From an uncultured delta proteobacterium (GTDB lineage Bacteria; Desulfobacterota; Binatia; HRBIN30; BPIQ01), in the NCBI GenBank assembly GCA_963761335.1, contig CAVXGR010000018.1, positions 544,001-608,000 of the forward strand: a DNA stretch of 64,000 nt. Reading direction: 5' to 3'. The position numbers were made by a program, and so were the translations under genes. The notes below the pieces were generated by a model that ran no database searches, had not been told where the DNA came from, and saw only the letters and a list, made by a program, of their open reading frames with translations. Shown here piece by piece: positions 1 through 64,000 of the stretch (its first letter is position 1; each line of letters starts with the position of its first letter).

Positions 1-1761
1 CCGGCGCAACGAGGAGCTCACCTTCTCGAAGCAATATCGGGCCGCCTACGCCTCGTGCGACACCGTGCTCATCGCCAACCGGGCGGACAAAATGTACCAG
101 ATGCGCGGCGGCGTGCGTATCGCCGACGCGCTCCAGGCGCGCAAGCATATCGTGACCACGGAGAATCCCCTGACGCAGCTGCTGATGGCGCAGCACGGGA
201 AGACCTGTCTGGTTGCCGAGCACGATGCGCAAGGCTGTGGCCGGGTGCCTCACGCGTATTTCCGAGGGAGGCTTCCACCCCGACGAGTCGCTCTACGAGG
301 AGGTTCGGCGGCTGACGGTAGAGACCAACAAGCTCTTCTGGATGATCCATGCGGCGGAGGATCCGCAAGTCCATCCGTCCGTCTTCGTGCGTTCCGGGCG
401 GCTCTTGCAGACGGCGCGCGGGTCCCTCTTCCCCCGCGGTAAGGCGCTCCTCGACGGTGAGCTTCACACGGTCTGGCACGAGAAGCGGCAAGGCGCGGGC
501 GCGCGCCGCGACGGGTCTGTGGCGAGCGTATCTCCGGCCGCCGATGCAGCGGCTGGAAATGCGCCGGGCGCCATCTGCTACGATCCCGAGCCGACGGAAT
601 GTGCAGAGATTCAGGCGCCGCATCCGCATGTCGTCTTCGTCCTGAACAAGGCCATTGGCATGCCGGTCAGCTGCCCGACCGAATCGGTCGAGGCGGGTGC
701 GGACGCCGAGCTGTACCTGCTCGATTACAATTACCTGGACTCGCGGAAGACCTCCGCATGCCTGGAGGCGTTGGCGCAGCTAGCCGCCGCGCAGCACCTC
801 GACTTTTCGAGGAAGACGCTGCTGCTCTCCATCAAGGGATTGCATCCGGGCGGCGCCCAGCTGATCGAGCTGGCGCGGCAGTTTCGCACCCACCACGTCT
901 TCTTCGAGCTGTGGAACGGGCTGCGCGAGGTGGCGGAGATCTGTGAGGCCGGTATCGACAATCTCTATTTTCTGCCGGTGAGCAGCCGAGTTCGGCAGCA
1001 CAGCTCTGCGCCGCTGCCGGCGCCACCGAACGGCCGCGTCTTCGTGTCCCTCGGCGGCGACGACGATCTCGACCTCATTCGCCAGGTGATCGCCCTCTGC
1101 CCGCAACTGCACTTCTGCGTCCCCGACATCTCCTGGACCAAGTCGGGCTCGGAGAAGGCCGTCTTCGACGTCGACATGCAGGCGGCCAACGTCACCCCCG
1201 TGGACTGCTCGACCATCGAGCCGCACGGGACCTATAGCATCGCTCTGCGCCCGCGGCGCAACGAGGATCTCACACTGTCGGAGCGATATCTCGCCGCCTA
1301 CGCGTCCTGCGACGTGGTGCTCATCGCCACCCGGGCCGACAAGATGTTCCACATGCGCGGCGGCGTTCGGATGGCGGATGCTCTCTACACGCGCAAGCAC
1401 ATCGTAGTTACGGAGAGCCCCTTGCTCCAGCTTATGATGGCGCAGCATGAGAAGACCTGTCTGGTTGCCGAGCACGATGCGCAGGCTGTCGCCGGGTACC
1501 TCACGCGCATCTGCGAGGGAGGCTTCCACGCCGACGAGTCGCCTCTACGAGGAGGTGCGGCGGCTGACGGTAGAGACCAACAAGCTCTTCTGGATGATCC
1601 ACGCGGCGCAGGATCCGCGCGCCTGCCGGGCGGTGTTCGCGCGGTCCGGTAGCTTCCTGCAGACGGCGAGGGAATCGCTCTTCTCGCGCGGCCGGGCACT
1701 GCTCGAGGGAGAGCTTCAGGCCGTCGGGCGGGAGAAGCAGGCACGAGCGCGCCGGCGATAG
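1..1761 (+). CDS. Partial (5' truncated) protein with a tandemly duplicated GT-B glycosyltransferase-like domain; two apparent +1 frameshifts (~231, ~1542)
   Basis: Frame from nt 2 reads RRNEELTFSKQYRAAYASCDTVLIANRADKMYQMRGGVRIADAL; a near-identical block recurs 1252 nt later. ORFs 65..442, 213..1652 and 1447..1761 join into one product if single extra bases are removed. Motifs such as RVFVSLGG and YLAAYASCDVVLI..GGVRMADAL..RKHIVVT resemble a GT-B C-terminal domain. Confidence 0.55.
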
Positions 1762-1794
1762 TCGAAGAGCTTCATCGTCACCGTCCGAGGATGG

Positions 1795-2850
1795 TCAGGA
1801 AGGGGAGCCGTGGTTGTCGATCTGCTTCAGCACGAGGTGTTCCATGACCGGTACCAGGGCACGATGGCCGGCGGCGTTGAAGTGGCAGCACGGATCGAGC
1901 CGCAGCTCGCGGTAGTCCTGGTCGACGAGCTCACGCTGCAGCGGATACACGGGAATGCCGTGGGCCTGCGCGAAGCCGACGATCGCCGTCTGCCAGTCGG
2001 GTAGCGTCGCGGCGGTCTCGGCAAACGGACGGTCGAGAGGCGGGGCGGGGTAGAGCACCAGCTTGGCGCCCGCGGAACGTGCCAGCTCCGGCACCTCCGG
2101 AAGATCCGTCTGGACGAATTCGGCTGACCCCTTGGCCCATCCAGGTGCGCGGGTGCCGAAGCCGAGTGTCAGGTACTCGTAGAGGCGTGAGTGGAGGAAG
2201 AGAAAACGGTTCAGCGAGTCGGGCACGGCGGCAAAGCCGACGAAGCCGTCGGGACGCACCGCCAGATCGCGGGTGCCATACGCCGCATCGCCGATCATCC
2301 GGTACCCCTGCCACTCTATCCAGTCCTCCCACATGATCAGTGCCGGCCGGTAGCGCGCTACCTCGACGCGTGCCACCGCGTACTTCTGCTGGAAGGCGAA
2401 GCCGGGCTGCGCGAAGTTGAGCACGCAGAAGCCGGGTGAGGGCCGCAGGGCATTGAGGCGGTCCTGCAGGGCGACGGTGAAGACTTGCCGTGCCTCCAGG
2501 CTGACGCCGTAGGTAATCGAGCTGCCGAAGAAGAGAATACGGATGCGTTCCGGATGCTGCTCGACGCAGCCGCGATTGTTCCTGTCGGTTGATTGCTCCC
2601 AGATCGGCACACCGTCCTGCAGATGGACACCGTAGCCACGGACGATCTGCATGGCAGGTTTCCAATAGCCGATTCGAATCCAGGTCTCGGCGATGGCAAA
2701 GCCGGCGAGCAGACCGAGGAGGATCAGTGCGAGCCCGAGCCCCCGCAGGTGGAGCCCGACGTGGGATACGGCTCTTCGGAGACTGGACGCGGATGAAGAG
2801 TGCTCGCTGGTCACGACGCGTGTCTGGTGAGATTGGGTTTCCAGTAGCAC
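1795..2850 (-). CDS. Membrane-anchored SGNH/GDSL hydrolase-like protein
   Basis: N-terminal TM helix; RILFFGSSITYG block I, VLNFAQPGF block II, C-terminal DPCCHFNAAGH. Confidence 0.7.
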   Translation of the reverse strand: MLLETQSHQTRVVTSEHSSSASSLRRAVSHVGLHLRGLGLALILLGLLAGFAIAETWIRIGYWKPAMQIVRGYGVHLQDGVPIWEQSTDRNNRGCVEQHPERIRILFFGSSITYGVSLEARQVFTVALQDRLNALRPSPGFCVLNFAQPGFAFQQKYAVARVEVARYRPALIMWEDWIEWQGYRMIGDAAYGTRDLAVRPDGFVGFAAVPDSLNRFLFLHSRLYEYLTLGFGTRAPGWAKGSAEFVQTDLPEVPELARSAGAKLVLYPAPPLDRPFAETAATLPDWQTAIVGFAQAHGIPVYPLQRELVDQDYRELRLDPCCHFNAAGHRALVPVMEHLVLKQIDNHGSPS

Positions 2851-3002
2851 CCTGCAGCCGGTCTGATCAACGCCCGGGGTCGAGACCTTTATTGAGGAGG
2901 TTGGGTGTGGTCGTCTTCCCCCCTGAGTACTGTCCTATTTTGGGGAATGCACCCCATTGACAACCACTGCCCGTCGATTTTCACGCCGCTGCGGGCGCGG
3001 GT

Positions 3003-3096
3003 TCCCTCTCCCGCATTGTTTCGCGGGAGAGGGACAGGGTGAGGGAAGAAGCCCCTCACCCTGACCCTCTCCCCGCCAAAAGAATGCGGGGAGAGG
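3003..3096. repeat. REP-like palindromic doublet (CCCTCTCCC...GGGAGAGGG / CCCTCACCCTGACCCTCTCCCC)
   Basis: Two inverted hairpin units; same family as 12250..12384. Confidence 0.75.
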
Positions 3097-3193
3097 AGAC
3101 CCTTGCGCGAAGCGGGCGGGAGACAATTGCAGAGTCGGACCGCCCCAAACTAGGACACGCCCCCCCTGCTTCTCCCTGGACATACTCGGAGGC

Positions 3194-3733
3194 GTGTGGC
3201 AGCTTCGTTCAGTGCTCCGGTTCAACGTCGATAGGGCGTCTGGCGTCACAGGGCACGGGCGTGGCAGCTGCGGTTTTTCACTGGGCGACGCTCTGCGCGT
3301 TGGCCTTCTGTGCGTACTCCTGATCGCCCCGGCGCTGGCGGCTGACAACGATCCGGTCGCCAATCCGGTAATTGCACCAGGACAGGAAGGGCTGCTGCTG
3401 GCGATGCTCGGGCAGGGAGCTTTGCTGCCGGGTGGATGCCGGCTCGCCGCCGGAGGAGTGGATCACTCGGTCGTCGACGCTTCTTATTTCTGCCCCTGGG
3501 GCGAGGTCGTTTTCGAGCTCGCGCATCCGGATGGCGCGGCGCCCGCGGTCATGCAGACAGAGTCCTTTGCGATCAGCCTGCAGAGCGGATCCGCGCCGGA
3601 GGCTCTGGTGGAAGCCGTGGCTGCCCTCGTTCACTCTCGAGAGTCGGAGTTCGTGTGGACATGGCCGGCGGGAGATGAGGCGGGCGATCTCGGGGATGAG
3701 GACGCGCCCCCGCCAGGCGATCCTCGGTGGTGA
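3194..3733 (+). CDS. Exported hypothetical protein (paralog of 3727..4389); start uncertain
   Basis: Signal-like segment VGLLCVLLIAPALAA; shares PVI.PGQE.LLLAMLG..A.LPGGC.L...CP.GEVV.EL.HP...FAI.LQSGS.P with the next ORF. Confidence 0.7.
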   Translation: MWQLRSVLRFNVDRASGVTGHGRGSCGFSLGDALRVGLLCVLLIAPALAADNDPVANPVIAPGQEGLLLAMLGQGALLPGGCRLAAGGVDHSVVDASYFCPWGEVVFELAHPDGAAPAVMQTESFAISLQSGSAPEALVEAVAALVHSRESEFVWTWPAGDEAGDLGDEDAPPPGDPRW

Positions 3734-4389
3734 GCTCCCCAGTCGGGGCCCCCAGCGCATCGGGCGGCTCCGCGTTGCGTCGCGGCGCGACCGCCGGCGC
3801 AGGCAGTATCCTCGCCGCGATCGGTAGCACTTGGCTGCGCGCCATGGCATTCGCTACCGCCTGCGCCTTTGTTCTGACGCCGGCGCGGGCAGCGGAGACG
3901 CCGACTCCGAGCCCGGAGATCTCGGTCTCCCCGGCGTCGGAGCAGGCGACCAAAGGCGCCAGAGCGCCCACCATGATACCCGACCAGCCGGTGATCCCCC
4001 CGGGGCAGGAGGATCTGCTGCTGGCCATGCTCGGCAGGGACGCGACTCTGCCCGGCGGCTGCAAGCTCACCGGCGGCCAGGTGGCGTACGCGGTGGTGCG
4101 CGCCACCTACGGGTGCCCGGGCGGCGAGGTGGTCCTGGAACTCGTGCACCCGAGCAAGGCTCCCCCCGAGGCGACTCGGACGGCGCGCTTCGCCATCACC
4201 CTGCAGAGCGGGTCGCCCCCGGCCGGTTTGACGGATGCGGTGGCGGACCTGGTGCGCTCGCGAGAGGCAGCCTTCCGTTGGAACGAGCCGCCATCATCCC
4301 GGTGGAGCACCTCGTCGATCGCCATGATGGTTGTCGCCGTTCTCGGACTTGCTGCCGTCGGCTGGGCGCTGCGGCGCCGCCGCTCGTGA
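3727..4389 (+). CDS. Exported, C-terminally anchored hypothetical protein (paralog of 3194..3733)
   Basis: Signal-like AxA segment, the shared domain, C-terminal TM helix followed by RRRRS; GTGA overlap with the next gene. Confidence 0.7.
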   Translation: MVSSPVGAPSASGGSALRRGATAGAGSILAAIGSTWLRAMAFATACAFVLTPARAAETPTPSPEISVSPASEQATKGARAPTMIPDQPVIPPGQEDLLLAMLGRDATLPGGCKLTGGQVAYAVVRATYGCPGGEVVLELVHPSKAPPEATRTARFAITLQSGSPPAGLTDAVADLVRSREAAFRWNEPPSSRWSTSSIAMMVVAVLGLAAVGWALRRRRS

Positions 4390-6092
4390 GGCCACGTTCG
4401 AACACGCTTCTCGTCTGGACCGGGGCGCCGTGCAGCTATGGCTGCGGCGCCTGTCCGATCGACACCGCCGCTTCCACCGCCGGCTTCGAGCCGGCCGATC
4501 TGCAGCGCGCCCTCGCCAGTACCGCAGTGGGTGCGCAGCGGCTGGCGGTTCTGGTCGGCGGGGAGCCGTTCCTGCGGCGGGACGTCTTCGGCCTCCTCGC
4601 CGGCGTGCGCGCCGCCGGCTGGACACCGGGAATGATCACCACGGGCCGGGCGCTGTTGTACCCACAGGTACGCCAGCGGCTGCGGCGCGCCGGCCTCGCC
4701 TACCTGCGCCTGCAGCTCTTCGGCATTGCTGCGGCCCACGATCGCGCCGTCGGTGTCGCCGGCGCCTACGAGCAGGCGCTCGCGGCGGTGCGGGCGTGGC
4801 TGGAGGAGGCCGGTGCCGAGTGCGACGTGGACGTGGCGCTGTCGATGCGCGGCCGCGCCATCGAGGCGGCAGCCGCCGAGGTCGACATCCTGTCGCGACA
4901 GATCTCCTCATCGGAGGTACAGATCGTGGTCGCCGTCGATGGCGGCGCCGCGCCGCAGGATCTCGATTCCATGCGCCGTGCGCTCGCCGTCCTGGCGGGC
5001 TGGAACGAGGACCCGAGGCGACCGCTGCTCTCCTGGGAAGGACTTCCGGAAAGCGTCTCTTCCGCCTGTGGCCTGGCGGTCTCGCCTCTGCGGCCGGGGT
5101 TCTTGGCCCGGGCGCCGCAGGCCTGTTGCATCGGTGCGGTGCCGGCGATTGCGGAAGCTGCCGCCGCCCGCCCGCCGGAGCCGCGGGCGAACTCCTTCAA
5201 CTTCATCCGCACCGCGACCTCGGTTCCGTGGACTGCCGACCCCGCTGCGTGCACCGCCCACGCCGCCGCCGCCGGCGACACCGGCCGGCAGCTCTGGCTC
5301 GTCGAGGATGGGCTTCTTCATCTGTACGTCACCGACACCGGCGACTTCGAAATTGCCGAGATCGGTCGCGTCAAGGACGAGTGGAGCCATCTCTTCGTCG
5401 ACTGTGCTGAGCCCGGAGTTCTCGACGACTTTGTCGGAGGGATGCGCCGAGTGCGTCCCGAGGCGACCTGCGAGGCGTGTGCGAACCGCGAGCGCTGCGG
5501 GCGCCGCTTCGCCGTCGTCGAGGGCCCGCCGTTTGCGCGCGAGGAGGCGTGGATCGCGGCGCACGTCGCCGGCGTGCGGGGGCGAGTGCTGGACGTCGGC
5601 TGCGGCGAGCAGCTCTACCGCGAGCAGCTGGCGCCGCTGCTGCGCTCCGGAGCCGTCGACTACCACGGTCTCGACCCCGACGAGCCCAGCCTCGCCGCGG
5701 CGCGCGCGGCGCTTCCCGAAGGCCACTACTATCTGGGTGGCATCGAGGAGTTCCGCGGCGGCTCGGAGCGTTTCGATCACATTCTCTGCCTGCGCTCGCT
5801 CAATCACGTCCTCGATCTCGACGAGGCGCTGGCGCGCATGGCCGAGATGCTCGGGCCCGGTGGCACGCTGCTTCTGGTGGAGACCACGCCGTTCGCCATG
5901 CTGCGCCGCGCCGAGCAGGTGACCGCCGCGGACCGCGCCCCGCGCGCCGGGCATCAGCACTTTCGCAACCTCACCAGCGCCGAGGTCCTGCCGCTGGCGA
6001 GGCGCCGGCGTCTGGAGATCCTCCACCACCATCCGGTCGGTCGGGAAGCCACGAATGAATGGATTCTGCTGCTCGCCAAGCCCCGGCGTTGA
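4386..6092 (+). CDS. Radical SAM protein fused to a C-terminal class I SAM methyltransferase
   Basis: CSYGCGAC (Cx3Cx2C), VGGEPF, ITTG, HDRAVGVAGAY; CEACANRERC; RVLDVGCGE and FDHILCLRSLNHV. Start GTG overlaps the upstream stop. Confidence 0.8.
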   Translation: MRPRSNTLLVWTGAPCSYGCGACPIDTAASTAGFEPADLQRALASTAVGAQRLAVLVGGEPFLRRDVFGLLAGVRAAGWTPGMITTGRALLYPQVRQRLRRAGLAYLRLQLFGIAAAHDRAVGVAGAYEQALAAVRAWLEEAGAECDVDVALSMRGRAIEAAAAEVDILSRQISSSEVQIVVAVDGGAAPQDLDSMRRALAVLAGWNEDPRRPLLSWEGLPESVSSACGLAVSPLRPGFLARAPQACCIGAVPAIAEAAAARPPEPRANSFNFIRTATSVPWTADPAACTAHAAAAGDTGRQLWLVEDGLLHLYVTDTGDFEIAEIGRVKDEWSHLFVDCAEPGVLDDFVGGMRRVRPEATCEACANRERCGRRFAVVEGPPFAREEAWIAAHVAGVRGRVLDVGCGEQLYREQLAPLLRSGAVDYHGLDPDEPSLAAARAALPEGHYYLGGIEEFRGGSERFDHILCLRSLNHVLDLDEALARMAEMLGPGGTLLLVETTPFAMLRRAEQVTAADRAPRAGHQHFRNLTSAEVLPLARRRRLEILHHHPVGREATNEWILLLAKPRR

Positions 6093-6093
6093 A

Positions 6094-6212
6094 GGGGCCG
6101 TCTCAAGACTGAAGTAGAAGCGCCGTCCCGGCGCTTCCCGAAGCGGCGAGACGCCGCTTCTACTTGGCCCGCGAGCTGGCGGAAGTCGTCTTGCAAGGGT
6201 TGAGACAGCCTC
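6094..6212. mobile_element. Short MITE/REPIN-like element with imperfect GAGGCTGTCTCAA termini
   Basis: ggggccgtctcaa...ttgagacagcctc termini, matching those of 9602..9902; internal GTAGAAGCG...CGCTTCTAC hairpin. Confidence 0.5.
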
Positions 6213-6267
6213 CTCGAAGGGGTCCCGGCTTGACGGCGAGATTCCCGGGCTCCATGGTGATCCGAGC

Positions 6268-6549
6268 ATGGCGCTTGTCGACCCCACTGCCTTCGATGGC
6301 AAGCCGGTCACTCTCGTCTACATCGCCGGCCGCCTGAGCGAGGCGAAGCATGTCGAGGAGGTCCTCTCCGCGAACGGCGTCGACTACGCCGTCGACATCG
6401 AGCCGTTCCAGAGCCGTCTGCTCGGCATTCTCCCGGTGGAGTACGAGGGAGTCGGCTTCTACGTGCTTCCGCCCCAGGCCGAGCTCTGCCGTCGCGTCCT
6501 GCGCGAAGCGAAGCTGCTGCAGGGGTTGGTGGAGGAGGATCTCCAATAG
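6268..6549 (+). CDS. Small hypothetical protein (DUF2007-like)
   Basis: 93 aa; EAKHVEEVLSANGVDY pattern; GC3-rich codons. Confidence 0.6.
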   Translation: MALVDPTAFDGKPVTLVYIAGRLSEAKHVEEVLSANGVDYAVDIEPFQSRLLGILPVEYEGVGFYVLPPQAELCRRVLREAKLLQGLVEEDLQ

Positions 6550-6564
6550 CACCGAGACTATTCG

Positions 6565-8280
6565 TCAGTCCGCCTTGTCGCGGAAGAGCTCGGCAGTATT
6601 CTTCTGGGCCGGGGCGCTGAACGACGCCTCCCAGCACACCGGGGGGACGGCGTCGTTGACGAGCTGGACGCGGACGCGGCTGTCCTGGTTGAACATCTCG
6701 AAGCCGGCCGGCGGCGGCAGGACCAGGCGGGGCCCCTTCGCCTTCACGAGGATGTGCGCTCTGCCCCCGGTTCCCTCCTTGAGGAGGATCTTGAACAGCC
6801 CGTCGGGAGTCACCAGGCTGTCGGAATAGCGGAACCCGCCGTGCACCTCCTTCCAGCAGGGCTTGTTGTTGCAGCTGCCCCCGGCGGGAGCCCGAGCGCT
6901 GAGCACCAGGGCCGGAACGCTACCGGTCTCGTCGTAGACGCACAGCGAGTAGTTGGTGTCGGCGACCGGATTGCCGAAGTCGAGCGCCGTCGTGTCGGCT
7001 CCCTTGATCCATTTCCAGGTGAGCCGATCCCGGAACTGGTCCGGCTTGTTCTTGACGATCAGTCGCGCCTTCTGGGAGACGATCGGGGTACGGCAGCCGC
7101 TGATCGGCGCCGCCTGACACAGCGAGATCGGCGTCGGCGTCGGCGACGGCGAGGGGGTCGGCAGCGGCGGTCCGCATGTTCCGGCACCGGTGCAAGCGCC
7201 GGTGCCGCCCGCGCAGGAGGTGCCCACCGACTTGTTCGGGTGCGTGCAGTCGGTGGAGACGCCGTCGCAGACGTCATCGGTGCACTCGTTGCCGTCGTCC
7301 GCGCAGCCGAAGCCCGCGCTCGAGATGATGTCGGCCGGGCACTGGCCGCCGGCGCCGTCACAGGTCTCGACCGGGTCACAGGCTCCCGCCGAGGCGCGAC
7401 ACTCGGTGTTCGCCGGCAGGAGCTGGCAGGTCGGGGAGCAGCAGCTGCCGGCGGTGCCGTTGGCGCTGCCCTGGTCGCACTGCTCGCCCGCGTCGATGGT
7501 GCCGTTGCCGCAGAGGCACTCGAGCGTCGCGGTGACGATGTGGCCGTCGTCGGTCGCCGTACGCGAGCCCACGCCGGGATAGTCGTCGGCGCTGATCCCG
7601 TCCGTCGGACAACCGGACCAGTCGTTGACGTCAAGGCCGAGGCGCACGGCGCATTCCATGCCGCAGGTGAAGGCGGTGGCATTGCTGGCGCAGCTGCCGG
7701 TCCAGTTGAAGGTCAGCGAGTGCGACTGCGGCGAGCCGCTGCTCGTTCCGGTGATCACCGCGCTCTCGCTGCGGTCGATGGTCACGTATTGGTTTCCTCC
7801 GGCGCCGCTGAGGCCGCCCGGATCGGTGATGCTCAGGTTGCCGGAGAGAGCGCCGCCGCTCTGCGCGCCGGTGATCGGGCTGAGATCGGACGACGCCGTA
7901 CCGGCCACGCCGCAGCCCGAGGAGTCGTCCACATGCGTGAAGGCGCCCCTGAGGTTGGTATCGACGGTGATCCGGTAGCCTCCCGGAGGGCAGATGACGT
8001 CGAAGCTGAGCGTGTAGCTGCTGATCAGAGAGGTGCTGATGGGGGTGGTCAGGCGGGCGTCGGCAGCAATCAGCTCGGCGAAGCGCGTGGTGAACGAGTC
8101 GGCGGTCTGCGACACGACGCCGAGGGTCGTACGGGTTTGCGTGCAGCTCGGACAGCAGCCGCTGCTGGTTCCGCCGCCGCTGTTGTTGGTGAGCGTCAGC
8201 CCGGAGATGCTGCCGTTCGCCTGCGTGCTCGCAGGCGCGGCGACGGCGATGATGAGCAGAAGCGTGTACAGGCGATTCAT
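6565..8280 (-). CDS. Secreted protein with Cys-rich (DUF4215/disintegrin-like) repeats, PT linker and conserved C-terminal domain
   Basis: Signal peptide; CGNGTIDAGEQCDQG; CRASAGACDPVETCDG; C-terminal domain shared with 43271..45325. Confidence 0.8.
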   Translation of the reverse strand: MNRLYTLLLIIAVAAPASTQANGSISGLTLTNNSGGGTSSGCCPSCTQTRTTLGVVSQTADSFTTRFAELIAADARLTTPISTSLISSYTLSFDVICPPGGYRITVDTNLRGAFTHVDDSSGCGVAGTASSDLSPITGAQSGGALSGNLSITDPGGLSGAGGNQYVTIDRSESAVITGTSSGSPQSHSLTFNWTGSCASNATAFTCGMECAVRLGLDVNDWSGCPTDGISADDYPGVGSRTATDDGHIVTATLECLCGNGTIDAGEQCDQGSANGTAGSCCSPTCQLLPANTECRASAGACDPVETCDGAGGQCPADIISSAGFGCADDGNECTDDVCDGVSTDCTHPNKSVGTSCAGGTGACTGAGTCGPPLPTPSPSPTPTPISLCQAAPISGCRTPIVSQKARLIVKNKPDQFRDRLTWKWIKGADTTALDFGNPVADTNYSLCVYDETGSVPALVLSARAPAGGSCNNKPCWKEVHGGFRYSDSLVTPDGLFKILLKEGTGGRAHILVKAKGPRLVLPPPAGFEMFNQDSRVRVQLVNDAVPPVCWEASFSAPAQKNTAELFRDKAD

Positions 8281-8569
8281 TTGCCAATCCCCCCCGAGGA
8301 GCGACGAGCGATCCGCTCTATCTTGTGGCCAGGTGTGAACGATTGTTAACCCAACTCTCGTACCATGAGCGGGCGCCTACTGACAACGACGAAATCTCGG
8401 CGGCACCGCAGGCATTCTTCATTCTCATTCCCGGTTCTCATCCGTCGTTTTCCATTGTCTGCGAGTGCCTGAATCAGCAGCTGCGGGTTGGCGACTCCGG
8501 CTGCAGAACGAATGGAAAACGACAAGAGAGGAATGAGAACCGGGAAGGCGGCGGTCCCCACCCCGCAGC

Positions 8570-9544
8570 TCAGCGGGTGCGCAGGATGTTGGCGATCGGC
8601 TCCCAGCGAAGCGAGGCGGCGTAGTTGAACTCGACGCGCGAGGCGCCCCAGCACTGCTCGCAGCCGGTGCCGGCGGTGCGCGCCAGCGCCTCCTCCAAGC
8701 CGTGGGTGCGAACGTTGAACACCTCGCGGGGGCGCTCGACGTCGGTGCAGGCGAGCACGTCGCCGTTGGCCTGAATGCGGAAGTAGAGCCTTCCCGCTTG
8801 GCAGGGAATGGCGTGGGTATCGGGAAAGGCGGCGAGGTGCTCGAGCGCCGTGCGCGAGCTGATGAGGTGGGGATTGCGCCGCTTCTCCTCGATCAGTCGC
8901 CCCATGATGCGCCGGTACTCGTCGGCCGGCGGGGTGATCGGATCGGGAAGCTGTGAGCCGAGCCGCTCGAGGCGCGCCGGCTGGAAGGTGATCTGCACGT
9001 CGTGGCGCGCCGCGGTTTCGAGCAACCAGTCGACGGCGCCGAGGTTGCGGGCCGAGAGGACCGCGGTGAGCGCCACCTTGATCCCGTGCGCGCGCGCCGT
9101 GCGCAGCGCCTCCATCACCTGGCGATGTGAGCCGCGCCCGCGGGCCGCATCGTGGACGGCTTCGTCGCCGTCCAGGCTCAGCGTCAGCGTCGACACGCGG
9201 CGCAGGAGATCGATCTTCTCGGGCACGAAGGTGCCGTTGGTGTTGAGCGAATGGATGAAGCCGAGATCGGCGGTGTGCGCCAGTATCTCGCCGATGTCCT
9301 CGCGCAGCAGGGGTTCGCCACCGGTGTAGTTCAGGTACACCGTGCCGGCTCTCTTGAGCCCGTCGAGTGTCGAGATGACCTCCGCGGTGGTCATCTCGTC
9401 GGTGCGCACCAGCGGGATGTAGCAGTACTGGCAGCGCAGATTGCAGCGGTTGAGCAGCCGAAAGCTCACCACCAGCGGCACCCGCCGCCCCATCCCGGCG
9501 CGCGCCACCGCGCCTGCACATCCAATCGCCTGACCGAGCTTCAT
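8570..9544 (-). CDS. Radical SAM protein with SPASM/twitch-like C-terminus
   Basis: RCNLRCQYC, TGGEPLLR, NTNG, SLDG; CQAG...GDVLAC...CEQC. Confidence 0.9.
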   Translation of the reverse strand: MKLGQAIGCAGAVARAGMGRRVPLVVSFRLLNRCNLRCQYCYIPLVRTDEMTTAEVISTLDGLKRAGTVYLNYTGGEPLLREDIGEILAHTADLGFIHSLNTNGTFVPEKIDLLRRVSTLTLSLDGDEAVHDAARGRGSHRQVMEALRTARAHGIKVALTAVLSARNLGAVDWLLETAARHDVQITFQPARLERLGSQLPDPITPPADEYRRIMGRLIEEKRRNPHLISSRTALEHLAAFPDTHAIPCQAGRLYFRIQANGDVLACTDVERPREVFNVRTHGLEEALARTAGTGCEQCWGASRVEFNYAASLRWEPIANILRTR

Positions 9545-9601
9545 GGATGTGGCCCGTTCATCGGCGCGCTGTAGAGCGGGAACGCGTCGCCCCGGGTGCC
9601 A

Positions 9602-9902
9602 GAGGCTGTCTCAAAACTGTGCCCGCGCCCCTGGCGGGGCGCAGCGGGTAGTGCCGGCGTTGTTCCCCGGGTTGCACCCGGGCTACATGCCCGCGCCGCT
9701 CCGCGGCGCGATCCGTGAGGAGCCTGGCCGCTCCTCTCCGGCTGAACCCGGCTTCCCCGGGATTGCACCCGCGGCCCAGGGCTTGGACATGGTTCGCCCC
9801 GGAGGGGCGCAGGCGTGTAGCCCCGGGTCGAAGACCCGGGGATCCCGAAGCCAGCCCCGTGGCGCCCCGCCAGGGGCGCGGGCACGGTTTTGAGACAGCC
9901 TC
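9602..9902. mobile_element. MITE-like element with 41-bp terminal inverted repeats and internal REP-like hairpins
   Basis: 9602-9642 gaggctgtctcaaaactgtgcccgcgcccctggcggggcgc matches the reverse complement of 9862-9902 with 1 mismatch; internal GTAGCCC(C)GGG...CCCGGG palindromes; no transposase. Confidence 0.75.
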
Positions 9903-10073
9903 AGAAAGCTGGGGAACTGCCATGCCGTTCTTGATGCCGCGCCCCGCGGGGCGCGGGCGCGTCCGAACACACGGCGCTGCGGCGATATACCCGTCGGTGA
10001 GGGGTCAATTGCATGCTCCGAGCTCGAGGATACGTCATCACGACCGCGGACGGGAGCGGAAACTGGCGCCTGC

Positions 10074-11318
10074 TCATCGACTGCCCTCGAGGCGCCGCAG
10101 GGCGTCGCGCATCAGACGCACGTCGGTATCGGTGATTCCGTCGAACCACGGCAGCTGAATGGCATTTTCCCCGAGCGCTGCGGCGACCGGGCAGCCGGCG
10201 GCGTCGCCCCAGGCGATCATCGGAGAGGGCAAAGCGTCGACGCCGGCGGCCGCCAGCCGGCGCAGGGCGGCGTCGCGATCGGAGACCACCGCGATCTGCG
10301 CGTACTCGGCCGACTCGGCGAGCACCTCCGCGGCGAAGAGAAGCCCGGCTGGCAGCCCCTCGGCGAGCACCCGCGCCAGCCGGCGGCGCTCCGCGAGGCG
10401 CCCGGGCAGCGAGGCGAGCTGCCGCAGCCCGGCTCGCAGGAACGGTGCGCTGGGCACCGATGGCGAACGCGGCGCCGCCGGATCGGCGCCGTCGGCGCCG
10501 CGCTTGAGGAAGGGGCGGATGTGCCGTTTGTAGAACGGGATGGCACCCCCGCCGGCGCTCAGATGGACGAAGGCGCGATGTCCTATGGCGTTGTAGATCG
10601 CCGGGGTGGTGGCTGTCTCCAGGGCGGTCGCTCCGAGAAGGCGTGTCAGGGAGGTCAGGATGCCGGCCGGCGCACAGGGCTGCGCCGCCTTGCGCACCGC
10701 CGCCGCCAGCGCCGCATCCGCGGAGTGGGCGATGCCGCCGCCGCCGCAGTCGATGAGCTTGAAGGGCGCCAGGCTGGTGAACGAGGCGGTCACCAGGCTG
10801 CGCACCGCCGGCATCGCGAACGGCGCAATCGGTGCGTGCGCGCAGTCCTCGATCAGGGCGACGCCGTGCCGCGCCGCGATGGCGCCGATGGCCTCGATCG
10901 GCGCCGGCCGCCCGAAGAGGTGGATGACGGCCAGCGCCACGACGTCCGGCCCCAGCAGGGCATCGATTCGTTGCGGATCGATGGCGCCGTCGAGACGCCG
11001 CACGTCGCAGGCGACCGGTTCGAGCCCGAGCGAGGTGACCACTTCGAGCAGGCTGCGGTCCGCATACGCCGGCAGGACGACGCGGCGCTGGCCGGGGCGG
11101 GCGATCGCCTCGAGCAGGAAGCGGAAGGCGTCGCGCCCCGAAGGCACGAGAACCGCCGATCCGCCGCCGTTGGCGGCAGCGTAGGCCTCCTCGAGGCGCG
11201 TGCGTTCCGCCTCGAACTCGTCTGGCCCGCGCCTCCAGGCGCCGAGGATCTCGCGCATCGGCGGTCGCTGGCGCGCCGGACGCAGCGCCGGGACGGCTGT
11301 TCTCGGGAATCGGGGCAC
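10074..11318 (-). CDS. DegT/DnrJ/EryC1/StrS-family PLP aminotransferase-like protein
   Basis: VPSGRDA, VIHLFG, LIEDCAHA, SLAPFKLIDCGGGG (PLP lysine), IQLPW. Confidence 0.8.
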   Translation of the reverse strand: MPRFPRTAVPALRPARQRPPMREILGAWRRGPDEFEAERTRLEEAYAAANGGGSAVLVPSGRDAFRFLLEAIARPGQRRVVLPAYADRSLLEVVTSLGLEPVACDVRRLDGAIDPQRIDALLGPDVVALAVIHLFGRPAPIEAIGAIAARHGVALIEDCAHAPIAPFAMPAVRSLVTASFTSLAPFKLIDCGGGGIAHSADAALAAAVRKAAQPCAPAGILTSLTRLLGATALETATTPAIYNAIGHRAFVHLSAGGGAIPFYKRHIRPFLKRGADGADPAAPRSPSVPSAPFLRAGLRQLASLPGRLAERRRLARVLAEGLPAGLLFAAEVLAESAEYAQIAVVSDRDAALRRLAAAGVDALPSPMIAWGDAAGCPVAAALGENAIQLPWFDGITDTDVRLMRDALRRLEGSR

Positions 11319-11349
11319 GCCGGAAGCTCGCCCGAAGCGGCGGCGCCCG

Positions 11350-12303
11350 TCAAGCCGCCGCGGGCACCAGCAACCGGCGGAGGAGCGGACGCACGAAGGC
11401 GATCCCCGCGACTGCCGGCGCCAACTTCACTACCGCCGAGGAAGCCAGCCCCGCGGCCAGCAGCTCCGCGGGAGCGCCATATGGAGCCAGTAGGAAGGTG
11501 ATCGCCGCCTCGCGAATGCCGAGCCCCATCGGGGTCGCCGGCAGGCCGGCTGCGAAGACGACCATGGGCACGAAGAGCACCATTGCCGAGAGGGGTACCT
11601 GCAGGTGAAAGGCGCGCAGCACCAGCCCGTACGCGCCGAGCTCGAGGATCACCAGAACGGCCGTCCAGGCGGCGACGGCCGGCGCCTGTTCCCAGACCCA
11701 CGGGGGCTGCGCGTCGCCGAGGCGGTGCCGCCATCGTTCGAGGCGCGGCCGCCACACCGCCAGCGCCACGATCGGAATGATTGCCAGCGCGGCGGCCAGC
11801 AGGCCGAGCGCTCCCTCTCGCAGCGCCAGGCCGACCGCCACCAGGACCGCCAGAGCGCCGGCGTCGCTGCCGGCATCGATGATCGCCAAGATTCCGGCGC
11901 GGGCGATGGAGAGCCCGAAGCGGCGATTCAGATACGAGATGCGCAGCAGCTCGCCCGACTTGAAGGGGATGAGCTGGCGCACCGGATAGGTGCCCATGCG
12001 CAACACGGTGGTCTCCCACATCCCGGCGGGCGTTCCGAGCAGCGCCAGGATGCGGCGGAGCTTTGCGGAGGAGACGACGATCTCCGCCACCAGGCTGGCG
12101 GCGACCGCGGCGCCGAGGAGCCAGGGATCGGCGCGGGTCGCGGCATCCCTCAGGGCATCGAGACGCGTGTTGCGGCAGAGCAGAGCGAGGATGGCCGCCA
12201 CCGCAAGCCATCCGGCGGCCCCCACCAGCAGCGGCCGACGGTTGGAGTTCCCTCTCCCCGCATTTTCGCGGGGAGAGGGCAGGGTGAGGGGTTCCTGTTT
12301 CAC
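11350..12303 (-). CDS. Lysylphosphatidylglycerol synthase-like TM protein (UPF0104/flippase-like); start uncertain
   Basis: Multiple TM helices; IPFKSGELLR; LPATPMGLGIREAA. Confidence 0.8.
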   Translation of the reverse strand: MKQEPLTLPSPRENAGRGNSNRRPLLVGAAGWLAVAAILALLCRNTRLDALRDAATRADPWLLGAAVAASLVAEIVVSSAKLRRILALLGTPAGMWETTVLRMGTYPVRQLIPFKSGELLRISYLNRRFGLSIARAGILAIIDAGSDAGALAVLVAVGLALREGALGLLAAALAIIPIVALAVWRPRLERWRHRLGDAQPPWVWEQAPAVAAWTAVLVILELGAYGLVLRAFHLQVPLSAMVLFVPMVVFAAGLPATPMGLGIREAAITFLLAPYGAPAELLAAGLASSAVVKLAPAVAGIAFVRPLLRRLLVPAAA

Positions 12304-12384
12304 TGAAGCTCGAGAATTTTCGCGGCGCTCAATGAGGCGGCACCCTCATCCTGGCCTTCTCCCGCAGAGAATGCGGGAGAAGGG
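12250..12384. repeat. REP-like palindromic doublet
   Basis: ccctctccccgc...gcggggagagggcagggtgagggg plus inverted ccctcatcctggccttctcccgc...gcgggagaaggg. Confidence 0.7.
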
Positions 12385-12421
12385 ACCCACGCCCGCATCG
12401 CTCTGCCGATTGCGACATCCG

Positions 12422-13181
12422 TCAATCGGTGCCCGGTGCCGCTGGCGTGCTGCGCCGGTGGTTCGCGTAGATCTGATCACGCCAGGTGAGCAGGTCGGGA
12501 TACTCGCCGGCGAGCCGCTCCTGGGTGCGCGCCGCGCGAGTCGCCGGGCCGAGCCGCAGATAGGCGTCGTCAACCGGCTGCACGTAGGAGAGTGCCGTCG
12601 CCATGGCGACGTCGGCGTAGGAGAAGCGGTTGCCGAGCAGGTAGCTGCCCTCTCCGAGCCCGGCACGCAGCTCGTCGAGGGCCCGGCGCAGCGCCAGCTC
12701 GGCGACCTCGACGGCGGGCGCGTCGAGAGCGAGAGTGCCCAGGCGGCGCCGCATCCGCGCTCGCGCCAGCGGCCGAAATAGTGGACGCACGGCGGCCGGG
12801 ATCTCCGCGGGCAGGGTCTCGTCGATCGCCGCGCCGTTGTCCTCGGCGAGCCTCCGGGCGGCAAGTGTGCGCCCGGCGACGATGGCGCGATCGGCGCAGC
12901 TTGTTCCAGCGGACGACGGCGGTGATCCCGGGAATCATGCGCGCCCGCGTACCGGCGCGTTCGGCGTGCTGCACGATCTGAAAGGACCCGGCGATCACCT
13001 GGCTGCCGTCGCGCATGACCGGCAGCAGGATGCGGCCGGTCGGCTGCCGGGCGAACAGGCGCAGCCACGGCAGGCCGAGGACGGGGCGGTAGACGGTGTA
13101 GCGGTAGCGGATGCCGTGGTGATCCAGCATCCACTGGGCCCGCTCCGACCACGGCGACCACGGCAGCCCGACGAAGTGCAT
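12422..13181 (-). pseudogene. Glutathione S-transferase-like protein with an apparent frameshift near 12898
   Basis: N-part MHFVGLPWSPWSERAQWMLDHHGIRY...LPVM...GSFQI; C-part in another frame ...YLLGNRFSYADVAMA; joined by removing one base. May be a sequencing error. Confidence 0.7.
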
Positions 13182-13287
13182 GCCGGCCGCCGGGGAGGTC
13201 CGACCCGGGACCTCCCGAGGCAACACCGCGGCCGGGGTATTTTCATTTTGACACTCCTGGAGCGATCGCATTAGACTGAGAAGATCA

Positions 13288-15168
13288 ATGAAGCTTGCGT
13301 TTGTGTACCCTACCTTCCACACGCAGATTTTCAATGAAAATCTGCCGACCGTGGACGACGAGTTCGGCCTTTTTCCGCACCTCGGCTTCGGCTGGGCCTC
13401 GCGTGTGGCCAAGGAGCTCGGCTGGGAGGTGCGCCTCTTCGACGGCCTCGCCAACCGCTCGCCCGTCGAGGACGTCATCGAGATGGTGCGCGAGTGGAAT
13501 CCGGATCTGGTCGGGTTCTCGGCGCACGCCTGCCAGACGTTCCGCTTCATGCTCGGCTGGGCGAAGCGCATCAAGGAGGAGACGGGGCTGCCGACACTGG
13601 TCGGCGGCTATGAGGCGAAGGCCTATCCGGAAGAGGTCATGGCCAACGGGTGCTTCGACTACCTGTGCGCCGGTGAGAACATCAGCTTCCTGCGCGAGTT
13701 TCTCCCCGCCTTCGAGAAGGGGCGCGGTTACGAGTCGGTGGCGGATCTCTACTACTGGGATCGCGGCCAGCTCCGCCACACGGCGCCGCGGACGACCAAG
13801 CTGGCATTCTCCGAGTTCCCCTTTCCCGATCGCAGCATCTATCCCAACCACCTCTACTACTCGCACGTCTCGCAGCGGCGCTACTTCACCATCGGCATGA
13901 GCGAGGTCGGCTGCCCGTACCCGTGCTCCTTCTGCTGCATGCGCACCAGCGGCTTCGACGCGCGCTCGCCGGCGCAGCTGATCGAGGAGATGGAGGAGTG
14001 CATCGCCCTCGGCATCCACGAGATCGACTGGTTCGATCCGCTGATGCTGCACAACCGCGAGCGCATGCTGGAGTTGGCCCGCGAGCACCGCCGGCGCAAC
14101 CTCGACATCATCTGGTCGTGCCGCTCGCGCATCGACTCGCTGTCCTTTCACCGCTCCGACGGCAAGGTCGACGAGGAGCTCATCCGCACCATCGCCGAGG
14201 GCGGTTGCCGGCGCATCTTCTTCGGCATCGAGTCCGGCGACGACGAGATCCTGGCGGCGATGATGAAGGGGCAGAGGGCGACCAGCCAGATCCGCAAGGT
14301 GCTCGACTGCGTCAAGGAGCACGGCATCATGGCGCTGGGCTTCTTCATCCTGGGAGCGCCCGACGACACCATCGAGACCTGCAAGAAGACCATCGACTTC
14401 TCGCTGACGCTGCCGCTCTCCTACGCGCAGTTCCAGCTGGCGATCATCAAGCCGCACACCGAGCTGGAGAAGCGCCACATCATCGATGCCACCGGCATCG
14501 ACTACTGGCGCGAGTACATGCGCGGCACGGTGGACGAGCACCTCCTGCCGACGCCGTGGACCAAGCTCAGTCGCCCCGAGCTCGAGCGCCTGGCGCGCAG
14601 CGCCTATTTCCGCTTCTACAGCCGGCCCCGGTACGCCCTGCCCATGCTCTTCCGCATCGAGTCGTTCGACGAGCTGCAGCGCTATTTCCGCGTCGGCGTG
14701 CAGCTGGCGCTGCGGCCCTTGCGGCCGCCCACGGGCAAGAAGCTGCCGGCCTGGCGCCGCGCCCTGCGGGCCAGCGGTACCTTCACCGAGGCACTGATGA
14801 CCGCGGCCAACCCCGGAGCGCGCCACCCGGTGTTCCGCGCCGGAGGCGGCGTCAAGGGCGCTTACCGCCTGGCGAAGGCGGAGTACCACCGCTCGATCTC
14901 CGACCCGATGCTCACCGTCGATCGCGCCCGGGAGCTGCTCAGGCAGATCACCGCGAACGGCGGCACCATCTCGCCGGCGACGCCGAAGGTGGCGAACAAT
15001 CGCTACCTGCCGGTGATGGACCAGCTGCGCGACGCGGCGCGCCGAGAGGCAGCGGCGCGCAACGGCAACGGGAATGGCAACGGGAATGGGTCCGCTGTGG
15101 CGAAACGCGCCGGCGAGGCGGCAGCGGAGCCCTCGGTGACGCTTCCCGTCGTCGGCGAGAGCGCCTGA
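13288..15168 (+). CDS. B12-binding domain radical SAM protein (class B-like)
   Basis: N-terminal cobalamin-binding-like domain (PDLVGFS, LVGG); GCPYPCSFC; FGIESGDD; FFILGAPDDT. Confidence 0.9.
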   Translation: MKLAFVYPTFHTQIFNENLPTVDDEFGLFPHLGFGWASRVAKELGWEVRLFDGLANRSPVEDVIEMVREWNPDLVGFSAHACQTFRFMLGWAKRIKEETGLPTLVGGYEAKAYPEEVMANGCFDYLCAGENISFLREFLPAFEKGRGYESVADLYYWDRGQLRHTAPRTTKLAFSEFPFPDRSIYPNHLYYSHVSQRRYFTIGMSEVGCPYPCSFCCMRTSGFDARSPAQLIEEMEECIALGIHEIDWFDPLMLHNRERMLELAREHRRRNLDIIWSCRSRIDSLSFHRSDGKVDEELIRTIAEGGCRRIFFGIESGDDEILAAMMKGQRATSQIRKVLDCVKEHGIMALGFFILGAPDDTIETCKKTIDFSLTLPLSYAQFQLAIIKPHTELEKRHIIDATGIDYWREYMRGTVDEHLLPTPWTKLSRPELERLARSAYFRFYSRPRYALPMLFRIESFDELQRYFRVGVQLALRPLRPPTGKKLPAWRRALRASGTFTEALMTAANPGARHPVFRAGGGVKGAYRLAKAEYHRSISDPMLTVDRARELLRQITANGGTISPATPKVANNRYLPVMDQLRDAARREAAARNGNGNGNGNGSAVAKRAGEAAAEPSVTLPVVGESA

Positions 15169-15194
15169 CGAGTGCCCCCGTCCTCAGCCCTCGG

Positions 15195-16358
15195 ATGGGA
15201 GATCTGCCGGTCAAGGGCGAGCGGATGACCTCTCCTCAACTGTCTCCGGTCGAGCCGCGCACCGCTCTCGAGAGCGTCGCCTGTCCGGTCAACTCGCACA
15301 ACGAGTGGGACCCTCTCGAAGAGGTGATCGTCGGCCGGCTCGAAGGGGCGACGGTTCCCGCCAGCGAGGCGGTGCAGCACCGCTTCACGCCCGCGAAGCG
15401 CCTGGCCTACCGGCTGCTCGTCGGCCGGCCCTATCCCCGCCTGCTCGTGGAGCCGGCGAAGCGGCAGCTCGATGAGTTCATCCACGTTCTGGAGGGGGAG
15501 GGCATCACCGTCCGCCGTCCCAGCGTCGTCGACTACTCCGCCGTCTATGCCACGCCGCACTGGCGTTCGAAGGGCTTCTGCTCCGCCTGCCCGCGCGACG
15601 GCTTTCTGGTCATCGGCGACCAGATCATCGAGACGCCGATGTCGTGGCGCTCGCGCCATTTCGAGATCTATGCATATCGGGCGCTGTTCAAGGAGTACTT
15701 CGCCCGGGGCGCGCGCTGGGTCTCGGCGCCTCGGCCGGAGCTTCCCGACGAGCTCTACGAGGCGCCCGAGGACGGGCTCCTGGAAGGGCCGCCGAGCCGC
15801 TACGCGGTGAACGAGCTCGAGCCCGTATTCGACGCCGCCGATTTCGTCCGCTGCGGCCGCGACATCTTCTTCCAGCGCAGCAACGTCACCAACCGCAGTG
15901 GCATCGAGTGGCTGCGGCGGCACCTCGGCGACGATTACCGCCTGCACGAGATCCGCAGCAAGTGCCCCAACCCGAAGCACATCGACACCACGTTCATGCC
16001 CCTCGCGCCGGGCAAGGTGCTCGTCAACCCGGTCTGGATCGACGGCGCGCAGCTGCCACCGATTCTGAAATCGTGGGACGTCCTCGTGGCTCCCGATCCG
16101 GCTCCGGTGAAGGACCTCAAGCTGTCCCTGATCCGCCGCGTGTCCATGGTGAGCCAGTGGGTCGCCCTCAACGTGCTGATGCTCGACGAGAAGCGCGTCA
16201 TCGTCGAGCAGAGCCAGGTGCCCATGCAGCGGGCGCTCAAGGACTGGGGCTTCGAGCCCATTCCCTGCGCCTTTCTCTACTACCAGCCGTTCGGCGGCTC
16301 TTTTCACTGCGCCACGCTCGACGTGCGCCGGCGGGGGGAGCTGCAGTCGTACTTCTGA
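15195..16358 (+). CDS. Amidinotransferase (glycine amidinotransferase / StrB1-like)
   Basis: SHNEWDPLEEVIVGR, CPRD, FDAADFVRCGRDIF, HIDTTF, GGSFHCATLDVRRRG. Start at ATG 15195 or 15225. Confidence 0.92.
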   Translation: MGDLPVKGERMTSPQLSPVEPRTALESVACPVNSHNEWDPLEEVIVGRLEGATVPASEAVQHRFTPAKRLAYRLLVGRPYPRLLVEPAKRQLDEFIHVLEGEGITVRRPSVVDYSAVYATPHWRSKGFCSACPRDGFLVIGDQIIETPMSWRSRHFEIYAYRALFKEYFARGARWVSAPRPELPDELYEAPEDGLLEGPPSRYAVNELEPVFDAADFVRCGRDIFFQRSNVTNRSGIEWLRRHLGDDYRLHEIRSKCPNPKHIDTTFMPLAPGKVLVNPVWIDGAQLPPILKSWDVLVAPDPAPVKDLKLSLIRRVSMVSQWVALNVLMLDEKRVIVEQSQVPMQRALKDWGFEPIPCAFLYYQPFGGSFHCATLDVRRRGELQSYF

Positions 16359-16390
16359 TCGCCCGCCGCATCGCACACCTTCTGAAACGA

Positions 16391-17698
16391 ATGCCTTCCG
16401 CAAGATCTGCTCTCCTCCGCGTCGTCGCTCTCGCCGCGATCGCCGGATTGCTGGTCATCGAGAGACGCATCTGGCCAATCGCCGTCGGCGGGGCGATGGT
16501 CGTCGTCGTCGCCGTGGCCCTGTGGCGGCCGCGATGGCGGCCGCGTGCCGAGGGCCTCGAGCTGTCGCTGGTCGCCTTCGCCGTGACCCTGCTGCTCGCC
16601 GACGTCTTCGCGACGGCCGTGTGGCCGGGCGTGCGCCTGAGCAGCATGTTCTTTCAGTTCGGGTTCTTCCGGCACAATCCGATGAGCTCGCAGGTGATCT
16701 GGGGAAGCTGCCCGCGGGCTCGCTGGCGCCCGGGCAACTGGGGCCATGTGCCGCGCAATGACGACGGCTTCGCGGTGTACCCGATCGGCGGTGGCGGCGA
16801 CTTCACGGTGCTTCTCGTCGGCGACTCGGTGGTGAGCGTCGGCATGCCGGAGATCCTCGCCGACGCCTTCACCGCCTCCGGCCTCCACGGCCGCCTGCTC
16901 GATTCCTCCATGGGCGGCTACGACCAGGCCGACGAGAACTGCATCGTCGAGCAGCAGCTGCAGCGCAAGAAGCCGGATCTGGTGATTCTCGGGCTCTGTC
17001 TCAACGACTTCGCGGGGCGGCCGCTGATCACCGACCTCGGCGGCGGGACGCGGGAGTACAGCTGGGGGGGCAGCTTCGACGAGCGGCAGCAGGGGCTCGA
17101 TCGCCTTCCCCTGTTTCTGGAGAGCGGCGAGCACTGGGTCGAACGGAATCGCCAGCACCTGATCGAGAAGTTCGGAGATGCCGCCGTCTTTGACGTGGCC
17201 GACCCGAAGATCATGGAGCACTATGTGGACGGGCCCGATTTCGCCTACGGTCGCGCCCACCTGCGCAAGACGGTGGAGCAACTGAAGAACGCCGGCGTCC
17301 CCGCCGTCTACCTTCCCTTTCCGCTGAACTATCGCCACGCGGAGGTCGCCAATCCGCTCTACGACGCCATCATGGGCGTCCTCCGCGACACCGTGGTCGT
17401 CGATCTGCGGCCGGTCTACGCCAATCTCTCCAGCGACGACCTGCGCGACTTCCCTCCGGGTCCGGAAGCGGAGCGCTTCCGGGCGCGGCTGCTCCAGTAC
17501 AGCGACGTCATCCACTTCGGACCGTTCGCCATGTACCTCGCCGCCGATGCGACGCTGGCCGCAGCCCAATCGCGGCTCGGCATGTCCGGTCTCGCTGGCG
17601 GCCGGCAGGAGATTCGCCGTGCGCTGGCCGACCAGGGAGAGGTCGCCGGCCGCATGCTGCAGCGCCTGCACTCGCTCTACGGCGAGATCGGCGACTGA
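16391..17698 (+). CDS. Membrane-anchored SGNH hydrolase-like protein
   Basis: About three N-terminal TM helices; LLVGDSV, SMGGY, PDLVILGLCLND, DVIHF. Confidence 0.7.
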   Translation: MPSARSALLRVVALAAIAGLLVIERRIWPIAVGGAMVVVVAVALWRPRWRPRAEGLELSLVAFAVTLLLADVFATAVWPGVRLSSMFFQFGFFRHNPMSSQVIWGSCPRARWRPGNWGHVPRNDDGFAVYPIGGGGDFTVLLVGDSVVSVGMPEILADAFTASGLHGRLLDSSMGGYDQADENCIVEQQLQRKKPDLVILGLCLNDFAGRPLITDLGGGTREYSWGGSFDERQQGLDRLPLFLESGEHWVERNRQHLIEKFGDAAVFDVADPKIMEHYVDGPDFAYGRAHLRKTVEQLKNAGVPAVYLPFPLNYRHAEVANPLYDAIMGVLRDTVVVDLRPVYANLSSDDLRDFPPGPEAERFRARLLQYSDVIHFGPFAMYLAADATLAAAQSRLGMSGLAGGRQEIRRALADQGEVAGRMLQRLHSLYGEIGD

Positions 17699-19500
17699 AG
17701 CTTCGCAGGCTGCTCGAGGAGCGCGAACAGCGCGGCTCCCGAGGGGCGCAGGCGCAGCGCCTCGCACTGCGCCGCGGCCTCGGCGGCGCCGCGCACGCGA
17801 ACCGGTACGAGCGAGCGGGTTGCCTTCCGGACGTCGGCGAGCGGAAGGTCGAGGGCCAGACGGGCGGCCTCCAGCCAGCGAAACTCGTCGAAGTCGGCTG
17901 CGGGCAGATCACTGAAGAGATCCCTGTGCACCCAAAAGGGGACGAAGAGGTATTCGCGGCTCGCTGCCGGGTCCGAAGCGTTGCGGCTCGTCGCCGCTTG
18001 CGTGCCGCGGAACGCGGGCGGCCACGGTCCGGACCATTTCGATTGGCGCGACAGACGATCAGTTGGGATGTCTTGGGGCTTCAGGGCCAGCAGCCTTGCC
18101 AGCCACAACGCCTGCTCGCTCCAATCGTCTCCTGCCCGGGCAACTGCCTGGCGGCAGCGCGGCAGTAGGCCGTAGTCCTCGACGCAGTGCTGGTGCATCC
18201 AGGCGAGGGCCGTGTAGAGCGTCGGCGGGCAGCCGGAGGGGGGGCGCAGCTCCGCCAGGCGCACGCTGTCGTCGAGCAGTGCCATCAACGGCGCTTCGGG
18301 ATCGGCGTCATAAGCGGGATATCTGAGGAAATGGATGCTCGAGCCCGAGGCGACCCCGCGGCTGAGCTGGTCGTACTCCCGCTGCTTGGCGCCGAGCCGA
18401 CAGGTGGTGAGCGTGAACGCCGTCGTGCCCAGAACCCACACCGCGATCACGGCGGCGAGCGGAATCGCCAGGCGCGGGCGGGCGCCCCAGAGCGCCTGCA
18501 GGGCCATGGCGGTCTGCGGCACGAGCAGCGGCAGAACCGCGATCTGGTGCTCCTGCGCCGCGGCGCCGTTGAGGTAGATGAGAGTGTAGGCGAGCGCCGG
18601 CAGCAGCAACGGCGACGACAGCGCCGGGATCAGTGGACGATGCCGCTGATTCCAGAGCACCAAGGGAACCGCCAGCAGCAGGGCGTTGGTCGCCGGGAAG
18701 AGGAGCAGCTGGTGCCCGAGGCGCTGCGAGTACTGGTCGACGCGCCCCACCAGGTACGAGTACAGCTGCGGGTCATGGCGGGCGAGGGCCAGGTGGGCAG
18801 CCGCGAAGAACGCCGTCCACACGGCGAGCGCCAGGGCTTTGCGGCGGTGTCCGATGCGGTCGGCGCCGAGCAAGGAGGCGGGCAGGACGACCGCCAGAAA
18901 GATCGCCTCCTCCCGGCAGACGAAGGCGAAGACGGCCACGACGCTGCTGAGAGCCAGGGCGATCCAGCCGCGGGCGCCCTCGGGCTCGCGCAGGAAGGCT
19001 TCCACGAGCAACGCCGCCGAGACGAGGCTCCAGGCGAAGGGCGTCACCGGGTTGGCGTCGGCGGCAAAGACCAGGAAGGGCGCGGTGCCGATCAAAGCGA
19101 TCGCTGCCGCAGCCGCCATTCTCCGGCTGGCGCCCGCAGCGACGGCGGCGAGATAGCTCAGCGCCGGCAGCGACCCTGCCAGCAGGCCGTTGAGCCAGAA
19201 GAGACTCTGGTACGGGGACGTTTCGGCCAGCAGCCAGGTGTAGAGCCAGCGCCGCGGCATGCCGGCGCCGATCGCACCGATCGAGTGGAGATAGTACTTG
19301 TAGTCGCAGTACTCGCCGAGGGCGACGAGCGGCTGGGCCGCGGCCAAGGCGGCACCGCTGGCGGCGCAGACGAGGAGAAGGGCGACGCCGTCGCGCCGGC
19401 GGAGACGGAAGGCGAAGGCGAGCAGGAGGATCACCGCCAGCTCGAGGCTCGCGACCGCCGCGAGCCGCAGGGGCAGAAGATCCGCGGGGCCGGTGCTCAT
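17677..19500 (-). CDS. Polytopic membrane protein, GT-C-like
   Basis: About 11 hydrophobic segments; EYCDYKYY loop; REE motif; soluble C-terminus. Confidence 0.55.
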   Translation of the reverse strand: MSTGPADLLPLRLAAVASLELAVILLLAFAFRLRRRDGVALLLVCAASGAALAAAQPLVALGEYCDYKYYLHSIGAIGAGMPRRWLYTWLLAETSPYQSLFWLNGLLAGSLPALSYLAAVAAGASRRMAAAAAIALIGTAPFLVFAADANPVTPFAWSLVSAALLVEAFLREPEGARGWIALALSSVVAVFAFVCREEAIFLAVVLPASLLGADRIGHRRKALALAVWTAFFAAAHLALARHDPQLYSYLVGRVDQYSQRLGHQLLLFPATNALLLAVPLVLWNQRHRPLIPALSSPLLLPALAYTLIYLNGAAAQEHQIAVLPLLVPQTAMALQALWGARPRLAIPLAAVIAVWVLGTTAFTLTTCRLGAKQREYDQLSRGVASGSSIHFLRYPAYDADPEAPLMALLDDSVRLAELRPPSGCPPTLYTALAWMHQHCVEDYGLLPRCRQAVARAGDDWSEQALWLARLLALKPQDIPTDRLSRQSKWSGPWPPAFRGTQAATSRNASDPAASREYLFVPFWVHRDLFSDLPAADFDEFRWLEAARLALDLPLADVRKATRSLVPVRVRGAAEAAAQCEALRLRPSGAALFALLEQPAKLQSPISP

Positions 19501-19549
19501 CCGGTGCGTCGACCGATCACGCCTCCCGCGGCGATGCGCCGGCGCGGAC

Positions 19550-20566
19550 TTACTTCCATGAGAACAGGACGGAGCCCGCCTTGAGGTAGAGCTTGCGCGC
19601 CCCGAGCGGCGAGAAGAGCACGTCGGCGATGAAGCGCGGCGCCTTGCCCGGCGCTTCGCAGCGAAGGCACAGGGGGGCTTCGTTCTGCCGCCGCAGCGCG
19701 TTCATGCGGTCGACCCAGATCGTCTCCAGATCGTCGGTGAGGAGATTGCCGAAGCTGTTGCGGCGCAGCATGTCCTTGCAGCAGACCAGCACCTCGCCGT
19801 CCGGGGCCACGGCGATCTCCTCGAACGGGCGAAAGCAGCGGATTGGTCCGCGCCGCGATGTCTCTCCATCATAGGAGAACTTCTCTTCCCTCTTGATGCG
19901 CAGCAGCCGGTTGCCGGGGTTGACGAAGCGCCGGGCGAGGGCGCCCCGATCGAACTTGGCCGTGTCTGCCGGGGCGATGACCTGCAGCACCACCCAGGTG
20001 CGCGGCGCGCAGGCGCGGATGAAGCGGTTCACCTGCTCTACGCGGCGCTCGGGGAGCTCAGCCACATCGCCCAAGTGGTAGCTCTCCAGCCAGGCGTTCA
20101 GGTTCAGCACCACGACCTCGATGCCGCTGTCCGCCAGGGCGGCGATGCGGCGGTCGTCGAGCAGCATGCCGTTGCTGTAGAGGATGGTGCCGAGGCCGCG
20201 ATGGCGCGCGTGGCGGATCAGGTCGGGCAGCTCGGGGTTCAACAACGGCTCGCCGTAGAAGGAGAAGTCGACCAGCTCCAGATGGGGAGAGAGCTTGTCG
20301 AGGATGGTCTCGAACTGCGCCAGCGACGTGGCGCGCGGCTCCAGCCGCTTGAAATCGAAACAGAAGTTGCAGGTGGCATTGCAGCGACTCGCCGCCGCGA
20401 GCACCAGAATCGAGGGGCGGGTGTGGCGCACCTCGTTGTGCGCGTACTCGGAGAGCGTCGGCAACAGGCGGCCAAAGCGCCGGCGCATAGCGCGAAGGCT
20501 GGCGCCGATGCCGGCGCGTCCGGCGCCTTTGGGCTCTCGGCTCGGAAGGCGAGCGGGGGCGTTCAT
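19550..20566 (-). CDS. Radical SAM/SPASM protein
   Basis: RCNATCNFC, YGEPLLNP, SNG; CFRPFEEIAVAPDGEVLVCCKD...FGNL...CLRC; ATGA overlap with the upstream gene. Confidence 0.9.
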   Translation of the reverse strand: MNAPARLPSREPKGAGRAGIGASLRAMRRRFGRLLPTLSEYAHNEVRHTRPSILVLAAASRCNATCNFCFDFKRLEPRATSLAQFETILDKLSPHLELVDFSFYGEPLLNPELPDLIRHARHRGLGTILYSNGMLLDDRRIAALADSGIEVVVLNLNAWLESYHLGDVAELPERRVEQVNRFIRACAPRTWVVLQVIAPADTAKFDRGALARRFVNPGNRLLRIKREEKFSYDGETSRRGPIRCFRPFEEIAVAPDGEVLVCCKDMLRRNSFGNLLTDDLETIWVDRMNALRRQNEAPLCLRCEAPGKAPRFIADVLFSPLGARKLYLKAGSVLFSWK

Positions 20567-22404
20567 GACGCTGCTTCCGCCGCCGACACCAGGCCCAGCG
20601 CCTCCTCCGTGCGCGCACACAGGTCGCGCATGAACTGCTCCTCGTTCGGCGCCAGGGGCTGGTTCTCGCGCCGCGCGTAGGAGATCGCGTAGGGGCCGGC
20701 GCGAAAGAAGCTGCGCTGTCCGCTCTCGCGCTCGACGATCACGCGCAGGACCGGAGCGGGGGCGGGCAACACGCGAAAATGCGCCTCGCCGCCACCGCCG
20801 ACGCGGGCGATGGTCGCCTCGGCAAACGTCTGTCCGGGAGAGCCGAGGCCGATCAGGGCGGCCCAGGCGAGCAGCACCTCGTCCGAGGCGGCGCTGCCTG
20901 GCGGCTGTGCCGCGCTCTCCGCCTCGGAGTCGCGCAGGTGGTCGCCATCGATGGCCACGAGCTCCTTCTGGACGTCCTCGCGAGCCCGCAGCTCGTAGAT
21001 TTCCGCAGCGCGCTTCCGGCGCGCTTTCGCGTCCGGCGCGCTCGGCGGCAGCAGCGCCTCGAACACCTGCGGATGACTTGCCGGCGAAGCGCCGGTGGCG
21101 CGGCGGGCCCAGCGCCCGCGGCATCGCAGCGCCCCCGAGCGAACGCCCTCGTCGAAGAAGCGAGCGAAGGTCGCCTGCACGTCGACGCCGCTGCGGCGTT
21201 GCAGGGCACGCGTGTCGATCCGGCGCGACTCCGCCAGGCCCTGGAGCAGGGCACTGCGACACTCGTCTTCGGGTGTCAGTCGCGTGCCCAGGTACACGGG
21301 CTCCATGGGCGCGGAGAGCGTCGTGACTGCGGTGGCCTCGCGGAACCAGCTATGGCCGTAGATGTGCGACAGGGCCCCGGGGCCGATGCCGAGGATGTGC
21401 GAGTCCCCGTTCTCGTACAGCGCGTAGACCGGCAGCTCGGCTTCCGCCCGCAGCAGGCGCACCGCCTCGTAGCGAAGGCGATCGCCCCATTGCTGCCAGG
21501 TGCGCCGGCTGTTGCGCAGAAAGCTCTTGCTCGGCCGATCGTCGCCGCCGCTGGCGGCGGGCAGGTAGCCCATGCGCAGGGCGCCCCCGATGAGCGCCGG
21601 CGTGAGCACGTGGCTGTAGCGCATCTCTTCCTGCGGGCCGGCGGGGAGGCGTTCGACCGGCTGGTAGCGGTACACGGTGACGCAGTCGGGACGAACCCCG
21701 GAGAGCAGTCGCTGCAGATCGCTGCGGAAGGACGCCGGCGTCTGTGCCGGCAAGCCGAGGACCAGGTCCGTGTTGGTCCACATGCCGAGATCGCGGGCGC
21801 GGCGCACCAGCTCCTGCACCCGTTCGAAAATCGGGTTGGTCCGTCCGATCCCCTTGAGCACCGCCGGGTCGAACGACTGCAGCCCCATGCTGAGCCGGTT
21901 GACGCCGGCGCCGTGCAGGATCTCGAGCTTCTCCTCGTCGAGGGTCCCGGGATGGGCCTCGCAGGTGAACTCGCTGGCGACGCGAAAGGATTGCCGGAAG
22001 GCTTCGGCGACCCGCCGCAGCTCCGCGGCCGGGAGGGCGCTCGGAGTGCCGCCGCCGAAGTAGGCATTGGAGACGTCGACGCGCCCGAGGGCGCTGCCAT
22101 ACCGTTGGAGAAGAGCCACCAGATAGTCGGCGTAGCGCCTGACGTGATCTCCGTCGCGGGGGACGACGTGAAAGTACTGGCAGAAGCGACAGCTCGACTG
22201 GCAGAGGGCGAAGTGCATGTAGAGCTGCACCGTCGACGGCGAGCCCGGCCGGCCGCGTTGCGCCAGCGCGCTTCTCCATGCGTCGAGGACGTCGGTGGCG
22301 GGCAGGCGCTCGGGCCACCACCCGATCCAGGCCGACAGGTCGCCGCGCAGCATCTGCTCGCGCAGTGAGCGGCCGAACCCGTACTCTCGCGGGGGTTTCG
22401 CCAT
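20563..22404 (-). CDS. HemN-like (class C-like) radical SAM protein with C-terminal extension; start uncertain
   Basis: LYMHFALCQSSCRFC, YFGGGTPS, NRLSMGLQSF, DLVLGLP.QT, LGIGPGALS. Confidence 0.85.
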   Translation of the reverse strand: MAKPPREYGFGRSLREQMLRGDLSAWIGWWPERLPATDVLDAWRSALAQRGRPGSPSTVQLYMHFALCQSSCRFCQYFHVVPRDGDHVRRYADYLVALLQRYGSALGRVDVSNAYFGGGTPSALPAAELRRVAEAFRQSFRVASEFTCEAHPGTLDEEKLEILHGAGVNRLSMGLQSFDPAVLKGIGRTNPIFERVQELVRRARDLGMWTNTDLVLGLPAQTPASFRSDLQRLLSGVRPDCVTVYRYQPVERLPAGPQEEMRYSHVLTPALIGGALRMGYLPAASGGDDRPSKSFLRNSRRTWQQWGDRLRYEAVRLLRAEAELPVYALYENGDSHILGIGPGALSHIYGHSWFREATAVTTLSAPMEPVYLGTRLTPEDECRSALLQGLAESRRIDTRALQRRSGVDVQATFARFFDEGVRSGALRCRGRWARRATGASPASHPQVFEALLPPSAPDAKARRKRAAEIYELRAREDVQKELVAIDGDHLRDSEAESAAQPPGSAASDEVLLAWAALIGLGSPGQTFAEATIARVGGGGEAHFRVLPAPAPVLRVIVERESGQRSFFRAGPYAISYARRENQPLAPNEEQFMRDLCARTEEALGLVSAAEAAS

Positions 22405-22424
22405 CGAAGACGGGAGCGGGGGGC

Positions 22425-23291
22425 TCAGCGCTCCCAGCGAGGAGACATATGCAGCAGGGCGCCGCCGTCCTGCGGTTCTTCCGGGACGGCGCACCGCTCT
22501 TCGGGCGTCCTTGCGGCTCGATCATCCGCCGCTTCCGGCCGGGGTGGCGATTCGGAAGGAATATCGAGTTGTCGCCAGGGCAATGCGGCGATCTCGCGGA
22601 TGGTGCGCAGCTGCACGCGCAGGGTCATCTTCGATCGTCCCGCTCGGCGCTCGCGGAAGTCGATCGGGATCTCCGCAATCCGGCAGCCGCAGGTGGAGGC
22701 CAGGAAGGCCATTTCGACCTGAAAGCCGTAGGCCCGCGAGCGCACCCGCCGCGCCGGATCGATACGCAGCAGGGCCGCGCGCCGCCACATGCGGAAGCCG
22801 CTGGTCGGATCGGTGATCGGCAGCCTCGGGAGCAGCCGCACGACCGCGGCGTTGCCGAGACGGCTGATTGCTCTCCGATACCGGCCGCTGCGAGAGTCGC
22901 GGCTGTCGCCGGGGGTGTATCGAGAACCCACCACGACGTCGGCTTGCGAGACCGCGGCCAGCATGCGCGGCAGGACGCCGGGCTCGTGGGAGCCGTCGGC
23001 GTCCATCTGGACGATCAGATCGGCCCGGCCGTGCAGGACGTGAGAGAAGCCGGCCACGTATGCCGATCCCAGACCCTGCTTCGCGGTTCGCCGCATGACC
23101 TCGACCCGTCCCGGCCAGCGCCGCCCGGCGGCGATGGCGACGTCGGCGGTGCGGTCGGGGGAGGCGTCGTCGACCACCAGAACGTGCAGATCGCAGGTGC
23201 CGAGGGGCTGCGCAAAGAGGGCGTCGAGCAGCGCCCCGAGATGACCCGCCTCATTGTACGTCGGGATGACGGCGACCAGCTTCACGCGCAC
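22425..23291 (-). CDS. Polyprenol-phosphate mannose synthase-like GT2
   Basis: IPTYNE, VVDDASPDRT, GLGSAY, QMDADGSH, DPTSGFR, GFQVEM, GRSKM. Confidence 0.9.
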   Translation of the reverse strand: MRVKLVAVIPTYNEAGHLGALLDALFAQPLGTCDLHVLVVDDASPDRTADVAIAAGRRWPGRVEVMRRTAKQGLGSAYVAGFSHVLHGRADLIVQMDADGSHEPGVLPRMLAAVSQADVVVGSRYTPGDSRDSRSGRYRRAISRLGNAAVVRLLPRLPITDPTSGFRMWRRAALLRIDPARRVRSRAYGFQVEMAFLASTCGCRIAEIPIDFRERRAGRSKMTLRVQLRTIREIAALPWRQLDIPSESPPRPEAADDRAARTPEERCAVPEEPQDGGALLHMSPRWER

Positions 23292-23494
23292 ACCTCGGCA
23301 CTTCGATGGCCGGTTTCTGCCACAAAATCACGAGATTCAGAAGCACGGTACCAATGGCGGGAGGTTTGCGTCAAGGCAATTGTGCTATTTCTTCCTAATC
23401 GCTCTAGGCCATCGTCATTGCGCCTCAGTGACCGCTCCGCTTGGAGCGGTTCTGAGGACATCGACCATCCGTCGCTGGTCCATGTGCGTTTCCA

Positions 23495-24616
23495 TCAGAG
23501 CGTATTTAGAAAGCGCAGTAGGGCCTCGCGTTCCTGGTTGGTGGCGTTCTCGTATCGCTGGACTGAGGCCGTGGCCTCGCCGCCGTGTGCGGTGATGGCG
23601 CCATCCAGCGTCGAGGCACGACCGTCGTGCAGGTAGATTCTCCGGAAGCGAAGGCCTTGGAGCGGGGCGGTGCGGAACTCGTCTCCTTTCGCCTCATGAT
23701 CGATGATTCCATCGGCGAGCCCGTCGCCCATGCGGTGCAGACAGAAGTCGCTGAAGATATTCATGGCCGGCGGCATGTCGGGCACGTGGCAGCCGGCGCA
23801 GCCGAAGGAACGAAAAGCCGCCTCGCCGGCGGCATCTGTACCGTTTCGCCCCGGAGGCCGCAGCCCGCGCACGAAGGCCGCGAGCTTGGCGACGAACTCC
23901 GCGTCGACCTCGGGGTCGGGGAAAGCGTCATCGTCGGTCGCGCCACCGATGGGGCTGGTGACGCTGCTCTCGGAGAACAGTGCCGAGTCGACGAAGTCGG
24001 CTATGGTGCCGACGAAGGGCTTGGCCCCGAAACGCGCCACCTGGTTGTGCGGCAGCTCTCCCTGCTGCTTCGCGGAATCGACGTGTCCCTGGCCGCAGGC
24101 GGCGCGGATGGTCTGGTCGGGAATCTGCTCGATCAAGCCGAGCCCGTAGAGCGGCGGCGCAATGCGGCGGCTGACGCCGTCGGGAAGGCTGGGGACCTCC
24201 CACCCCGGTAGGGCATGGCGGCGATACGGCTCGACATCTCTCCCGCCTGGGCCCGGACCCATCTGCGCAACGTGGACGCGATCGCCGCTGCCGCCCACGG
24301 TGGGAGCCGAGTGGCAGTCGGCGCACGCCTGGTCGTTGTAGAGAGGCCCCAGCTTCGGCAACTTCGCAGTGAAGAGCTTCTTGCCCTCCTGGAACGCCGC
24401 CAGCTCCGCGGGGCTCAGGTCGTCGCGCGGCTGACCAAGCTGAGCAATGTCCTCGGGGGAAACCGTCGGCGGCGAGGGCTCCGCTTCGGCGTCGGCGGGC
24501 TCGGGATACCCGGGGAAGACCCAGTGCTCATACCCCATCGACAGGAGGCATATCACCGCGACCACCGCGAAACCGCGCCAAGCCCTGGCGATTTCCCAAA
24601 ACGTCCCGCTGGTCAT
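23495..24616 (-). CDS. Di-heme oxidoreductase family protein
   Basis: GPLYNDQACADCH and GCAGCH heme motifs; PPLYGLGL; FRTAPL; YLHDGRA; HGGEA. Confidence 0.85.
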   Translation of the reverse strand: MTSGTFWEIARAWRGFAVVAVICLLSMGYEHWVFPGYPEPADAEAEPSPPTVSPEDIAQLGQPRDDLSPAELAAFQEGKKLFTAKLPKLGPLYNDQACADCHSAPTVGGSGDRVHVAQMGPGPGGRDVEPYRRHALPGWEVPSLPDGVSRRIAPPLYGLGLIEQIPDQTIRAACGQGHVDSAKQQGELPHNQVARFGAKPFVGTIADFVDSALFSESSVTSPIGGATDDDAFPDPEVDAEFVAKLAAFVRGLRPPGRNGTDAAGEAAFRSFGCAGCHVPDMPPAMNIFSDFCLHRMGDGLADGIIDHEAKGDEFRTAPLQGLRFRRIYLHDGRASTLDGAITAHGGEATASVQRYENATNQEREALLRFLNTL

Positions 24617-24776
24617 CCCCAGCGGTCGGATTTAGCGCGATTGTCCGATGACTGTCCAGGACATAAGTCGACCGCCTGCCCGCCGTCCGGGGGAGAATTT
24701 GCCGCGGAATGCTCTTCACCCTGGCGGGGTGGTGGTGATCTCTGGTATTCCGAAGTCTCTCCCAGGAGGCGGGTCT

Positions 24777-25256
24777 ATGCACGAGCGCAGATACGGGCGG
24801 CGGCGCCGGAGATCCCGGCGCGACGAGGGTTGTGAGCAGCGGGATTGCCGAGATCACGGCGATCATCAGCACCATCACCTGCACGGCGAGCGGTCCGAGG
24901 GAGGCGGTCCCGACACCCGCTTCCTGCAGCTGGAGATGTCGCAAGTCCTCTACGGAGAGGCCGAGGCGGTCACCAAACGGGCCTTTCGCGAGCTGCTCCT
25001 CGAGTCGGCGAAGGAGCGCTTCCGCGAGCGTTTCGGCGACGAGATCGCCGGGCTGGCGGAGCTGGCGGTGGACGAGTTCATGGAGGACGTCCTCTACAGC
25101 CTCGACATCGAGTCGCAAATCGAGCAGCGCAACCGGGAGCGCAGCGACGCCAGGCAGCGCCTGCGCGACATATTCGGCTACGGCGCCGAGCCCCCCGCGG
25201 AGGAAGAAGGCGGCGGCGCAGGCGAGCCGGGTTCCGGCGAGGACGAAGAGCCGTAG
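24777..25256 (+). CDS. Hypothetical helical protein with His-rich N-terminus
   Basis: GGAGG RBS before ATG 24777; DHGDHQHHHLHG; acidic tail. Confidence 0.65.
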   Translation: MHERRYGRRRRRSRRDEGCEQRDCRDHGDHQHHHLHGERSEGGGPDTRFLQLEMSQVLYGEAEAVTKRAFRELLLESAKERFRERFGDEIAGLAELAVDEFMEDVLYSLDIESQIEQRNRERSDARQRLRDIFGYGAEPPAEEEGGGAGEPGSGEDEEP

Positions 25257-25320
25257 CGGGCGATTTTCTTGGATGTGCTCCGGCGAATCTGGTAGACCTG
25301 GGCCATTCGTCGAGTATCCC

Positions 25321-26469
25321 TTGAGCCAGACCGTGTCGCACCTCAGCCAGCTGCGTCGACGCGCCGGTATGATCGCCGGCCTGGCGCAGACGTGGCTGCG
25401 CCGTCCGAAGGCGCCGACGCGTCTGGTCATGGATATCACCAGGCGCTGCAATCTCCGCTGCAAGATGTGTAGCACCTGGACGAGACATCCCGGGCATGAG
25501 CTGACCCCGGAAGAGGTGCGGCATGTCCTGGCCCAGATGCCCGGCCTGCTGTGGCTCGACCTGACCGGTGGCGAGCCGTTCCTGCGCCGCGACGTCCGGA
25601 CGCTCTTCGAAGCGGTTCTCGAGGCGACGCCGGCGCTCCGCGTCCTGCACTTCCAGACGAATGGCTGGTTTCAGGAGCGGACGCTCGAGGTGGTGGATGT
25701 CATCCATGCCCGGCGCCCCGAGCTGGATCTCATCGTCACCGTCAGCATCGACGGCCCCCCGGAAACGCACGACGCCGTGCGCGGCCGCGAGGGCTCTTTC
25801 GATCGCGCTCTGGCGACCTTCAAGGCGTTGCGTGCCCGCAAGGACTGCGCGACCTACGTCGGCACCACGGTCACCCCGTTCAACGCCGATCAGGTGGAGG
25901 CGCTGGGCCGGCGGCTGCGCCAGGAGATTCGCGGGTTCCGCGGCGCCGAGTGGCACTGGAACTGGCTGCAGGTGTCGGAGCACTTCTTCGCCAACGCCGA
26001 CCTCGCGGCGCTGCCCGCGGTCGAGTCGCGCAACCTGGTGCGACATCACCTGCGCCGGCGTGGCCTGCCGCGAAATCTGGTGGAGCTGATGGAGCTGGTG
26101 TTTCTCATCAACCTCGAGTTCTACCGGCGCGGCGAGCCGTCGGGGGTGGTCTGCCAGGCGCTGCGCAGCGCCGCCTTCATCTCGCCGGAAGGCGATCTGT
26201 ACCCGTGCCACGTCTACGACCGGCCGCTCGGAAACCTGCGCGAGCAGTCGGTCGAGGACCTGTGGGGCTCCGCCGCCGTCCTGCAGGCCCGCCGAGAGAT
26301 CAAGGCGCTCTCCTGCGGCGGTTGCTTCACCCCGTGCGAGGCGTACCCGGCGCTCGCCGGAGCGCCGCTGCAGACACTGCGCATGACGGCGGCGCGTACC
26401 CTGCGGCTGATGGGCGAGGGGCGCGGTGCCCCGCCGCCGGTCACCGGCGGCGAGCAGGCGAGGGTCTGA
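25321..26469 (+). CDS. Radical SAM/SPASM protein; start uncertain
   Basis: RCNLRCKMC, TGGEPF, QTNG, SIDG; CQA...GDLYPC...LGNL...CGGCFTPC. Confidence 0.9.
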   Translation: MSQTVSHLSQLRRRAGMIAGLAQTWLRRPKAPTRLVMDITRRCNLRCKMCSTWTRHPGHELTPEEVRHVLAQMPGLLWLDLTGGEPFLRRDVRTLFEAVLEATPALRVLHFQTNGWFQERTLEVVDVIHARRPELDLIVTVSIDGPPETHDAVRGREGSFDRALATFKALRARKDCATYVGTTVTPFNADQVEALGRRLRQEIRGFRGAEWHWNWLQVSEHFFANADLAALPAVESRNLVRHHLRRRGLPRNLVELMELVFLINLEFYRRGEPSGVVCQALRSAAFISPEGDLYPCHVYDRPLGNLREQSVEDLWGSAAVLQARREIKALSCGGCFTPCEAYPALAGAPLQTLRMTAARTLRLMGEGRGAPPPVTGGEQARV

Positions 26470-26472
26470 CCG

Positions 26473-27960
26473 ATGCAGAAGAAGCTGCGCGTCGCTTTCA
26501 TTCAGGCGCTGACCACCGAGATGATGGGCACCATGCAGGTCTCCGCGGTGCTCAAGGAAGCGGGGCACACCACGCAGCTGTTCCTGGAATCGCAGGAGGG
26601 CGACCTGGTCGCCGCGGTGCTCGCCTGGGAGCCGGACATCGTCGGAGTGACGGTGCTGACCGGCATGCACGTCTGGGCGCTGCACGTCTGCCAACAGATC
26701 AAGAGCGCTGCGCCGCAGGTTCGCATCGTCTTCGGCGGGCCGCACGCTACCTTCGTGCCGGAGGTCGTCGAGCGCTCCGCCGTGGACGTGGTCGTGCGCG
26801 GCGAAGGCGATTACGTGATGCGCGATCTGTGCGAGGCGATCGCGGCCAGAGACGACTATACCGGGATTCCCGGAACCTGGGTGAAGGACGATCGCGGCGT
26901 CATCCACGAGAACCCGATGGGGGCTCTGGTCAACGATCTGGACGCCCTGCCGTTCGCGGATCGCGCTCTTCCGTATCGCTATCCGATCCTCCGCAAACGG
27001 GGCAACAAGTCGTTCATCCCGGGGCGGGGATGCCAGTACCCGTGCACCTTCTGCCACAACCATCTGAGCATGCGGCTGTACCGCGGGCAGGGGAAGTGGG
27101 GGAGGAAGATGTCCCCCGAGCGCTTCGTGGCGGAGATCGCCGAGGTGCGTGACCACTGGGGGCCGCTGCGCATCGTCAGCCTGGAGAACGACGACGAGAT
27201 CCTCCACCTGAAGGGCTGGGCCGAAAAGGCCTTTCCCCTCTACGCCGAGCGCGTCGCCGTGCCCTACTACGTGATGACGCGCCCGGACAGCGTCACCGAC
27301 GACATCGCGCGGCTGCTCCGCGACACCGGCTGCGTCGGCGTGTCGATGTCGCTGGAGACCGCCAACGACAAGCTGCGCAACGAGGTGCTCAAGAAGCACT
27401 TCGACCGCGAGCACGTCGAGGATGCCATGGCGTGCCTGAAGCGCCACGACATCCCCGTCAAGCTGTTCAACATGGTGGGCATTCCGGGAGAGACGCTGGA
27501 AGATGCCCTCGACACTCTGGAGATGAACATCCGCCTCAAGCCGATGTGGGCGCGCTGCAGCATCCTGCAGCCGTATCCGCCGATGGACCTCTTCCAGATG
27601 TGCAAGCGCCAAGGCCTCTTCAAGGAAGACTTCGGCACCGATGATTTCGAGTACTTCTACCTGAAGGGGAGCCCCCTGAATTTTCCCGGAATCGACCGGC
27701 TGGTGAACCTGCAGAAGTTCTTCTCCGTCGTCGCCCGATATCCCTTCCTGCTGCCGCTCGTGCGCCAGCTGATCAAAGTCAGGCCCAACCGCCTCTACGA
27801 GCTCCTGGGCATGGTGTTCTACGGCTACTTCGGCGCTCGCTTCGACCGGCTGACGGTGAAGGAGCTGGCCGAGTTTGCCATCGCCAGCTCTTCCTTTCTG
27901 ACGCGCCGCGGCAGCAGGGAAGGGGTTCCGCAGGCCGTGGACATAGCCCGGGCCGTCTGA
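26473..27960 (+). CDS. B12-binding domain radical SAM protein
   Basis: PDIVG, FGGPHAT, VRGEGD; RGCQYPCTFC; NMVGIPGET. Confidence 0.9.
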   Translation: MQKKLRVAFIQALTTEMMGTMQVSAVLKEAGHTTQLFLESQEGDLVAAVLAWEPDIVGVTVLTGMHVWALHVCQQIKSAAPQVRIVFGGPHATFVPEVVERSAVDVVVRGEGDYVMRDLCEAIAARDDYTGIPGTWVKDDRGVIHENPMGALVNDLDALPFADRALPYRYPILRKRGNKSFIPGRGCQYPCTFCHNHLSMRLYRGQGKWGRKMSPERFVAEIAEVRDHWGPLRIVSLENDDEILHLKGWAEKAFPLYAERVAVPYYVMTRPDSVTDDIARLLRDTGCVGVSMSLETANDKLRNEVLKKHFDREHVEDAMACLKRHDIPVKLFNMVGIPGETLEDALDTLEMNIRLKPMWARCSILQPYPPMDLFQMCKRQGLFKEDFGTDDFEYFYLKGSPLNFPGIDRLVNLQKFFSVVARYPFLLPLVRQLIKVRPNRLYELLGMVFYGYFGARFDRLTVKELAEFAIASSSFLTRRGSREGVPQAVDIARAV

Positions 27961-28968
27961 GTGGTGGAAGCCAGGACTGCGAACGGCCGCCCGATCGATC
28001 TGGGCGACGCCTACGCAGGTCGCCGCGTGCTGGTCACCGGCGCCGCCGGGTTCATCGGCGCTCACCTGGTGGAGCGACTGCTGTCGCTCGGCGCCGAGGT
28101 CACGGCCTTCGTTCGCTACACCTCGCGCGCCTCGCTCGGCGTCGCCGCCGCGGGCCTGGAGCCGCTGGTGCCCAGGCTGCGGGCCGTGATCAGTGGCGAT
28201 CTGTCTGCCCCCGGCACGGTCGAGCAGATCGCCGATCTCGACGTCGAGCTGGTGTTGCACCTGGCCGCCGACGCCTGGGTGACGCGGTCATTGAGCGCCC
28301 CGCTCGACGTCTTCACCAACAACGTTCAGAGCACCGTCCACGTCCTCGAATCCGTGCGCCGCTCGCGGCGTATCGCGCGCGCCGTGGTCACCTCGTCGAG
28401 CGAGATCTACGGCACGGCGGCCACCGAGCGCATCGCCGAAAGCCATCCGCTCGAGCCGACGACGCCGTATGCGGCCTCGAAGGTGGCTTGCGACCGGCTG
28501 GCCATCGCCTGGCAGCGCACCTTCGACTTGTCGGTCGCCATCATCCGCCCGTTCAACACCTATGGCCCGCGACACATCTACGATGTCATTCCGAAGTTCA
28601 TCCGCGCCGCCCTGCGCGGCGAGCCGCTCACCATCCACGGCTCGGGCGCACAATCCCGCGACTTCACCTACGTCACCGACATGGTCGACGCCTTCTTGCT
28701 CATGGGTGCCCACCCGGACGCCGTCGGGCGTGCCGTGAACTTCGGCACCGGCGTCGACGTGACGGTTCTCGACGTCGCGCAGCAGATCCGGGAGATCGCC
28801 GGCAGCGCTTCGAAGATCGTGCATGTGGAGGACCGCCCCGGCCAGGTGCACCGCCTCTGCTGCGATAGCGGCCTCGCGGAGCAGCTCTTCGGATGGAGGC
28901 CGGCGGTGAGCCTGCGCGAGGGAATCGCGCGCAACGTCGAATGGGCGCGAGAGCACGAGCGCGCCTGA
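27961..28968 (+). CDS. NDP-sugar epimerase/dehydratase (extended SDR)
   Basis: VTGAAGFIG, SSSEIYG, YAASK, RPFNTYGP, RDFTYV. Confidence 0.92.
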   Translation: MVEARTANGRPIDLGDAYAGRRVLVTGAAGFIGAHLVERLLSLGAEVTAFVRYTSRASLGVAAAGLEPLVPRLRAVISGDLSAPGTVEQIADLDVELVLHLAADAWVTRSLSAPLDVFTNNVQSTVHVLESVRRSRRIARAVVTSSSEIYGTAATERIAESHPLEPTTPYAASKVACDRLAIAWQRTFDLSVAIIRPFNTYGPRHIYDVIPKFIRAALRGEPLTIHGSGAQSRDFTYVTDMVDAFLLMGAHPDAVGRAVNFGTGVDVTVLDVAQQIREIAGSASKIVHVEDRPGQVHRLCCDSGLAEQLFGWRPAVSLREGIARNVEWAREHERA

Positions 28969-28969
28969 G

Positions 28970-30679
28970 ATGATCACGCCCCGGAGCGATGCCGCGGCTG
29001 CAGCTGAGCGCGCGCGGCGCCGCGAGATCGCTTCGAGCGCACCGGTGGCGGTGCATCCCGCCGTCGTCTGGGTGATTGCCGCCGCTTTCGTCGCCGCCGG
29101 GCTCGCGGTCATTCAGGCGAATACCTTTCTGAACGACGAAGGGGTGCTCACCTGGATCTTCGCCGGCCTTACCAGTGAGGCGCCGCTCGACATGCTCTTC
29201 TTCCTCAAGGCGCGCCCGGCGATCTCCCTTCTGTACGCGCCGGTTGCGGCTCTGGGGCTGAGCCCCTTCCTGTGGGTGCATCTGCTCGTCGCGGCGGTCG
29301 CCGTGCCGCTCACCGCGAGCCTGGCCCGACGCTTCGAGCACCGCAGGCCGTTGCTGCCGGCGGCTCTGCTGGCCCTTTCCCCTCTCTACTTTGCGGCGGC
29401 GGCTGCCGGCGTGCAGAACACCGACGGCACCGTGGGTCTGCTTTTGGTCGCCTGGCTGATGTCCCGCAACTTCCTCCTGACGGCGGGGCTGCTTCTGGGG
29501 GCGGTGGTTCTCGGGCGGATCGAGATCGCCTTCTTCGCGGTGGTGTTGGCGGCATATGCCGCTCTCACTCCGGGCCGCCGCCGCCTTCTCCTCGGCGTCC
29601 TCACGATTCTGGGGCTTTATTTCCTCGCCGGGACCGTCTACCACGGCGATCTTCTCTGGCCCCTGCACTATCCGTCGTCGGTGTTCTCCAACCCCGCGAT
29701 CGGTGTTGCGGAACGCGCCGGCTACGGCGGTAGCCTCAGGGACCTGGTGACCACGGTCCTGGGGCTGACGCCGGTCGTCGGCGCGCTCGCCTGGATATCG
29801 CTGCGGGGCCGGGCGGCTCTGGAGAACGTTCTCATCCTGGCGGCGATCGCCTTTGTCCTGGTGATCCGGGTTCTTCCATTCACGCAGCTGATCTACGTCG
29901 ACGCCTCGCCGCGATATGTGCTGCCGGCCCTGCCGTTTCTCTGTCTCGGCGTGGGAGGTGTTCTGGAGAGCTGGGGCGCGAAGGACCGACGTGCCTGGGC
30001 GGCGCCGGCGATGCTGCTCGCCGTCGTCGCACTCGTCTCCTTGGGGCTGGATGCCCGGACGATCGTGCTGCTGTTTGCAACCGCCGGCATCTGCGTGCTT
30101 GCCGCTGCGGCCGCCTCCCGCTCGCGGTTGCGGGCGGCGATGATCGTGCTCGCCGGCGCTGTCGCCGGCTTCCTGCCGCTGTTGCCGGGCACGCGTCTAC
30201 TTCTTGGCGAGCGCGCGCCGCAGCTGGAGCAGATTCGCCAGTGGGTTGCCGCGGCGCACGTCCCGCGCCACACCGTGGTGGTTACTGATCGTCACCTGCT
30301 GGGGATCTGGCTGGCCGACTATGCTCCCGAGCTCGGTGTCGAGGTGCGGCACCTGGTAACCGCGGACATGCTGTACGAGCTGAAGGCGCTGACGAACCCG
30401 GCGACCCATCAGCTCGACGCGGTGTTCGCCACCTCGAGGTTCTTCTATGCGCCGTGGATCTTTCCCGAGCAGGTCGCTTCGCTGTCCGGCGACACCCTCT
30501 TCGTGATGAGGAATGACGGCTCCGGTCACAACCCCGTTCTCTCGGAGCCGCCCTTCGACCGGGTGCGATGGCGCGATCAGGGCGCCTGGATCGCCGGACG
30601 GCTCGGGCGCAGCCCGGCCGCTACAGGAGATCATCCAGCCGGGGTTCATCCAGGAACCACTCGGCCGCCTGCAAGGTGA
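28970..30679 (+). CDS. Polytopic membrane protein, GT-C-like
   Basis: NDEG after the first TM helix; about 12 TM helices; PRYVLPALP. Confidence 0.6.
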   Translation: MITPRSDAAAAAERARRREIASSAPVAVHPAVVWVIAAAFVAAGLAVIQANTFLNDEGVLTWIFAGLTSEAPLDMLFFLKARPAISLLYAPVAALGLSPFLWVHLLVAAVAVPLTASLARRFEHRRPLLPAALLALSPLYFAAAAAGVQNTDGTVGLLLVAWLMSRNFLLTAGLLLGAVVLGRIEIAFFAVVLAAYAALTPGRRRLLLGVLTILGLYFLAGTVYHGDLLWPLHYPSSVFSNPAIGVAERAGYGGSLRDLVTTVLGLTPVVGALAWISLRGRAALENVLILAAIAFVLVIRVLPFTQLIYVDASPRYVLPALPFLCLGVGGVLESWGAKDRRAWAAPAMLLAVVALVSLGLDARTIVLLFATAGICVLAAAAASRSRLRAAMIVLAGAVAGFLPLLPGTRLLLGERAPQLEQIRQWVAAAHVPRHTVVVTDRHLLGIWLADYAPELGVEVRHLVTADMLYELKALTNPATHQLDAVFATSRFFYAPWIFPEQVASLSGDTLFVMRNDGSGHNPVLSEPPFDRVRWRDQGAWIAGRLGRSPAATGDHPAGVHPGTTRPPAR

Positions 30680-31640
30680 ACATCGTCGACCAGCTGCAGA
30701 GATCGTCACTGTCCGGGGAATAGCGGATACCGCCCTCTGGGGACTGGCAGCCGGCGAGAAAGGCGAGAGCCCGGGATATCGCCTCGGCGTAGCGGTTGCG
30801 GTCGCGGAGAAGCCAGAGGCGGACCGCCTGCGCGGTGGCGTCGGTGCGCGCCTCGCCGAAGCCGTCCATGCCGTTGGCGAAGGCGAGGATGGCGCCGTTC
30901 GGTCGTTGCAGTGCCGCCAGCCACTCGAGCGCCCCGTCGATCGGCTCGAAGAGGGTGGCGAGCCCGTAGTGAGCGACGACCAGGTGTCCTTCCTGCTCGT
31001 AGCAGAACGGGTGGACGTAGACCGGGCTCGGTTGGTGCCCGGAGCGATTGATCAGCGCCCCGACCAGGTCGTCGTGCAGGGTATCGCCGAAGGTGCGCGC
31101 GTACAGGTGCAGGCTGTGGAGGCACTTGAGAAGATGGGCGCCGAACTGCGTCGACCAGCGGCCGTCGACGGCCGCCCGTTTGGGCAGCACGGCGGTACCG
31201 GCGGCGATCTGCTGGCAGACGAAGCGCCGCACGCGGTGAATCACCTCGTCTCCGCCGATGCGCCCCCCGGCGGCGCGATAGCGGAGCAGGCCCGCCAGCG
31301 CCACGGCCGAGTCGAACAGGTAGGTCGTGCCGTTGCGGCCGACCCCTCCGTCCGGCCCGATCGACTTGCACAACCAGGCGGCGACCCTGTCGGCCGCGTT
31401 CCCGGTGCCTGGGGTTTCGGGAAATGTGCTGGTGGAGCTGAGAAACAGCCCCGCCGCCTCCGCGTAGGCGTAGCCCGGATGTCGCGGATTGGCCCAGGAA
31501 AAGACGGCGCCGTTGCGGCCGAAGATGGCCTCGTCGGCGAGCCAGCGGCGCATCGCGCCGATTGCGGGCAGAGGCGGAGCGATCGCCGCAGAGGTGGCCC
31601 CTGGCTGCGGCGATCTGTTCTCAGGCCGCGGAGCGCTCAC
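30621..31640 (-). CDS. Alpha/alpha-barrel protein (prenyltransferase/squalene-cyclase repeat-like)
   Basis: WLAALQRPNG and FLAGCQSPEGG repeats; RTDATAQA. Confidence 0.6.
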   Translation of the reverse strand: MSAPRPENRSPQPGATSAAIAPPLPAIGAMRRWLADEAIFGRNGAVFSWANPRHPGYAYAEAAGLFLSSTSTFPETPGTGNAADRVAAWLCKSIGPDGGVGRNGTTYLFDSAVALAGLLRYRAAGGRIGGDEVIHRVRRFVCQQIAAGTAVLPKRAAVDGRWSTQFGAHLLKCLHSLHLYARTFGDTLHDDLVGALINRSGHQPSPVYVHPFCYEQEGHLVVAHYGLATLFEPIDGALEWLAALQRPNGAILAFANGMDGFGEARTDATAQAVRLWLLRDRNRYAEAISRALAFLAGCQSPEGGIRYSPDSDDLCSWSTMFTLQAAEWFLDEPRLDDLL

Positions 31641-32382
31641 CGTATGGCTGGGGGCGGGGGCGGCGGCTCAGCTTGCCGGCGAGCATGGCGCGCAGGATTC
31701 GGAGCCCGTGGTACACGGGAAGAAACGAGGTCGCGCCGGCAGCGCGCGGATGCCGCGTCACCGGCACCTCGACCACCCGGCCGCCGCGCTCGAGGACGTG
31801 GATCAGCATCTCGGTTTCGATCTCGTAGGCGCGGGCGCGAAGCTCCGCGGGGTTGATGCTCTCCCGGCGGACCGCCCGGAATCCCGCTTGTGTATCACCG
31901 ACGCTCGAGCCGTAGAGGGCGTTGAAGATGCGGGTGAGCAGGATGTTGCCGAATCGGTTGAGCGGGGTGATGGAGCCGTCGAGCAGGGTCCCCGCGAAAC
32001 GGGAGCCGATGGCCATCGCTGCGCCGGAGCTGAGCGCCCCCAGCAGCAGCGGGATCTCGGCGACGTCGTCCTGTCCGTCGGCGTCCAGAAACAGCAGAAT
32101 GTCTCCCGACGCGGCTCGACATCCGGCGCGTAGGGCCTCGCCCTTGCCGCGATTGCGCCGATGCCGGATCACTCTTGCCCCGGCAGCCGCGGCGACCGAC
32201 GGGGTGAGGTCGCTGGAGCCGTCATCGATGACCAGCACCTCGGCGAGATTCGGAGTGGCGCGGCGCGCACCGCGTACCACCTCGGCGATCGTGCCCCCCT
32301 CGTTGTACGCTGGAATGATGACGCTCACCGTGCCGGCGTCGGCCGGCGGAACGCGTGGGGCGGCAGAGCTGCTTGGGGACAT
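31621..32382 (-). CDS. Glycosyltransferase family 2
   Basis: IIPAYNE, IDDGSSD, NRGKG, FLDADGQ, DTQAGFR. Confidence 0.92.
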   Translation of the reverse strand: MSPSSSAAPRVPPADAGTVSVIIPAYNEGGTIAEVVRGARRATPNLAEVLVIDDGSSDLTPSVAAAAGARVIRHRRNRGKGEALRAGCRAASGDILLFLDADGQDDVAEIPLLLGALSSGAAMAIGSRFAGTLLDGSITPLNRFGNILLTRIFNALYGSSVGDTQAGFRAVRRESINPAELRARAYEIETEMLIHVLERGGRVVEVPVTRHPRAAGATSFLPVYHGLRILRAMLAGKLSRRPRPQPYGERSAA

Positions 32383-32415
32383 TGACGAAGTTGTAGCCTC
32401 GCCGCAGTTCGACCG

Positions 32416-33745
32416 TCAAGGAGAACTGCGCCCTTGGCGAGTCTGGCCGTTCAGCGGGACTCCGCCGGCTTCGCCGATCGCCGCCAGTCTGCCAATCGGA
32501 GGCAGACGTCCTCCCTCACCCTCGGCTGCGCCTTGGACCATCTGGCGGAAGCGGGATCCGACAATCTGCAGATCGCGGAAGTCCAGATCACTGCGATAGA
32601 AGATGTGGGCCGCGCCGACGTCGAACGGGCTCCGCAGCGAGGAAGGTGCACATGTAAGCTCGAACTCCGCCTTCCCGGACTTTCCCGAGAGGGCAGCGAC
32701 GAGGCCGCTGTCGTTGACTTGGAGGGAGTCCAGGGACCAGCCGTCTGCGATGCTCTGTCCGACGATGAAGGGTCCGACCTGCCGCAGCGCGGGCACCACG
32801 GCCGGCGCGCCCGCTTCCCGCGCCGTCTCCAGTCGAGTCCAACGCTGCCTCTGATGAGAGATGGCGAGCAGGGCGCATACGGCCAGCACCGCTGCGGCGG
32901 CAGCGAACCGCCGATCGACCCCACCTACTCCCGCGGTGGAGTGCGCCGAGGGCGTCGGCGTGCCGTCCGCCGAGAGGCCGAAGACGAGCAGAAAGACCAT
33001 CGATTCCCAATAGAGAATGTGGGTCAGCAGGTAGATGTTCGCATGCATGGCGAGCAATCCCAGAGCGATGCAGAGCCGCGTCCGGCCGCCGGCGATCACG
33101 AGCGGCCCCGCCAGCTCGAAGCCGAGGGTGGCGACGGCGAACAGCTGAGCGACTGCCGGAGTCGTCGCTACCCAGGAGCGATAGGCGCTCAGCAAGCTGT
33201 CGGCGACCAGTCCGTCCTGTCCGATGACGACTGCCTGGATGGGGATGCCGGAGATCCACTCGGTGCCTCCGTACACGGCCTTGCTGATGCCGGCGTTCAG
33301 ATACGCCGCACCCAGCAGGGCGAGGCTGCCGGTGCGAGCGAACGACTCGTCAGTCGGCGTTCCCCGGGCGCGACCCACGGCCAAGCCGAGAAGCCATCCG
33401 GACAGACACAGGCCGCTGTAGAAAAGATGGCGCCAGGGCGATCCGAACAGCTGTGCATGGACGGAGCTGAGCAGCGCCAGGGCGGCCAGCGCGATCATTC
33501 CCTCCCACAGGCGCCCGGGCCTGCGGCCAAAGGCGATGGTGGCCGCCAGGCCGATGGCGATCACGATGCCGCGCACGGTCGCTGCGCGAGAGGATGTCGA
33601 TCAGCGGGCCGAGAGCCGGGCCGCGGGCCAGCGCCGCGGCGCGGGCCTCGCCGAGGAAGAAGAAGAAGGAGAGCAGGTCGACGGCGACGATGGCGGCCAG
33701 GGCGATGCGCAGGCAAGGCCGTGTCGGCGGGGGCTGTGCGGTCAT
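32416..33745 (-). CDS. HTTM-like membrane protein with C-terminal soluble domain; apparent frameshift near 33585
   Basis: YLNAGISK, FELAGPL, LLAMHANIYLL. The N-terminus MTAQPPPTRPCLRIALAAIVAVD lies in a different frame and overlaps the upstream stop (ATGA). Confidence 0.6.
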
Positions 33746-34188
33746 CGTCCCACCCGGCAGTGGGCGATGACACAGTCCGCGACAGGCGCCGGCGGCGAAC
33801 CGGGGCGCAGCTCCCAAGTCCGCGTGATGAGCTCCGCCTGGAGCGCGCCGGGACCGGCATGGGTCTCGATGTAGCGAGTCAGATCCTCGAACTGATACTC
33901 GATGCCGCGCCGGTGAGCGCACCGAGCCGCGCTGCCCCGCAGGGGCTCGCTGCAGTCGAAGGAGCTGAAATCGGTGACCCGGTGCACCGCACCCCCAGCG
34001 TCGCGAATCAGAAGGTGACTCGCCTGTCTGCCCGGCAGCCGGGCATACATGGAGAAGGTGTCGAGCGGATAGAGCAGCGACGCCATCTGGTCCCCGAGCC
34101 GCATGTCGAAGCGCACCGCCCACGACAGGGCGACGTAGCCGAGGACGCAGAGCACTCCGAAACGAAGCTGCGAGGCGCGCGCGCTCAC
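33742..34188 (-). CDS. Small membrane-anchored protein, likely partner of the HTTM-like gene
   Basis: GTG start overlapping the upstream stop; TM helix then YPLDTFSMYA. Confidence 0.6.
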   Translation of the reverse strand: MSARASQLRFGVLCVLGYVALSWAVRFDMRLGDQMASLLYPLDTFSMYARLPGRQASHLLIRDAGGAVHRVTDFSSFDCSEPLRGSAARCAHRRGIEYQFEDLTRYIETHAGPGALQAELITRTWELRPGSPPAPVADCVIAHCRVGR

Positions 34189-35333
34189 GGGTGCAGCAGA
34201 GGCTCCAGATCGTCCAGCGGATCGACCTTGACGCCACGGGCGGCGAAGGCTGCCGCAAGATGGCGGATGGTCGTCTCGGCGAACTCCTCGGTGGCGAAGG
34301 ACTGAAGCCGGTGTTGCTCGTAGAGATGCCGGACGCGCTCGCCGAGGTACATCCGGTCCAGCCGCACGGCACAGACGTACGGGGCAATCTCCGCGACCAG
34401 GCGGTCGACGTTCATCGGCAGCACCGGCTGGATGACGGCAAAGGTCCTGATCCCCGCCGCGTGCAGCGCCCGCAGGGCCGCGAATCGCTCGCCGATCGGG
34501 TCGGCGCCGGGCTCGAAAATCTTCCGGTACTCGTCGGCATCGGTGGGAATGCTGAAGCCGACGAGGGCCCGCGGGAACCGCTTCAGCAGATCGAGATCGT
34601 CGAGGACGCGCGGCGCGCGCGTCAGGACGACCGGCGCCAGCTCGCTGTCGAGGAGCACCTCCAGACACTGGCGCGTGATCCGGTAGCGCCGCTCCGCCGC
34701 CTGATAGGGATCGGTGAGGATCGGGCTCAGCCTCACGGTACCGCGCTTCGTTGTCTGGATTTCGCGTCGCAGAACTTCCGCGGCGTTGATCTTCACGTCG
34801 AGATAGCGACCCCACGCAAGCCGTGGCAGGCCCTCCAGGCGGCGCGAGAAGTCCGCCCGGTCGATGACGTAGCAGAAGGAGCAGCCGATCATGCAGCCGA
34901 CGTAGGGGTTGATGTAGTAGCGGCCCCTGCCTTCCGGCATCAGCAGGCGTTCGACGAGAACCTCGCGCACGGCGGTGCCGCGCTCGGCGCCGGGCCGCTC
35001 TCCCGCCGGGAGCAGCGCCTCGCGATCGCGGACCACCGCGACGACGTCGTCGACCAGGCGGCGATCCGCCTCGTTCATGGGCGTGTCCTCGAGCAGGCGG
35101 CGCGCGCAGACGTTGAAGCGGGCCGTGCGCGTGTAGCAGTCCAGGCGATCATTGCGCTCTTCGAGCTCCACGAGAACGGAGGCCCCATCACGTTCGAAGG
35201 TGAGGCAGATCGCCTGCTCGGCGTCCCAGCTGATCAGATTCCAGCCGGAAGACGCAGGACGGTCGTTGAGGAACGGCGCCAGGAGCTGGCCGGCAACCTC
35301 CTCGATCCCGCGTCTTACCGGTGTGAGTCCCAC
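34185..35333 (-). CDS. SPL/Rv2578c-like radical SAM protein with extra N-terminal domain; start uncertain
   Basis: INPYVGCMIGCSFCY, VKINAAEVL, TDPYQ..E..Y..TR.CL, FEPGA. Confidence 0.85.
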   Translation of the reverse strand: MGLTPVRRGIEEVAGQLLAPFLNDRPASSGWNLISWDAEQAICLTFERDGASVLVELEERNDRLDCYTRTARFNVCARRLLEDTPMNEADRRLVDDVVAVVRDREALLPAGERPGAERGTAVREVLVERLLMPEGRGRYYINPYVGCMIGCSFCYVIDRADFSRRLEGLPRLAWGRYLDVKINAAEVLRREIQTTKRGTVRLSPILTDPYQAAERRYRITRQCLEVLLDSELAPVVLTRAPRVLDDLDLLKRFPRALVGFSIPTDADEYRKIFEPGADPIGERFAALRALHAAGIRTFAVIQPVLPMNVDRLVAEIAPYVCAVRLDRMYLGERVRHLYEQHRLQSFATEEFAETTIRHLAAAFAARGVKVDPLDDLEPLLHP

Positions 35334-35474
35334 GGTTCTGTGCTCATTCTGCGGTCGCGAGAGCGATCCGACAGGCAGGCTAGTCGCTACGGCAACGGCG
35401 AGCAAGGATTGCGAAGGCTCGGCCCCGAGCTTTTCCTCTGGAAATGGCGCGCCGCCTGCGCGAGACTTCCGAGG

Positions 35475-37265
35475 ATGTGGCGAATCTCTTGGGCCCGGGC
35501 AGCGGCGGCGGCGCGCCTGCTCGCCGAGCTCGCCGGATTCGCGGCGCTGCTGTTCGTGACCCGCTTCATCGCCCGCGGACACCTGGTCCCGCAGATGGAT
35601 CAGGAATGTCACATCGGCGGCATCGCCATCGACGTGCTCCGGCACGGAGTGCGCTTTCCGCTGATGGTGTACGCTCCCAACGAGTACGACAACGGCTCCT
35701 TCTTCAGCGGTCTCCTGGCGGCGGCGTCCTTCTCGCTCTTCGGTCGCAATCTCCTGGCCTTGAAGCTGGTCACGCACCTGATCTGTGCCGCCGGAGCCGT
35801 GGCCACCCTGTGGCTCTTGCGGGGCTGCCTCGAGGAGCTTGGGCTGACGACGCGGAAGGTGTACTGGGCAGCCGTCGCCGTGCTGATCGTCGAGATCGCC
35901 GTGGCCCCGCGCGTGGTGACCCTGGTCTCGATGTACGCCGTCGGCAACCACGCCGAGGGCTGCGCCATCGATACCATTCTGCTGGCGCTCTACTCGCACC
36001 GGGCGCCGCGGAGATCGGCGGCGCGCACCGCCGCCTTCTGGGCGCTGGTGGGGATTGGGCTCTACCTGAACAAAGGGACCTTCCTGGTCATTCCCGTGCT
36101 GGGCGCGGCGGAGGTTGCGCTCGGCTGGCGTTCGCGCCGCCGCCTCGTCGCCGCCCTGGGCGGGTTTGTCGCGGGTATCCTTCCGGAGCTGCTGGTCGTT
36201 GCCCGGCGCCACGCGATGGGCTGGGCGACGATGGCCTCCAAGGCCGAGAACAACTCGCGGGCGTTTCCTCGCGCTTTCGCCGACAGCTTCCTGACTCTTG
36301 CCGATAAGCGACCCGAGCTCCTGCTCCTGTGGGTCATTGCCCTGGTCGCCGGTGGGCTGTTGCTGGCGGGCGCTCTGCGTCGCCGTTGGAGCGGCGGCGA
36401 GGCAGACCTGTGCGCCGGCGCCGCGCCGCCGGTGGCGCTGGCGCTGGTGGTGGGTGTCACCTGCATGCATCTGGCGGCGATGACGGTGATGGCCCAGGGC
36501 GGTCTCGACGCCTACGCGATCTACAGCTATCCCGCGCTGGCCGTGCTGGTCGCGCTACTGGTTGCCTGGGGATGCGCCCAGGCGGAGGCGCACCGGGCCG
36601 GAGGCGGTGTCCTGGTCGGTATCGCCGCAGTGGCGATGGCGCTGGTGGTCTATCGTCCCGAGGCGCTGACCTGGGGAACCGCCGAGGTTTCGGAGCTGTG
36701 GCACGACCGGGCTGGCGCGGCCTGCTCCTGGCGCTTTGCGGAAGGCTTCATGCGCGAGCAGCACTACGGCCTGGCGCCCGGGCAGACTCGTGAGCAGCAC
36801 GCGATTGCCCGCTGCCGCTCTCTCAGCGATCGGGATCAGGTGCTCGACTGCATCGGCGGAATCGGCCGCGAGCTCAACTGGAGGCAGGGGGGGCGGGTGC
36901 ACGGGACGCCGCCGCCGGAGCTCGATGCGGCGGAGCGCCGCGCCTACGCCTACTACTACGGCACTCACCGGGGCGGCGACACGACGGCATGCCGCGACTT
37001 CGATGATACCCAGCTGGTGGCGGAATGTGAGTCCGCCGTGCAGCTGGACTGTCTCATCTTCGGCGACGTCTCCACGCGCTTCGTCGCCGGCCGCGGGCTC
37101 GGCCGACCGCGATGCAGCCTCGCGGCGCCCCCGATGGACGGCTACTGGATGGCGATGCGCGCCGAGCTCCTCGGGAGGCCGGGACACCGGGGCCCCGACC
37201 TCGGCGGCGGGCTCGGGGACAACGATCTGCGGTCCTGTCAGGCGGTTTTCGACGCCTGCTACTGA
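35475..37265 (+). CDS. Polytopic membrane protein, GT-C-like, with Cys-rich extracytoplasmic C-terminus
   Basis: DQEC loop after TM1; about 10 TM helices; several Cys in the C-terminal domain. Confidence 0.6.
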   Translation: MWRISWARAAAAARLLAELAGFAALLFVTRFIARGHLVPQMDQECHIGGIAIDVLRHGVRFPLMVYAPNEYDNGSFFSGLLAAASFSLFGRNLLALKLVTHLICAAGAVATLWLLRGCLEELGLTTRKVYWAAVAVLIVEIAVAPRVVTLVSMYAVGNHAEGCAIDTILLALYSHRAPRRSAARTAAFWALVGIGLYLNKGTFLVIPVLGAAEVALGWRSRRRLVAALGGFVAGILPELLVVARRHAMGWATMASKAENNSRAFPRAFADSFLTLADKRPELLLLWVIALVAGGLLLAGALRRRWSGGEADLCAGAAPPVALALVVGVTCMHLAAMTVMAQGGLDAYAIYSYPALAVLVALLVAWGCAQAEAHRAGGGVLVGIAAVAMALVVYRPEALTWGTAEVSELWHDRAGAACSWRFAEGFMREQHYGLAPGQTREQHAIARCRSLSDRDQVLDCIGGIGRELNWRQGGRVHGTPPPELDAAERRAYAYYYGTHRGGDTTACRDFDDTQLVAECESAVQLDCLIFGDVSTRFVAGRGLGRPRCSLAAPPMDGYWMAMRAELLGRPGHRGPDLGGGLGDNDLRSCQAVFDACY

Positions 37266-38287
37266 GCGGTGGCATTTGCCGCCGCTGCCGGCGCGAGGAG
37301 ACGCTGCCGCCTCAGAAACTCGGCGAGCTGGTCGGCCACCAGGCGGTTGCCCGCAACCGTCATGTGGCCGTGAAAGAGACGAGCGCGCTGCTCGAGCGGC
37401 AGACTTTCGACCGGCGGGAACGCATCCACCGTCAGGAGATGATTCGCCCGGGCGCAGTCGAGTGCGGCGTCTTTGATCTGCAGATGCTCGGCGGTTGCGG
37501 TGGGTTGCTGTGGTTGCGCCAGGACGACGATGCGGAGGCCGTGGGCACGCTCGAAAGCGGCGAGGCGTTTCATGAGCAAGCAGGCAACCTCTCTGCCCTG
37601 GTGATGCACCACCGTCTCGTAGGGGCCCTCCCAGTTGATGAAGGTCGGAAAGAGCAGATCGGCGGTGACGCTGACCGACAGCAGGCGGCGCAGCGGGTCG
37701 TACACGGATGGCGGGGGAATCAGGGCGGAATGAAGCCGCAGCTGGCCGTCCTCGACGTCGAAGTACGGCTTCGGGTGCCCCGACCAGTACGACATCTCGC
37801 AGCGAAGGACGTCATGGGGGATGAAGCTGACGATGACGATGTTCGGTGCGTAGACGGGGGCGAGCTGCTCGGCGCGGAGCACGGCCTGGTCCAAGCCGAA
37901 GCCGGGGACGGCGGCGTTGATCACTCGGTGGCCGGTGCGCCGCTCGAGGATGGCCGGCCACGAGTAGCGGTCGTCAACCTGGTCGCCGAAGGCGAACGAG
38001 TCGCCCACGGCGAGCATCGGCGGGCGCGCCGCCGGCGGCGGCGGATTGCCGTTGCGGCGCGTGCCGTACTCTCCGATGCTGATGTTGAAGCCTCGCGGGT
38101 GATGAATCGAGATGCCGGCTTTTGGAATGCGACCGGCGACCGGGTCGACGACGGCGTAGCGACCGCTGTTGGGTCCTCCCAGCGAGAAGACGGTGTGCGT
38201 GGCAATACGCACCGAGAGCTCGATGAGAAGGAGAACGACTGTGGTGCCCAGCAATAGGCGCAGCGCGACGCGTTTGCGCGTCATCAA
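37259..38287 (-). CDS. Membrane-anchored SGNH hydrolase-like protein
   Basis: LAVGDSFAFG, INAAVPGFGLDQ, HGHMTVAGN. Confidence 0.8.
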   Translation of the reverse strand: MMTRKRVALRLLLGTTVVLLLIELSVRIATHTVFSLGGPNSGRYAVVDPVAGRIPKAGISIHHPRGFNISIGEYGTRRNGNPPPPAARPPMLAVGDSFAFGDQVDDRYSWPAILERRTGHRVINAAVPGFGLDQAVLRAEQLAPVYAPNIVIVSFIPHDVLRCEMSYWSGHPKPYFDVEDGQLRLHSALIPPPSVYDPLRRLLSVSVTADLLFPTFINWEGPYETVVHHQGREVACLLMKRLAAFERAHGLRIVVLAQPQQPTATAEHLQIKDAALDCARANHLLTVDAFPPVESLPLEQRARLFHGHMTVAGNRLVADQLAEFLRRQRLLAPAAAANATAQ

Positions 38288-38309
38288 TTCGGTGGAAAGG
38301 GTGTGGTGA

Positions 38310-39348
38310 CTAGCCCTGCGCTGGCATCGGTGGCGGGAGGGCGCCCGGCGGCGGGGAGACCATCATCGCCGGAGAGGGCGTGAGGGGAAGGGGCGACGGA
38401 GAGGGCGCGATGGGCAGGGGCGTCGGTGGAGGTCCTCCGGCGGCCGGCGTGGCCTCCATGCCGACGCAGGTGTCTGTCCCTGCCTGCATGTAAGAGTCAC
38501 AGGCATCGGCTTGCCCGAGGGCGGCCTTGGCGAGGGTGCGCTCGCGCGCCGGAGCCGACTCCGCCAGGTCCTTCAGGCCCTTGGCGTAGAAGCCCTTCCT
38601 GTCGATGGTGTTCTTGCAGTCCTCGACGATCTCCTTGGAGTCCTTGCCCTGGGCGCTGCAGAGAGACTTGTCGAGCTTGATGAAGGCGCGGCAAACTCCC
38701 TGCAGCTCGCCGGCAGCGGAGCACTGGCTCGCGTCGCCGGAGCGCAGCGCTTTGCGGAAGTTGTCGCAGATGCTGGCCACGCGCGGATCGGCGTGGCACT
38801 CCTCCAGCTTTACGTCGTCGAACATGAACGAGCGCCCATTCGGGTAGGTGCGCAGCTCGTGGAAGATCGAGCGCATGGCCCGACAGTCTTTGATCTGGCT
38901 GTCAGTGGTGAGCAGCTGGCAGGGCGCGTCAGAGTCGGTTGCCACGGCTCCACAGGTGACGAGCTCCGATGCCCGTGGTGCCAGGGCGCGCACCTCGTCA
39001 CTCTTCAGCACGGCAGCGTCCTTGGCGTGGCCCGAGAGGGCCGCCACGTACCGCTCGCAGCGATCGTGAGCCGCGGTATTGGCCGTGGCGACAGCCGGCA
39101 CCGGCGTGGGTGATCCGGCGGGCGCGCTCGTCGTCTCGTTTGCCGCCGTGGCCGTCGCCGGGGGCGCCACCGCAGTGGCGGTGGCGGCGGGGGGCGCCGC
39201 TGTCGGGCTCGCGACGAGCCACCGCGTGCGTCGGCGTCGGGGTCTTCTGCGGCTCGGCGGGTCGAGTGCAGCCGGCGAGCGGCAGGGCCAGGAGAACCAC
39301 GGAGCCGGTTCCCCGGACGATCAGTTTCGCGAAGCGAGAACGGGCCAC
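38310..39348 (-). CDS. Cys-rich lipoprotein with Pro/Ala/Thr linkers; apparent frameshift near 39217
   Basis: ORF 38998..39348 supplies the lipobox LAGC; ORF 38310..39170 supplies the Cys-rich body; joined by a one-base shift. Confidence 0.6.
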
Positions 39349-39349
39349 G

Positions 39350-40354
39350 TCACAGCCCGTACCACTTTCGCCGCAGGGGCGTCAACTTGGGGTTTGTCGT
39401 CCGGGTGCTGGTCGTCTGCGCCCGACGCGCCGGGTAGGCTCCCGGGTGACCCTCCCGAAAGCGGCGGCCCAGTGGGTCGTCGCGTCGCGGCTGAGCGATT
39501 CCGGTCGCCCGGCTGGTCGGGGTCATCCGTTCGCCGGCGCCATTGATCCACGATCTCTCGGAGCTCTGCAGCTCGCGCAGCAGCTGCGGCCGCTGGCGCA
39601 GAAGGGCGATTGCCTCGGGCTGCGGAAGAGCGCGGTGGAGCAGGGCTCGGTACCTCTGCAGACGGGCGCGCCACTGTGCCGGCGAGAGGGTGGTCCTGGT
39701 CGGAGGCGGGCAGGGCACCTGCTGGCCGAGCAGCATGATCATCAAACCCTCGTAGTTGAAAGCCGGGTCGCCCGTCGCACAGCGACGATTGCCGCTTTCG
39801 ACCCACGGGCCACAGGTGGAGTAGTGATCGAGCAGGGGCTGCAGGCCGGATACATCCACCGAAGCGCGACAGTCTCGCCAGAAGCGCGTCTCGCTCTTGC
39901 GGTTGAACTTGTAATGCACGCTGAGAAACCACCGCAGGTAGTCCCAGTGGGCGCCGAGCGCCTCGTTGGCGAAGGAGCGGTCGGACGGCCGATTTCCCGA
40001 CTGCAGCCCGCCGATGAGATAGGCGATCTCGACAATGACCATGTGGAGGGCGGTGGACTCGAGCGGCTCGACGAACCCGTAGGCATTGCCCAGGGCAACC
40101 GTGTTGCCCTTCCAGAAATCCCGGTGGCGGCCGCTGCGGAACTGCGGGGGGACCCGATAGGAGAATGAGTACCTGCCCGGCAGACCCCAATCGAACTTGA
40201 TGCCCAGTTTCCAGGTGGGCCGCACCTCGCGGTACAGGTCGACGATATCGATGCCGAGCTGCCGGTGTAGAAATGGCGGCATCAGGGTGGTGGTTGCTTC
40301 GCCGACGCCGACAACCTTTCGAGCCTCAAGATCTCGACGGTCCTCCGGCATCAT
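39350..40354 (-). pseudogene. Internally deleted tryptophan-halogenase-family (flavin-dependent) gene
   Basis: VGVGEAT, TWKLGIKFDW, FRSGRH, VALGNAYGFVEPLESTAL present; no GxGxxG, no WxWxIP; central region absent. Confidence 0.8.
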
Positions 40355-41816
40355 GAATCCCTTCACTGATGTCTCGAGGTGCTGTGGTTGCCCAGCGCGC
40401 CAGGATTTCGGCCGTGCGCGAGTCGGTCTCGTTCGCCAGGAGCTCGAACAGTCGCCGCGAGACGGCCATGTGCTCCTTGCACTCGAATGAATGCGGGCGC
40501 TGCCCGAAGAGATCTCCCCGGGTGGCAAAGCTGTGCACGGGGTCGATGCCGCAGAAGGGCTTGTTCCAGCAGTCGGCGCACATCGGCTGCGCGTCGAGGA
40601 GGGAAGCCGCGGCAATGGCGCGCACGGTGGGGTGCTGCAGCACCTCGGCCAGGGTCAGGGTGCGCACATCGCCGATCGCGAAGATCGGATCGCCGGTGAA
40701 GTCGATCAGCCGTGCCTCCTCGCAGGGAAAGACGCGTCCATCGGCATCGTAGGCGAGCTCGGACGTTCCAGCTGCGGCTGGAGACTGGATGTCGCACACT
40801 CCAGGGTCTTCCGAGGTGAGGATGCGAGTCGCGAAGATCCGTGCGGTACCCTCGACGATGTCGACGCCCTGGCGGTTGAGCTCGAGGATGTAATCCAGGG
40901 CGCGCCGATAGAAGTCGAGGTACTCCTCAGCGGAGTAGCCGATCTCCGACCAGACGTCGCCGGAGATGCCGAGAGGATTGAGAGGTCGCAGGTAGATCGC
41001 GCCGAGTCCCCGGGCCACGTACTCGTCCACCAGCCCTTGCGGTTCCTCGAGGGTTCGCCGAGTTACATTGGCGCGCGCCTCGATCGCCCGGATGCGAGAA
41101 TCCTGGCCGCTCTCCACAGACTGGCGCTGAAAGTAATCGATCCAGCGAATCACCTCGGCATGGGTGCTGCCGCCGATCCACCGGCGATTCCAATCGTGAA
41201 TGCCCGCCGGTCCGTCGAGATCCGTCCGCACGCGGACGTCGTTGGCGATCAGCCACTCGGCAGACTCCGCGGTCATGGCGGTGAGATTGGTCACCAGTCG
41301 GAAGGCCAGCGTCTTGCCGGCCGTCTGCATGTTGCGCGAGCGCGCCAGATCCAGCAGATGGCGCAGCACGTCGAAGCTCGCCAGGGGCTCGCCGTCGCCG
41401 GCGCGGAGCTCGAAGGTGATCGACGGCGAAGTGCTCTGCAGAGCTACCTCGGCCACTTGCGCGGCAGTCTCCGGGCTCATGTCGACGGCTGTTCCTTCGC
41501 CGCTCCGGCGAAGGTTGACGACGTGCAGATGCGGCCCGCGACCGACGTGGCGATTGCGCCGCGCCACCCGGTCGGCGAAGGCGTCGAGGTCGAGCCCGTC
41601 GCGCAGGAAGCCCATGCGCTTGAACTCCTCAAACCGGGAATGACCTTCGGCAACGCGTCCGGCGAGCAGCTCATCCAGCTCCGCCTCGCTCAGAAGCGCC
41701 CAGTCGCCGGCGTCGTTGGTGACCAGGATCTTGCCGGCGACGCGTCCCCAGCGGAAGAATCCGAGCCGGTCCTCAGCGAGATCCTGGCGCGACAGCGTCA
41801 GGCTGCGTCGGTCCAC
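40326..41816 (-). CDS. HxsB-like paralog lacking the radical-SAM CxxxCxxC motif
   Basis: Colinear with 55771..57321 (LVTNDAGDW, GPHLH, DMSPE, LVTNL, DLDGP, LDYILELNRQG, CADCWNKPFCG), but the HRCNHGCQYC segment is missing. Confidence 0.85.
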   Translation of the reverse strand: MDRRSLTLSRQDLAEDRLGFFRWGRVAGKILVTNDAGDWALLSEAELDELLAGRVAEGHSRFEEFKRMGFLRDGLDLDAFADRVARRNRHVGRGPHLHVVNLRRSGEGTAVDMSPETAAQVAEVALQSTSPSITFELRAGDGEPLASFDVLRHLLDLARSRNMQTAGKTLAFRLVTNLTAMTAESAEWLIANDVRVRTDLDGPAGIHDWNRRWIGGSTHAEVIRWIDYFQRQSVESGQDSRIRAIEARANVTRRTLEEPQGLVDEYVARGLGAIYLRPLNPLGISGDVWSEIGYSAEEYLDFYRRALDYILELNRQGVDIVEGTARIFATRILTSEDPGVCDIQSPAAAGTSELAYDADGRVFPCEEARLIDFTGDPIFAIGDVRTLTLAEVLQHPTVRAIAAASLLDAQPMCADCWNKPFCGIDPVHSFATRGDLFGQRPHSFECKEHMAVSRRLFELLANETDSRTAEILARWATTAPRDISEGIHDAGGPSRS

Positions 41817-42058
41817 TAACTCTCCTCCGCCAGAGCCGCCTGACGCATTCGCGAAATGGTCTCGTGCAAGACGTGATTGCAGAAGGCGTTGGCTACCATC
41901 TCGGCATCATCTTCGGCAACGCCGGAGATGATGGTCTCGATGGCGTCGGCGGCGGCAGTCACTTCGATCTGGGCGTGCTCGGCGTAGGCCGCCGCGGCGG
42001 CGTCGACGGCCTCAGGCAGGTATAGCGATCGGTCGAAGGCGATGCGCTTGGTCATCAC
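41816..42058 (-). CDS. HxsD-like small protein
   Basis: FDRSLYLPEAVDAAAAAY...NAFCNHVL; paralog of 55524..55778. Confidence 0.75.
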   Translation of the reverse strand: MMTKRIAFDRSLYLPEAVDAAAAAYAEHAQIEVTAAADAIETIISGVAEDDAEMVANAFCNHVLHETISRMRQAALAEES

Positions 42059-42540
42059 TCCGTTTCCGGATCCTTCTTCGGCCCGGGCTCCTCGGTGGCG
42101 CCGCCGTGCTTCTCCTCCCATGGGACCATGATCTCCAGCGGGTCCTCGAGCAGCTCTTCGGCCTCCAGCTCGGCCAGCAGGTCGTCGACGGAGGGTGCCG
42201 AGGCGGCGGCGCGAAGCGCAGCCGCCGTGTAGTAGTCGCGAATATGCGTGGTCGCCTGGGAGAGGCGCAGGCGGGTGGCCTGCGACAGAAGCTCGTTGGC
42301 GAACTCACCGGCGAGGGCGTCCAGCTCCGCGGGTGTTGCAGGGGTCCGCGAGGTCAGCCTCGCGGTCACCACTTGCGGCTTCGGCCTCGACAGATAGACG
42401 AAGCACTTCTCGACGAACAGGTAGCAGGCGCCGTAGATGGCGTCGAGAGGATAGATGCTCTCGTCGACCTCGAAGGAGATCTGGTCAGGTCCCAGAGAGA
42501 AGCCGAGGCGAGACTGCTGCTCGGCGTCGGTCGCGGACAC
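42055..42540 (-). CDS. hxsD: His-Xaa-Ser system protein HxsD
   Basis: VDESIYPLDAIYGACYLF...LAGEFANELL...T..IRD; C-terminal LEDPLEIMVPWEEK; paralog of 55072..55527. Confidence 0.8.
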   Translation of the reverse strand: MSATDAEQQSRLGFSLGPDQISFEVDESIYPLDAIYGACYLFVEKCFVYLSRPKPQVVTARLTSRTPATPAELDALAGEFANELLSQATRLRLSQATTHIRDYYTAAALRAAASAPSVDDLLAELEAEELLEDPLEIMVPWEEKHGGATEEPGPKKDPETE

Positions 42541-42544
42541 TGCG

Positions 42545-43201
42545 CTACCTCAACCTCCGATCCACGGGACCCGAGAACAGGCGCAGGCGCTCCGACTGCG
42601 GCATCAGCGCCGCCATAAGAGGCCTGTTCTTCCACTTGGTTTCGTTGCGGGCGAGCACGTGGGCCAAGCGCGCAACCGCTTGGGCCAATCCTTCTTCCGT
42701 GGGCAGGTCTCCTCGTCCGCCATTCATGACCACGAGATCGAGACCCTTCGTGTGGACCAAGCCCTGCGGACGCCCATCGTTGCGGCAGAGATGGACGCGG
42801 TGTTCTCGACCCCGCGGATTCACCAGGGTCAGCACGCAGGTGCCGTCAACGACTCCGGTCAGGCCTGCGACGCGCCACCCATATGCCACCAATGATCCCT
42901 TGGCGAGTGGCCGAAGCAGCTCCCAGGGAGGCGGCGCGCCGAGGGTGCTCGCCGGCCCGGCGTCGACGACAGCGGGCTGCGGATCTACGGCCTTTCGAGG
43001 GTCGCCGACTGGCTCTGGAGCTGGAACGATCGCCTCCGTGGCGGCGGTCGCCGCTTGGATGGATCCCTCTTGATCCAGGGCAGAGCCGGTGACTGGCTCG
43101 GCGCGGCGTGCTGAGGCAAAGCTGGTCCGTGCCAGCCCCGCGGCCCACATCATGGCCGTACCGGCTGCGAGCCTTCCGACCAAATCACGTCGCGACAGCA
43201 T
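42545..43201 (-). CDS. Tat-signal hypothetical protein (paralog of 45956..46543)
   Basis: MLSRRDLVGRLAAG; GWRVAGL...CRNDGRPQGLVHT..DLVVMNGGRGDLPTEEGLAQAV. Confidence 0.75.
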   Translation of the reverse strand: MLSRRDLVGRLAAGTAMMWAAGLARTSFASARRAEPVTGSALDQEGSIQAATAATEAIVPAPEPVGDPRKAVDPQPAVVDAGPASTLGAPPPWELLRPLAKGSLVAYGWRVAGLTGVVDGTCVLTLVNPRGREHRVHLCRNDGRPQGLVHTKGLDLVVMNGGRGDLPTEEGLAQAVARLAHVLARNETKWKNRPLMAALMPQSERLRLFSGPVDRRLR

Positions 43202-43270
43202 GCCGCACCTCCTTCCGTTCATCCAATATTTCTCCTGCTACCACAGGCATTTTACGTTCGCAACGCGACA

Positions 43271-45325
43271 TCAGTCGTTCTTGTCGAGGAACCTGTCGCC
43301 CTCGTTCTTCGTCGCCGGGGCCGTGTAGTCGGCAGTCCAGCACTCACCGTTGCTGTTGACGAGCTGAACCGTCATCATCGGATCCTGGTTGAGCGGGATC
43401 AGCGGCTCGAGGCTGGCGAAGTCGAGGTTCAGACCCTTCGCCAGGACGACGAGCTTGGCGCTGGCGCTCCCCGCCTTCAGGCGGATGGTCTTGATGCCGC
43501 GCTGGGTCGAGTCCCTGTCCTTGTAGCGGAAGCCACTGACTCCGGTCGCCTTCCAGCACGGATGAGAGCCGCAGGTGCTGCTGCCCGGAATACCGGCGGT
43601 CAGCAAGCGGATCGGCGTGCCCGACGAGTAGTCGTATACGCAGAAGGAGTAGAAGGTCGAGGTGTTGACCGGGTCGCCGAAGTCGGGCGGCGAGGTGACG
43701 TCCCCGTACGATCGCACCGCCGACCAGGTCCACTTCAGCAGGTCCCTCTTGTCCGGGGACTTGTCGCGGATCAGCAGCAGCGACTTCTTCGGCTGTATCG
43801 TGATGTGGCACAGGTTCGCCGGCAGCGGCGTCAGGGCGCAGGGGTTGGGTGTCGGGGTCGCCGTGGGCGTCGGACTCGGAGTGGCGGTCGGGGTATCCGT
43901 CGGGGTCACGGTCGGCGTATTGGTCGGCGTGCTGGTCGGCGTATCCGTCGGCGTCACGGTCGGCGTATCCGTCGGCGTGCTGGTCGGCGTGTTGGTCGGC
44001 GTGCTGGTCGGCGTATCCGTCGGCGTGCTGGTCGGCGTTTCCGTCGGCGTGCTGGTCGGCGTATTCGTCGGCGTATTCGTCGGGGTGTTGGTCGGGGTGT
44101 TGGTCGGCGTGCTCGTCGGCGTGCTCGTCGGCGTATCCGTCGGCGTGCTCGTCGGCGTGTTGGTCGGCGTGCTCGTCGGCGTGCTCGTCGGCGTGCTCGT
44201 CGGCGTGCTCGTGGACGTCGGCGTATTGGTCGGGGTGCTCGTCGGTGTCCGCGTCGGCGTTTCCGTCGGCGTATCGGTCGGCGTGCTCGTCGGCGTCACC
44301 GTCGGCGTATTGGTGCTGGTCGGTGTCCTCGTCGGGGTGCTCGTGGACGTCGGCGTGTTGGTCGGCGTGCTCGTCGGCGTGCTCGTCGGCGTACTCGTCG
44401 GCGTGTTGGTTGGCGTGCGGGTCGGTGTCTGCGTCGGCGTGTTGGTCACCGTCGGCGTGCGTGTCGGGGTGCTGGTCGGCGTCTGCGTCGGCGTGCAGGC
44501 CGGGTTGAAATCGGCCGGGCACGAGGCGCTCGAGCCCGTGCAGGTCTCGGCGACGTCACAGGCGCCGGCGTCGGGCCGGCAGACCTGACCGCTGCCGCGG
44601 AAGGTGCAGCTGCTGGTGCAGCAAGAGGTCGAGCTGCCGTTCGAGCCGCCGAGGTCGCACTGCTCGGCGCTGTTGTTCGTGTCGGTCACGCCGTCGCCGC
44701 AGTCCGAGTAGTAGAAGGCGACGTCGACGCTGCTGTAGTCGGAGGCGCCTGACGACGGTGTGTGTGTGTTGTTGTAGTTGGTCAGGGCGTAGTCGAGAGA
44801 GAAGGTCGGGGCGCTGGCTTTGACATCGACCCGGAACGTGAAGGAGGTGCCGCTGGTGAGCTGGAAGAGGTAGCGGATGTCGCCATAGGTGCCGCTGTCG
44901 GCGGGGCTGCCGCCGGCGGCGATCGTCGATGCGGAGCCGGAGACTCGGGTGATGACCAGCTGGTTGCTCACCGTTTGCGACCCGTTGATCTGGTCGGCGA
45001 CGCTGGTCGAGCTGGTGTAGGTGATCGACGTGGAGTTGCTGGTCGAGTACTTGAAGATGGCGCTCCCCGAGGGGGCGGAGCCCGTCATGGTGTTGCCGTT
45101 CACATTCGAGGCCGCCCGGATGCCGAAGTACACGTTGGAGTGCGAGCCGAGGCTCACTCCGGAGCAGGTGACCGTGGCGCCGCCGCTGGAGCTGGGCACG
45201 CCGCTGACGCTGCAGGAGCCGCCCCCTGGGAGGCTGTACGTCGGGCCGCCGGTGATCACCAGCGCCGAGGCGCTGCTGGCGACGCCGAATAGAATGAGCG
45301 CCGCAAGGATTGCACCACGCTGCAT
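43271..45325 (-). CDS. Secreted Ser/Thr-rich protein with Cys-rich repeat, long TPT[S/N/D] linker and conserved C-terminal domain
   Basis: GGAGG RBS before ATG 45325; signal peptide; CGDG...EQCDLG; about 200 aa of PT repeats; C-terminal domain like that of 6565..8280. Confidence 0.8.
43848..44495 (-). repeat. Coding 12-bp tandem repeat (Thr-Pro-Thr-Xaa linker)
   Basis: Imperfect gtcggcgtgctc/gtcggcgtatcc units. Confidence 0.9.
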
Positions 45326-45468
45326 CGTCCACCTCCGCCGTGGGTTGTGAAGCGAGCTCGAAGAGATGCGCACCGCAACGGAATCCGCGGCTGATCTTCC
45401 CCCGTTTGGCCGAAATAACGTCATCAAGGCGCCTCCGCTAGCGCTGCGGTGCTGTTTGCACCAGGGTG

Positions 45469-45858
45469 TCACCACGATCCGTGCGAGCCGTGACTGCCAT
45501 GAGACCCGTGACTCCCGTGGGACCCGTGGCTGCCGTGCGAGCCGTGGCTTCCATGTGAACCGTGGCTTCCATGCGAGCCGTGGCTGCCGTGCGAGCCGTG
45601 GCTGCCGTGTGAGCCATGGCTGCCGTGCGAGCCGTGGCTGCCGTGCGAGCCGTGGCTGCCGTGCGAGCCGTGCGAGGCGTGCGACATGTGCTGCGCCAGC
45701 ATCATGCTTTCATTGCTGGGGTCGGTCCGCAGGGCCTGAGCCGCTGCCGCAGGATCGACGGCACCGACCGGTTTCACCGCCTGGCGGGCCTCGTCGCGGC
45801 TGAGAAAATCCAATGGCGTCTTCCGCAATGAGGGAAGCGCGTTCTTCTTCTGGCTCAT
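45469..45858 (-). CDS. hxsA: His-Xaa-Ser repeat precursor peptide (HxsA-like): 56-aa leader + HMS-HAS-(HGS)22-W
   Basis: 24 in-frame H-x-S triplets (45475-45690); AAGGAGGG RBS upstream; located among hxsB/C/D-like genes. Confidence 0.9.
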
Positions 45859-45955
45859 TGTCCCTCCTTCACCGTGGGCGCATCATCGACGCGATACGCC
45901 CCCCTATCTCGATTCGTAGCCACAACCGACCCCGGCCATTGCGCCGTGGAGACCC

Positions 45956-46543
45956 TCATCGCAACCTCGCCCCACTGGCAGCGGCAAATCGCTCGAGGCG
46001 CTCCGCGTGGGACAACAGCGCCGAGGCGAGCTGCCGCTGTCGGTTCGCCTCGTTGGCCGCGAGCACGCGCCCCACAGCGGCCACCGCCTGGGCCAATCCC
46101 TCTTCCGTGGGTAGATCTCCTCTGCCGCCGTTCATCACCACCAGATCGAATCGTCGGGTATGCACGAGACCTTGGGGCCGACCGTCGTTGCGGCAGATGT
46201 GCACGCGGTGCGAGCGCCCGCGCCGGTTCTCCAGCGCCAGCACGCAGGAGCCGTCTTCCTCTCCGCTCAAGCCAGCCACCCGCCAGCCATGGGCCACTGC
46301 GGACCCGATTCCCAGCGGCTGCAACAGATCCAAGGGTGGGCTGCTCGGCGGCGCGGGCTCGGCCGCGGACATGGCGGCCTCCGCTGCCGGAGCTGTGGCC
46401 GACTGCTCTTCACCGCTCTGCGCCAATGCGGAAACACCAATATCGTCGCGAGCGGATTTCGCCTCCGCCCGCCCGATGTTGGCAGACCACGCCACGGCAG
46501 CACCGGCCGCCAGCTTTCCGACGAACGCCCGTCGGGACAGCAT
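45956..46543 (-). CDS. Tat-signal hypothetical protein (paralog of 42545..43201)
   Basis: MLSRRAFVGKLAAGAAVAW...AEA; same conserved domain as its paralog. Confidence 0.75.
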   Translation of the reverse strand: MLSRRAFVGKLAAGAAVAWSANIGRAEAKSARDDIGVSALAQSGEEQSATAPAAEAAMSAAEPAPPSSPPLDLLQPLGIGSAVAHGWRVAGLSGEEDGSCVLALENRRGRSHRVHICRNDGRPQGLVHTRRFDLVVMNGGRGDLPTEEGLAQAVAAVGRVLAANEANRQRQLASALLSHAERLERFAAASGARLR

Positions 46544-46912
46544 GCAGTTTTCCCCCCCTACAACTAGACAGGAACTAAAGGTTCGTAACGGGCGTATCAC
46601 AAGGCCGACGGACGAGTAAAGAAAAATTTTCGCGCGACCCCGGGAATTCTGTCGTCCGTCGAGAATGCGCCTCGGCGTGGCGCACCGCTGTCCGCCGGCC
46701 CTTTGCGTTCGAAAAAAATCTGGCGTCTCTTCAGGTGTCGTGATACGCGTTTCCTCTGACACGAGACGAATCTCTTACGTCTGTTGACAAGTGCGCGATA
46801 GAAAGGGATTCAGCAGGGGGGGCAAGAATCGCGCGAAGGACGGCGTACGGCTCTCGGCCGGCGACCGCGAACGAAGCAGCAGGACTGATCCCATTCGTGC
46901 AGAGAATCTTCT
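46544..46912. promoter_or_regulatory. Divergent intergenic/promoter region between the two Hxs arms
   Basis: Relatively AT-rich, between divergent operons; TTGACA at 46784, but no convincing -10 at canonical spacing. Confidence 0.4.
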
Positions 46913-48769
46913 TTGATGCACACTGATCCCTCGATCGACGCGGTTGGTGGTCTGACCCAGTTGAGCGGCGAGGCCGCTCGACGTCTGCTCTCACCCAGCC
47001 GCGGGGCGGAGGTGGATCTGCGCCTCTCGTTGGTGCGCCAGCGCGCCATTCTGCCCTGGCGGTTTGTGCCGCCCGATGCTCGCGACGATCTGCGGTCGAG
47101 CGAGGTGATCGACGCTGCCCGGGCGGCCGGTGCACATGCGGGAGCCTTTCTCATTGGCGGCGGGGATCCCCTGCGGCGTCCCGATCTGTGGGATCTGCTG
47201 GCGGAGTTGGTGCGCCTCAGGCCGAATGATCTCGGACTCTGCATTTCCGGTCGCGGGCTGACGGCGCCGGTGATCGAGCGCCTGCGCGCCGCCGGCGTGC
47301 GGCGGCTGCACGTCCCCTTTCACTGCGCTCGGCAAGATGCCCACGATTGGTTGGTCGGCCAGCCGGGCGCCTTGAAGATGGCTCATCGCGCCATCCGCGC
47401 CGCTGCCGAAGCGGAGCTGCCGGTGGTCGCCGAGATCGTCCTGACGCGACCGACGGTGTTGCATCTGGCCGAGACGGTCGAGGTGCTGTCCCGCATCGGC
47501 GCCGGCGCCGTCTGTGTCCGGCGGCTGGCGGCGGAGGACACCGACGGCACCGCCTTCGTGCCGCTCTCTCCGCGCCTGTCCTTGGTGGGCGAGAGCCTCG
47601 AGCAGGCGGCGGCGGTGGCCCTGCGGCGCCGCCTACGGCTGCGTCTGCGCGACCTGCCCCTGTGTGTCGCGCCGCGGCTCCGGCGACTGTTCGCCGCCGC
47701 CGAGAGCGAGGCATGGGTGATGGCCGACGGCACCCTGAGCCGGCGCGCCGCGGCGGCACTGGGGTGCCCCGACTGCCCCGGACCTCCGCGCTGCGCCGGC
47801 GCGCCGAGCGACTACACGGCGCGCTTCGGCTGGGAGGAGTTCGCCGACGTGAGCGTCGCCGCGGCGCGGCTCAGAGAGAACGTCGAGGAGCAGCGGGCGC
47901 CGCATCTGTCGGCACCGATGGTCTTCGCCTGGCGCGGTCCACATCGAGTGCGCTGCGACGCCTGCGGCGACGGGGCGGAGGCGCAGTCCGGATACGAATC
48001 GACGCGAGCGGTGCGCGCCAGGCTGGTGCAGGCGGCGCGCTATCGGCCGTCGCTGCTGCGCTTGGTGGGGGCGGATCTTCTCGCCCACCCGCAGGCGGCG
48101 GCGCTGATCTTCGATGCGGTGCGGCTGTTCCCGCGCGTCGAGGTCGTCGGGGAGGCCAGCGCCGTGGTCGAATGGTCCGATCTCGACCTGCGCCGCTTGA
48201 AGGACCTGAAGCGCGTCGACGTCCCATTGTATGGGCCCGATGCGGCGACCCACGACTCCCACTGCGGTATTCCCGGAGCCTTCGCTGCGATGCTGCGCGG
48301 CGTCCAGCGTCTGGGCGCCCAGGAGATCCGGGTTGGCGCCTACGCCGTCCTTCATGACGCGCATCTGCTCGAGCGGTTCGCCGCAGCTTGGGACGCCGGT
48401 AGCTTGCCGGGCGAGCCCCGCTTTCGCCTCTCGGCCCGCGGCGCGTCTCTCGATGAGCTGGCGGAGGCGGCGCGCCGTTTGCCGAGCGGCCCGGCGCGCG
48501 CCGCGGTGGCGGCGCTCTTGCCCCGCTGCCTGTGGGACGATTCCGCCGCCGGCAGCGGCGGTCAGGTCCTGTTGGTTCAACGGCCGGAGCCGCAGCGGGT
48601 CGTCCACTGTGGCAGGAGCACTTCCTATCATTCATGCGGATCGGATCCGATCGGGGATTTTGAGACATGCCGTGAGGGCGCCGGTGCGTGCGCCGGCTCG
48701 GGATGTGTCGGAACCGCTGTCGGGTGGCGGACTGCGGCGAGGTCAGAGCGATGGAACGTGAGGATCTGA
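46913..48769 (+). CDS. Tandem degenerate HxsC-like radical-SAM-fold protein (no complete CxxxCxxC)
   Basis: Domain 1: GGGDPLRRPDL, HDWLVGQPGA, DLPLC, CPDC....RCAG. Domain 2: RCDAC, VGADLLAHP, LYGPDAATHDSHCGIPGAF, LPRC. Confidence 0.7.
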   Translation: MMHTDPSIDAVGGLTQLSGEAARRLLSPSRGAEVDLRLSLVRQRAILPWRFVPPDARDDLRSSEVIDAARAAGAHAGAFLIGGGDPLRRPDLWDLLAELVRLRPNDLGLCISGRGLTAPVIERLRAAGVRRLHVPFHCARQDAHDWLVGQPGALKMAHRAIRAAAEAELPVVAEIVLTRPTVLHLAETVEVLSRIGAGAVCVRRLAAEDTDGTAFVPLSPRLSLVGESLEQAAAVALRRRLRLRLRDLPLCVAPRLRRLFAAAESEAWVMADGTLSRRAAAALGCPDCPGPPRCAGAPSDYTARFGWEEFADVSVAAARLRENVEEQRAPHLSAPMVFAWRGPHRVRCDACGDGAEAQSGYESTRAVRARLVQAARYRPSLLRLVGADLLAHPQAAALIFDAVRLFPRVEVVGEASAVVEWSDLDLRRLKDLKRVDVPLYGPDAATHDSHCGIPGAFAAMLRGVQRLGAQEIRVGAYAVLHDAHLLERFAAAWDAGSLPGEPRFRLSARGASLDELAEAARRLPSGPARAAVAALLPRCLWDDSAAGSGGQVLLVQRPEPQRVVHCGRSTSYHSCGSDPIGDFETCREGAGACAGSGCVGTAVGWRTAARSERWNVRI

Positions 48770-50631
48770 AGACGAGAATGCTGGCGCGCGAGCGCGTCGC
48801 CAATGTCCGCAAGCACTGGGTGCGCCTGGTGACCGCTTGTAACAGCCGCTGTATCTTCTGTCTGGACACCGACACGCCGCGCAACGTGTACATCCCCGAG
48901 GACGAGGTGCGGCGCGAGATTCTGCGCGGGCGGGAGCAGCTCAAGGCCGACAAGGTGATCCTCTCCGGGGGAGAGGGCTCGATCCATCCGAAGTTCGTCG
49001 ACTTCGTCGCCTACGCCAAGGAGGTCGGCTACAACCGCGTGCAGACGGTCACCAACGGCGTGATGTTCGCCCGCCGCGACTTCTATGCCGCGGCGGTGGG
49101 CGCCGGGCTCGGCGAGATCACCTTCAGCCTGCACGGGCACACGGCCGAGCTGCACGACCGTCTCACGGGGACGCCGGGCGCCTTCCGCAAGCTCATCAAA
49201 GGAATGGTGCGCGCCGTGCGCGAGGGGCGGATCATCGTCAACGTCGACGTCTGCATCAACAAGCAGAACGTCGCTTACATCGACCAGATCGTCGATCTCT
49301 GCCTCTCGGTGGGGGTGCACGAGTTCGACCTGCTGCACGTCATTCCCCAGGGGGTGGCCTTCGAGAACCGCAACGACCTCTTCTACGATCCGGTCGAGTA
49401 CCTGCCGCGCCTGCAGAAGGTGTTTCGTCTGAACCGCCACCCGAATGTGGTGGTGTGGACGAACCGCTTTCCGGTGGAGTTCCTCGAGGGGCTGGAGGAT
49501 CTCATTCAGGATCCGCACAAGATGCTCGACGAGGTCAACGGCCGCCGCTTCCAGGTCCGCCGCTACCTGGACGAAGGAGTGCCCCTGGAGTGCCGAGAGA
49601 AAGAGCGCTGCCAGTACTGCTTCATCGAGCCCTTCTGCAACACCGCCGATCGAGTCATCGAGCGGCAGAACCGCGCCAGCTGGGAGGTGTGGTGGATCGG
49701 CGAGCCCGGAGAGGCGCAGCGGGCGGAGATCGCCGCGCTGACCCCCGAGCAGCTGCCCTTCGGATGCGGCTACGTCGGCGTCGAGGTCGACGATCTGGCC
49801 GATCTCGAGGGGCTGGCGGTGTCCCCCGAGATCGGCATCTACGCCAAGGCGAGGCAGGTTTCGCGCCTCGTCGACCGCAAGGCGGTGTCCAATCCTCTCC
49901 TCGTCTGCGTTGCCGAAGCGGAGGCACTCGAGGTTCTGCTGTCGGCCGGCGAGATTCCGCCGGGCGTCGAGATCGAGATCGAGCTCAACCGGCAGACGGC
50001 GCCCTGGCTTCTGGCGCACCGCGAGCGCCTCGCCGGGGTTCTCTCCCGCCTGCGGCTCCATCAGCCGAGCCACGAGTTCCTGAAAGACGCCGTCGACAAC
50101 GACGTGCGCAATCCCGCCGCGTTCTTCGCCCAGCTCGCCCTGCCGGTGCGGGTCAGCGGACTCCCCGCCTGTCTGGCGCCGGGAGCGCAGCTGAGCGAGG
50201 CGCCCAAGATTCTGCACAGGACACTCTTCGACGCCGAGACCGGGCGCGTGGCGATCCGCGAGCTGGCGCGCGAGCACGTGGTGCGCGGTTACTGGGGCAA
50301 GTCGGTTCGCTGCCGAGACTGCGTGGTGAACGACCGCTGCGACGGTGCCCACATCAACTTCCTCCGCGATCAGGGATTCGCGCAGCTGGATCCTCTGCGT
50401 CAGGGCGAATGGGCCGAGGCGGCGGCGGCGCAGATGCTGCGCCTGCGACCCGAGCCGCCGGCGCGGCTGCGCGACGGACGGCCGAGCCTTCCGGTGGCGC
50501 CGAGCCTGCCCGGGTTCGCCCCGCCACGGCCGGCTCCCGTCGAGCCGCTGATCGAGCTCGGGCAGCGCGTGCGCGAGGAGCGCGAGCGGCGCCGCCTGCG
50601 CGCCCACCCGGAGGCTCCGCCGCCGGCATAA
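48751..50631 (+). CDS. HxsC-like radical SAM protein with extended Cys-rich C-terminus
   Basis: ACNSRCIFC, SGGE, TVTNG, FSLHG.TAELHD; CREKERCQYCFIEPFC; CRDCVVNDRCDG. Confidence 0.85.
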   Translation: MEREDLKTRMLARERVANVRKHWVRLVTACNSRCIFCLDTDTPRNVYIPEDEVRREILRGREQLKADKVILSGGEGSIHPKFVDFVAYAKEVGYNRVQTVTNGVMFARRDFYAAAVGAGLGEITFSLHGHTAELHDRLTGTPGAFRKLIKGMVRAVREGRIIVNVDVCINKQNVAYIDQIVDLCLSVGVHEFDLLHVIPQGVAFENRNDLFYDPVEYLPRLQKVFRLNRHPNVVVWTNRFPVEFLEGLEDLIQDPHKMLDEVNGRRFQVRRYLDEGVPLECREKERCQYCFIEPFCNTADRVIERQNRASWEVWWIGEPGEAQRAEIAALTPEQLPFGCGYVGVEVDDLADLEGLAVSPEIGIYAKARQVSRLVDRKAVSNPLLVCVAEAEALEVLLSAGEIPPGVEIEIELNRQTAPWLLAHRERLAGVLSRLRLHQPSHEFLKDAVDNDVRNPAAFFAQLALPVRVSGLPACLAPGAQLSEAPKILHRTLFDAETGRVAIRELAREHVVRGYWGKSVRCRDCVVNDRCDGAHINFLRDQGFAQLDPLRQGEWAEAAAAQMLRLRPEPPARLRDGRPSLPVAPSLPGFAPPRPAPVEPLIELGQRVREERERRRLRAHPEAPPPA

Positions 50632-50653
50632 CGGGATGTGAAGACGCGATCCG

Positions 50654-51691
50654 ATGGCGAATCTGGGCTATCTGCAGCTCACCCGCAATTGCTATCAGAA
50701 GTGCCAGTTCTGTAGTAATCCGCCGACCGGGGTGCATCTCAACGAGGAGGAGATGCGCGCCAACATCGACCGCCTGGTCGAGCTCGGCTACGACGGCGTG
50801 ATCCTCACCGGCGGCGAGCCGAGCATCTCGGAGCTGCTCTTGCCGGCGCTGGCCTACGCCCGCGAGCGCGACCTCTTCAGCCGCATGATCACCAACGGTC
50901 AGAGGCTCGCCGACCGGGACTTCTTCCGCCGCTGCGTCGACGCCGGGCTGACCCACATCCACGTGTCCCTGCACAGCTATCGGCGCGAGGTCCACGACTT
51001 CATCACCCAGTACCGCGGCGCCTGGGATCTCCTGGTGGAGTGTCTGAGCCACGTGCCGGAGATGGGCATCACCTGCGACATCAACACGGTGATCAACGTG
51101 TACAACTGCGATCACCTCCACGAGAACGTGCAGTGGATCTGCGAGAACTTCCCGTTCATCCGGCACTTCGTGTGGAACAACATGGACCCCGACGGCAATC
51201 GCGCCGAGGAGAATCCCGACTGCATTCCCCGGCACTACGAGTTCCAGGTGTCGCTGGAGCGCGCCATGGAGTACCTGGTGAGCAGCGGGCGGACCTTCCG
51301 CGCCGAGCGCGTGCCGCTGTGCTACATGCGCCACTTCGCCTGGGCCTCCACCGAGGCCCGCAAGATCATCAAGGAGGAGGAGCGCTGCATCAAGTTCCTC
51401 GATGCCAAGGGCTTCATCCACCAGAAGGAGTTTCTGCACGGCAAGGGCACCGCCTGCGACGTCTGTCGCTTCGACACGATCTGCGCGGGCATGTTCTCGA
51501 TGGCCAAGACCTACGACGAGCGCGAGCTGTCGCCGATCTTCGACGATCCGCTCGATGTGATCGTCCAGGTGCTGGGACGGAGGCCGTCCCCGGACCTGCT
51601 CGAGAGACTGCAGAAGCGGCGCGGCCGGCGCTCGAAGACGGAGCAGCCGTCGGTGGAAAAGAGGGAACAGGCGCTCTCGCGGGCGCTGTAG
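50654..51691 (+). CDS. HxsC-like radical SAM protein
   Basis: NCYQKCQFC, TGGEP, ITNG, VSLHS; VPLCYM; CDVCRFDTICAG. Confidence 0.85.
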   Translation: MANLGYLQLTRNCYQKCQFCSNPPTGVHLNEEEMRANIDRLVELGYDGVILTGGEPSISELLLPALAYARERDLFSRMITNGQRLADRDFFRRCVDAGLTHIHVSLHSYRREVHDFITQYRGAWDLLVECLSHVPEMGITCDINTVINVYNCDHLHENVQWICENFPFIRHFVWNNMDPDGNRAEENPDCIPRHYEFQVSLERAMEYLVSSGRTFRAERVPLCYMRHFAWASTEARKIIKEEERCIKFLDAKGFIHQKEFLHGKGTACDVCRFDTICAGMFSMAKTYDERELSPIFDDPLDVIVQVLGRRPSPDLLERLQKRRGRRSKTEQPSVEKREQALSRAL

Positions 51692-51694
51692 GCC

Positions 51695-54007
51695 ATGCCC
51701 CGCTTGCTCTTCGTCAACCCGCCCCTCGTCCTCGACGAGGACTTCATCGACTACCCGTACTTCGCCAATCACGGACTGCTCGCCTGCGCCGGGATGGCGG
51801 CGCGCGCCGGGGCGCAGGTGGACGTCTACGACGCCTTCGCGCAGCCCGCCTCGGGGCGCCACCGGCGGGCCGCAGGCGGCTTCGTTCTCGGCGTCGGGCA
51901 CGCCGACTTCATCGCCGGCCTGCCCGAGGGCGAGCCCGACGTGGTGGTGCTCGGCGCCTCCGTCTTCCTGCGCATCGAGGCGGCACACGCGGAGACGCGG
52001 GCGCTGATCGCGGCGCTCCGCCGGCGGTTCCCGGACGCCGTGCTGCTGCTCGCCGACGGCTACGTGGGCGGCCAGCACTACATGGACTACGATGGCGTAC
52101 GGGTGCTGGCGGAGTACGAGGAGCTGGATGCGATCCTCAAGTACCCCGGCGAGCGCCTCTTCGGCGACCCCGCGTATCTCGCCACACTCCGCGGCGCCAG
52201 AAGGGTACTGACGGAGGCAGGGGAGCGCGGCGCCGATCCCCTCGCATCGTTTTATATGCTCGATGCCATCGATCTGGGGAGCTTCGATCGCTTTCTCGAT
52301 CGCTGCTTCGCCGACGGGCTGTGGCAGGACACCTTCGGTGTCGGCAGCGGCACCCGCTCCTTTCTCACCAGCATGGGCTGCCCGCATCGCTGCATCTTCT
52401 GCACCAGCAATCCCGGCTGGCGGCGCAGCGGCCGCAAGCTCTACCAGCCGATCCCGCTGGCCCGCCTGAAGCACTGGGCCTTCCTGCTGCGCACCGCCTT
52501 CGGGGCGCGCAAGCTCATCGTTCTCGACGAGATGGTGAACGTGCGCCCGGACTTCGAGGCGCTGCTCACCGCCTTCAACGACCTCGATCTCTCCTACGAT
52601 TTCCCCAACGGCATGCGCGCCGACCATCTCAGCCGCGAGGCCGTCGCCCTCATGCGGGGACGCGTCAGCGTGGTCAGCATCTCGGCGGAGAGCGCCACGC
52701 AGGAGGATCTCGACGGCCCCATCGGCAAGGGCCAGAAGCTCGACGCCATCTTTCGGGCCGCCGCCTGGTGTCAGGAGATCGGTGTGCCCTTGATGATCCA
52801 CTACATCATCGGCTTTCCGTGGGAGACCCCGGCGCACATCACCGCGACCCTGGAGATGGCATGGGACCTCTATGAGCGCTACGGCGCCTGGCCCTCGATG
52901 CAGTTCGCGACGCCGATCCGCGGCACCGCGCTGCACGAGCAGTGCGCCTCGCTCGGGCTGATACCGCCGGAAGGCATCGATCTCAAGGACGGGGCTCTCT
53001 TCCAGCACCGCCCGTGCTACGAGCCGCCGCACTGCCCTCCCGGCTACGTCGCCAAGGCGCGCGCCGCCTTCGACATGAAGATGGCCGCCCGCGAGTCCCG
53101 CAAGCTGATCGTCAACATCACCTACAAGTGCGCCAACCGCTGCGTCTTCTGCGCCACCGGCGACCGCATCTCGGCGGCGCTCGACTGGGAGAAGATCGAG
53201 GGGATCCTCCGCCAGCATCGCCAGGAGGGGACGGATCTTCTCGACATCGACGGCGGCGAGCCGACCCTGCACCCGCGACTCCTCGACGCCGTCGCCCTGG
53301 CGCGGGATCTCGGCTACCGCGCCATCAACGTCACCAGCAACGGTCGCCTGCTGCGCGATCCGGCGGTCGCTCGCGGCCTTCTCGAGAGCGGCATCACGCA
53401 TCTGCTGATCTCGCTGCACGGGGCCACTGCCGCCGTGCACGACGCCGCGACCGATACGCCGGGAAGCTTCGAGCAGACGGTTGCCGGCATCGACAACGTC
53501 ATGGCCATGCGTCCGCCGCACGTCGACACGGGCATGAACGTCACCATCGTGCGCGACAACGTCGATCAGCTGATGCCGCTCGCCGCCCTGGCGGTGGAGA
53601 AGGGTTTTGCCAAGATCAACTTTCAGTTCACCACGCCGTTCGGCCGCGCCTACGAGGACGTGGTGCCGCCTCTCGAGGAGGCGGCGCGTGCGGTGATGCG
53701 GGTCATCGACCGCTACGCGGGCGAGATTCAGATCCACGTGATCAACGCCCAGTTCTGCGCCTTCCCCGGCTACGAGCAGTACGTCGTCGGCGATCTGCAG
53801 AAGCTCGGCCGCACCATGATCTTCGCCGCCGATCCGCGCTTTCCGGAGCAGGTGAACCTGTACCAGTGGCTGGGGGCCCGTCGCGAGAAGCGCGCCGTCT
53901 GCGGCCAGTGCCCATGGACGACCGCGTGCGAGGGCTTCCAGGTCTTCGCCCAGGAGAAGCCCGATATGCGCGTCGAGCGCGCCCGACCGAGCGTCGCGGT
54001 GGCCTGA
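51695..54007 (+). CDS. B12-binding radical SAM fused to a second, HxsC-like radical SAM domain
   Basis: N-terminal B12-binding-like domain; GCPHRCIFC...IIGFPWET; second motif KCANRCVFC, DGGEPT, SLHG; CGQCPWTTACEG. Confidence 0.88.
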   Translation: MPRLLFVNPPLVLDEDFIDYPYFANHGLLACAGMAARAGAQVDVYDAFAQPASGRHRRAAGGFVLGVGHADFIAGLPEGEPDVVVLGASVFLRIEAAHAETRALIAALRRRFPDAVLLLADGYVGGQHYMDYDGVRVLAEYEELDAILKYPGERLFGDPAYLATLRGARRVLTEAGERGADPLASFYMLDAIDLGSFDRFLDRCFADGLWQDTFGVGSGTRSFLTSMGCPHRCIFCTSNPGWRRSGRKLYQPIPLARLKHWAFLLRTAFGARKLIVLDEMVNVRPDFEALLTAFNDLDLSYDFPNGMRADHLSREAVALMRGRVSVVSISAESATQEDLDGPIGKGQKLDAIFRAAAWCQEIGVPLMIHYIIGFPWETPAHITATLEMAWDLYERYGAWPSMQFATPIRGTALHEQCASLGLIPPEGIDLKDGALFQHRPCYEPPHCPPGYVAKARAAFDMKMAARESRKLIVNITYKCANRCVFCATGDRISAALDWEKIEGILRQHRQEGTDLLDIDGGEPTLHPRLLDAVALARDLGYRAINVTSNGRLLRDPAVARGLLESGITHLLISLHGATAAVHDAATDTPGSFEQTVAGIDNVMAMRPPHVDTGMNVTIVRDNVDQLMPLAALAVEKGFAKINFQFTTPFGRAYEDVVPPLEEAARAVMRVIDRYAGEIQIHVINAQFCAFPGYEQYVVGDLQKLGRTMIFAADPRFPEQVNLYQWLGARREKRAVCGQCPWTTACEGFQVFAQEKPDMRVERARPSVAVA

Positions 54008-54009
54008 GC

Positions 54010-54942
54010 ATGGAGACGATCCAGCTGGGCGGGCAGTGGTTCGACTACGCCGACGTCCTCATCGACGTCATGTTCGGCTACGCCTGCAACGTCCAGTGCG
54101 ACTACTGCTCGATCACCGACGACATGCGCCGGGAGAACATGACGACGGCGTCGGTCATCGCGCAGCTCGCCGAGGCGCGGGCGCGCGGCGCCACCCGGGT
54201 CGCCTTTGGCGGCGGCGAGCCGACCATCCGGCGGAGCCTGTTGCCGCTGGCGCGCTGGTGCCGCGATCGCGGCTATCGCTCGATCAAGGTCGCCTCCAAC
54301 GGGCTCATGTACTCGTATCGCTCCTTCGCGGAGGAGGCGAGCGAGGCGGGCATCAACTCGTTCCACATCTCCTTCATGGCGCACACGCCCGAGCTCTACG
54401 AGAAGATCATGGGAAAGCCGGGGGCGCTGTCGCTGGTGACCGAGGGGCTCCGCAACCTGATCGCCCTGGGCCACAAGCCGGTCGGCGACCTGATCATCAA
54501 GAGCGACACCTGGATGCATCTCGCGGACATCGTCGAGCACTGGGCCGCTCTCGGTGTCGAGACCTTCAACCTGTGGTTGGTGTCGCTGTCGGATCGCAAC
54601 CGCGACAATCTCGACTCGCTGTTGCCGGTCAGCACCATGCGCGAGGGGATCGGCGCTGCCTTCGAGCGCGGCCGGAGCCTCGGGGTCACGGTTCTGTCGC
54701 GCCACATTCCGCGCTGCATGCTCCCCGGGTACGAGGATCAGGTCGCCGATCTGCGCGACGACAAGGTGCTGGTGGTGACGCCGCGCACCTCTTTCGCACT
54801 CTGGGAATCGAAGATCTCTCCCAACACCTACGCCGAGAAGTGCCAGGGCTGCCGCCACCAGCACGGCGTCTGCCTCGGGCTGCGCCAGGACTACCTGGAG
54901 CGCTACGGCGACGCCGAGGTGCAGCCGGAGTACGCGCAATGA
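54010..54942 (+). CDS. HxsC-like radical SAM protein
   Basis: ACNVQCDYC, GGGEPTIR, SNG; IPRCM; CQGCRHQHGVCLG. Confidence 0.85.
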   Translation: METIQLGGQWFDYADVLIDVMFGYACNVQCDYCSITDDMRRENMTTASVIAQLAEARARGATRVAFGGGEPTIRRSLLPLARWCRDRGYRSIKVASNGLMYSYRSFAEEASEAGINSFHISFMAHTPELYEKIMGKPGALSLVTEGLRNLIALGHKPVGDLIIKSDTWMHLADIVEHWAALGVETFNLWLVSLSDRNRDNLDSLLPVSTMREGIGAAFERGRSLGVTVLSRHIPRCMLPGYEDQVADLRDDKVLVVTPRTSFALWESKISPNTYAEKCQGCRHQHGVCLGLRQDYLERYGDAEVQPEYAQ

Positions 54943-54943
54943 T

Positions 54944-55021
54944 GGGGACAGGCTACTTTTCGGCGGCACCGCCTGCCGATTCAAGAGAAGGCGACGCGTC
55001 GCCGAAGAGTAGCCTGTCCCC
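54944..55021. repeat. 22-bp inverted repeat pair (REP-like or RNA hairpin) inside the operon
   Basis: ggggacaggctacttttcggcg / cgccgaagagtagcctgtcccc, 1 mismatch. Confidence 0.7.
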
Positions 55022-55071
55022 CTTCCACTTGATGAACGCGCAGCAATGCGGCATCCCCTGACCAGAAGCTC

Positions 55072-55527
55072 ATGACTCACACCCGAATAGAAACCCTCGA
55101 CGCGCAGGGGTCGACGCTGACCCTGTCGCTCGACATCGGCCTGTATCCGCGCGACGTGCTCTACGCCGCCGCCTACGTGTTCCTCGACCGCGCCTACGTG
55201 CTCCTCGACCGCGATGGCTCGCGTTTCCTCGTGCACCTGCGGGGCAAGCAGCTCCTCGAAGAGGAGGCTCTGCGGGCCATGGCCGGCGAGTTCGAGAACG
55301 AGCTCCTCGCCCAGGCGCTGCGGCAGCGGGTGACCCGCACCAACCAGAGACTCATCGAGGACATCGCCTCCCTGGCGATCGCCGGTGCCGCCGGCGCCGC
55401 AGTGCACGGCGACGTCGCGTCCGACGACTCCGGGCTGATCGATGTCGACGCCCCCGGCGAGGACGGCTTTCTCGACGACCCCCTGGGCATTGCCGAGCCC
55501 TGGGAGTCCAAGAAGAAGGACGGGTGA
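55072..55527 (+). CDS. hxsD: His-Xaa-Ser system protein HxsD
   Basis: LDIGLYPRDVLYAAAYVFLDRAYV...AGEFENELL.Q.LR; FLDDPLGIAEPWE. Confidence 0.85.
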   Translation: MTHTRIETLDAQGSTLTLSLDIGLYPRDVLYAAAYVFLDRAYVLLDRDGSRFLVHLRGKQLLEEEALRAMAGEFENELLAQALRQRVTRTNQRLIEDIASLAIAGAAGAAVHGDVASDDSGLIDVDAPGEDGFLDDPLGIAEPWESKKKDG

Positions 55528-55778
55528 GCGCGATGTCTGCCGGCACCGCCGAGCCCGCCACCGTGAAGCTGCACTGCGCCCTGTACATGCGCGAGGCGAT
55601 CACGGACGCGGCGGCGACCTTTGCCGACTTCGCTTCGTTCGTCCTCCGCCTCGACGGCGATCACTTTCTCGTCGAGGTCAGCGACATCGATGCCGAGGTC
55701 GAGGGCGATGTGGTGGCGGAGTTCTGCAACTTCGCCCTGGCGCACACGGCGATGCGCCGCAAGAGCCAGCATGCTTGA
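55524..55778 (+). CDS. HxsD-like small protein
   Basis: LY..EAI..AA..F...AEFCNFAL; paralog of 41816..42058. Confidence 0.75.
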   Translation: MSAMSAGTAEPATVKLHCALYMREAITDAAATFADFASFVLRLDGDHFLVEVSDIDAEVEGDVVAEFCNFALAHTAMRRKSQHA

Positions 55779-57321
55779 CGCCGGGGCCCGCATCGAGAAC
55801 GGCAGCCGCGATCTGCTGCCGCGCGGCCGCCAGGTCGACTTCACCAGGCTCTCCAGCCCCGACCGCTGGCAGCCGGAGCTCGCCGTTCCCTTCAATCAGC
55901 GGATGATCGGCGAGAAGGTGTTGATCAGCAACGATCTCGGCGATTGGTTGCTGCTCTCCCAGGAGGAGTTCCGCGATCTCCTCGAAGGCCGACCACAGCC
56001 GGGGGAGCCTCTCTACGAGAAGCTGGGGCGCGCCAACTTCATCGCCGCCGAGATCGACGTCCATGCCCAGGCAGAGCGCTGGCGGCGCAAGAAGCAGTAC
56101 CTGTTTCAGGGGCCGACGCTGCACGCCTTCGTGCTGACGCATCGCTGCAACCACGGATGCCAGTACTGCCACAGCTCGATCGTCGGCATGGAGCGCACCG
56201 ACACGGACATGTCGATGGAGGTTGCCGAGCGCGCCGTCGATATGGCCTTCCAGACCACTGCCTGGGCGCTGACCATCGAGTTCCAGGGCGGTGAGCCGAC
56301 GGCCAACTGGGACGTGCTCCGCCATGTCGTCGAGTACGCACGCGAGAAGAACATCACCGCCGGGAAGGTCCTTTCCTTCGCGCTGGTGACCAACCTCTCG
56401 CTCATGGACGACGAGAAGCTCGACTATCTCCTCGACCGCCGCGTGCAGATCTGCACCAGCCTCGACGGTCCCGCCGACCTGCACAACAAGATCCGCGTCT
56501 TCAAGGGCGGCAACAGCCACGAGATGGTCCTCGGCTGGATGAAGAAGATCAACCAGCGCTACGCCGACATGGGCCTGGACGTGAACCATTACCGGGTCGA
56601 GGCCCTGCCGACGATCACCCGTCCCAGCCTGACGCGCTGGAGGGACATCGTCGACCAGTTCGTCGCAGCCGGCTGCCGCGCCGTCTTCCTGCGCAAGCTG
56701 GACCCATTCGGATTCGCGGCGCGCAGCGCCAAGACGCTGGGCTACTCCATGGACGAGTTCCTGGAGTTCTACGCCAATGCCGTGGACTACATCATCGAGC
56801 TCAATCGCCAGGGCGTGCAGGTGATGGAGCGGCACGCGGCGATCATGCTCAACAAGATTCTCGCCGACGAAGAGCCCAACTATCTCGACCTGCGCATCCC
56901 CGGCGGCGCCTGCATCGGCCAGCTCGGCTACGCGCCGGACGGCAGCATCTACTCCTCCGACGAGGGCCGCTTCGTCGCCTCCATGGGCGACGACATGTTC
57001 AGGATCGGCAGCGTGTACGACAGCTACCACGAGCTGATGACCAGCGGCGCCACCCGCGCCCTGGTGATGGCGGGCCTCAACGACGGCCAGCCGGACTGCG
57101 TCAGCTGCGTCTACAAGCCGTGGTGCGGCCAGCAGGTCGAGTACAACTACAAGACCCAGGGCAGTCTGCACGGCCACATGCGCGACTCGACCTGGTGCAA
57201 GAAGCACAAGTCGATCTTCGACTACCTCATGCACAAGCTCGAGTCGGCCGACGAGCGGGACATGGAGATGTTCCGCCTGTGGACGACCAACCGCACCCTG
57301 GAGCACTTCATCATCGAATAG
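55771..57321 (+). CDS. hxsB: His-Xaa-Ser system radical SAM maturase HxsB
   Basis: GPTLHAFVLTHRCNHGCQYC, DMS, IEFQGGEP, ICTSLDGP..LHNKIR, DGSIYSSDEGR, CVSCVYKPWCG. Confidence 0.9.
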   Translation: MLDAGARIENGSRDLLPRGRQVDFTRLSSPDRWQPELAVPFNQRMIGEKVLISNDLGDWLLLSQEEFRDLLEGRPQPGEPLYEKLGRANFIAAEIDVHAQAERWRRKKQYLFQGPTLHAFVLTHRCNHGCQYCHSSIVGMERTDTDMSMEVAERAVDMAFQTTAWALTIEFQGGEPTANWDVLRHVVEYAREKNITAGKVLSFALVTNLSLMDDEKLDYLLDRRVQICTSLDGPADLHNKIRVFKGGNSHEMVLGWMKKINQRYADMGLDVNHYRVEALPTITRPSLTRWRDIVDQFVAAGCRAVFLRKLDPFGFAARSAKTLGYSMDEFLEFYANAVDYIIELNRQGVQVMERHAAIMLNKILADEEPNYLDLRIPGGACIGQLGYAPDGSIYSSDEGRFVASMGDDMFRIGSVYDSYHELMTSGATRALVMAGLNDGQPDCVSCVYKPWCGQQVEYNYKTQGSLHGHMRDSTWCKKHKSIFDYLMHKLESADERDMEMFRLWTTNRTLEHFIIE

Positions 57322-57329
57322 CCGGAGGC

Positions 57330-57516
57330 GTGGCTCGGTTTCTCGGTGGCTCGGTTATCGGGTTAACGGCTTCTCGGATTGGGCGACGCGCCGCTTTCTC
57401 CGTCGACCAAGCGGATAACTCGATAACCCATAAGCCCGGTAACCGAGCTCCCGAGCCACAGAGCCACAGAGCCACAGAGCCACAGAGAAACTGAGCCACT
57501 GAGCCACTGAGCCACC
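57330..57516. repeat. Octamer tandem repeats in inverted arrangement between convergent genes
   Basis: Eight GAGCCAC[A/T/C]-type units at 57453-57516; reverse-complement units gtggctc/ggtttctc/ggtggctc from 57330. Confidence 0.75.
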
Positions 57517-57529
57517 GCGCTCCGAGGGC

Positions 57530-58429
57530 TCAGTGTTGCGCGAACTGCTCGAGAATGCGCTCGCGCGGCAGGGCCTTTGCCTTCATGTGCTCCTGTCGTT
57601 CGCGCACCAGGCTCTCGTAGGTCGGCGGCGGCTCGGGATCGCGGTAGAGCACCCCGGTGTAGAGCTCCTTGCCGTAGGTCTGCGCCAGCGCCATCGCCTT
57701 CACCCGGTGGAGCGGCTTGTAGCCGATCTTGGCGAGCGATTTCATCCCCTCGCGATGCGCCTTGAGCTGCCGGTCGGGCTCACCGAAGGTGACGCAGGGC
57801 GACTGCACGTTGACGAAGGCGAAGCCCGGGAAGCGGATCGCCTCCTCGATGATCGCCGCCAGCCCCGGCATGTCGGCGGGTGTCCCCTGGGCCACGAAGT
57901 GGGCACCGTAGCCGAGAACGTAGAGGAGCGGGTTCACCGGATCCTCGAGACTGCCCTCCGGAGAGGTGACCGTGTGGCGACCGCGGGCCGAGGTCGGCGA
58001 CAGCTGCCCCTTGGTGAGGCCGTACGTCTGGTTGTCCATGACGATGTAGGTGAGGTCGATGTTGCGGCGAATCACGTGCGGCAGATGTCCGCCGCCGATC
58101 GAGAAGCCGTCGCCGTCGCCGCCGGCGACCAGGACCAGTAGATCGGGGTTGGCCAGCTTGATGCCCTGGGCGATCGGCAGGGCGCGCCCGTGCACGCTGT
58201 TGAAGCCGTAGGCGGTGGTGTATCCGGGAATGCGGCTCGAGCAGCCGATGCCGGAGACGAAGGCAATCTCGTGAGGCGGCCTGCCGATGTGGGCCAGGGC
58301 GCGGTTCAGGGCCGTGAGCACCCCGAAATCTCCACAGCCCGGGCACCAGATCGGCTTGAGCTCGCTCTTGAAGTCCGACGGGTCGAAGGCCGGGGTCGAG
58401 GGGCAGCTGAGGGCAGTGTTCACGTGCAT
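57530..58429 (-). CDS. korB: 2-oxoacid:ferredoxin oxidoreductase subunit beta
   Basis: WCPGCGDF, SGIGCSSR, HGRALP, GGDGD, YGLTKGQ.SPT. Confidence 0.92.
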   Translation of the reverse strand: MHVNTALSCPSTPAFDPSDFKSELKPIWCPGCGDFGVLTALNRALAHIGRPPHEIAFVSGIGCSSRIPGYTTAYGFNSVHGRALPIAQGIKLANPDLLVLVAGGDGDGFSIGGGHLPHVIRRNIDLTYIVMDNQTYGLTKGQLSPTSARGRHTVTSPEGSLEDPVNPLLYVLGYGAHFVAQGTPADMPGLAAIIEEAIRFPGFAFVNVQSPCVTFGEPDRQLKAHREGMKSLAKIGYKPLHRVKAMALAQTYGKELYTGVLYRDPEPPPTYESLVRERQEHMKAKALPRERILEQFAQH

Positions 58430-58439
58430 GGTGTCTCCG

Positions 58440-60230
58440 TCATTCGGCGGCTTGCAGCGCGTCCTCATGGCGGCGCTGCAGGCGCAGGGCGAGCTCGCCG
58501 AGGTGCTCGACGATCTCGGTGGGCTGGAAGGGGATGGCGCCGCTGCGCGCCAACGACTCGATTCCGGGGGGCAGGTCGACGTACATGCGCATGAGGCGGA
58601 AGAGCTGCCCCTGATACGACTGCTCGACCACCAGGCCGGCGTGCACGCCGGTGAGAAACTCGAGATAGGTCTCCTCGACCACCGGGTAGAGGAGCAGCGG
58701 TGTGAGCAGCTTGACGCGCAGGCCGGCATCCCGGGCGAGACGCAGCGCCTCGCGGCAGACGCCCGCGGTGCTGCCCCAGCTGATCAGCGCCAGGGCGGCG
58801 CCGGGATCGCCTTCGATGCGGAAGAGGTCGCTCTGGGCGCGCAGCGCATCGAACTTGTGAAAGCGCTTCTCGGTCATGCGCGCGTGCACCGCACCGCTGG
58901 CGGTGGGCGCGCCGGCGTCGTTGTGCTCGATGCCGGCGCCCTGGTAGTTGCCGCCGAGCATGCCCGGGTGGCTGATGGGGCTCACCCCGTCGTCGGTGAA
59001 GCGGAAGCGCCGGTAGCTCTGCAGCTCGGCGTCGGTCGGCTCGCGGCGCTCGAGCCGCGCGAACTGGGTCGTGTCGATCGGGTCGAGAGACTCCTTGCGC
59101 TGTGCGATCTCCTGATCGGAGAGGATGACCACCGGGGTCTGAAAGCGCTCGGCGACGTTGAAGGCGTGCACGGTCACCGCGAAGGTGTCGGCGACACAGG
59201 TCGGCGCCAGCACCGGGCGCAGCACGTCGCCGTGCGCGGAGAACACCGCCTGGAACAGGTCCGCCTGCTCCGACTTGGTCGGCATCCCCGTCGACGGGCC
59301 GCCGCGCTGCACGTCGACGACCACCAAGGGCAGCTCGGCGATGCTCGCCAGGCCGAGCATCTCGGTTTTCAGTGACATGCCGGGGCCGGAGGTCGCGGTC
59401 ATCGACTTCTTCCCGGCGAACGACGCCCCCAGGGCCGCGCCGACGCCGGCGATCTCGTCCTCGGCCTGCAGCAGAGCGCCGCCGTACTTCCAGATCTCGC
59501 GGCTGAGGAACTGCATGATCTCGGTGGAAGGCGTGATCGGGTAGCCGCCGAAGAACTCGCAGCCGGCGAACAGCGCCGCCGCGGCGCACATCTCGTTGCC
59601 GTCCACCAGGAGCTTGCCGCCCGCCTTGCCGCTGGCCGGGGCGAGAGCGCGGGCGCGCTGCAGTGGGTGATCGGTGGCGTACTCGACGCCGGCGGCGAAG
59701 GCGTCCTCGGCTCCCTGGAGCACGGCCTGGCTCTTCTTGGCGAAGCGCTTGTGCATGCCGCGCAGCAGCGCCTCTCTGGCAATGCCGAACCAGCCGGCGA
59801 GCAGGCCGAGGACGACGATGTTCTTGGCGCGGTCGCCGCCCGAGGTGCGCCGCGCCATCTCGGCGATCGGCACGCTGCACACCTCGCTCGGCGACACCCC
59901 GATGAGCGGGATCTCGTCCGGCGGAATTCCGCAGCCGGCGTCGTAGATCACCACCGTCTTGCCGCCGACCGGCAGCTCGGCCCCGAACTTCATGAAGTCG
60001 TCCCAGTTGAGGGCGACGGCGACGTCCAGCGTGCCCGCCGAGTTGAAGATCGGCTCGTTCGAGATCCGCACCCGGCAGGAGGACTCGCCACCGCGGATCT
60101 GCGAGCCGAACGCCTTGGCCATGATCACGTGGTAGCCTTCGTAGGCGGCCGCCGAGGTGAGAGACTCGCCGGCAGACACGATGCCGTCTCCACCTGAGCC
60201 GGCCATCCCAATCATCAGGTCACTGTCCAT
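58440..60230 (-). CDS. korA: 2-oxoacid:acceptor oxidoreductase subunit alpha
   Basis: IRGGES, GYPITPSTEI, QAEDEI, TATSGPG, QRGGPSTGMPTK.EQ.DL. Confidence 0.92.
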   Translation of the reverse strand: MDSDLMIGMAGSGGDGIVSAGESLTSAAAYEGYHVIMAKAFGSQIRGGESSCRVRISNEPIFNSAGTLDVAVALNWDDFMKFGAELPVGGKTVVIYDAGCGIPPDEIPLIGVSPSEVCSVPIAEMARRTSGGDRAKNIVVLGLLAGWFGIAREALLRGMHKRFAKKSQAVLQGAEDAFAAGVEYATDHPLQRARALAPASGKAGGKLLVDGNEMCAAAALFAGCEFFGGYPITPSTEIMQFLSREIWKYGGALLQAEDEIAGVGAALGASFAGKKSMTATSGPGMSLKTEMLGLASIAELPLVVVDVQRGGPSTGMPTKSEQADLFQAVFSAHGDVLRPVLAPTCVADTFAVTVHAFNVAERFQTPVVILSDQEIAQRKESLDPIDTTQFARLERREPTDAELQSYRRFRFTDDGVSPISHPGMLGGNYQGAGIEHNDAGAPTASGAVHARMTEKRFHKFDALRAQSDLFRIEGDPGAALALISWGSTAGVCREALRLARDAGLRVKLLTPLLLYPVVEETYLEFLTGVHAGLVVEQSYQGQLFRLMRMYVDLPPGIESLARSGAIPFQPTEIVEHLGELALRLQRRHEDALQAAE

Positions 60231-60410
60231 TCTGCTCCTGTTCCTCGATTAAACGAGAAGAAGAGGGAGCAAAGCACGTGCCCGCTAACCCCACGGTCGA
60301 TGCGGCAACTCACGCCGGCAAAGATTCCCACCCTTGGGAATAATGTGCCGCCGAGCCCCCGAAAACCGGGAGCCCCACCTGCCCCTAATGGCCTGAGCAC
60401 AAAGGCGTAT

Positions 60411-61208
60411 CTACAGCAGCCGCGTCTTGAAGAAGTCGATGATCTCGTCCACGGCCTGGCGCGTCGGCTGGCCCTGCTCGTCGATCAGATGCAGGGTGAC
60501 GACGCTGTGCGGGTTCTTCATCGGGGCGTTGGGGTTGGCGGCGCTGTCGGGGAGGACGCGGGGCTGGAAGCGGTCGCCGAGCGCCTGCTGGTAGGCGGCG
60601 AAGCGCGCCGCCCGGCAGAAGCTGTCGCCCTCGAAGCGATAGGCGAGGACGGTGAGATCCTCGCGGTCGAGCCGTTCCTTGACCGCCTTCAGCTCCTCCG
60701 GGGCGATGTGCATGCCGGAGGCTTTCGCCAACGGCAGGGAGGGCTGCGACAGGACCGGCGCCCGCACCGCCGGCTCGAGCATCATCGACAGGGCGAAGTT
60801 GCCGGTGAAGCACATGCCGATGGCGCCGACCCCCTGGCCGCCGCAGAGCGGATGGGCACGCGCCGCCAGCGCCCGCAGCCACTGGGTGACCGGGCTCGAG
60901 GCGTTGGCGGCGAAGGCGCGGAACTCGGCGCTGATGCATCCCTTGATGATCGAGCTGGCTCCGTAGAGCGTCGACACCGGCCGTCCCGGCTGGCCGAACA
61001 GGTTCGGCATCCACACAGTGAAGCCGGCGTCGCGGACCCAGCGCGCGAAGCGGGCCACCTGCGGCGAAATCCCGGGCATCTCGGTCATGACGATGACCGC
61101 GGGACCGCTCCCGGCGACGAACACCAGCTTGGTCTCGCCGTTGAGAGTGATCTGCCGGTGCTCGAAATCGGCGAGCGGGTCGGTCTTCGAGAGATCGGTC
61201 TCTGCCAT
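60411..61208 (-). CDS. Dienelactone hydrolase family protein
   Basis: EMPGI, GAIGMCFTG nucleophile motif, HSVVT. Confidence 0.85.
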   Translation of the reverse strand: MAETDLSKTDPLADFEHRQITLNGETKLVFVAGSGPAVIVMTEMPGISPQVARFARWVRDAGFTVWMPNLFGQPGRPVSTLYGASSIIKGCISAEFRAFAANASSPVTQWLRALAARAHPLCGGQGVGAIGMCFTGNFALSMMLEPAVRAPVLSQPSLPLAKASGMHIAPEELKAVKERLDREDLTVLAYRFEGDSFCRAARFAAYQQALGDRFQPRVLPDSAANPNAPMKNPHSVVTLHLIDEQGQPTRQAVDEIIDFFKTRLL

Positions 61209-61352
61209 CGATTGGGCCCTCCGCGGGCGACCGTAGCCAACTTTGCGGCGGTGCGCCATGATGGGAAAACTTGGTGGCCAGGCTGGCCGCGGTCCCAGGC
61301 AAACGCGGGTGGGTGTGCGAATCGCGCACGGCACCGCTATGATGGCGCCTCA

Positions 61353-62681
61353 ATGAATGCGCCTCGCACAAGCCCCGACTCCGGCAGCGGCCGAGGACTG
61401 GTGCTGGAAGAGCCGGAAGCTGAGGCCCGCGCCCTCAAGGCGGCGTACGTGCACTATCTGGCCGACTGCTGCCAGCGCTTCCTCGCCGTCGCCGGGGAGC
61501 TACCTCCCGAGCTGCGCCCGGCGCATGCGGCAATCGCGGCTCTGGTGCGGCAGGTGCTTCCACAGGGACGTCAGGCGATGCTCAACTGCTTCGCTTCACC
61601 GGCGGTGGGCACGGCGCTGCAGTGCGCCGAGCTGCGGCGCGACCTCGACGACTTCCGCGTCCGCATCGACAAGGCGGCGGCGGAGATGATGCCGCACCTG
61701 CTGCTGGAGATGGCGCTGCGAGGGCTCATCCCCCCGGGACAGTCTCTTCTCTGGGAGCACGGCGCGCCGTCGCTGGCTTCGCTCGCCGTCGGCGGCGAGC
61801 TCGTCCCGCCCGCCGCGGCCACCGGCCTGCGCTTCTCGGCCAGCCACGTCGCCGCGCTCGCCGGCGGCGCCGAGCTGGCGCGGTTGCCCCTGGAGCGCGA
61901 GGCGATGCGACAGACCTTGGCCGAGAACGCCGCCGGCGGCTTCCGCTTCGAGCGCCGTTTCCGCCGCCTCGGGAAGGTCACCCATTTCGCCACCGTCGAC
62001 CACAACCCCATCGCCGCCTTCGAGGCGCATCCCGACAAGGCGGGAAATCACATCGACCTCGGCGGTCGACCTGTGGGGGAGTGGACCGAGATGCTCGACC
62101 GCTGCTTTGCCCTGGTCGAGCGCTACCTGCCCGGCGAGCTCGCCGAGATGAGGATCATGCTCCGCGAGGTCATCCCGGTCGGCTACGACCCGCACCGCCA
62201 TCTGTCCGCCTCCTATCGCGAGGCCGTCGGCATCGTCTATCTGACGCTTCACCCGAGCGTCATGATCATGACCGAGGCTGTGGTGCACGAGTTCCAGCAC
62301 AACAAGTTCAACGTCTCGAGCTACGGAGCCGAGTACCTGGCGAACGCCTTCCATCCTCTCTACAAGAGCCCGGTGCGCCCCGACCCGCGACCGCTGTGGG
62401 GAATCCTCCTGGCGGTACACGCCTTTCTCCCCGTCGCCGAGCTCTATCGGCGCATGCGCGACGGCGGTGACCCGCTGGCGGCGCATCCCGATTTCGAGCG
62501 GCGCATGTCGGAGATCGATCTCAAGAACCACGAGGGCATGGAGATGCTCCGCGCCCACGCGCAGCTCACCGCCGCCGGCGGCGCCATGTTTGCCGAGCTG
62601 GAGAGCCTCGAGCGCCGCCATCTGGCCGAGCGCGCCGCCCGCGGCCTCGACAGCACGCCGACCGACGCCCACCTCGGATGA
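61353..62681 (+). CDS. HExxH-motif peptide-modifying protein (alphaKG-HExxH-like)
   Basis: SASYREAVGIVYL, EAVVHEFQHNKFN, YKSPVRPDPRPLWGILLAVHAF. Confidence 0.88.
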   Translation: MNAPRTSPDSGSGRGLVLEEPEAEARALKAAYVHYLADCCQRFLAVAGELPPELRPAHAAIAALVRQVLPQGRQAMLNCFASPAVGTALQCAELRRDLDDFRVRIDKAAAEMMPHLLLEMALRGLIPPGQSLLWEHGAPSLASLAVGGELVPPAAATGLRFSASHVAALAGGAELARLPLEREAMRQTLAENAAGGFRFERRFRRLGKVTHFATVDHNPIAAFEAHPDKAGNHIDLGGRPVGEWTEMLDRCFALVERYLPGELAEMRIMLREVIPVGYDPHRHLSASYREAVGIVYLTLHPSVMIMTEAVVHEFQHNKFNVSSYGAEYLANAFHPLYKSPVRPDPRPLWGILLAVHAFLPVAELYRRMRDGGDPLAAHPDFERRMSEIDLKNHEGMEMLRAHAQLTAAGGAMFAELESLERRHLAERAARGLDSTPTDAHLG

Positions 62682-62918
62682 TCGGATGAGAGATCGAGGA
62701 GGTGTCCCGCCTCCTCTCTCCACCCGCGGGCGACAGCGTCGTGTCTGCGCCACATCCATGCGGAGAACCACGGCAGCTCCGCCAAATTTCTTCTTGACGC
62801 GATCGCCGTCTGTAGCATGATGCGTTCGTCCTCAGGATGGGGACGACGGACGCGGCGGTAGCCAGGTGACACGGGGTCTTCCTGGTCACGGCGGCGAAGA
62901 CAGAGCACGGAGGCTCAG

Positions 62919-64000
62919 ATGCGATCGGGATGCTTCGCGGCGTGCGCCCTGCTGGGCGCTTGGGTGTCAGTGACGACAGTGTGGGCGCAGACGGATCGGG
63001 TATCGCCAGGGGCCGGAGGCTTCGACCCCAGCTCGGTGCTCGGCATTCTCGAACAGTCGGCGCCGGGCGGCCATCCGCCGGCGCCTTTCCCGGGACTCGC
63101 CTCGCCGCTGCGGGTCGACGAGAGCAGTGGGGCGGCGGCCAGCGCCATCGACATTGCGGTCCCACCCGGTCGCAGGGGAATGAGCCCGAAGCTGTCGGTG
63201 GTCTACTCGAGCAACCGCGGCAACGGCCTCTTCGGCGTCGGCTGGCATCTGCCCATCGGCTCGATCAAGCGCAGCACGCGTCATGGGGTGCCCTTCGAGT
63301 ACGACAACGCCGCCGGCACCGAGTCCCAGTTTCGCTACGCCGTTCCCGGCGACGCCCTGCCGGGGGAGGGCGAGTACATCCTCGAGCTCGGCGGCCGCAT
63401 GATCCGCCTGGATCGCTATCTCGGCACCAGCGGTGCGTATCACGTGTTCGGTTCCGCCGTCGAGGAGGCGCCGTTGCGCGTGTGGTTCGACCCCTCGGCC
63501 AACGTCTGGATCGTCACCGACCGCTCCGGCGTGCAGTACACCTACGGCGGCGGCGGTCGGGAGACGCGCGCCGGCTTCGACGTGGATCACGCCGACGGCA
63601 CCTTCAGCTGGGGGCTCACCCACGTCGAGGATCCCAACGGCAACGCCATCGATTATGTCTATGCGGCGTTTGGCCTCAGCGGCTCTCTCAATCGCTACCT
63701 GTATCCGCGGAGCGTGACCTACGGGGGCAATCCCTCCGCCGGCTACACCACCGCGGCCTTTCACGTCGAGATGAAGTACGAGGCCGAAGCGCGGCTCGAC
63801 CAGCCGCTGTCGTACATGGGCGGCTATGAGAGCCGGCTGGAGAAGCGCATCGGCTCGATCGAGGTCTGGTACGGCGGCACCCTGTTGCGCCGCTATGGAC
63901 TGACGTACGAGAACGAGCCGAGCACCGGCGTCTCGCGCCTGCGGCGCGTCGAGCTGCGTTCCGGACCGGTTGACGGAGCCGAGGACGGCACGCCGCTGCC
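62919..64000 (+). CDS. SpvB/TcaC N-terminal domain, RHS/YD-type secreted protein (3' truncated by window edge)
   Basis: Own translation: MRSGCFAACALLGAW...SGAAASAIDIAVPPGRRGMSPKLSVVYSSNRGNGLFGVGWHLPIGSIKR; later WGLTHVEDPNGNAIDY. Confidence 0.85.
   Translation, partial: MRSGCFAACALLGAWVSVTTVWAQTDRVSPGAGGFDPSSVLGILEQSAPGGHPPAPFPGLASPLRVDESSGAAASAIDIAVPPGRRGMSPKLSVVYSSNRGNGLFGVGWHLPIGSIKRSTRHGVPFEYDNAAGTESQFRYAVPGDALPGEGEYILELGGRMIRLDRYLGTSGAYHVFGSAVEEAPLRVWFDPSANVWIVTDRSGVQYTYGGGGRETRAGFDVDHADGTFSWGLTHVEDPNGNAIDYVYAAFGLSGSLNRYLYPRSVTYGGNPSAGYTTAAFHVEMKYEAEARLDQPLSYMGGYESRLEKRIGSIEVWYGGTLLRRYGLTYENEPSTGVSRLRRVELRSGPVDGAEDGTPL

Follow-up and report, generated by a model that had tools for sequence, protein, structure and literature searches.

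The open reading frame hxsA4 is a genuine gene, and it is probably the substrate precursor of an expanded Hxs-type radical-SAM maturation locus specific to one order of uncultured Candidatus Binatia; we give this reading a probability of about three in four. The gene was studied within a window of 64,000 nt (C18:544001-608000) of a genome of 6.26 Mb in 29 contigs. The first-pass annotation had taken it for a uniquely long Hxs precursor. This claim fails, and hxsA4 adds one member to a catalogued peptide family from soil bacteria that are uncultured. The system around it deserves study without being anything new in kind. The features of the window that are discussed below, with positions in the window and strand, were as follows.

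39350-40354, minus strand: truncated tryptophan-halogenase-like remnant (PF04820, 120.8 bits, best stretch at profile positions 308-444 of 458)
40326-41816, minus strand: HxsB2, an HxsB-like SPASM protein without CxxxCxxC, pseudo-enzyme (TIGR03978, 351.7 bits, cut-off 370)
42055-42540, minus strand: HxsD2 (TIGR03976, 50.5 bits, cut-off 50)
42545-43201, minus strand: X2, a paralogue of X1 (54% identity) heading the HxsD2-HxsB2 pair, as it also does in the related locus L043
43271-45325, minus strand: secreted partner protein, start taken at M51 of a long ORF
45469-45858, minus strand: hxsA4 precursor (NF038313, 143.7 bits, cut-off 55; AAGGAGG 4 nt ahead of the ATG)
45956-46543, minus strand: X1, 195 aa, twin-arginine signal MLSRRAFVGK
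46913-48769, plus strand: rSAM1, radical-SAM-like without CxxxCxxC, pseudo-enzyme, first gene of the divergent operon
48688-50631, plus strand: rSAM2, HxsC/HxsC4-like, motif CNSRCIFC, true start probably slightly downstream
50654-51691, plus strand: rSAM3, best match HxsC, motif CYQKCQFC (TIGR03977, 97.4 bits, cut-off 267.9)
51695-54007, plus strand: rSAM4, two fused radical-SAM domains, CPHRCIFC and CANRCVFC
54010-54942, plus strand: rSAM5, HxsC4-like, motif CNVQCDYC (NF038332, 86.2 bits, cut-off 500)
55072-55527, plus strand: HxsD1 (TIGR03976, 55.2 bits, cut-off 50)
55621-57321, plus strand: HxsB1, intact radical SAM/SPASM maturase, CNHGCQYC (TIGR03978, 506.1 bits, cut-off 370)
61353-62681, plus strand: aKG-HExxH-type peptide hydroxylase (TIGR04267, 81.3 bits, cut-off 40)

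Translation of hxsA4 gave 129 aa, namely a 56-aa leader ending in MMLAQ, then HMS, HAS, 22 HGS triplets, one W and the stop. The core thus holds exactly 24 uninterrupted H-x-S triplets, and the anatomy given in the first-pass annotation was exact. The AAGGAGG Shine-Dalgarno sequence with its 4-nt spacer makes a strong ribosome-binding site. At the DNA level the core is an imperfect repeat, with 12 different 9-mers encoding the 24 triplets. Tandem Repeats Finder (TRF) reported a period of 18 nt (10.8 copies, 87% matches), because the serine codons switch alternately between TCN and AGY. Inspection of the sequence by eye revealed no hydrophobic N-terminal stretch or signal peptide, and no Pfam match to a peptidoglycan-binding domain was obtained, the sole Pfam match being of the Collagen type. 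The scan of positions 45100-47100 for terminators and promoters found nothing, and the 143-nt spacer 3′ of hxsA4 folded no better than shuffled sequences (z 0.38). Apart from the Pro/Thr linker of the secreted partner, no further periodic peptide repeat of this kind was present in the window.

The source genome carries a paralogue of hxsA4 on another contig (C12; L001:1483-1872), which likewise encodes 129 aa, counts 24 triplets, ends in W and is 92% identical in nucleotide sequence. The cores of the two copies differ at 31 codons, and all 31 differences are synonymous (0 non-synonymous); the leaders show 21 synonymous and 7 non-synonymous codon differences. Differences that are only synonymous are the signature of a translated gene in which the amino-acid sequence is held constant, and probably the length as well. 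Purifying selection therefore acts on hxsA4, and its repeat is far beyond chance. Beyond these two copies the genome contains no other run of four or more HxS triplets. Downstream of the C12 copy a secreted partner gene follows, and within 10 kb there is neither an X homologue nor a radical-SAM gene, so that the enzymes are assumed to act on this copy in trans. In each genome a single master locus thus carries the enzymes, and satellite cassettes carry a precursor together with its partner.

The ORF scored 143.7 bits (cut-off 55) against the NCBIfam model NF038313, "His-Xaa-Ser repeat protein HxsA4", over profile positions 2-92 of 93; the scan of its own genome with the same model gave 104.6 bits for the first stretch. 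By these scores hxsA4 is a clear member of the catalogued family, and the Hxs-type identity proposed in the first-pass annotation is supported. In the family, as in the protein of the window, the HxS run continues without interruption from the leader to a Trp end. About a dozen triplets would fit behind the leader in the family profile of 93 positions, so that the protein of the window exceeds the model consensus in length, and the family carries no attached function or chemistry. In the literature searched we found no mention of HxsA4, HxsC4, HisXaaSer or NF038313, no experiment on HxsA4, and no report of radical-SAM RiPPs from Binatia.

The first-pass annotation had suggested searching with the leader alone and comparing repeat counts. 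This search recovered HxsA4 relatives, with seven proteins at E ≤ 0.01 among 13 candidates; two of the homologues were full-length 70-aa forms with four triplets each, on metagenome contigs of 907 and 1604 nt, and the others were broken or chimeric. A scan with the leader alignment, over one genome per prokaryote species, yielded 66 loci, all in metagenome-assembled genomes. Their labels read Candidatus Binatia or Deltaproteobacteria in most cases and, in a few, Polyangiaceae, Thermodesulfobacteriota, Myxococcales, Planctomycetota or no more than "bacterium". The loci of these public relatives contained 68 hxsA4 copies, 64 of them complete. The four left out of the length statistics comprised two cut by the locus end, one frame-broken after seven triplets and one with a QGS variant before the W. 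The complete copies carry 14-33 triplets (median 17, commonest counts 16 and 17), and only 4/64 exceed 24. The 24 triplets of hxsA4 lie in the upper tail, yet they are ordinary for the HxsA4 family. The length that had been called exceptional is thus common among the catalogued HxsA peptides of this type, and a small repeat number is a trait of the canonical HxsA only. All 64 complete copies end in W; since the residue is invariant, it probably matters, whatever the reason. The leader alignment of 22 sequences showed a mean column identity of 84% and an invariant HMSHAS junction, a degree of conservation that would be expected of a recognition sequence.

Among 61 related genomes, HxsA4 was found over the cut-off in 22 (21/60 without the unpublished G029), often with several model matches, and HxsB in 23 (22/60 without G029). 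HxsB was present in all 22 genomes with HxsA4, and it occurred alone only in G040, a genome 83% complete. HxsA4 was detected in 14/18 genomes of one family of the order (f4), with up to eight model matches in some genomes, which are not to be read as copy numbers. It was absent from all 200 further genomes drawn from across the phylum.

Eight public sequencing runs matched the window, none of them containing as much as half of the sampled words. Among the short-read contigs of the four runs examined, none spans positions 45604-45858, and the breaks fall inside the repeat. The repeat number of 24 is supported indirectly, since the diverged paralogue has just as many triplets and Mb-size contigs from relatives carry runs of 16-33. 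Several relatives' copies sit on contigs of 0.3-7 Mb, so that the long runs are no artefact of collapsed assemblies. The contig breaks and the two short metagenome homologues with only four triplets might raise the suspicion that the ORF is an artefact of assembly, or a tandem repeat that is non-coding and open by chance. This explanation has a negligible probability given two diverged copies of equal count in one genome whose cores differ only synonymously, 64 complete copies among relatives, several of which sit on contigs as long as 1.5 to 7 Mb, and the strong ribosome-binding site.

On the minus strand hxsA4 is followed by the secreted partner, X2, HxsD2 and HxsB2, and the divergent operon on the plus strand runs from rSAM1 to rSAM5 and on to HxsD1 and HxsB1. 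HxsB2 lies 3.7 kb and HxsB1 about 10 kb from hxsA4. A divergent rSAM operon facing X and hxsA4 recurs in four related loci (L041, L057, L075 and L095). In the window korAB and a hydrolase gene separate the aKG-HExxH gene from HxsB1, whereas in five relatives (L050, L061, L073, L083 and L087) it comes directly after HxsB1. The true start of HxsB1 is probably an internal Met, and the long ORF at 60300-62681 is real only from about position 61353.

The CxxxCxxC motif is intact in six domains, those of rSAM2, rSAM3, rSAM4 (twice), rSAM5 and HxsB1. It was found in none of 15 rSAM1 homologues, none of nine HxsB2 homologues and all five HxsB1 homologues. The conserved absence of the motif indicates that rSAM1 and HxsB2 are maintained pseudo-enzymes, which plausibly serve as peptide-holding scaffolds. 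No gene of the locus reached the equivalog level for HxsC (best TIGR03977 score 97.4 bits, for rSAM3, against 267.9) or for HxsC4 (best score 119.9 against a cut-off of 500), and the conserved neighbours yielded neither a transporter nor a leader peptidase of the classical type.

The proteins encoded on either side of hxsA4 carry export signals. In the secreted partner, a Sec signal is followed by a beta-sandwich and a Cys-rich domain of the disintegrin-like kind, and a long Pro/Thr linker leads from there to a C-terminal module. The disintegrin-like domain matched PF00200 (39.4 bits) and resembled the snake-venom disintegrin domain in structure (Z 6.5, rmsd 2.3, 60 aligned), and the fold search with the beta-sandwich returned generic matches only (Z ≤ 5.4). 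A homologue of the partner N-domain was found within 800 nt downstream of hxsA4 in 42/46 evaluable copies; an X homologue within 400 nt upstream was found in only 33/64. X1 has a variable linker followed by a conserved C-terminal domain of about 125 aa that belongs to no Pfam or NCBIfam family. The structure model of X1 had a mean pLDDT of 73, and most of its C-terminal domain exceeded 90. Foldseek against the PDB gave no match at E ≤ 0.001, a wide VIA-align search reached a best Z of 5.0, and the protein atlas gave no more than a lead, at a best score of 0.79. When the HxsA4 leader and the C-terminal domain of X1 were modelled as a complex, the score was 0.00 and the mark 0.32. A search with the X profile collected 579 cluster representatives at E ≤ 0.001, and the names given among the ten clusters examined were all "hypothetical protein".

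Among the closest known systems is the canonical HXS system (HxsD-HxsB-HxsC-HxsA, TIGR03976-03979; Li et al., Nat Commun 2026, PMC13128918), which has the HxS-repeat substrate, HxsB and HxsD in common with the window. According to that study, canonical HxsA carries five repeats, a signal peptide and a peptidoglycan-binding domain; HxsB, HxsC and HxsD are all required to process it; and maturation by the radical-SAM enzymes, which adds +8 Da to an HxS motif, precedes the action of the substrate in the periplasm, outside the cytoplasm. The canonical systems are placed there almost entirely (99.7%) in Pseudomonadota, whereas the host of the window is Binatia-like. The peptide of the window differs in its 129-aa length, RiPP-like leader and 24 repeats, and it does not match the HxsA equivalog (20.7 bits on TIGR03979 against a cut-off of 121.65). 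In place of an HxsC equivalog the locus has four divergent genes resembling HxsC, all with intact motifs and one with a double domain. It further has two pseudo-enzymes, a second HxsD whose counterpart is the degenerate HxsB, an extra aKG-HExxH enzyme, a Tat-signal protein and the secreted partner. The gene order also differs, hxsA4 being divergent from the operon of rSAM1-5, HxsD1 and HxsB1.

By analogy with the canonical system, the leader of HxsA4 may recruit HxsB1/HxsD1 and the HxsC-like enzymes for iterative modification of the triplets. The 56-aa leader would dock the peptide on the HxsB1/HxsD1 pair and also on the catalytically dead HxsB2/HxsD2 and rSAM1 scaffolds, and HxsB1 together with the HxsC-like rSAM2 to rSAM5 would then modify the His-Gly-Ser triplets iteratively, one by one. 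The aKG-HExxH enzyme could hydroxylate the peptide or cut it oxidatively; relatives of this enzyme class are known to hydroxylate consecutive residues and to cleave the backbone oxidatively (PMC12636437). The leader would be removed near the invariant LAQ/HMSHAS junction. The product might finally leave the cytoplasm and serve the cell envelope as a multivalent array of histidines, jointly with the secreted protein whose gene lies downstream. That it acts outside the cytoplasm is suggested only by the export of its neighbours, and we lean with low confidence towards cation binding by the array at the envelope rather than a DNA barrier like that of HxsA or a structural role. We observed that the gene is real, that it belongs to the family and is under purifying selection, that it co-occurs and is syntenic with HxsB and HxsD, and which catalytic motifs are intact; we infer the action of the enzymes on HxsA4, the order of the steps, the export and the role in the envelope.

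The Binatia HxsA4 cassettes might even define a new kind of peptide-protein pair. The six radical-SAM domains and two dead scaffolds may rebuild poly(His-Gly-Ser) triplet by triplet; the peptide, which has neither a signal nor a transporter, may exit by riding on the Tat-signal protein encoded upstream; the beta-sandwich/disintegrin partner may hold it at the cell surface; and the envelope-anchored array of modified histidines may capture metal ions or bar incoming DNA. That all of these parts hold together is rather doubtful. HxsA4 could also be the effector of an HXS-like antiphage system, in which the matured poly-His peptide blocks phage DNA entry in the periplasm. HxsB and HxsD homologues over the cut-off are indeed present in the locus, the conserved neighbouring proteins are exported, and the canonical system blocks phage DNA entry with each HxS repeat being required (PMC13128918). 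However, HxsA4 lacks a signal peptide and a match to the peptidoglycan-binding domain, and the x position of its repeats is occupied by Gly and not by basic residues. The system is also common in one family, with up to eight model matches per genome. PADLOC returned for 17 locus proteins only generic, viperin-level radical-SAM matches and other weak ones, and the window showed no further defence genes. We therefore regard an antiphage role as unlikely. It is less likely still, indeed very improbable, that HxsA4 is an unmodified histidine-rich or collagen-like (Gly-X-Y) protein, such as a metal store or a triple-helical fibre, rather than a radical-SAM substrate. The match to PF01391 Collagen (39.3 bits, cut-off 27.2), the perfect Gly-x-x array over 22 triplets and the C12 copy without a radical-SAM neighbour would agree with such a protein, but proline is absent from the core, HxsB accompanies HxsA4 in 22/22 genomes, and a leader with 84% column identity would be unnecessary for a simple metal store.

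The first-pass annotation had read the H-x-S spacing as a cyclophane motif. In this scenario a triceptide-type radical SAM would close each triplet to a three-residue cyclophane, giving a rigid rod or a high-capacity metal binder, and the Trp would be halogenated. The core does show this spacing of three residues, the first of them aromatic. Triceptides likewise combine repeated three-residue motifs that start with an aromatic or imidazole residue with SPASM-type radical SAMs, and His-crosslinking enzymes have been reported, HtkB making a HisC2-to-LysC-beta link and HaaB being named alongside (PMC11499958). The enzymes of the window, however, are HxsB-type and fall far below the cut-off of every cyclophane-forming family tested: HxsB1 scored 52.4 against YhhB (NF041707, cut-off 445) and 53.1 against AmcB (NF041718, cut-off 425), and HxsB2 scored 30.6 against GrrM/OscB (TIGR04261, cut-off 310) and 24.4 against FxsB (TIGR04269, cut-off 370). 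By score the SPASM enzymes of the locus thus stand outside these families, although similar chemistry may still occur. No crosslink is reported for any Hxs peptide, and the one reported modification is +8 Da on SHRSS, given as +C/-4H (PMC13128918). As to halogenation, a PF04820 match does lie 5 kb downstream, and it had been put forward as the partner of the terminal Trp. The ORF is 334 aa long from the first usable Met. Flavin-dependent tryptophan halogenases are marked by a GxGxxG FAD-binding site and a WxWxIP motif, and neither was present in the 435-residue frame. With a homologue in only 1/66 related loci, this truncated remnant was rejected as a conserved partner of hxsA4. Cyclophane rings with a halogenated Trp are consequently quite improbable.

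Returning to HxsA4 as the substrate of an Hxs-type maturation locus, the only Hxs chemistry published is an unexplained +8 Da change (PMC13128918). The present lineage offers a very clean substrate, with 22 identical triplets, two copies in one genome and 14-33 triplets in relatives. The combination of a defined enzyme set with a repeated unit would amplify any mass shift and so ease the readout of the chemistry. No description of the tight pairing of hxsA4 with the secreted protein, or of the two conserved pseudo-radical-SAM proteins, was found in the literature searched. In one RNA run, three short contigs showed 90-99% likeness to the window and probably derive from relatives.

Serine codons in the HGS run of the precursor gene hxsA4 (window 45475-45675, reverse strand) and in 70 related copies tended to be TCN and AGY by turns. 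Such alternation was found in 732 of the 1053 adjacent serine codon pairs of the 70 copies and was nearly perfect in both hxsA4 copies of the source genome. The alternation gives the repeat a period of 18 nt at the DNA level, and it may limit slippage or share the load between two tRNAs.

The search with the leader also recovered two metagenome proteins (P0003 and P0004), 70-aa homologues with a complete leader and only four triplets ahead of the tryptophan. Their source contigs are 907 and 1604 nt long, and the two proteins may be either true short forms or collapsed repeats. In L097, a locus from a relative, one HxsA4 copy (from position 4620 onward) is frame-broken, with seven triplets followed by an out-of-frame tail, and is accompanied by intact copies of 17 and 33 triplets.

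The window also encodes a second secreted protein with a disintegrin-like domain and five radical-SAM genes outside the Hxs locus:

6565-8280, reverse strand, second secreted protein with a disintegrin-like domain
8570-9544, reverse strand, radical-SAM gene
13288-15168, forward strand, radical-SAM gene
20563-22494, reverse strand, radical-SAM gene
24832-26469, forward strand, radical-SAM gene
26473-27960, forward strand, radical-SAM gene

Two of the five radical-SAM genes encode B12-binding domains, one is of the SPASM type and one is HemN-like. With these five, the 64-kb window therefore holds at least 12 radical-SAM-type genes. The first of them (8570-9544) adjoins the gene of the second secreted protein, and no repeat peptide was seen between these two genes. 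The disintegrin-like domain of this protein and that of the secreted partner of hxsA4 have matching relative positions. Beyond the window, a second group of HxsC4-like radical-SAM genes lies on the same contig (C18:936894-950106), and there the Tat-signal protein X has a third paralogue (C18:940184-940558).

The C-terminal module of the secreted partner, of about 190 aa (window 43271-43840, reverse strand), was found in at least 12 other places in the source genome, where it forms the terminal part of many other proteins.

Two features lie toward the window end:

57530-61334, reverse strand, genes for the alpha and beta subunits of a 2-oxoacid:ferredoxin oxidoreductase and a dienelactone-hydrolase-like gene
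62919-63998, forward strand, ORF with an SpvB-type domain (PF03534, 72 bits), extending past the window end

The genes at 57530-61334 separate HxsB1 from the HExxH enzyme, whose genes are neighbours in relatives.
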